Source: Elusimicrobiota bacterium (GTDB lineage Bacteria; Elusimicrobiota; Elusimicrobia; Elusimicrobiales; UBA9959). From it: DNA of 28,872 bases. The notes under the pieces are model-generated. The model did no database searches. It was not told the origin of the DNA and saw nothing but the letters and a program-made list of their open reading frames with translations. Where the stretch lies: positions 1 through 28,872 of the forward strand of contig JBAXKK010000025.1 of the NCBI GenBank assembly GCA_037137395.1. The letters run 5' to 3'. Below are positions 1-28,872 of this stretch, one piece after another; position 1 is the stretch's first letter; each line of letters starts with the position of its first letter. A program made the position numbers and the translations under genes.

Positions 1-55
1 ACATCTAAATTGCTTTGCATCTAAACTGCTTTACATCTAAACTGCTTTGCATCTA
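1..55. repeat. 16-bp tandem repeat (RCATCTAAAYTGCTTT x3.4), truncated by the window edge
   Basis: acatctaaattgcttt / gcatctaaactgcttt / acatctaaactgcttt / gcatcta read directly; lies just downstream of ligA. Confidence 0.9.
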
Positions 56-65
56 TATCCCAAGG

Positions 66-2072
66 TTATTGACCAATCAGTTTGAGGAATTCTTCCTCGG
101 AAGGTATCGTCACGCCCAACTTTTTGGCTTTGCCGTGTTTTGAACCTGGATTCTCCCCCGCAACCACATACGAAGTTTTCGAGGAAACGCTTGAGGCTTC
201 TTTGCCGCCCAGTTCCCGCACCCGAAGCTCTGCCTCTTCGCGGGACATAGCCTTCATTTCACCAGTAAAAACAAAACTTTTGCCGGCCAGTTTGGAACCT
301 TTCGCCTTCTCTGGCTCTATCATGCTGACTCCGAGACTGTCCAGTTCCTGCGCCAGTTCGCGCACATGCTTTTCACTGAAAAAATCAATTATCGCCTTGG
401 CAATTACGGGGCCGATGTCGCTTACCCGGCTGAGGTCTTCAAGTCCGGCCCTCATCAGGGTATTCATACTTTTAAAATGCTCAGCCAGAACTCGGGCGCT
501 TTTCTCACCTATATGCGGTATCCCCAGAGCGTAGACCAGCCGGGAGAGCGGCTGCTTTTTGCTCGCCTCTATCTGCGTCAGAAGATTTGCGGCCTTTTTA
601 TCCTTAAAGAGTTCCAACGCCAGCAAGTCCTCCTTTTTCAATCGATAAATGTCGGAGAATTTGGCTACCAATTTCTTAGCCGTAAGTTGTTCCACTGACG
701 CTTCGCCAAGGCCGTCTATATTCATGGCATCTCTTGACGCGAAATGAAGCAGGCTTCTTTGTATCTGACTGGGGCAGGAGGGATTGAGGCATCGGTAGGC
801 CACAGCCTCCTCATCCTTAAAAACGCTAGAGCCGCAGGAGGGGCAGTGTATAGGCGGGAGGATATCCTTTTCATGCCCGGTCCGGGAATCCGCCACGACC
901 TTTAAAACTTTGGGAATGACCTCGCCTGCCCTTTCGATAATCACTTTATCACCCGCTTTAAGCCCTAGCCTTTTTATCTCATCAAAGTTATGCAGAGTGG
1001 AACTAGAGATGGTTACGCCTCCGCATTTTACCGGCTCCAGATTCGCCACCGGCGTGATGACGCCGGTGCGGCCGACAGAGAACCATACGTTTTTTACGGT
1101 AGTTGTCGCCTGCTGGGCGGGATATTTGAAAGCTATGGCCCAGCGCGGACTTTTAGAGGTAAACCCCAGCAGTTTCTGCGAACTGTAGGCGTTGACCTTC
1201 ACCACCAGGCCGTCTATTTCATAAGGGAGTGTAAATCGCTTTAAAGCGTATTCTTTATAAAGCTTTAGTACCTCGGAGGCGTCCTTGCATGGTTTTTTGC
1301 TGATGAGCGGAACCGGAAAACCAACTTTTCCGCAATACTCCAGATAATCCAAATGCGTTATAGGCTCAGCCACGCCTTCAAAATATCCGTAAGAATGCGC
1401 GAAAAATTTTAATTTCCTTTTGGCAGTTACTGCTGGATCTTTCTGACGGAGTGATCCGGCCGCGGCATTTCTGGGATTGGCGAACGGTTCCGCGCCTTGG
1501 TTCAATTGTTCGCCGCGGATGGATTCAAAATCCTTTTTGTCTATATAAACTTCTCCGCGGGCCTCAAAAAAAGCCGGTGGGGATTCCATATTCAGCTTGA
1601 GCGGCACGGCGCGGATGGTCCGCACGTTAAGAGAAACATCTTCTCCCGTCTCCCCGTCGCCTCTGGTAGAGGCCCGCGCGAAAACGCCGCGTTCGTATTC
1701 AATTGAACAGGAAAGGCCATCTATCTTTGGCTCCACGACCAAGTCGTACGGCGCCCCTTTAAGGCCGCTGCGCACCCGCTTATCCCAGTCCAGGAACTCC
1801 TCCTCGGAATAGGCATTATCAAGGGAAAGCATCGGTATCCTGTGGGCGACCGGGGCGAAAGCTACAGAGGGTTTCCCTCCCACACGGCGCGTGGGAGAGT
1901 CTGGAGTTATCAGGTCAGGGTGCGCGGCTTCAAGAACTTTAAGACGGCTTAGCAAAGCGTCGTATTCCCCGTCGGAGACGCGGGGGTTATCCATCACGTA
2001 ATAAAAATGGTCGTGCTGCCGGATCTCGCGCCGGAGACGGTCTATTTCTTCTCTGGGACCCTGACTGGTCAT
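66..2072 (-). CDS. ligA: NAD-dependent DNA ligase
   Basis: 668 aa; adenylation motif VEPKIDGLS, TRGDG..GEDV, NPRNAAAGSLRQ, OB fold VGRTG, zinc finger CPSC..C..C, HhH repeats, C-terminal BRCT (FVFTG...VSSKTSYVVAGE); ATGA overlap with the nusB stop. Confidence 0.98.
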   Translation of the reverse strand: MTSQGPREEIDRLRREIRQHDHFYYVMDNPRVSDGEYDALLSRLKVLEAAHPDLITPDSPTRRVGGKPSVAFAPVAHRIPMLSLDNAYSEEEFLDWDKRVRSGLKGAPYDLVVEPKIDGLSCSIEYERGVFARASTRGDGETGEDVSLNVRTIRAVPLKLNMESPPAFFEARGEVYIDKKDFESIRGEQLNQGAEPFANPRNAAAGSLRQKDPAVTAKRKLKFFAHSYGYFEGVAEPITHLDYLEYCGKVGFPVPLISKKPCKDASEVLKLYKEYALKRFTLPYEIDGLVVKVNAYSSQKLLGFTSKSPRWAIAFKYPAQQATTTVKNVWFSVGRTGVITPVANLEPVKCGGVTISSSTLHNFDEIKRLGLKAGDKVIIERAGEVIPKVLKVVADSRTGHEKDILPPIHCPSCGSSVFKDEEAVAYRCLNPSCPSQIQRSLLHFASRDAMNIDGLGEASVEQLTAKKLVAKFSDIYRLKKEDLLALELFKDKKAANLLTQIEASKKQPLSRLVYALGIPHIGEKSARVLAEHFKSMNTLMRAGLEDLSRVSDIGPVIAKAIIDFFSEKHVRELAQELDSLGVSMIEPEKAKGSKLAGKSFVFTGEMKAMSREEAELRVRELGGKEASSVSSKTSYVVAGENPGSKHGKAKKLGVTIPSEEEFLKLIGQ

Positions 2073-2491
2073 TTTGGAAGGTGAAGATTGTGTTGTTTCG
2101 CGATACTGTCCAGAACCCCGTTCACGAATTTCCCGGAATTCTCGGTGGAATACTTCTTAGCCAGTTCTATGGCCTCATCTATGATGACCGGGACGGGTGC
2201 GTCTTCCAGAAAGATCATCTCACAGACGGCGAGCCGCAGGATGCAGCGGTCGATAGCCGACATGCGCTCAAGCCCCCAGTTCTTACTGGTGGCCGTTATT
2301 ATCCCGTCAATTTTTTCGCGGTTGGTGATGGTGTCGGTAAAAAGGGTTTTGTAGAACTCAAAGACTTTCTCTTCCAGGGCGAATTCCTGCATCTGAAACA
2401 TGGCGAGTATGTCCTGCGTCTCCAATATCGAAACATCCGCCAGATAAAGCGACTGCAGGCACTGTTCGCGGGATAGTCTTCTTTTGCTCAT
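2069..2491 (-). CDS. nusB: Transcription antitermination factor NusB
   Basis: N-terminal RRLSRE..LQSLY, W.LERMSAIDRCILRLAVCEM, VIIDEAIELAKKYS...FVNGVLD; SD AAGGA upstream. Confidence 0.96.
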   Translation of the reverse strand: MSKRRLSREQCLQSLYLADVSILETQDILAMFQMQEFALEEKVFEFYKTLFTDTITNREKIDGIITATSKNWGLERMSAIDRCILRLAVCEMIFLEDAPVPVIIDEAIELAKKYSTENSGKFVNGVLDSIAKQHNLHLPK

Positions 2492-2618
2492 AATTCCTTC
2501 AAAGAACCTTTCAAATCACTTATATAATACAAAATTTTCACCCAGACTCGTTAAAAACCGTGACTAGCGGTAACTGAGAACCCAGTTTAGACTTACCGTG
2601 ACCGCTGTTGCGTTTGTT

Positions 2619-2706
2619 TTGCCGCGCTGTCTTGCTGCCGCGCTGCCGCTTCTGATTTGCGTTTGTTATGTATATGGTTTTTTGGTAAACTCTAGGCAGC
2701 GGGACA
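2619..2706. repeat. 8-bp-period array (ttgccgcg ctgtcttg ctgccgcg ctgccgct, 2619-2650) with a complementary arm ggcagcgggaca (2695-2706)
   Basis: Read directly; tgtcttgctgcc (2628-2639) pairs with 2695-2706 using two G-T pairs. Confidence 0.55.
2663..2691 (+). promoter_or_regulatory. Putative sigma70 promoter of the SPFH gene
   Basis: TTGTTA (2663-2668), 17-bp spacer, TAAACT (2686-2691) preceded by TGn (extended -10). Confidence 0.5.
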
Positions 2707-2754
2707 AGTCGCAGTTTCCCGCGCTAAAAATACAGGACGGTAAGGGAGGTTTCA

Positions 2755-3495
2755 ATGTTTATTGGCATGACCCCGATTATCATAATTGTTGTCGTAATAG
2801 TTTTCACAAGCATCAAGGTCCTCAATGAGTATGAAAGAGGAGTTATCTTGACGCTGGGACGCTTCACGGGCGTTAAAGGCCCGGGCCTTATATTCGTGTT
2901 CCCCGGCGTGCAGCAGATATTCCGGATGAGCACCCGCGTGGTAGTGCTGGATGTTCCTCCTCAGGATGTGATCACCCGGGATAATATCTCGGTTAAGGTC
3001 AACGCCGTTATTTATTTCAGAGTGGTCAATCCCCAGACCGCCGTTCTGAATGTAGAGAACTATATGTACGCAACCAGCCAGCTTGCTCAGACCACGCTCA
3101 GAAGCGTGCTCGGACAGCAGGAACTGGACGACCTTCTCGCCAACCGCGATAAGATCAATAAAAATCTCCAGGAGATACTGGATCTGCACACCGAACCCTG
3201 GGGCATAAAGATCTCCAGCGTGGAAGTAAAAAACGTGGACCTGCCGCAGGAAATGCAGCGCGCCATCGCAAAACAGGCTGAAGCCGAGCGCGAACGCCGA
3301 GCTAAGGTCATCCACGCCGAAGGCGAATTCCAGGCAGCCCAGAAGCTTTCCGACGCGGCCGCGATCATGGCAATAAACCCCGCCGCCATCCAGCTCAGGT
3401 ATCTGCAGACCCTGACCGAGATAGCGACCGACAATAACTCGACAACCATCTTCCCCGTGCCGATAGACATGATAAACATGTTCATGAAAAAATAG
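2755..3495 (+). CDS. SPFH/band 7 (stomatin-like, slipin) membrane protein
   Basis: N-terminal TM helix, [13 protein letters not shown]...[48 protein letters not shown]; strong SD GGAGG. Confidence 0.95.
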
Positions 3496-3519
3496 GGAAG
3501 TGACGGATAACAAACGATT

Positions 3520-3554
3520 AAAAGGGAGCGGCGCTAAAACGCCGCTCCCTTTTT
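3520..3554 (+). terminator. Rho-independent terminator, likely bidirectional
   Basis: aaaagggagcggcg-ctaaaa-cgccgctcccttttt, perfect stem flanked by A and T tracts, just after the SPFH stop. Confidence 0.9.
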
Positions 3555-3576
3555 CATGTTTCGGTGCCTTGTCCGG

Positions 3577-3615
3577 CACTATCCACTACTCACTATCCAC
3601 TAACCACTATCCACT
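3577..3615. repeat. 7-bp tandem repeat CACTA(TC/CT/AC) x5.5
   Basis: cactatc cactact cactatc cactaac cactatc cact. Confidence 0.9.
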
Positions 3616-3620
3616 TTAGT

Positions 3621-3626
3621 TATAAT
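3621..3626 (+). promoter_or_regulatory. -10 box (TATAAT) 5 nt before the hemW ATG; probable leaderless promoter
   Basis: Perfect TATAAT; no SD between it and the start codon. Confidence 0.6.
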
Positions 3627-3631
3627 GCTAT

Positions 3632-4723
3632 ATGCCCGGTTTATACATCCATATACCTTTCTGTAGGCGCAAGTGCAACTATTGCGATTTCGCCTCCCTG
3701 GCTGGCAGAGATGAACTTATAGGCCCCTATCTCCAGGCTTTAAAAGCGGAGGCCGCGCGCTCAAAAACAATTTTCGCTCGGCCAACCACTCTTTATATAG
3801 GCGGCGGAACCCCCAGCCTGCTGGAGCCGGAGCAATTGATAACCCTTTTTTCGCTGGTGGAAGACACTTTCGGGCCTATAAAAGATCTGAAAGAAACGAC
3901 TTTTGAGGCAAACCCTGAAAGCCTGACACCTGAAAAAACCGGGCTGTTGAAGGCTGCCGGCGTCAGCAGGGTAAGTCTCGGGCTTCAGGCCTCGCAGGAC
4001 ACTCTTTTGGACCGATTGGGCCGCCTCGCGTCCTTTGATGATTTTCTGAAAGCCTTCAGACAATTAAGGCTGGCCGGTTTTGAAAACATCAACGTCGACC
4101 TGATGACCGGTCTGCCGGGCCAAAGCGAGGCGCATTTTCGTGAGACACTTGAACGGATATTGGCCCTACAACCGGAGCACTTGTCATTTTACGCCCTGGA
4201 AGTTCATGAAGGAACAGCTTTCGCAGCCGAAGGAGTTTGCGAGGCGCCGGAGTCAGCGGCAGACATGTTTGCGCTGGCTGGCCCGCTTATTGAAGCCGCC
4301 GGTTTCAACCATTACGAAATCTCCAATTTCGCCAGACCGGGCAGGGAGTCGCGCCACAATCTCAACTACTGGAATCAGGGCGATTATATTGGCCTTGGTG
4401 CCGCGGCGGCTTCGCACAACAGCGGCAAACGCTGGACCAATACAAAAAACCCGGAACTCTATATAAAAACCGCGCCCGGCGCCGAAGGCCCCGCGCTTGA
4501 ATCCTCAGAAACCCTCACCCCGGCCCAGCGCAGGGCGGAAAAGATAATTCTGGGCCTGCGAAAAACCGGCGGAATTGAATTACCGGACGATATATTTATA
4601 GAATCTAAAGAACGGATAAATAAACTGTCCGCGCAGGGCCTGATTGAAGTCTCAGGCCGGAATATAAAGATTACGAAAGAAGCGCTTTATATCTCCAACG
4701 CGGTTTTCCGGGAATTTGTGTAA
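3632..4723 (+). CDS. hemW: Radical SAM heme chaperone HemW (HemN-like)
   Basis: LYIHIPFCRRKCNYCDF (CxxxCxxC), YIGGGTPS, YEISNF, HNLNYW signature of HemW. Confidence 0.92.
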   Translation: MPGLYIHIPFCRRKCNYCDFASLAGRDELIGPYLQALKAEAARSKTIFARPTTLYIGGGTPSLLEPEQLITLFSLVEDTFGPIKDLKETTFEANPESLTPEKTGLLKAAGVSRVSLGLQASQDTLLDRLGRLASFDDFLKAFRQLRLAGFENINVDLMTGLPGQSEAHFRETLERILALQPEHLSFYALEVHEGTAFAAEGVCEAPESAADMFALAGPLIEAAGFNHYEISNFARPGRESRHNLNYWNQGDYIGLGAAAASHNSGKRWTNTKNPELYIKTAPGAEGPALESSETLTPAQRRAEKIILGLRKTGGIELPDDIFIESKERINKLSAQGLIEVSGRNIKITKEALYISNAVFREFV

Positions 4724-4724
4724 T

Positions 4725-4814
4725 AAGTTCAGGAGTTTTGGAGGTTGCAAGTTTATAAGTTTCAGAATCTTAAACTTCCTGACTCCGCCAAACTCTTCAG
4801 CCCGCTGACTCCCT
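4725..4814. repeat. 8-bp-period degenerate array with a loosely inverted right arm
   Basis: aagttcag gagttttg gaggttgc aagtttat aagtttca (4725-4764), then aaactt/gactcc/aaactc/gactcc units. Confidence 0.6.
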
Positions 4815-4825
4815 AAAGGATACCT

Positions 4826-7552
4826 ATGCTCCCCAAGGTTTATGATCCCAAACCGGTAGAGGACAAGTGGTCAGAACTCTGGCAAAAGGAGAAACTTTTT
4901 GTCTCCGCCGTGGACAAGAGCAAAAAAGCCTTTGTCGTAGTCATCCCCCCGCCCAATATCACCGGGGCTCTGCATATGGGCCACGCCCTCAACAATTCTC
5001 TGCAGGACTCGCTTATCCGCTATGAGCGCATGACCGGCAAGGAAGCCTACTGGGTGCCCGGCACGGACCACGGCGGGATAGCCACGCAGAATGTAATGGA
5101 AAAGATGCTCAGGGCCGAAGGTAAAACCAAGGAAGATCTGGGGCGGGAAAAATTTTTGGAGCGCATGTGGGCCTGGTACGGAGAATGCGGCGGGACTATC
5201 CTGAACCAGCTCAGAAAACTGGGCTGCGCCCTGGACACGAGCAAGGACAATGTCCGCTTCACCATGGACGAGGCGCGAGCCGGCTCCGTTTTTGAGGCTT
5301 TCAGAACCCTCTGGGAGAAAGGGCTGCTCTACCGCGACGAGCGCATGATAAACTGGTGCACCCGCTGCGAGACCGCGCTCTCAGATATAGAAGTTGAATA
5401 TGAAGAGGAGAAGTCAAAACTCTGGCATATCCACTACCCGCTTGAAGACGGCTCCAGAGGACTGATCGTGGCCACCACCCGCCCCGAAACTATGGTGGGA
5501 GACACGGCAGTGGCCGTAAATCCGGAAGACCCAAGATACAAAGCCCTTATCGGCAAAAAGCTTAAGCTCCCGCTCACTGACCGCTTCATCCCCGTAATAG
5601 GCGACGCCGAAGTTGACCTTGAGTTCGGCACCGGGGCTGTAAAGGTTACCCCCGCCCACGATCCGCTGGACTTTACGATAGGCCAGCGCCACGGACTTGA
5701 AACCATTCAGGTAATAGATTTTAACGGCAAAATGATAAATTGTCCCGAAAAATATAAAGGGAAAAGTGTGCAGGCAGCGCGCAAAGATGTCCTGGAAGAC
5801 CTTAAAGCCGGAGAATTTCTGGAGAAAGAGGAGCATTATAAGCACTCCGTTAATAAGTGTTATCGCTGCAACCAGCATATAGAGCCGCTGGTTTCGGAGC
5901 AGTGGTTCGTGCAGATGAAAGGTCTTGCAGCTGCAGCCATATCGGCGGCCGAGAAAGAGGAAGTCAAATTCTACCCCGCCTCTTGGAAAAAACCCTTTAT
6001 CGACTGGCTGAAAAACATTCAGGATTGGTGCGTTTCCCGACAGATTTGGTGGGGGCACCGAATACCCGTCTGGTATTGCCTTGATTGCGATAAGAATACC
6101 CTGCCCTATGTAGCGGGTTCGGCAGCCGCGAGAACAGGAGAAAGCGGCGTACTGCTGCCCGGTTCCAGGAAAGGCTCAAACCCGCTCCTGAGCATGAACA
6201 AGCCTGAGAAATGCCCCAAGTGCGGCGGGCACAATCTGATCCAGGACCCCGATGTACTGGATACCTGGTTCTCCTCGGCCCTCTGGCCCTTCTCTGTATT
6301 CGGCTGGCCGAAAAAAACCGAAGAATTGAATTATTACTATCCCACCTCGGTTATGGTGACCGGCTACGAAATCATCTACCTCTGGGTGGCCCGCATGGTC
6401 ATGAGCGGACTGGAGCACATGGGCCGCGTCCCCTTCAGCCACGTCTATGTGCACGGCATCGTGCGCGATAAACATGGCAAAAAAATGTCCAAGTCGCTCG
6501 GCAATGTTATAGATCCGCTGACCATGATAGATAAATACGGAACCGACGCCATGCGCTTCACCATCCTCAGCCAGGCAATCGGCGGCAAAGATATACCGTT
6601 CTCAGAGGAGGCTTTGGTCGGCGGCAGAAATTTTGTTAACAAAATATACAACATCTCCAGATTCATCCAGATGAATCTGCCGGAGACGCCCCGGGTGATG
6701 TCCGCGGTGCCGGCAGACCTGGAACTTGCAGATGAATGGATCCTTGAACGGTACAATAAAACCCTGGAAAAAGTCAGGGGTTCAATGACCGATTATGATA
6801 TCCCCGCGTCCGTGGGAGCGCTCTACTCTTTCCTCTGGGACGAGTTCTGTGACTGGTATCTGGAACTCGCCAAACCGCGCCTGGAAACCACGGACAAAGA
6901 CCGCGTTCTGGGTCTGCTCCTCCATGTCTTCGGCGGGACGCTGAAAGCCCTGCACCCGTTCATGCCCTATGTGACGGAAGAAATCTTCGCCAGTCTCAAG
7001 CCTTATCTGGGCTCCGATAAGCCTTTCCTTCTGAAGGAAACATACCCAGTCGGCGGCACTACGGGCGGCGTGAACGCTGACGCGGACATGAGAAAGATCA
7101 TGGACATCATCACACAGATACGAATGGTGCGCGCCCAACTTGAAATTTCCCCCGCAAAAAATATAAACGCGCTCATAACCTCCGCGAACGAAAAAGATCT
7201 GGAGCTGCTTAAAAAGCACCCCGGCTACATAACACGCCTGGCCAAAGCCGATAAACTGGATATCGCACACGGGTTGACCAAACCGCCGCACGCCGTCACC
7301 TCACTCTCGGGGCCTTTCAATATCTATGTTCCTGTCGACGGCGTGGTTGATCTGGAAAAAGAGCGCTCCCGAATAGCCAAAGAAACAGAAAAGCTGACGG
7401 CGGAACTATTCGCCGCCGACACCAGGCTTCAGAACGAAAATTTCGTCAACCATGCGCCTAAAGAAGAAATAGAAAAAATAACACTGCGTAAAGCCGACGC
7501 TGAAAGCAGAATAAACCGTCTCAGGGAAATTGCTAAGGACCTGGCTCTATGA
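4826..7552 (+). CDS. valS: Valine--tRNA ligase
   Basis: PPPNITGALHMGHAL (HIGH), GTDHGGIATQ, DWCVSRQIWWGHRIP, KMSKS, C-terminal coiled coil; SD AAGGA. Confidence 0.98.
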   Translation: MLPKVYDPKPVEDKWSELWQKEKLFVSAVDKSKKAFVVVIPPPNITGALHMGHALNNSLQDSLIRYERMTGKEAYWVPGTDHGGIATQNVMEKMLRAEGKTKEDLGREKFLERMWAWYGECGGTILNQLRKLGCALDTSKDNVRFTMDEARAGSVFEAFRTLWEKGLLYRDERMINWCTRCETALSDIEVEYEEEKSKLWHIHYPLEDGSRGLIVATTRPETMVGDTAVAVNPEDPRYKALIGKKLKLPLTDRFIPVIGDAEVDLEFGTGAVKVTPAHDPLDFTIGQRHGLETIQVIDFNGKMINCPEKYKGKSVQAARKDVLEDLKAGEFLEKEEHYKHSVNKCYRCNQHIEPLVSEQWFVQMKGLAAAAISAAEKEEVKFYPASWKKPFIDWLKNIQDWCVSRQIWWGHRIPVWYCLDCDKNTLPYVAGSAAARTGESGVLLPGSRKGSNPLLSMNKPEKCPKCGGHNLIQDPDVLDTWFSSALWPFSVFGWPKKTEELNYYYPTSVMVTGYEIIYLWVARMVMSGLEHMGRVPFSHVYVHGIVRDKHGKKMSKSLGNVIDPLTMIDKYGTDAMRFTILSQAIGGKDIPFSEEALVGGRNFVNKIYNISRFIQMNLPETPRVMSAVPADLELADEWILERYNKTLEKVRGSMTDYDIPASVGALYSFLWDEFCDWYLELAKPRLETTDKDRVLGLLLHVFGGTLKALHPFMPYVTEEIFASLKPYLGSDKPFLLKETYPVGGTTGGVNADADMRKIMDIITQIRMVRAQLEISPAKNINALITSANEKDLELLKKHPGYITRLAKADKLDIAHGLTKPPHAVTSLSGPFNIYVPVDGVVDLEKERSRIAKETEKLTAELFAADTRLQNENFVNHAPKEEIEKITLRKADAESRINRLREIAKDLAL

Positions 7553-7857
7553 TATCTCTGCGAAAATTTTGGATACGCCCGGACAGGGAAGAATACTTTT
7601 TGTGCGGGGTAATGGTGACTTGCGTTATAGGCGGGTTCGTCTCATCCTATTGGCATTTCTCCGACCGCCTGGCGGTAAGGCCAAACATAAAAATCCATCA
7701 GCGAAAGATCTCAAAGGCGCAGGAGTCCCAGAAACTGAAGGAATCCCAGTTCTACGCCCCTAAATTTCGCGTCGGCACCACGCAGTATTACAAACTGGAA
7801 GAAAAAAGCGCACTTCCCAGGATACCCGACCTCCCGGAGGTTGATAGTGGGAATTAA
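7549..7857 (+). CDS. Small hypothetical membrane protein (one TM helix)
   Basis: ATGA overlap with the valS stop (translational coupling); hydrophobic stretch YFLCGVMVTCVIGGFVSSYW. Confidence 0.6.
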   Translation: MISLRKFWIRPDREEYFLCGVMVTCVIGGFVSSYWHFSDRLAVRPNIKIHQRKISKAQESQKLKESQFYAPKFRVGTTQYYKLEEKSALPRIPDLPEVDSGN

Positions 7858-8470
7858 CCGTATTTTTTTAGCGATGGCGCTCGCGCTCCCGTTCTTGACC
7901 GCGGCTCTGCCGGCCGCGGCCCAGTACGACAGCGACGCAAAACAGCAGGCTTTCGACTACACGCCCCCGGACGAAGAGACCTCACAGGTTCTGAAGGAGA
8001 TTATTTCCGTGGATTACGAAGACGCGGAACTGATAAACGATTCTGTCAGAGGCGTATTTATGGTTTCCAAAAGCCGCTGGAAAAGCTGGGTGGCGCGGGC
8101 CGTATATCTTCTGATAATGGATATAGCTCTGCTGGTAGTACTACTATCCCTGCCAAGGAACGAGGAACACAATATCATTATAGCCTACACCCTCTCCGGG
8201 GCCAGCGCCACCCTGAGCTATTGGGTTTTCCTGTGCGCCTGCGTACTCATAAGCCTAAAATCTTCGACATGGCTGCTTATTATGCCGCTGTCCATGGTAA
8301 TGGCTGTGGTAACCTATTTCGTCCTTATGAAAATAAAGCGTTCGGATATATCATTGGCCGGACTCAGGGAATCCTTCCAGAAGATGAGCGACCTCGCAAA
8401 CGAGGACACCAGGCTGACATCGATAGAAGGCCAGCCGAGCGACTGGCCTAACCAGGACTTTATCAAATAA
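7847..8470 (+). CDS. Hypothetical membrane protein (signal peptide, acidic periplasmic segment, ~3 TM helices)
   Basis: ORF 7841-8470; GTG at 7847 sits 6 nt after SD GGAGG; signal peptide ending ..LPAAA; three hydrophobic segments. Confidence 0.75.
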   Translation: MGINRIFLAMALALPFLTAALPAAAQYDSDAKQQAFDYTPPDEETSQVLKEIISVDYEDAELINDSVRGVFMVSKSRWKSWVARAVYLLIMDIALLVVLLSLPRNEEHNIIIAYTLSGASATLSYWVFLCACVLISLKSSTWLLIMPLSMVMAVVTYFVLMKIKRSDISLAGLRESFQKMSDLANEDTRLTSIEGQPSDWPNQDFIK

Positions 8471-8473
8471 AAT

Positions 8474-9403
8474 TTAAAACTGCATCCAAAAACCAAAACG
8501 GTGAATATTGCCAAGATCGCCGAATGGCAGATACGCGTAATCCACTCCTAAACCAGCTACTTTAAGTCCGAAACCCAGGCTCAAGCCGACCTCGGGACCG
8601 AGGTTGACGGTGTCGTAGCCGAACTTATATCCGCCGCGAAGCGCGAAGGAATCGCGGAACCAGTATTCCGCCCCAAAAGCGGGATAGAACTTTTCATCCC
8701 TGAAATACTCGCCCAGTTCACCGGTGAGGTTAAGCCGCGGAGAGAACTTGTAAAGCATTCCGGCTTTAAGACTGAGGGGCAGCGGATCTGAGACGTCTTC
8801 AAATTTCATCCCGGTGCCAAGATTCTGCATCACCAGAGAAAAATTCATTTTATCAGTTGCGTGGTAAATCGCACCGGCGTCCGCCGCGAAGGCGTAAGCA
8901 TTATTATCGTCTATGGACGAGCGAATAAACTTGATCGTCACGCCAGCGTCCAGATTGTCCAGCGCGACCGGGAAGGCGTCCTTCTTGGCGTAGGCCAGAG
9001 AAATAGCCAGGTCGTTGGAATCAAAGGAGCCGATATCCGGGACAACGCCCGCGGAATCAGTATTAGAGCGCCTCTCTATGCCGGGAACATTCATCAGCGT
9101 CACGCCAAGCCCGAAGCGGTTGTCCGCGATTTTGCCGGCGTAAGAAAAGTTCCCCATCTTAGCATCCTGAAAATAGTTGGTGAAGTCCACGCCCGCTTCC
9201 CTGTTATCGAACTGTGCCAGACCGGCCGGATTAACGAAGACCGCGCCGGAATCGTTGGCCAGCGGGCTGAATGCCCCCGCCATAGCCACGGCTCTGGGGC
9301 TCATTGCCGCCTTCAGGAACGGGGCGGCGGTAGTACCGGCCCCGGAGGCGTAAGCGCCAGCCGGCAAAGCCAGCGCCAGCACCGAGAATAGTATTTTCTT
9401 CAT
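8474..9403 (-). CDS. PorV/PorQ-family (FadL-like, UPF0164) outer-membrane beta-barrel
   Basis: Signal peptide, then GAGTTAAPFLK...PRAVAMAGAF...DSGAVFVNPAGLA (family N-terminal signature), LRGGY, GLSLGFG...DYAYLPFGDLGNIHRF, terminal Phe. Confidence 0.88.
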   Translation of the reverse strand: MKKILFSVLALALPAGAYASGAGTTAAPFLKAAMSPRAVAMAGAFSPLANDSGAVFVNPAGLAQFDNREAGVDFTNYFQDAKMGNFSYAGKIADNRFGLGVTLMNVPGIERRSNTDSAGVVPDIGSFDSNDLAISLAYAKKDAFPVALDNLDAGVTIKFIRSSIDDNNAYAFAADAGAIYHATDKMNFSLVMQNLGTGMKFEDVSDPLPLSLKAGMLYKFSPRLNLTGELGEYFRDEKFYPAFGAEYWFRDSFALRGGYKFGYDTVNLGPEVGLSLGFGLKVAGLGVDYAYLPFGDLGNIHRFGFWMQF

Positions 9404-9441
9404 AAGTTACCTCTTCAGCAAAATATCCGTTAACCTTAACC

Positions 9442-9528
9442 CGAATCCTTTAGTCAGGATTCGCCCGGAACATGGCAGTTAACACACTATACTTAACTCC
9501 TCAACTTTTAAAACGCTTGTTACTGCCA
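9442..9528. repeat. Intergenic hairpin (9442-9463) and inverted repeat (9473-9484 / 9518-9528) enclosing 8-bp-period units
   Basis: cgaatcct-ttagtc-aggattcg; tggcagttaaca vs tgttactgcca; minus-strand aagttgag gagttaag resembles aagttcag gagttttg at 4725. Confidence 0.55.
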
Positions 9529-9547
9529 AACCTTCCAGCCATCAGCC

Positions 9548-12500
9548 TTATTTAATTATCGCCATCTTATGCGCCTTATTGCCTAACTTCTTGCCGTCCA
9601 GGTAGGTCAGCATAAAGTAAACGCCTGAAGCGCAATCCTGGTTGGTGTCGTTCTTGCCGTCCCATTCGGAATAGAAAACTTCTCCGCTGCCGGTGGTTAT
9701 CGTCCGGACGCCTTCATCTATAGTCCTGACCTTTTCTCCGGCCAGGTTATAGATCACGAACTTAAGATCGCCAGATTTTCCGGCGGGGAGATGATATTTT
9801 ATAATTGTGCCCCGCACAATATGTGCCCCGGCGGCTATGGCCGCTCCGCCGTCCGCGCTTATGGTAACAGTTTTATCTTTAAGATTGAACGGATTCGGCA
9901 TATTGTAAACTTCGTATGACGAACCGATATACGCAACACCACTGCCGGGTTTGGCGGTGAACACCGCGAACTTGCCGGTCTGAAGTGCGGGCGCCGCGCT
10001 GGAAACATACCGCCCGTTGCCCACCGCGCTCATCTTGAAGCGCTTGCGGCCCAGCGGAGTATTGGAACCGCCGGTACCTTCGTAGGCTAAGTTAAGATTA
10101 ACAATATCAACCGCGATAACTCCGGTCATCGGGTCCACTGTGTAATTGCCGGGAACTTCCTTCCATTGGCCGGAGAGTTCGTCATACTGATAGATCCGAA
10201 GGTTACCGGTACCTATCACCCGCTCTTTATCATACTTTAGCGTGAGGGTGAATGGTTTGTTGACATCGGCATTGGAAAGGTCCATATTGTATACTTCAGA
10301 TGCCATCAGATCCTGCAGAGACGCCTCTATATTCAGGTTGCCTTTGGCCGTCTTTACCGTCCGAACCGAGGGAAGGGCGCTGAAGAATCCGCCGACCAGA
10401 TCCTGGAAATTGACATCTGAAACCGAAGAAGTGGAATAGGACAGCGTGCCCGCATCAAGCTCCATGCCGGAATATTCCTCTTTTTCCTTATCCATGCTGA
10501 TCTCGCCTCCGGCCAGGGCTTCTTCCTGTATGTACTGCTCTGTTTTGGCGTCGCTGACCTGGTCGTACACCACAACCTTTTTCATTTTATTATTGTCTCC
10601 CGCCGACACGCAGACGCTGTAAGTCGGCTGGTTCCGTGAGACGGTAAACTCTCCCAGATAAGTATTATCGGGGCCAAGTTCCAGCGTGAGGATGACCGCC
10701 GATGTGGAAGCGCAGACCGTGTCATCCGCGGAAGCCGCTTCGTAGGTATCCCCGGCGTTGTATTTGCACACGGGGGTGGAAATCAGTTCTCTCGGACTAC
10801 GTATTTCCACATTTACCTTATTGACTGAATCAGCGTTCCGGCGCACTTTGACCATAATCTGAGGCGGAATATCTCTGAGCACGATGTCATCCAGCACGGT
10901 GACACCGTCCGCCGCGTCGTTGACATCCACGATCTCCGGCATCTTGCCGCTGAACATGGCAGAAAGTTTGTATTTATGGCCGGGTATGACGCCGCGCACT
11001 TCGTAATATCCGGCGTCGTCGGTCTGCACTTCCATTTTGGGCAGATAGGAAGACGGCGCTTCAACATTCATGGTCTCGTCGTAGGCTACGATCTTGACCC
11101 CGGCCTTGGTAACCGGAGCCGGGAACTTACTCATGTAAATTTTGCCGGTTATCTTCGATTCGGAAGGCCGCATGAAGAAGTTGAATTCCGCCTCGTCGTT
11201 GCCGGCGAGACTGGTTTTCTGACCTACGGTCACGAAACCATCCCTGGTCACTTCGAGCCTGTAGATGCCGGTGGGCAGGTTTGAAAATCTGTAGGCCCCG
11301 GAGGAGTCGGTTACGACGAATTTTTCGACAGTCCTGTGCTTCAGGCGAACCAAGGCGTTCCCCACGAATGCGGAGACAGCCTCGGAACTCTTGACCACAC
11401 CATGAATCGTGCCCACGACGCTTTTCTGGGCGTCGAAATCGAAGGGGGTGGTCTCCTCGGAACCGGACCGTGGCAGGGTAACATCCGCGGTTACGGGCGG
11501 ATAATTAGGGTTAACATACACAGCGGTATATCTGCCCGGAGGTAGCCCCCACGCCATGTAGCGCAGCGGATTATCAGCGAGCGAATTTATGATGGTGGTC
11601 GTGCTGCGGGTTTTAAGGCCGCTCTCGAACCCTACCAGACCGACCGCGTCCGGCATGGCGTTAGTAAAAGCCCTCAAGTCGCCGGCATTATCGTACAGCA
11701 TGACGGCCGGGATGACGCCCATGATCTCCGAGTCGAAGTTAGAGAATATCTTCTCAAAATCTCCGGCCGTGAATATCTTATCGCCTATAACCCGGCCCTT
11801 CATCTCCGCCTGGCCCAGAGAGCCCTTAATATTTATTGGGATAGGCTGGGTAAGGGTGCCGAGATTCGCGTTATTATAATCCTTCTGTATGGCCACATTC
11901 TTCACACGGCCAATGAAGGTAGCGAACTGGTCGCAACTCGCCCCGACGCTTTTGCCGCAATCATAATTGGCGCCTACAACCAGATAGAAGTCGTATTGGC
12001 CGGGCTCCATAAACTTTTTATCCCAGCTGCCAGAGCCAGCGTCGTAGTTGAAGGAATACTGCGGCTGCTCAAAGAACATCTCGGTTATATTCTTCTGATT
12101 CATCTGGAAACCGGAAGGCACGCCCAGAACTGTATAGCTCCAGGTAGCCGTGGAAAGCGCCTGCAGGCCGATGATCTGCGGCTGTACCGTCAGACCGTCC
12201 TTCAGCTTTAGCTTGACCTCGGTAGTATTTCCCAGAGTAACGCGCACATTCTCCACTTCCACTGGGGGCCAGCGGAAAGCACCGCCTTGCGGCCTGAGGT
12301 ATACATTATAGAGGCCGGGCGGCAGGTTAGGGAATTCAAAATTTCCGAATTCATCCAGGCCGGTGCCGGAGTTATATTGCACATTAACGCCTCTCACATC
12401 TATACTGGCGGTCATATAGCCTGAATCGTCACCCACCAAACCATAGACGGGCTTGAAGCTGGTGCCGTCTGGCATCTTGACAGCCCCGCGCAGCGCGCCG

Positions 12501-15500
12501 GAGCGGGTCAGAGTGAAATCCATGGCGGCGGCAGTAGCGGAAGTCAGGTCGACCCGGTCGTTAAAGTTGGACATCTTGCCCCATTCGCCGGACATAACGC
12601 TGGCGTAATAAGAGAAGCCGGAGGAGAGCGTCACCGAATAAGTGGTGGCGTTGCTGGTGAACTCGCCGGAGATTGAGGCGAACCCCATCTGCCGGTTCTG
12701 ACAGTTCCCGCCCTCGCAATACTGGGTTGCCATGATGGTGACCGGCGACTCCACCGGCACGACTAGCGGCATTTCGGCGCTGACCGTGTAGGTGGTGACA
12801 AACATCACCGTGCCGGAAAGAGTGCCGGCGGTGTTGCCGCTGTCCGGAGTCAGATTGAACGTCACAAGGCCGGCGGACTGGCAGGTGCCGGTACTGTCAA
12901 GTATCCAATTAGCCCCGGGCAGGCAGGGATTGCCTCCCGGCTCGCTGGGGCCGGTGGCCCCGGAGGAAGAAATTATTATTTTCAAGTCGTCAGAGTTGCC
13001 ATTGGTGCCGTCCGGGCCGTTATTCAGGTCTCGCCAGTTGCCCATAAAATCCATATTCACGCGTACGCGGCCGTCCGGCAGTCCTTCAGCTGTAAATAAA
13101 CCGTCCGCCCCTGTACGGATCTGTGCGTCGCTCTGCATAGCGCCGTTCCAATAACCGGAATAGGAGTCGTCCCCTGTGCCGGTGGACCAGTCGCCATATA
13201 CCATGACGCGTGCGTTGGGCACGGGTATACCGTTGTATTTAATCAGGCCGGTTAAGGTATAAGTGGCCGGGAAAAGCGCGTACTCGCGGTATTGCGCCAC
13301 GGCGCCGGCGGTGTTGGTTCCCGCCGACACGCTTGAAATCATTATCATGTCAAACCAACTGCGCGAGCCCTGTTTCTTAACATTCACATTATACGGCGTG
13401 GAAGTGGAAGGTAGATTATAGAAGCTGAATTGGCCGTTGACGTCAGTAAGATTCTCATAACTAAGCGCTTTAGAACAGGTGTTGGCCCCTGAACACTGAT
13501 TTATAAATAATTCTATCCTTGCGCCCTCCAACGGGACCATGGTCGGACTGCTGCGCACCACGCCCTGAAAAGAGGGAGGCACGGTGGAACCGGAGGTGTC
13601 AAAACCGCCGCTGGAGGAAATAGCGCTGGACATATTGACCGTGTAAACCGAATCGGCAGGAAAGGCTGTGTCCAGGAAGAAATTCAGGAACTTATTCTTC
13701 CCCGGCACGCTCAAAGCCACGCCGTAGGTTCCGGCCGGGGCGGAGGGAACGTTAAAAATCTGAAGCTGGCCGGCCGGGGCGCTGGCCGCCAATACTCCGT
13801 AGGCTACTTTTTCGCCGGTCCTGTTGACTGAAACCTCGCCCATCAGAAAGTCACCGGGAGTCAGGCCCTCGGAAACATTGACTGTCAGTGTGCTTACCGG
13901 ATCAGCGGCCGTACGGGGATAAAGCGAGAAATCCTTGGTAACATCGCTTGTTAGCGTAAGGTAAAAATTGCCGCTGGGGTCCATCAACTGGTCCTTTATG
14001 GTAGGCACATAGCCTGGTGTGGAAAGGCCGATAAAATACTTTAAACCGCCAGGCACGGCGGCCGAGAATCTGCCGTTGGCGTCCGTGGCGCTGACCCGGA
14101 TGCCGGCGGGGTCCATCCCCCCGGTCTGGTTAAACGCTAACAAGATCACATTCACATCCTTCAGCGGCGTACTGGTGCCGTTATACTTCACGGACGCGGT
14201 GATAATCGGATTGGTGGCGGAAGTGCTGAACTGCTTATACTTGAAATAACCTGCGGCGTACTGGTAATTGACTCCGTAACTGTAGCTGCCCGGCACATAG
14301 ACGAAACCTGATGGGTCAACTGCTATATCCTCAGCGTACTCGTAGGAGTTACCGGAACTATTAAAGGTATTGGTCCAGACTATGTCGCCGGTTCCGGTAT
14401 TGTATTTCCTGAAGAACAGGTTGTATCCCTGATTAAGGTCGCTGCGGTTCTCATAGCCGCTGATATACGCGCCGCTGCTCGCGTCAACCGCAAGGCCCTG
14501 GATTGATTCGTAGGAGTTGGCCGGTGAATTGTAGGTGCTGGACCAGACCTCGGAGAGTGAAGGTGTGAGTTTAACAATAAACATATTGTCATACTGATAC
14601 TGGTCATACACGCTGCCAGCGGCGTAGATGCTGCCGGCGTCGTCGACTTTGATCGCATTGGCGGATGAGTAACCGTAGGGCGCGGAAGGACAATACTTTT
14701 TATCTACGACGAATGTCAGTGCGGTATCGAACTTGCCTATCCAGAAGCAGGCGGTGGAGGTGTTTATGCCCGCTTGGCCTGACACATAGAGATTGCCGTC
14801 AAACGCGTTGTAGGTTATCCCCGCGGCGCGGACCGAGCTGTAGGCCCCGCTATAGGCCGCGGAAGCCAACAGAACTCCGGCTTGAGAGTATTTGGCCAGA
14901 AGAGCGGCGCCATTTGACATATTCGCGCCTGACCCCCCCTCGTTATACTGACCAGCCAGGTAGATGTTCCCGTCTGACGCGGCCGTTAAGCCGCTAAAAT
15001 CCTCATAAGCGCCCCGTGAAGGAATGGTCCGGGACCAGAGTAATTCTCCGGCGGCGGAATACTTGGAGATATAGGGATTGGTACCGGCAGCGTCCCTTCC
15101 GGAACCGGCGATGTAAACATTACCGGCAGCGTCGCTGGCTAAGGCGCGCAGGCCGCTACCATTGCCCGAGAAATAATAGCGTACCCATTGCAGAACGCCG
15201 CTCAGATTATACTTTTTAAGGATGACGGAAGATGAGGCGTCGCCCTGTGATGAATAGGTCTGGATGGCCAGATAGAGATCTCCCGAAGCTGCGCGGACCA
15301 TTTTGACCGGACTGGTAGTGTTAAGGCCCGTGGTCAGGTTAAGCTGACCGAGCGGATATGGGTATGAAGTCTCTGAAATCACTGGAATATTCGGCAATGC
15401 GGAGGGATTGCCGATTACCGTAGAAGTACTGCTGCCAGTATAATACCAGACATTGAAATAGTACGGCGCTGTTGTATTGCCGCGCGCGTCGCGGCCGGCA

Positions 15501-18500
15501 GTGAGATCGCCCGCTTTAATGCGGACAAGGGAACCCTCGGTATATGCCTGGGGCTGGTATTGATACGGCGTAGGATAAGATTGCTTCGCGAGGGCTAAAT
15601 CCCAGCCGCCGTTCCAGGTGCTGGCCTGCACGTAATAAGAGGTTCCGGCCGGCAGAGCGACGCCGGTGATCCAGGATAGTTCCGCGCCGCCGGGCACGGT
15701 TCCTGTGATCGCGGTGACACCAGCGGACATGGCCGCCGCCGGCGAACTGAATTTGAAGCTGCCGAACTGCCTGTTAACCGTGGTGGAAATAACCACGCTC
15801 AGGTTGAAGTCCCCCCGGCTGTCTATAACGATATTCACGGGGGATATAGGCCCGGTCAGGCCCGCGTTAGGAAACTTCTTGCTCCACATATAACTGACAT
15901 CGGAAGGGTTTAATTTCTGGAACCATAGTGTTTCTACGGGATATATCTGGCGGCCGGCGGCGAAAATCTCTCCGGTCGCGGTGGAAATTGTAAGCGTTCT
16001 GAATTCGCTGGCGGCGCCCGTGGCGGAAACGGAAGCAACAACACCGGCCGGAGATATCCTGGCTGCCCAGGCGTCCAGTAGGTCGGAGCCGGTAACATAG
16101 ACCTGACCGGCGGCATAAACGTCTCCCCACGTAGAAATCTTCACGGCATAAGGAATATTATGTCTGTCCGTACGGTACTCATAAAAGAAAGGATTGTTGG
16201 TCCAGGTTGAGGAAAGCGCAAGGGAAGAATCATACTTAATAAAAATCATCTTATAATGGGCTGGATCCGATCCGGACGCATTGACCATGGATTTACCGGC
16301 CACATAAACGAAACCATCGGCTCCAGCGTCTATAGCCATTCCTTCATCGGTAGAGCCGCCGTCATAGATTTGAGCCGTAGGACTGCCGGCCGCGGTGTAT
16401 TTAATCACTATGATATCTGACCCGGAAGTTTCCTCAACTTTGCCGGTTATATAAATATTGCCGGAAGCATCGGTTGTCACGGCTTTTACGGAATCATCGC
16501 CATGACCGGAGCCGTCATAAGTTCTGGTCCAGAGCTGATTGCCTTCGGCGTCCAGCTTGCTGACCCATATATTATCACCCTGCGCAAGCGAGGGAGCGCT
16601 CTCTTCGCCAGCTATTATAATATTGCCGTCCGCATCCGCGGCTATGGCGGAAGAGTTGTAGGTGGCGGAAAGTTCGCCGTGATAGAAGCGTGTCCACAGA
16701 AGTGTCCCGTAGGGGTTGTATTTTCTGAGAGCAATACCCGCGTTATCAGCTCTTGCTACGCCTAAATTCGCGCTGAAAAGCATATAGGTGTTGCCGGCAT
16801 TATCGCGGGCCAGCGAAGGGCCGGAGGTCCAGTCCATGACAGACACGCCGTCCAGCCGCTTGAGCAAATTACCATCCGCGCTGGTGATCACGCTTTCGGT
16901 TAGAGCTGCGGGGACATTTGTATAGGCGGTAACAAGGTTGGGGAGGGCGGTAAGAATTGTTCCGTTGTAATACCAGACTTTAAAAGCATACATAGGCGAA
17001 CTGATATTGTTCAGGGCGCCGCGTGCGGCCTGCAGGCCTCCGACCGTGTGAGTTTGCGCTGACAAAGCGGGCACAGCGGCATTGAGGGAAAACTCTGTCG
17101 CGGAAGCAGTGGACCAGTTGACGCTGTGAAAAGTGCTGTACTGAACATAATACTTGGAACCAGCCGGCATGGCGGCCGGATAGAGCCAGCTCAGGTTCAC
17201 GGAACCGGTGAAAGGCCCCTTATCGGCCAGAAGCTCGGAGGAGGACGAGGTCATATCCAGTTTATATATGCCCAGACTGCTCATATTCGTTCCCATACTC
17301 ACATTTGGAAAACTTCCGACGGCGTATATAACGCCCAAACTGGAAACTTTAATATCGTAACCCTCCTCATAACCCTTATTGTAGTCCACGCTTCTAATCA
17401 TCAGGCGCGCGCCGCCGGGCGAATATTTCAGCAGCAAAAGATTGCCACCCTGGTATATGTCGCTACGATATTCACTGCCGGTAACATAAGCGTTGCCGGT
17501 TAGGTCCAGTTCCAGCGCCGCGCCGGAGGCCATATTACCACTGTAGGAATAAAGGTCCTGCCATTGTTGAATAAGCGATGAATCGTACTTCGCGGTCCAA
17601 CAGGCATTATTATACGTGGCGGAACTGTAATACGAACCGGTAACAAAAACACTGCCCGAAGCGTCTATCTTTATTCCCTTTCCCTGGTCGTAATTGGGAC
17701 CGCCTGCGGTAACCGCTCCAATCTGCGTCGGGACCGTGGGCCAGGTATCTCCATATTTCTCCACAAAGATATCGTCGTTATTGCGGACATTCCTGGTGCC
17801 GACCACGTAAATATACCCCCCATACAGCGATATCCCGTTGCCGGCGTATGAACCGGACTGCGCGTTGGAATAAAAAGCGCTCGTCCCCTGTTGGACGCCA
17901 TTCTTGTTGAATTTCGCCAGCCACAGATTTCCGGTGCCGGAATACTTCTCGCCCGCGGTGTATATCTCGGTAGAGGAATTGATCGCAATAGAGTTGATGC
18001 GGTTATTGTTGGACATGTCCGCCGCAATGAGCTTCGTCCACAAGATATCTCCGTTGGCGGCGTATTTTCTCAGTATGATATTAGCGCCTTTGTCTATCCT
18101 GCCAGCTATTACCAGGTTCCCGTCAGGCCCGAGTGCCAGAGCGGTAGCCTGATCATTGGTCCAATCCGAACCGGAGAGACTCATCGTGCTGTTGTACGCG
18201 CGGTACCACGACACGGCGCCGGACGGTAAAAATTTTATAAGGGTAATCGCTGACGATGAGTTTGTCCCGCCGGCGCCCGCTGTTGATGATGAAATCACCA
18301 TGGAAGTGAGCGCGTAATAATTCCCGGACGAGTCTACGGCAAGCTTGGACCCGTAACCGCCGCCCTGGGAGTTTATGGACAGCACAGAGCCGGCAGCCAG
18401 CGCCAGAACGCCTGTAGAAGGCGCGGACGGGGTCAAAGGAATAGCTGCAACCGATGTGACTGGGACGGAAACGACACCGATGTTTTCTATCCAAACATGA

Positions 18501-18838
18501 AAGTAGTATATGAAAGCGGGGGCGGAACCATTACGGCCATACTCCAGACCGCTTACGCGCAGATTCTGCGCCCCGATAGTGGTAGTGGTTATCACTATCT
18601 GCGCCGAACCGGTAGAGATCCATGGCCCGTTCGTAGTGTTGTACTGAATATAAAATTTACCCCCGGCAAGCGCTTCCGGAGCGTTCCATGAAAGACTAAC
18701 CGAGCCGTTATAGTCGCCGCTGACCGCGCTAAGTCCGTTAGGGGGAAGGGTAGCAGCGGCTCCGGCGCCTCCGATCAATCCGGCCAATAGACCGGCGGCG
18801 ATCGTCAGAGTTAAAATAGTTTTTCTAATGTTAAACAT
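9548..18838 (-). CDS. Giant (3096 aa) secreted surface protein: 3x (Fn3-like + SBBP-type beta-propeller), multiple carboxypeptidase-regulatory/prealbumin-like domains, C-terminal FlgD-Ig / T9SS type-A-like sorting domain
   Basis: Signal peptide; SD AGGAGA; many blades of form xAVDxxGNxYxxG...xxKYxxxGxxxW; TD.NG.F.F..L..G.Y motifs; C-terminal YNMPNPFN...IYNLAGEKVRTI...WDGKND...ASGVYF...KMAIIK. Confidence 0.9.
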   Translation of the reverse strand: MFNIRKTILTLTIAAGLLAGLIGGAGAAATLPPNGLSAVSGDYNGSVSLSWNAPEALAGGKFYIQYNTTNGPWISTGSAQIVITTTTIGAQNLRVSGLEYGRNGSAPAFIYYFHVWIENIGVVSVPVTSVAAIPLTPSAPSTGVLALAAGSVLSINSQGGGYGSKLAVDSSGNYYALTSMVISSSTAGAGGTNSSSAITLIKFLPSGAVSWYRAYNSTMSLSGSDWTNDQATALALGPDGNLVIAGRIDKGANIILRKYAANGDILWTKLIAADMSNNNRINSIAINSSTEIYTAGEKYSGTGNLWLAKFNKNGVQQGTSAFYSNAQSGSYAGNGISLYGGYIYVVGTRNVRNNDDIFVEKYGDTWPTVPTQIGAVTAGGPNYDQGKGIKIDASGSVFVTGSYYSSATYNNACWTAKYDSSLIQQWQDLYSYSGNMASGAALELDLTGNAYVTGSEYRSDIYQGGNLLLLKYSPGGARLMIRSVDYNKGYEEGYDIKVSSLGVIYAVGSFPNVSMGTNMSSLGIYKLDMTSSSSELLADKGPFTGSVNLSWLYPAAMPAGSKYYVQYSTFHSVNWSTASATEFSLNAAVPALSAQTHTVGGLQAARGALNNISSPMYAFKVWYYNGTILTALPNLVTAYTNVPAALTESVITSADGNLLKRLDGVSVMDWTSGPSLARDNAGNTYMLFSANLGVARADNAGIALRKYNPYGTLLWTRFYHGELSATYNSSAIAADADGNIIIAGEESAPSLAQGDNIWVSKLDAEGNQLWTRTYDGSGHGDDSVKAVTTDASGNIYITGKVEETSGSDIIVIKYTAAGSPTAQIYDGGSTDEGMAIDAGADGFVYVAGKSMVNASGSDPAHYKMIFIKYDSSLALSSTWTNNPFFYEYRTDRHNIPYAVKISTWGDVYAAGQVYVTGSDLLDAWAARISPAGVVASVSATGAASEFRTLTISTATGEIFAAGRQIYPVETLWFQKLNPSDVSYMWSKKFPNAGLTGPISPVNIVIDSRGDFNLSVVISTTVNRQFGSFKFSSPAAAMSAGVTAITGTVPGGAELSWITGVALPAGTSYYVQASTWNGGWDLALAKQSYPTPYQYQPQAYTEGSLVRIKAGDLTAGRDARGNTTAPYYFNVWYYTGSSTSTVIGNPSALPNIPVISETSYPYPLGQLNLTTGLNTTSPVKMVRAASGDLYLAIQTYSSQGDASSSVILKKYNLSGVLQWVRYYFSGNGSGLRALASDAAGNVYIAGSGRDAAGTNPYISKYSAAGELLWSRTIPSRGAYEDFSGLTAASDGNIYLAGQYNEGGSGANMSNGAALLAKYSQAGVLLASAAYSGAYSSVRAAGITYNAFDGNLYVSGQAGINTSTACFWIGKFDTALTFVVDKKYCPSAPYGYSSANAIKVDDAGSIYAAGSVYDQYQYDNMFIVKLTPSLSEVWSSTYNSPANSYESIQGLAVDASSGAYISGYENRSDLNQGYNLFFRKYNTGTGDIVWTNTFNSSGNSYEYAEDIAVDPSGFVYVPGSYSYGVNYQYAAGYFKYKQFSTSATNPIITASVKYNGTSTPLKDVNVILLAFNQTGGMDPAGIRVSATDANGRFSAAVPGGLKYFIGLSTPGYVPTIKDQLMDPSGNFYLTLTSDVTKDFSLYPRTAADPVSTLTVNVSEGLTPGDFLMGEVSVNRTGEKVAYGVLAASAPAGQLQIFNVPSAPAGTYGVALSVPGKNKFLNFFLDTAFPADSVYTVNMSSAISSSGGFDTSGSTVPPSFQGVVRSSPTMVPLEGARIELFINQCSGANTCSKALSYENLTDVNGQFSFYNLPSTSTPYNVNVKKQGSRSWFDMIMISSVSAGTNTAGAVAQYREYALFPATYTLTGLIKYNGIPVPNARVMVYGDWSTGTGDDSYSGYWNGAMQSDAQIRTGADGLFTAEGLPDGRVRVNMDFMGNWRDLNNGPDGTNGNSDDLKIIISSSGATGPSEPGGNPCLPGANWILDSTGTCQSAGLVTFNLTPDSGNTAGTLSGTVMFVTTYTVSAEMPLVVPVESPVTIMATQYCEGGNCQNRQMGFASISGEFTSNATTYSVTLSSGFSYYASVMSGEWGKMSNFNDRVDLTSATAAAMDFTLTRSGALRGAVKMPDGTSFKPVYGLVGDDSGYMTASIDVRGVNVQYNSGTGLDEFGNFEFPNLPPGLYNVYLRPQGGAFRWPPVEVENVRVTLGNTTEVKLKLKDGLTVQPQIIGLQALSTATWSYTVLGVPSGFQMNQKNITEMFFEQPQYSFNYDAGSGSWDKKFMEPGQYDFYLVVGANYDCGKSVGASCDQFATFIGRVKNVAIQKDYNNANLGTLTQPIPINIKGSLGQAEMKGRVIGDKIFTAGDFEKIFSNFDSEIMGVIPAVMLYDNAGDLRAFTNAMPDAVGLVGFESGLKTRSTTTIINSLADNPLRYMAWGLPPGRYTAVYVNPNYPPVTADVTLPRSGSEETTPFDFDAQKSVVGTIHGVVKSSEAVSAFVGNALVRLKHRTVEKFVVTDSSGAYRFSNLPTGIYRLEVTRDGFVTVGQKTSLAGNDEAEFNFFMRPSESKITGKIYMSKFPAPVTKAGVKIVAYDETMNVEAPSSYLPKMEVQTDDAGYYEVRGVIPGHKYKLSAMFSGKMPEIVDVNDAADGVTVLDDIVLRDIPPQIMVKVRRNADSVNKVNVEIRSPRELISTPVCKYNAGDTYEAASADDTVCASTSAVILTLELGPDNTYLGEFTVSRNQPTYSVCVSAGDNNKMKKVVVYDQVSDAKTEQYIQEEALAGGEISMDKEKEEYSGMELDAGTLSYSTSSVSDVNFQDLVGGFFSALPSVRTVKTAKGNLNIEASLQDLMASEVYNMDLSNADVNKPFTLTLKYDKERVIGTGNLRIYQYDELSGQWKEVPGNYTVDPMTGVIAVDIVNLNLAYEGTGGSNTPLGRKRFKMSAVGNGRYVSSAAPALQTGKFAVFTAKPGSGVAYIGSSYEVYNMPNPFNLKDKTVTISADGGAAIAAGAHIVRGTIIKYHLPAGKSGDLKFVIYNLAGEKVRTIDEGVRTITTGSGEVFYSEWDGKNDTNQDCASGVYFMLTYLDGKKLGNKAHKMAIIK

Positions 18839-18947
18839 AATTTCTCCTAAAAAATGACCCTGGGAGCCGCAACATCTTCATCAGCTATGTGCTTTTAGGT
18901 CCGGCAGATCTCGTTGCCAGTCCCTCAGCCCCCTAAATCCCCTAATC

Positions 18948-20195
18948 CTAAAACTCCCATTCCAGACCCATCAGGTAATTGCTGGCCCGGTAGTTGTATT
19001 TGTAATTGGCCTCGTAGCGGGTGTTAGAACTTGCGATCTGGTAATTGTACCCCGCGCGGGCGAAAAACCTGTTCATGACCGGGTAGCGGACGGAGAGCGA
19101 GGTAAGCCAGGTGTCCTGGTTGGCTTTGGTCTTGGAATAATTACCCGCGTCGTCCTGCTTAAGACGGCCAAGATAATAAAGCTTTGAATAATCCACCGAG
19201 AACCCAAACATGGCGCCGTTCTTGAAACCAAAATTCATGGACGGAGAAACGCCGAACTCCACATAGCTGTAATAATCCTCTATAAACTTAGTCCTGGAAG
19301 CGTCATACGAGTTCTGGTTAGAACTCAAATAAGAAACACGGGAGCCGACAGAAAGCATCAGCGGTTTGATATTGCGGGTCAGCTTGAAAGTGATATTCTG
19401 AACCAGGTCTGATCGCTTATCGGCCTTGAAGAACGGCGAACCGGCCACGGGGCGTGCCACCACGGCCTGATCTCCGTAGCCGCGCCAGGTGAAATCGCAA
19501 CCGGCCTGCAGGACAAGAGGATCGGGGAACCAGGTATATGCGAAGCCCAAGCGGTGGTTCACATTGTCCATGGTATTGGCTCCGGCGTTAGCGGAAAGCT
19601 CGTTGAAAGTGGCGGTGTCTATAACGGTCTGAGATTTGGAAAGCAGTGTAGCGTAATTGCCATACTTTACAGAATAATAGTCGTAGGATTCGGTGAAGGT
19701 ACCGTACGGGCGCTCCTGCTCGGCCTCAAAGCCGGCGGAGAAAGTGGCGTAATCAAACAATCCATCACCCCATTTCTCGTCCTTGGTCTCGCTGATAAGA
19801 TTTTTAGAATAAGAGACTCTCGGCTTATACTTATCAAATTCCCGAGTGTTCACGTATTTCAAAGAAAAAGTGTGGCCCTGACGCTTACGCGTCAGAACGC
19901 CGCCGCCGGCCAGTTCCTGAATGTCCTGAGTGCCGTTATAGTAGCCCGAATAGACCGGGATAAGTTCGCTGGATTCCGAAAACTTGATATCGGACGAGAT
20001 GAAAGCGTCCGCCCTGCCTTGGAAAGAGGCCGCCTTATCATCCAGATAATACTTTCCCCCCATAAGAGAGATATTTGCCACCGGTATCACCTTTATCTGC
20101 GCGTAAAGGCGGGGTAAAGGTGCCAGCGCAGCGGGCAGAGCGATAAGAATAAAAAACCTGAATATTTTCAGGATTGGAATCTTCGTTTTTTTCAT
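18948..20195 (-). CDS. Predicted outer-membrane beta-barrel of unknown family
   Basis: Likely start MKKTKIP at 20195 (SD AAGGG; the ORF track extends to 20258); signal peptide; Tyr/Phe-rich alternating strands; C-terminal YLMGLEWEF beta-signal. Confidence 0.75.
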   Translation of the reverse strand: MKKTKIPILKIFRFFILIALPAALAPLPRLYAQIKVIPVANISLMGGKYYLDDKAASFQGRADAFISSDIKFSESSELIPVYSGYYNGTQDIQELAGGGVLTRKRQGHTFSLKYVNTREFDKYKPRVSYSKNLISETKDEKWGDGLFDYATFSAGFEAEQERPYGTFTESYDYYSVKYGNYATLLSKSQTVIDTATFNELSANAGANTMDNVNHRLGFAYTWFPDPLVLQAGCDFTWRGYGDQAVVARPVAGSPFFKADKRSDLVQNITFKLTRNIKPLMLSVGSRVSYLSSNQNSYDASRTKFIEDYYSYVEFGVSPSMNFGFKNGAMFGFSVDYSKLYYLGRLKQDDAGNYSKTKANQDTWLTSLSVRYPVMNRFFARAGYNYQIASSNTRYEANYKYNYRASNYLMGLEWEF

Positions 20196-20271
20196 ATTTA
20201 AAAGTCCCTTCTGTAATTGTTGACAATAAATCCGAAGTCTGGTTTCCCCGCGCGCCACTTGTTACTAGTTA

Positions 20272-21714
20272 TTAAAATCTCAATAGTCCGGCGTCCTTGA
20301 GCAGCTTGGCCGAGAATTCCAGATCTATCTTGCGGCCGCCAAAAAGCGAGCTCGTGTAAACCCTTTCAAAATTTAGTTTATCCGTTACCGTGTCCATGGT
20401 TTCGTCAAGCCGCGAGGCAAAATCACCCTTGCTCACGATTTTACCATCGTCAAAAACCACGTAGTCGGCGGCCTGTATCCAGGTTCCGTCGCTGTAGGTA
20501 TTCTTGACCACGGTATTAAACACGTCCTCCCCGGCGGGAAAAAGGGTAATTCCGGCCGGCGCGGAGCCTCCCAGGAATGACATCTCTCCGGACTGAATAG
20601 CGTTGTCGGAGTTTAAATCGGTGTAAGACCATAGGTTCTTGCCCAAGCCTCCGTTATCACCGGCCTCGGCAGGCCCTGCCGCGTAAACCGCGTATTTGGG
20701 AAAGAAATGCGTCCACACGGAAGGATTGGAGGCGTTATCCGCTACCATCTTTCCTCCGGAGGCATCCTCCGTAACCTTATCAATAGTGTTGGACATGACG
20801 CTGTTCATAGCGGTGAGCGTCCACTCCGGCGCGACGGAGCCGGTGGCACTGGTCATGTTGCTGGTGGCAAACGTCAAATCGTCAGGAAGAGCTTTATCGA
20901 AAGTAAACAGTATTTTCCCGAAATCGAACCGGTCCGCGCGCGTATTTAGAACAACATACTTGAACTGATCGGCCGCCGGGCGGATGACATACTCTTCCAT
21001 GCGCACGCGATTGCCGAAGGCATCTATCGCCACTTTACGGTTCTGGTATTCTGAGGACTGTATTTCCTGCTGGGCCCTGGAGATAACGTCCTCTTTGGAA
21101 ATTTCGCCGTAGATCTCCTTCCTGGCAAGCGTAACGGGATCACCTATTAAGGAATCCATATTGGAGGGCGAACCCGAGTGCCCTCTGGGAGAGCCTACGG
21201 TCCCGCCGCGCGGAATCTCGCTAAATTCTCCTTGGCGCACAAGTATTGTGCGGCCCTGGGCGTCACCGGCAAGAACCGTGCCTTCGTACACCTCTACGCG
21301 GGTATTGCCGCCCTCATCGGAATAAACCAAGAAATCCGTGCCGCGCACGGCGCAGACCGCTGAAGGAGTGCGCACTTCAAATTTGCGCGATAATTTCTTA
21401 ACCCAGGATCTGACTCGGCCAAAGTAAAGGCCCAGCGAAACAACATCTTTGTTTTCGGCGCTCATTTTAAAAGCTGTGACCGGCGCCAGTTTTATCCTGG
21501 AACCGTCTTCCATATAAACCTCGGCGGTGGAGGCGCGCGCGGTGCGGATTTCATCGCCCTCGTTTAACGCAATTTTTTTCTCTTCACTTAGCCTGACCCA
21601 TTCGGCGGTCCCGGTCTTTTTCAGGCTTACCTCCCCCCGGTAATCGGAAAGATACGCCGCCGAAGAAAGGCCGGAAAAAACAGCAACCGCTAACAAGGAC
21701 AATATATATCTCAT
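20272..21714 (-). CDS. Secreted FecR-domain protein with an unknown C-terminal domain
   Basis: Signal peptide, then GDEIRT...DGSRIKL...FEVRTPSAVCAVRGTDFLV...TRVEVYEGTV (FecR domain); SD AGAGG. Confidence 0.88.
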   Translation of the reverse strand: MRYILSLLAVAVFSGLSSAAYLSDYRGEVSLKKTGTAEWVRLSEEKKIALNEGDEIRTARASTAEVYMEDGSRIKLAPVTAFKMSAENKDVVSLGLYFGRVRSWVKKLSRKFEVRTPSAVCAVRGTDFLVYSDEGGNTRVEVYEGTVLAGDAQGRTILVRQGEFSEIPRGGTVGSPRGHSGSPSNMDSLIGDPVTLARKEIYGEISKEDVISRAQQEIQSSEYQNRKVAIDAFGNRVRMEEYVIRPAADQFKYVVLNTRADRFDFGKILFTFDKALPDDLTFATSNMTSATGSVAPEWTLTAMNSVMSNTIDKVTEDASGGKMVADNASNPSVWTHFFPKYAVYAAGPAEAGDNGGLGKNLWSYTDLNSDNAIQSGEMSFLGGSAPAGITLFPAGEDVFNTVVKNTYSDGTWIQAADYVVFDDGKIVSKGDFASRLDETMDTVTDKLNFERVYTSSLFGGRKIDLEFSAKLLKDAGLLRF

Positions 21715-21866
21715 AATTTTAAAACCTCTTTAACTTCACCGCACACAGCTAACAGAAGGCACCACGCCGTCCGCAGAATATTCATCGGGGCAATTGCCTG
21801 AGTTTAAACTCCGGTAATTTACGATTGTGTTTTTAAACTCAACTCATATCCCTAATCCCTATCAGT

Positions 21867-21895
21867 ATTATAGGCATCCGTTTCCAGCATGTCAA
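21867..21895 (-). promoter_or_regulatory. Perfect-consensus sigma70 promoter for the FecR/barrel/giant protein/PorV cassette
   Basis: Minus strand TTGACA (21895-21890), 17 bp (tgctggaaacggatgcc), TATAAT (21872-21867). Confidence 0.85.
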
Positions 21896-22078
21896 CCAAT
21901 CCGATATTACTGTGACTTACGATACATATTAGCCGCGCTTATTTAGACATGTTTTCTCGGCAGTCTTTGATGAACCATTTTTATCATAAACAACACCGCG
22001 CGTTGGCGCGTTTAGGCCCTAAAAACAGTTACAGGTCCGTGTAGTGCCTGCCGGTTTAATTATGCGGCAATCGTTTTA

Positions 22079-22087
22079 TGCTAAAAT
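22079..22087 (+). promoter_or_regulatory. Extended -10 (TGcTAAAAT) upstream of the polyprenyl synthetase gene
   Basis: 12 nt before the ATG; no SD visible. Confidence 0.45.
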
Positions 22088-22099
22088 ATTTTTTATCCC

Positions 22100-23062
22100 A
22101 TGAATAAGACCCTTTCCATTGACGATTCTCTAAGCCACATAAATCTGGAAATTAATTCGCTGCTGGACCGCGTGGACAAGGCGATATATGACCGCAGCAG
22201 GAACGACTTCAATTTTATGGGCAAGGCCGTCAGGTCGCGCTTCACGCTACTGCTCGGAGACGCGCTCGGCCTTCCGCGTGCCGCGGCCGAACGAATAAGC
22301 GCCGCGGCTGAGCTTATCCACACAGCCTCACTTATGCACGACGACTGCGTAGACAGGTCGGCTCTCAGGCGCGGCCTGCCCACGCTGAACGAAAAGCTGG
22401 GTGTAAATACGGCCATACTGATTGGGGACCTGGTTGCATCATTCGCTTTTGATTACGCTATTAATATCACACCCGAAACACCCGGCGAACTTGTAAGGAC
22501 CGTGCGCAGGATGACTGAAGGCGCTCTCCTTGAAGAAAACCTCCGCTACAATAAGATTTCGTCCGAACAGGCGGAACGCATCTTACAGCTTAAAACCGGA
22601 GAACTCTTCCGCTGGTGCGCCACAACCGCGGCATGCGGGGCGAAAAGGCCGGAGTTGCGCGACGCCTGCGAGACTATAGGCAGGGAAACCGGAGTAGTCT
22701 TCCAGATTGTGGACGACATTCTGGACTTTGAAGGCGAAACCGGACTGACCGGCAAGGACGCGTTGAAGGATATCACGGAGGGCCGCACCACCCTCCCCCT
22801 GATACTGGCCATAAACGATCCCCGCTTCTGCGAAGAAATAGAAAAAAATCTGGTATCCTTAAAAACCGGAGAGAACAGAGACCTGGCTCCCGCGCTCCGC
22901 ATAGCGGCCATCATAAGGGAGAATGGATTCACCGATACTGCCCGGGCTCTGGCCGCGGCAAAAATTATCGGCCTTGAAGCGGAGATCGCGCGCCTGCCCG
23001 AACGAAAAGCGGCCGGCGCCTTCAGGGATTACATTTCTGCCTTATCAACGCGGACGAAGTAA
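22100..23062 (+). CDS. Polyprenyl diphosphate synthase (IspB/HepT-like)
   Basis: ELIHTASLMHDDCVD..RRG.PT (FARM), KTGELF, FQIVDDILD (SARM), GKDALKDITEGRTTLP. Confidence 0.93.
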   Translation: MNKTLSIDDSLSHINLEINSLLDRVDKAIYDRSRNDFNFMGKAVRSRFTLLLGDALGLPRAAAERISAAAELIHTASLMHDDCVDRSALRRGLPTLNEKLGVNTAILIGDLVASFAFDYAINITPETPGELVRTVRRMTEGALLEENLRYNKISSEQAERILQLKTGELFRWCATTAACGAKRPELRDACETIGRETGVVFQIVDDILDFEGETGLTGKDALKDITEGRTTLPLILAINDPRFCEEIEKNLVSLKTGENRDLAPALRIAAIIRENGFTDTARALAAAKIIGLEAEIARLPERKAAGAFRDYISALSTRTK

Positions 23063-23080
23063 AAGCAACGCATCTGGAGG

Positions 23081-23159
23081 TAAAGCAGTTTAGATGTAAA
23101 GCAATTTAGCTAAATTGCCGTATTGCTATGCATCTAAATTGCCAGACTGCTTTGCATCT
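23081..23159. repeat. Second copy of the 16-bp repeat family, arranged as inverted arms around a perfect 18-bp palindrome
   Basis: Reverse complement of 23081-23109 matches positions 5-33 at 28/29; gcaatttagctaaattgc (23101-23118) is self-complementary. Confidence 0.9.
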
Positions 23160-23173
23160 TTCCATATTGTGTT

Positions 23174-24016
23174 ATGAATAAAACTTTCACCGTCCTTAGG
23201 GCTTATTCCTGGCCGGCCTCAGTAGTGCCGGTGATATTAGGATCGGTTGTCGCGCATAACGCCGGCGCTTTTTCCGCGGCGGACTTCATCCTGACGCTGC
23301 TGGCCGCTGTTTTTGTCCACTCCGGAGCTAATCTCGCCAACACATATTTTGACTTCAAGAACGGAGTGGATAAACCGGGCCTTTCGGATGATCGCGCGCT
23401 GGTAGACGGATTGATCACCCCGGCCACGACACTGCGGCTTACGGCAGTTTTTTTCACTGCCGGAGCGGCTATAGGCGTATATCTTTCCGTTAAACACCGC
23501 CTCCCGCTCATGTTCGCTCTGGGCGCGGCCGGCTTTCTGCTGGCCTGGTTCTATACGGCCGGCGGCGTAAACTATAAATACAGGGCGATAGGCGACCTGG
23601 GAATATTTATCGCTTTTGGTCCGCTTATAGTAACCGGCACAGCGCTCATCCAGACTGGGAGGATTCTCCCTGAGGCCCTTTGGGCATCTGCGCCGGTTGG
23701 ATTTTTGATAACGGCCATACTTCACGCGAACAATATGCGCGATATTAATTCGGACTTGGCCTCCGGAATAAAGACACTTGCGGGTCTGCTGGGGTCTGAA
23801 AGGTCCAGAATTTTTTATCGGGCTCTCTTATTCACTCCCTACGCCTTCGCCATAATCCTCGGTCTCTGGCCCATTGTCTTCGTCGCTATCTCGCTCCCTC
23901 TTGCCCTCAAACTGGAAGCAATGTCCGCCGGCGGGGACTTCCGCCCTCTGGTCAGAGAAACCGCTAAATTCGTGACTGTTTTCGGCCTGCTTTTCTCCAT
24001 CGGCCTCTGGATTTGA
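23174..24016 (+). CDS. menA: 1,4-dihydroxy-2-naphthoate prenyltransferase (UbiA family)
   Basis: LRAYSWPASVVPV, ANLANTYFDFKNGVD, YKYRAIGDL, ILHANNMRDINSD..GIKTLA; polytopic; adjacent to the polyprenyl synthase. Confidence 0.85.
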   Translation: MNKTFTVLRAYSWPASVVPVILGSVVAHNAGAFSAADFILTLLAAVFVHSGANLANTYFDFKNGVDKPGLSDDRALVDGLITPATTLRLTAVFFTAGAAIGVYLSVKHRLPLMFALGAAGFLLAWFYTAGGVNYKYRAIGDLGIFIAFGPLIVTGTALIQTGRILPEALWASAPVGFLITAILHANNMRDINSDLASGIKTLAGLLGSERSRIFYRALLFTPYAFAIILGLWPIVFVAISLPLALKLEAMSAGGDFRPLVRETAKFVTVFGLLFSIGLWI

Positions 24017-24089
24017 CCGGTATTATTTGGTTTACGGCTTTTTTTTTTATAGAGTATTATGTACACAAATGCTGTTTGGAGGATTAAAG

Positions 24090-24632
24090 ATGAAGATAAA
24101 TATTTTCCTGGTAAGCCTGCTTTCCATTTTTATGGCGCTGTCCGCGGTTTCCTGCAACAAGAAAAACATTAAAAATCCCGGCAATAAAACCGATATGATT
24201 ACCGATTTCGCCGCCAACCCGGCTCTGGATATACAGGAGAGCACCAATACAATGAGCACGGAGGGCAATATCCGGGGCGGGGAGTTCGTTTACCAGGAAA
24301 CAATACAACCCATATATTTCGAGTTTGACATGTACGGCCTTTCGGATGAGGCGCGAAAAACTCTGCAGAAAAACGCCGACGTCCTGAAAGCCAGAAAGGA
24401 TTGGACCGTTCTGGTGGAAGGATACTGCGACCTCCGCGGAACCGTAGGATACAATCTGGCCCTGGGCCAGAAACGGGCCAAGGAAGTCAGGGATTATTAC
24501 ACCCGCCTCGGAGTGCCGGAATCATCCATAGGAACTATTTCATACGGCAAGGAAAAACCGTCCTGCGTGGAAGAAACCGACGCTTGCTGGTCGAAAAACA
24601 GAAAATCAGAAACCAAGGTGAAATCTAAATAA
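24090..24632 (+). CDS. pal: Peptidoglycan-associated lipoprotein Pal (OmpA-C domain)
   Basis: Start moved to ATG 24090 (SD GGAGGA); lipobox LSAVSC; IYFEFD, VEGYCDLRGTVGYNLALGQKRA, ISYGKEKP, WSKNR. Confidence 0.92.
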   Translation: MKINIFLVSLLSIFMALSAVSCNKKNIKNPGNKTDMITDFAANPALDIQESTNTMSTEGNIRGGEFVYQETIQPIYFEFDMYGLSDEARKTLQKNADVLKARKDWTVLVEGYCDLRGTVGYNLALGQKRAKEVRDYYTRLGVPESSIGTISYGKEKPSCVEETDACWSKNRKSETKVKSK

Positions 24633-24633
24633 T

Positions 24634-25377
24634 ATGAAGATTTTTTTAAAAACCGCAGCAGTCCTGTTCGCGCTCACCCCGCTCTGGGGCTGCGTGGCGA
24701 CACAGCAGGACATGCTCCAGATGCAGAGCCAGATGGACGACCTGAACACTAACATAAACAACATGCAGAAGAACCAGGCCGACCTGGCGCTGAAAATAGA
24801 CTCTCTCTCCACCAACCTCAATGTTTTCTCCGAAAACCTTAAGGATATAATCTCTCAAATGGCCCGCCTTTCAGACCGCCTCGACGAACTGGACGCTATG
24901 ATGAATAAGCGCGTTAACGCCATAGGCGCCACCATTAAAAAACAGCAGGAGGATATGGAATCGGCTCTTTTGCCCGCCAAGATTTACAACGACGCCTACA
25001 ACTCTTTCCTAAACAACAACTTTGACGGAGCCTCAGCCGGCTTCAAGGCCTACCTGGCCAAGTTTCCCGCGGGGGAACTGGCAGAGAACGCCTATTTCTA
25101 TCTAGGCGAATCGCTTTATCTGAAGGAAAAATGGCAGGATGCAGCCCTCAGCTACGCCACCATCCTGGACAAATTCCCCAAGTCGCCGAGGATACCGGCG
25201 GCCAGACTTAAGTACGCCCTGTCCATCCTTAAATTTCCAGAGGACAAAAAGGCTGAATCCCTGAAGTATCTGGAATCCATCACCCGGGACTACCCCAAAT
25301 CGCAGGAAGCCGGCACGGCCAGGACGTATATCGCAAAACTGCGCCAGCCTAAAGCAAAGATAGAAAAGACCAAGTAG
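24634..25377 (+). CDS. cpoB: Tol-Pal protein CpoB/YbgF (coiled coil + TPR), predicted lipoprotein
   Basis: Lipobox LWGC; long coiled coil; TPRs (F..YLAKFP..ELAENAYFYLGE, KFPKSPRIPAARLK); 1 nt after pal. Confidence 0.85.
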   Translation: MKIFLKTAAVLFALTPLWGCVATQQDMLQMQSQMDDLNTNINNMQKNQADLALKIDSLSTNLNVFSENLKDIISQMARLSDRLDELDAMMNKRVNAIGATIKKQQEDMESALLPAKIYNDAYNSFLNNNFDGASAGFKAYLAKFPAGELAENAYFYLGESLYLKEKWQDAALSYATILDKFPKSPRIPAARLKYALSILKFPEDKKAESLKYLESITRDYPKSQEAGTARTYIAKLRQPKAKIEKTK

Positions 25378-25387
25378 ACCGCCTCAG

Positions 25388-26680
25388 ATGAAAAGAGTTT
25401 TCGCAATCGTTATTCTTGGCCTAGCCTTGGTTCAGGGCGCGCTGGCGCAGACCGATGTATACATAGGCGTCTCGGCCGGCAAAGAATACAATAGAACCGC
25501 GCTGGCCATGGCCAAGTTCCTTCCGGCCAGGCCAGACAATCCCAAAGATCTGGAGCTCGCAGAACAGTTTCGCGACATTATCCGCGCGGATCTGATGTTT
25601 TCCCGCTATTTCGAAGTCAAGGAAGAGCCTTTTAGCCCCGCCAACCTCTCTAATGATCCGGACTCGCTGAACTTTTGGAAGACATTAGGCGCGGGCTGGC
25701 TGGTGAGCGGCAAAGCCTCCCAGAACGAAAAGGTCTGGACTTTCACAGCACGCCTGCATGATCTGGAAAGCGGCGGTATCCTCCTGGAAAAATTCTATCA
25801 GGGTGAGCCGCGGGCCATGCGCCGGGCCGCGCATCTTTTCTCAGATGACGTCATACTAAGGGTTACCGGCAGGAAAGGCCTTGCCCACTCAAAAATAGCT
25901 TTTTCCAATAACTCCACCGGCTCAAAGGAGATCTACGCCGTAGATTATGACGGCGAGAACCTTGTCAAATTCACCAACGACCGCTCAATAGCCCTCCTGC
26001 CGAGGTGGTCGCAGGACGCCATGAGGATCTACTACACCACCTACCGCCACGGCAACCCGGATATGTTTGAGATAGATTTGAAAGCCGGCAAGATACGCCC
26101 CTTCGCCACTTTCCAGGGCCTCAACATCCCAGGAGGCTTCTCCCCCGACGGCCGGACCATGGTAATGACCCTTTCAAGGGGCGACGACCCTAATATCTAC
26201 AGCCTTAATATCGTAACGCGGGAATTGAAGAAGTTGCTGAGCCGATTTGGAGTCAGTTCCTCCCCGACCTACGCCCCTGACGGGAAACAGATAGCTTTTG
26301 TTTCCGACCGCGCCGGCAATCCGCAGATATTTGTAATGGATCTGGAAACCGACAAGATGCGCAAGCTCACGCGCATGAACTGGTGCGATTCACCTAACTG
26401 GTCTCCGACCGGAGAGTGGATAGTTTTCTCCGGCCGGGAAACCGTAAAAGAAAAATTAAATATTTTTCTCACGGATCTGACCGGAAGCCAGATCCGCCGC
26501 CTCACAAATAACAGCGGCGATAACGAAGACCCGTCCTGGTCTCCGGACGGAAGATTTATAGCCTTCACTTCCAGCAGACGCGGACGCAGGGAATTATACA
26601 TTATGGACGCGGACGGCTCCGCCCCCCATCCCCTGACCGATCTTGAGGGCCAGACCAACACGCCCAATTGGAGCCCCTAA
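25388..26680 (+). CDS. tolB: Tol-Pal beta-propeller protein TolB
   Basis: Signal peptide, TolB-N (IIRADLMFS..F, RRAAHLFSD), PD40 repeats (FSPDG, YAPDGKQIAFVSDRAGNPQIF, WSPDGRFIAF), ends PNWSP. Confidence 0.93.
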   Translation: MKRVFAIVILGLALVQGALAQTDVYIGVSAGKEYNRTALAMAKFLPARPDNPKDLELAEQFRDIIRADLMFSRYFEVKEEPFSPANLSNDPDSLNFWKTLGAGWLVSGKASQNEKVWTFTARLHDLESGGILLEKFYQGEPRAMRRAAHLFSDDVILRVTGRKGLAHSKIAFSNNSTGSKEIYAVDYDGENLVKFTNDRSIALLPRWSQDAMRIYYTTYRHGNPDMFEIDLKAGKIRPFATFQGLNIPGGFSPDGRTMVMTLSRGDDPNIYSLNIVTRELKKLLSRFGVSSSPTYAPDGKQIAFVSDRAGNPQIFVMDLETDKMRKLTRMNWCDSPNWSPTGEWIVFSGRETVKEKLNIFLTDLTGSQIRRLTNNSGDNEDPSWSPDGRFIAFTSSRRGRRELYIMDADGSAPHPLTDLEGQTNTPNWSP

Positions 26681-26717
26681 TTTCCACGGCATATAGATTC
26701 AACAGGAGTATAAGATT

Positions 26718-27065
26718 GTGACTTTAACTAAAAACAGATGCAAATATACAGGCTTACTGGTTTTATGTGTATCAGTATTGTTAGCCAGTATCTTATGGGG
26801 TGAAAACACAAAAAGGCATAACTACAAACCGAAACAGGGATATGTGCCGAACGCAGAGACAGCTATTGCCATAGCAGTCGCCGTCTGGATCCCGATTTAT
26901 GGAAAAGATACAATCGAAAAAGAAAAGCCGTATCAAGCAGTCCTGAAGAAAGATGTGTGGCTGATTTCAGGTTCCCTCCCCGAAAAAAATATGATAGGCG
27001 GAGTTGCAGAGGCTGAAATTTCCAAAGAGAATGGCCGCATCCTAAGGATTAGCCATGGTAAATAA
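26718..27065 (+). CDS. YbbC/YhhH-like NTF2-fold immunity protein with N-terminal signal/TM
   Basis: GYVPNAETAIAIAVAVWIPIYGKDTIEKEKPY...VWLISGSLP...GGVAEAEISKENGRILRISHGK; SD AGGAG. Confidence 0.82.
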   Translation: MTLTKNRCKYTGLLVLCVSVLLASILWGENTKRHNYKPKQGYVPNAETAIAIAVAVWIPIYGKDTIEKEKPYQAVLKKDVWLISGSLPEKNMIGGVAEAEISKENGRILRISHGK

Positions 27066-27120
27066 CAGGGGAAGAAACCGCAATATCGAGGAAAACCATT
27101 AAATACTTATTTAGGTTCTA

Positions 27121-27160
27121 ACATTCGAGACCTGTCCGCTACCGACGGGTGGGTCAATGT
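27121..27160 (+). other. Stem-loop with G-U pairs on the + strand
   Basis: gacctgtccg-ctaccga-cgggtgggtc (27129-27155), extended by acatt/aatgt. Confidence 0.5.
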
Positions 27161-27215
27161 GATGTGTCATCAGGGCAGGGCCCATGTATTTATTTTTTAG
27201 AAAGCTGTAAGGGAC

Positions 27216-27332
27216 GTGCCGGCGGGTATCGTTGGCGGGGTGGCGATGGGTAGCCTTTTTATCCCGCAGGCTTCCGAGGGAAGCAAAAAGGTCTACCCAT
27301 TGACAGGACCCCGGACTGGCAGCCGCCGGCAT
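27216..27332 (+). other. ~117-nt long imperfect hairpin (REP/MITE-like element or unclassified ncRNA)
   Basis: Nested stems tgccggcgg/ccgccggca, cggggt/accccg, atgggtagccttttt/aaaaaggtctacccat, gcttcc/ggaagc. Confidence 0.65.
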
Positions 27333-27346
27333 ACATTATTCTGAGA

Positions 27347-27844
27347 CTAGCCGAAGATGTTTTTTATGATGTTGATTAGGCGGCCGAGGAGACCGGCTTT
27401 TAAGGGATCTTTTGCGGACCTGAGTCGGAAGGTTTTGGAATCTTTAATAACACGCCCCACTTCGGAGTCAAAGAAAGAGAAGAAATCTGCACCGAGGCGC
27501 TTGCGGCGCTCGGAAAGAACGCTGGAACTGATAACATCCTCCACGGCAAAATATTCGGCTCCGCAGAAGGCCTGTATATAGGGGTTCTCCATGAATTCCT
27601 GCACCGCTTCCTCGTCAGAAAGATTCTTGATCAGCTTAACTGTCAGGAGCCCAGTTATCAGGCGGGAATCCTTGGCCGGGCGGCCGTAGCCCTTAGCGAA
27701 ATACTTACCATAAAGTTCATCCAGTTTTTCCCAAGGCATGGCTTCGCCAAGCTTGAGCCAGCGGTTGGAGTCATCCAACCTTCCCCCAAGGTGAAAAAGC
27801 TTGGGAAAAAGCATCGGGTTATTGTTTTTTTCAGAGCGGTACAT
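27347..27844 (-). CDS. Stand-alone IS5-family transposase N-terminal domain (DUF772/InsH-N-like), no DDE domain, with a C-terminal amphipathic helix
   Basis: GGRLDDSNRWLKL...PWE...Y...GRPAK..RL..G.L..K....LSDEE.V....ENPYIQ.FCG...SS.L...RKRLG; intact SD AAGGT; ends GLLGRLINIIKNIFG. Confidence 0.85.
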   Translation of the reverse strand: MYRSEKNNNPMLFPKLFHLGGRLDDSNRWLKLGEAMPWEKLDELYGKYFAKGYGRPAKDSRLITGLLTVKLIKNLSDEEAVQEFMENPYIQAFCGAEYFAVEDVISSSVLSERRKRLGADFFSFFDSEVGRVIKDSKTFRLRSAKDPLKAGLLGRLINIIKNIFG

Positions 27845-27886
27845 GAAGAATTACCTTATCGAAATAAAATCTATTGCCACACTCAT

Positions 27887-27979
27887 CGTAAAGCGGAAAG
27901 CGTAAGCCGTAAAGGGCCATAGCAATCGAAATTCCTTACAAGTTTTTAACTCTTTGCGCTTTACGCTTCACATTTTACG
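27887..27979. repeat. Inverted 7-bp-period arrays: (CGTAAAG)x4 ... (CTTTACG)x4
   Basis: cgtaaag cggaaag cgtaagc cgtaaag (27887-27914); ctttgcg ctttacg cttcaca ttttacg (27952-27979). Confidence 0.85.
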
Positions 27980-27983
27980 CCAA

Positions 27984-28547
27984 TTATTTTTCCGGAGTAA
28001 AGCATTTCCTGCAGCGGGCCTCGTATTTATCTCCGGCTCCGACTTCTATGCGCTTAGAACTGTCTGTCAGGCGCTGGCTGAAATGCGCCGGGTTGCCGCA
28101 GACCATGCAGATGGCCAAATTTTTGGTAACGAACTCGGAAACAGCCATAAGGCGGGCCATGTTGGCGAAAGGCTCTCCGCGGTAATCCTGATCCAGTCCG
28201 GCCACAATCACACGCTTACCGGAGTTGGCAAGCTTTTGACATATATCAACGATATCTTCGGCAAAAAAATGCGCCTCATCTATACCCACCACCTGCGTGT
28301 CGTGATCGATCTCTTTGAGAATGTCTTTAGCCGTTTTAACTGGCCTGGACGGCAGCATGGATTTATCGTGCGAGACAAGATGTTCTTTGCCATAGCGCAC
28401 ATCCAGATGCGAATTAAAAACCTGCACTTTCTGTCTGGCGATATTGGCGAGCCGAAGCCGCCTGATGAGTTCCTGGGTCTTGCCGGAGAACATACTGCCG
28501 CAGACCACCTCTATCCAGCCCGATGAATTTGAGACATTAAAGATCAT
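27984..28547 (-). CDS. tdk: Thymidine kinase
   Basis: GWIEVVCGSMFSGKTQEL (P-loop), IDEAHFF, VIVAGLDQDYRGEPF, zinc ligands CMVC and CRKC; ATGA overlap with the upstream gene. Confidence 0.96.
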   Translation of the reverse strand: MIFNVSNSSGWIEVVCGSMFSGKTQELIRRLRLANIARQKVQVFNSHLDVRYGKEHLVSHDKSMLPSRPVKTAKDILKEIDHDTQVVGIDEAHFFAEDIVDICQKLANSGKRVIVAGLDQDYRGEPFANMARLMAVSEFVTKNLAICMVCGNPAHFSQRLTDSSKRIEVGAGDKYEARCRKCFTPEK

Positions 28548-28870
28548 TTCTCCCCCCTGAATTTAGCTGAAAAATAATCCCAGGTAAGTTTAAGGCCTTC
28601 CGGGAACTTCACCAGCGGCTTGTAACCCAGCTCCCTGCGGGCGCGGGAGATGTCGGAATAAGTCTTGCGGATATCGCCCTTGCGCTTGGGTGAAAATGTT
28701 CTTTCTATCCTGCGCCCGGTTATTTTCTCCAGCTCGCGCGCTATATCAAGAAGTGAAATATTGGTGCCGGTGGCGACATTTATGGTCAGGCCGGAAACCC
28801 TCGCCGGCGCGAGAGCCGCGCGGATATTGCCGTCAACCACATTAGACACGAAAGTGAAGTCGCGCGACTG
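28544..28870 (-). CDS. NAD-dependent epimerase/dehydratase (extended SDR), C-terminal part only; gene runs off the window
   Basis: Frame reads QSRDFTFVSNVVDGN...INVATG...RKGDIRKTYSDISRARRELGYKP...EGLKLTWDYF. Confidence 0.9.
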   Translation of the reverse strand, partial: QSRDFTFVSNVVDGNIRAALAPARVSGLTINVATGTNISLLDIARELEKITGRRIERTFSPKRKGDIRKTYSDISRARRELGYKPLVKFPEGLKLTWDYFSAKFRGEK

Positions 28871-28872
28871 TC

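Follow-up and report, generated by a model that had tools for sequence, protein, structure and literature searches.

A candidate surface-fibre operon in Elusimicrobiota encodes a giant cargo protein and a PorV-family barrel predicted to anchor it

We analysed a 28,872-nucleotide stretch of DNA from a member of the Elusimicrobiota (hereafter, the window), in which four genes follow one another on the minus strand behind a single promoter:

21895-21867, minus strand: sigma-70-type consensus promoter, TTGACA-17-TATAAT, 153 nt before the first ATG, that of the FecR gene
20272-21714, minus strand: FecR-domain gene, ORF of 480 aa; signal peptide, FecR domain at residues ~20-180, two helices, open beta-meander at residues ~223-468
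18948-20258, minus strand: gene for an outer-membrane beta-barrel of an unnamed family, 436 aa from a GTG; the public protein starts at the ATG at 20195 (18948-20195, 415 aa) and has ~16 amphipathic strands from residue 35 and a C-terminal EWEF
9548-18838, minus strand: giant cargo gene, ORF of 3096 aa
8474-9403, minus strand: PorV/PorQ-family barrel gene, ORF of 309 aa, matching NF033709

By a crude hydropathy test, all four proteins begin with a hydrophobic, signal-peptide-like stretch that has no lipobox. The immediately flanking genes, on the valS side and on the polyprenyl-synthase side, lie on the plus strand. The promoter is the sole 12/12 site among 16 promoter-like sites between positions 7000 and 23000, and across the whole genome there are 10 perfect sites, where base composition would predict ~0.64. 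Upstream of the FecR gene at related loci, we found a site of at least 10/12 in 30/52 cases, compared with 21/98 operon-first control genes, and a site of at least 11/12 in 13/52 cases, compared with 7/98 controls. The preliminary description had reported four co-directional genes with signal peptides, behind a perfect promoter and opposite in orientation to their flanks, and the ORFs, hydropathy and promoter scan agree with it; a scan of the 19 ORFs of the window likewise confirmed that none encodes a sigma factor, a TonB receptor, PorKLMN or SprA. GC3 of the four genes (0.62-0.65) resembles that of valS (0.64) and tolB (0.66), with ligA at 0.56; hence, there is no sign of recent import, and we ruled out a recent foreign island. 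We found no Rfam match in the window.

LigA of this genome is 93% and 68% identical to LigA from genomes titled Elusimicrobia, and nearly all of 78 named barrel loci are from Elusimicrobiota. These data rule out a host in the FCB group; a host outside it was the case for which the preliminary description had raised a divergent or minimal CTD-dependent system. It had also asked whether the gene set is kept in relatives: the exact four-gene order is found at 36 of 60 loci examined, with all four gene kinds together at 46. Over 34 loci, every pair of the four genes gives a distance correlation of 0.75-0.84, indicating co-inheritance; since no pair is singled out, these values are not evidence of binding. 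We found no description of this cassette in the literature outside subscription journals. The terms "Elusimicrobi" and "T9SS" co-occur in PMC12204202, the consulted part of which is unrelated to the cassette, and also in PMC8857248 and PMC8542988; the main text of a giant-gene preprint (10.1101/2023.11.21.568195) has none of the terms T9SS, PorV or SprA.

The cargo consists of a variable N-terminal part and a conserved core that ends in two smaller domains:

14219-18754, minus strand: variable N-terminal part, three related ~505-aa modules with SBBP-type beta-propeller repeats
9551-14212, minus strand: conserved core, ~1,550 aa; tandem carboxypeptidase-regulatory/prealbumin-like domains (PF13620), a MAIN-like domain and a C-terminal domain (CTD)
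9935-10330, minus strand: MAIN/GAIN-like domain, residues ~2837-2968; a 39-residue insertion within 9956-10123 replaces HxS
9551-9910, minus strand: type A-like CTD, ~120 aa, FlgD-Ig-like; most similar to the PorU and PorZ CTDs, which stay uncleaved

The three modules match PF06739 and NF047494 and resemble one another at E 1e-28 to 1e-39 (phmmer); in a self-comparison of the giant protein the repeats were seen by phmmer and none by blastp. This N-terminal part is absent or replaced in relatives. The core profile, which was built from 14 of these cargo sequences, aligns nearly end to end with the giant, its C4 paralogue and the cargos of 25 related loci. The preliminary description had assigned a type A CTD to the cargo. 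We found that the tail reaches 16.3 bits with TIGR04183, short of the type A cut-off of 23, and that it matches the C-termini of the PorU model (E 1.2e-4) and the PorZ model (E 6.5e-3). According to extracts of PMC11285876, the CTDs of PorU and PorZ in Porphyromonas gingivalis are not removed on secretion.

Sequence comparison indicates homology between the domain directly before the CTD and self-cleaving domains of the MAIN/GAIN type, self-cleavage in relatives being predicted. Aligned with HFS-containing domains of Clostridia-class genomes, it gives an hhalign probability of 96.8 (E 2.9e-10, 68 columns), and its profile matches 12 of 61 genomes of a Clostridia class (best E 3.6e-12). We read eight of these Clostridia-class loci; HFS is present in seven, and SLH repeats directly follow the domain in seven. 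A profile of the eight Clostridia-class domains, searched against the 6,360 ORFs of this genome, gave six matches at i-E<0.5, all to CTD proteins and one of them to the giant cargo (i-E 0.05); this reverse test is not independent, since the eight domains had been found with the Elusimicrobia profile. Searches of Pfam and PDB with MAIN-like profiles gave no significant sequence match, and a longer-protein search returned almost only the same cargo family. A single plasmid match to the MAIN-like profile lies in a Persicobacter record. We folded a 109-aa MAIN-like piece from a relative (L044; pLDDT 72), in which HFS lies between strands 91-98 and 102-106. All fold matches of this truncated model had Z<5, and that to the GAIN domain of BAI3 (4dlo_B; Z 4.7, rmsd 2.0, 55 aligned) was tied with many Ig domains.

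MAIN proteins are built of a signal peptide, an ectodomain, the MAIN domain and an anchor (Brogan and Rudner, bioRxiv 10.64898/2026.05.12.724683, in part); the ZU5/GPS superfamily (PMC3482391, in part) is a further close comparison. The consulted main text of that preprint, supplementary tables aside, mentions neither T9SS nor Elusimicrobia. The cargo has the homologous domain in the same slot, after the ectodomain and before the anchor; unlike in MAIN proteins, the anchor slot holds a CTD rather than SLH repeats or a sortase signal. That the pre-CTD domain is related to MAIN/GAIN domains sited before SLH wall anchors is a new finding. Since the MAIN-like domain directly precedes the CTD, as it precedes SLH in Clostridia, the CTD would take the place of the anchor, a position that speaks for PorV as a lasting anchor. 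The HxS cleavage motif is present in 13/38 cassette cargos (7 HFS, 3 HLS and 3 HAS) and in 6/18 CTD proteins of this genome. The other 25 cassette cargos, the window's included, have an insertion of 27-41 residues in its place. The window's protein thus differs from MAIN domains with HxS, and no HX(S/T) motif is found in the turn before its last strand, such that its release is probably controlled differently.

The PorV-family protein of the window scores 169 bits with NF033709 (PorV_fam; cut-off 90) and does not reach the equivalog cut-offs for PorV or PorQ; it matches the PorP/SprF model at E 0.007. The genome has 17 PorV-family genes, 14 of which immediately follow a CTD-type gene; of the remaining three, one is at a contig end. 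In a quick tree, the window's PorV lies within a 33-row group (SH-aLRT 99) in which every PorV comes from a cassette with this cargo core; it groups with same-cassette PorVs of other genomes and not with most of its 16 paralogues. These relationships support a PorV dedicated to this cargo family. Hence, the dedicated pairing in the earlier proposal of a cargo-plus-shuttle module is upheld; a self-contained module is unsupported, because the genome has a SprA-like gene and 12 other cargo-PorV pairs with no FecR or barrel gene beside them. In addition, "shuttle" is probably better read as "anchor".

Two known arrangements are comparable. As in the PorV-PorU and PorQ-PorZ attachment pairs of P. 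gingivalis (PMC11285876, in part), a PorV/PorQ-family barrel is combined with a long CTD that resembles uncleaved CTDs; unlike there, the host is outside FCB, 17 barrels are present, mostly one per cargo, the cargo is a 3,096-aa repeat protein, and no PorU or GldKLMN was detected. Extracts of PMC12618676 describe a Flavobacterium johnsoniae type B CTD cargo that uses cognate PorP/SprF shuttles, a system with which the cassette shares a barrel gene directly downstream of the cargo, cognate pairing and an adhesin-like cargo, although here the barrel is of the PorV family and the tail is type A-like.

The genome encodes a single SprA-like protein (1,776 aa; TIGR04189 112 bits, E 1.4e-32, cut-off 200 bits), with no phmmer match in PDB. 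SprA-like genes are present in 259/301 genomes of the phylum, mostly with one match per genome. Searches run without a positive control detected no GldL, GldM or GldN in this genome and no GldM in 201 genomes, and the GldK model gave weak partial matches in three ORFs (best E 3e-19; 70 bits, cut-off 350). We found no PorU sortase (peptidase C25) in this genome; peptidase C25 was detected in 2/201 phylum genomes, showing that the search works. Thus, the genome-wide search that the preliminary description called for yielded one SprA-like gene and neither ring nor motor, and its suggestion of a divergent CTD-dependent system is sustained by the presence of CTD and PorV outside FCB with no ring or motor detected. 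We conclude that the locus is not a stand-alone machine. With moderate confidence, we favour a reading in which the operon builds a large cell-surface fibre, the cargo passing through the SprA-like pore, its CTD held by its own PorV, and the FecR protein and barrel forming an accessory unit.

The FecR domain scores 66 bits with PF04773 (cut-off 24) and directly follows the signal peptide. In NCBIfam, the best matches of the protein are to the Leptospira surface proteins Lsa33 and LipL45 (E 9e-12, against E 9e-3 for FecR itself; all below cut-off). The structure was predicted with a pLDDT of 88. In a model-based fold search, the N-domain matched PupR (6ovm_R; Z 17.6, rmsd 2.5, 136 aligned) and PDB 4m0h (Z 15.6). 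The beta-meander is conserved and has no family assignment: with the two-domain model as query, the C-domain gave matches of Z 6.2 or less, to generic barrel walls that name no family, and the ESM Atlas gave it no usable match. FecR/PupR anti-sigma regulators have a cytoplasmic sigma-binding part and an inner-membrane helix, and are linked to an ECF sigma factor and a TonB-dependent receptor. The cassette protein shares the FecR-domain fold with these cell-surface signalling regulators (6ovm, 4m0h); unlike them, it has no membrane anchor (highest 19-residue hydropathy after residue 40, 0.84; no transmembrane helix or cytoplasmic part), carries an unrelated 250-residue C-terminal domain, and has no sigma factor or TonB receptor beside it in this window. 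We therefore rejected an anti-sigma role.

The barrel belongs to a family of 587 representatives at E<=0.001, present in 110/301 phylum genomes. The window's protein has no Pfam match, OMP_b-brl was matched in 5/87 of its relatives, and the family profile has no match in PDB. Strands and limits were set by hand from the hydropathy pattern of the alignment, not from a 3D model; so delimited, long conserved loops alternate with short variable turns of 3-7 residues (conservation 0.56 for long loops, 0.41 for strands, 0.31 for short turns). Conservation is also frequent among long loops that fold into a pore. The preliminary description had placed the FecR protein and the barrel as a periplasm/outer-membrane pair, which is disfavoured by the low conservation of the short turns and by the concentration of conserved residues in the long loops, presumed to face outward. 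We nevertheless weighed the corresponding alternative, in which cargo and PorV act as above and the FecR protein sits in the periplasm, bound to the barrel from inside; with no sigma factor involved, the two would serve in sensing or scaffolding. The PupR-like fold is that of a periplasmic signalling domain, FecR and barrel genes adjoin in 57/60 loci, and a CTD-profile search found no CTD-type tail on the FecR protein, which hence has no evident exit through SprA. However, the protein has neither transmembrane helix nor cytoplasmic part, the barrel has no N-terminal soluble domain and its short turns are the least conserved part, and the best NCBIfam matches are to surface proteins rather than to FecR. 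We regard this arrangement as unlikely.

A second alternative, which we consider improbable, is that the FecR protein and barrel export or assemble the cargo themselves, as a two-partner or type 11-like machine, and the four genes work without SprA. It would fit the co-occurrence of the four gene kinds behind a conserved strong promoter, the lack of a detected motor, and an ESM Atlas lead from the barrel to a Bacteroidota cluster with SlipAM in 32% of members (score 0.97). However, SlipAM matches 0/87 barrel sequences, and POTRA or TPR domains would not fit into the barrel sequence; the type 11 (Slam/DUF560) barrel has 14 strands and an N-terminal TPR part. In addition, the 12 other cargo-PorV pairs have no FecR-barrel pair beside them, and two families keep the SprA-like gene (f2, 86/88; f14, 51/89) nearly without the barrel (3/88 and 0/89). 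Equally doubtful is a near-canonical T9SS whose ring and motor have diverged beyond detection, with PorV as a transient shuttle and the cargo passed on or released: the uncontrolled Gld searches, the partial GldK matches and the state of the genome (98.9% complete, 7.7% contamination) leave room for it, but the pipeline that detected GldM in none of 201 genomes did find the divergent SprA, one PorV serves all type A cargo in Bacteroidota (PMC12618676, in part) against 17 PorVs here, and a release domain immediately ahead of the CTD would be pointless unless the CTD remained anchored.

In the favoured fibre-building reading, all four proteins would be exported by Sec, and the 3,096-aa cargo would pass the outer membrane by way of the one SprA-like pore that the genome encodes. 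In Flavobacterium, the motor is needed to release the substrate-carrier complex from the translocon (PMC10994853, in part); none was found here, leaving the energy source unexplained. By analogy with PorU and PorZ in Porphyromonas, the uncleaved CTD would stay on its own PorV, a retention suggested by the lack of a detected PorU sortase to cut it off. Relatives may release the fibre by self-cleavage at HxS; the window's copy would stay attached, or another protease might cut its basic inserted loop. The three propeller modules may be adhesive. Together, the FecR protein and the ~16-strand barrel are probably an accessory of this one fibre family that faces outward; the role of this pair is the weakest step, to which we give somewhat less than even credence. 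The FecR and barrel genes occur without cargo or PorV at 3/60 loci and at a further locus of this genome (C18), and the barrel gene stands alone at two loci; hence, the pair need not serve the fibre.

More broadly, we tentatively suggest that Elusimicrobiota possess a motor-less T9SS offshoot, in which each CTD-PorV pair may be a permanent anchor, a diderm counterpart of SLH and sortase anchoring, while MAIN domains would allow shedding triggered by force; in one fibre family, an inserted loop would have taken the place of self-cleavage, and a new barrel with a surface FecR partner would serve as the base. In the consulted part of a 2024 paper, T9SS genes are described as absent outside FCB phyla (PMC11285876). 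Our analysis finds a carrier, a signal and a translocon-like gene across a phylum with no motor or sortase detected, making two questions testable: which components make up the minimal CTD-dependent system, and whether a rotary motor is needed for cargo to leave SprA. The HxS motif and the insertion that replaces it are a natural on/off pair, which could be tested by expressing such domains in E. coli. A connection of CTD-PorV with MAIN would extend a release mechanism described mainly for wall-anchored proteins to an outer-membrane anchor.

The preliminary description had read four co-directional genes with signal peptides behind a perfect promoter; the genes (on the minus strand), their order, the signal-peptide-like starts and the promoter (12/12 positions) were all confirmed in the sequence. 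Domain profile searches detected a FecR domain in the first product, and the last gene encodes a PorV/PorQ-family member scoring above the cut-off. For the second, barrel-encoding gene, ATG 20195 is the most likely start, giving 415 aa. The features of the window are as follows.

8474..21895, minus strand: cassette of FecR-domain protein, barrel, giant cargo and PorV-family barrel
9404-9547 and 18839-18947: gaps either side of the giant gene
24027-26680: pal-cpoB-tolB cluster
26718-27065: lone NTF2-fold immunity gene (PF15631)
27347-27844: short IS5-like transposase remnant

Perfect promoters number 10 in the host genome, against ~0.64 expected, and sites matching at least 10 of 12 positions lie upstream of the FecR gene at 30 of 52 related loci, compared with 21 of 98 operon-first controls. 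One of the 10 perfect sigma-70 promoters precedes a 178-aa protein that is little beyond a C-terminal domain (CTD; host contig C16:29519-30055), and another precedes a 4,731-aa giant (C17:10697-24892). Hairpins of -37 and -30 kcal/mol, calculated without a shuffle control, are predicted in the two gaps around the window's giant gene, where Rfam gave no match; these hairpins could determine the relative amounts in which the products are made.

An FCB host, which would have spoken against the preliminary description, was not found: LigA is 93% and 68% identical to that of two genomes labelled Elusimicrobia (41-48% for the remaining three genomes tested, one likewise labelled Elusimicrobia), and almost every named homologue of the FecR protein or the barrel comes from Elusimicrobiota. 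The exceptions among the named barrel loci are a few labelled just 'bacterium' and one each labelled Clostridia, Deltaproteobacteria and Sumerlaeota. Two small genomes labelled Deltaproteobacteria and Sumerlaeota (G302 and G303) have 33 and 34 PorV-family matches, respectively, and the barrel; the PorV-family expansion may extend past Elusimicrobiota, or else these labels are wrong.

The host genome (2.70 Mb, 98.9% complete, 7.7% contamination) carries 17 PorV-family genes, 13 of which exceed the cut-off, and 14 of the 17 lie 10-779 nt downstream of a gene whose product ends in a tail like that of the giant. A genome-wide search for the T9SS parts named in the preliminary description recovered one SprA-like ORF (1,776 aa, contig C6; TIGR04189, E 1.4e-32, under the cut-off), a 600-aa piece of which has matches in 259 of 301 phylum genomes. 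Searches run without a positive control found no GldL, GldM or GldN in the host and only weak partial matches to GldK, and, equally without such a control, GldM in 0 of 201 phylum genomes. Because PorV-family genes stand behind so many CTD-type genes and a SprA-like ORF is present, we conclude that the cassette locus is one client of a genome-wide system. A self-contained form of the cargo-plus-shuttle module first proposed is not supported; its PorV does group with those of cassettes sharing its cargo core. A quick tree built from 62 PorVs placed that of the window in a 33-row group (support 99) made up solely of such cassettes; the PorVs of 14 cassettes whose cargos carry an HFS, HLS or HAS motif (HxS) formed their own group (support 99), and 15 other PorVs of the host lay outside both. 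Peptidase C25 was detected in 2 of 201 phylum genomes (at loci L160, L161 and L162) and was absent from the host in the same search. A canonical T9SS is rejected, since two of its defining features, peptidase C25/PorU and an FCB host, were not found and three more gave no clear result: the type A CTD and SprA matches fall under their cut-offs, and ring and motor were searched for without a positive control.

Our literature search found no prior description of the four-gene cassette. Among 301 phylum genomes, 110 have the barrel gene, and in the host's family it is present in 21 of 22. Two families with small genomes, presumably gut and endosymbiotic lineages, mostly keep the SprA-like gene (86/88 in f2, 51/89 in f14) yet are nearly without the barrel (3/88 and 0/89); hence, the export machine does not generally include the FecR-barrel pair. 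Of the 110 barrel-positive genomes, 59 supplied the 60 loci that we compared, which were picked among the listed, higher-scoring matches with enough contig around them. The synteny proposed as a check held in part of this sample: the exact four-gene order was present at 36 loci, FecR then barrel with the remainder cut off at 8, and a different order, or one interrupted by an extra ORF or contig edge, at 16. The FecR gene adjoins the barrel gene at 57 of 60 loci, and all four gene kinds share a strand at 46. FecR and barrel occur without cargo at L053, L058 and L063, and the barrel without any cassette partner at L042 and L047. Four loci of the host's family (L006, L007, L009 and L010) have two cassette types in tandem, cargo-PorV-barrel-FecR then FecR-barrel-cargo-PorV; the host has both on separate contigs, the former on C4. 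On host contig C18:19875-23840 (L067), the gene for a 251-aa secreted protein separates a divergent FecR gene (625-aa ORF) from a barrel gene, and neither cargo nor PorV lies close by.

Profile searches of the giant matched propeller repeats, carboxypeptidase-regulatory domains and a FlgD-Ig-like tail, and no catalytic domain; this anatomy suggests an adhesive role. Residues 29-1540 form three related modules of ~505 aa each, with SBBP-type propellers, and residues 1543-3096 are a core that recurs in the C4 paralogue and in the cargos of 25 related loci. Cargo length among relatives ranges from 1,477 aa (core alone) to >5,000 aa. These sequences suggest that stalk and base stay constant while the tip can be exchanged. 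The tail, earlier assigned as a type A CTD, scores under the type A cut-off and comes closest to the PorU and PorZ models at their C-terminal ends.

In 13 of 38 cassette cargos, a beta-rich domain ahead of the tail ends in a strand, HFS, HLS or HAS, and a further strand; the other 25, the window's giant included, have 27-41 additional residues at the exact HxS position. HFS or HLS is present in 6 of 18 CTD proteins of the host, 103-117 residues from the C-terminal end. A profile of 18 of these pre-CTD domains has matches in 12 of 61 genomes of the class holding a Clostridia-labelled record; at 8 such loci inspected, HFS is present in 7, and SLH wall-anchor repeats directly follow the domain in 7. 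Profiles of the 25 insertion-type domains and of the 8 Clostridia-class domains, compared with each other, gave a probability of 96.8 (E 2.9e-10), with the insertion start aligned to HFS. A truncated model of the domain from a relative places HFS in the turn preceding the last strand, and matches a GAIN domain at Z 4.7, level with Ig folds. MAIN domains are cut within HFS, their fragments stay associated, and they sit between ectodomain and wall anchor (Brogan and Rudner, 10.64898/2026.05.12.724683); the main text of that paper mentions neither T9SS nor Elusimicrobia. Related ZU5 domains were previously noted in bacterial surface proteins (PMC3482391). By analogy, the CTD would occupy the anchor slot, and the CTD-PorV bond would therefore be lasting, which fits the absence of PorU and the tail's resemblance to the PorU and PorZ CTDs, which are uncleaved (PMC11285876). 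Since HxS is replaced in the window's giant, we do not assign it as an active MAIN protein.

In the FecR protein model (pLDDT 88), the N-domain adopts the PupR fold (Z 17.6, rmsd 2.5, 136 aligned), whereas the C-domain, built from long antiparallel strands, gave only generic structural matches. Conservation is highest at residues 223-320 (0.82, versus 0.69 for the FecR domain). Two other secreted FecR-domain proteins of the host (C59:14545-15288, close to a cargo-PorV pair, and C5:24901-25824) are without the conserved C-domain. The barrel has ~16 strands by hydropathy, and for its family (~400 aa, 587 representatives) we found no solved structure in the PDB related by sequence. Long N-terminal extensions lengthen the ORFs of some barrel relatives to 550-950 aa, and one such extension (L048:2370-4688) resembles a passenger domain. 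Eight long loops are better conserved than seven short turns (0.56 versus 0.31). In the usual barrel topology the long loops face outward, so a conserved partner site is more likely on the outside, and we tentatively suggest that the FecR protein and the barrel form an outward unit. The periplasmic pairing of the preliminary description would account for a FecR protein that has no CTD, and hence an unexplained exit route, but it is unlikely as a whole reading given the conserved, presumably outward loops. An anti-sigma role for the FecR protein is rejected, because sequence tests detected neither a membrane helix nor a lipobox.

Most likely, the cassette proteins would be exported by Sec, the cargo would pass through the SprA-like pore and be caught and held by its cognate PorV, and self-cleavage would shed the cargo in relatives and not in the window's copy. 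In Flavobacterium, a motor releases the cargo-carrier complex (PMC10994853); hence, the energy source is the chief gap in this scheme. By analogy, the cassette may work like T9SS attachment pairs. Type B cargo with PorP/SprF is known to follow a one-cargo-one-barrel logic (PMC12618676); the cassette would join that logic to a tail resembling type A and to a barrel of the PorV family.
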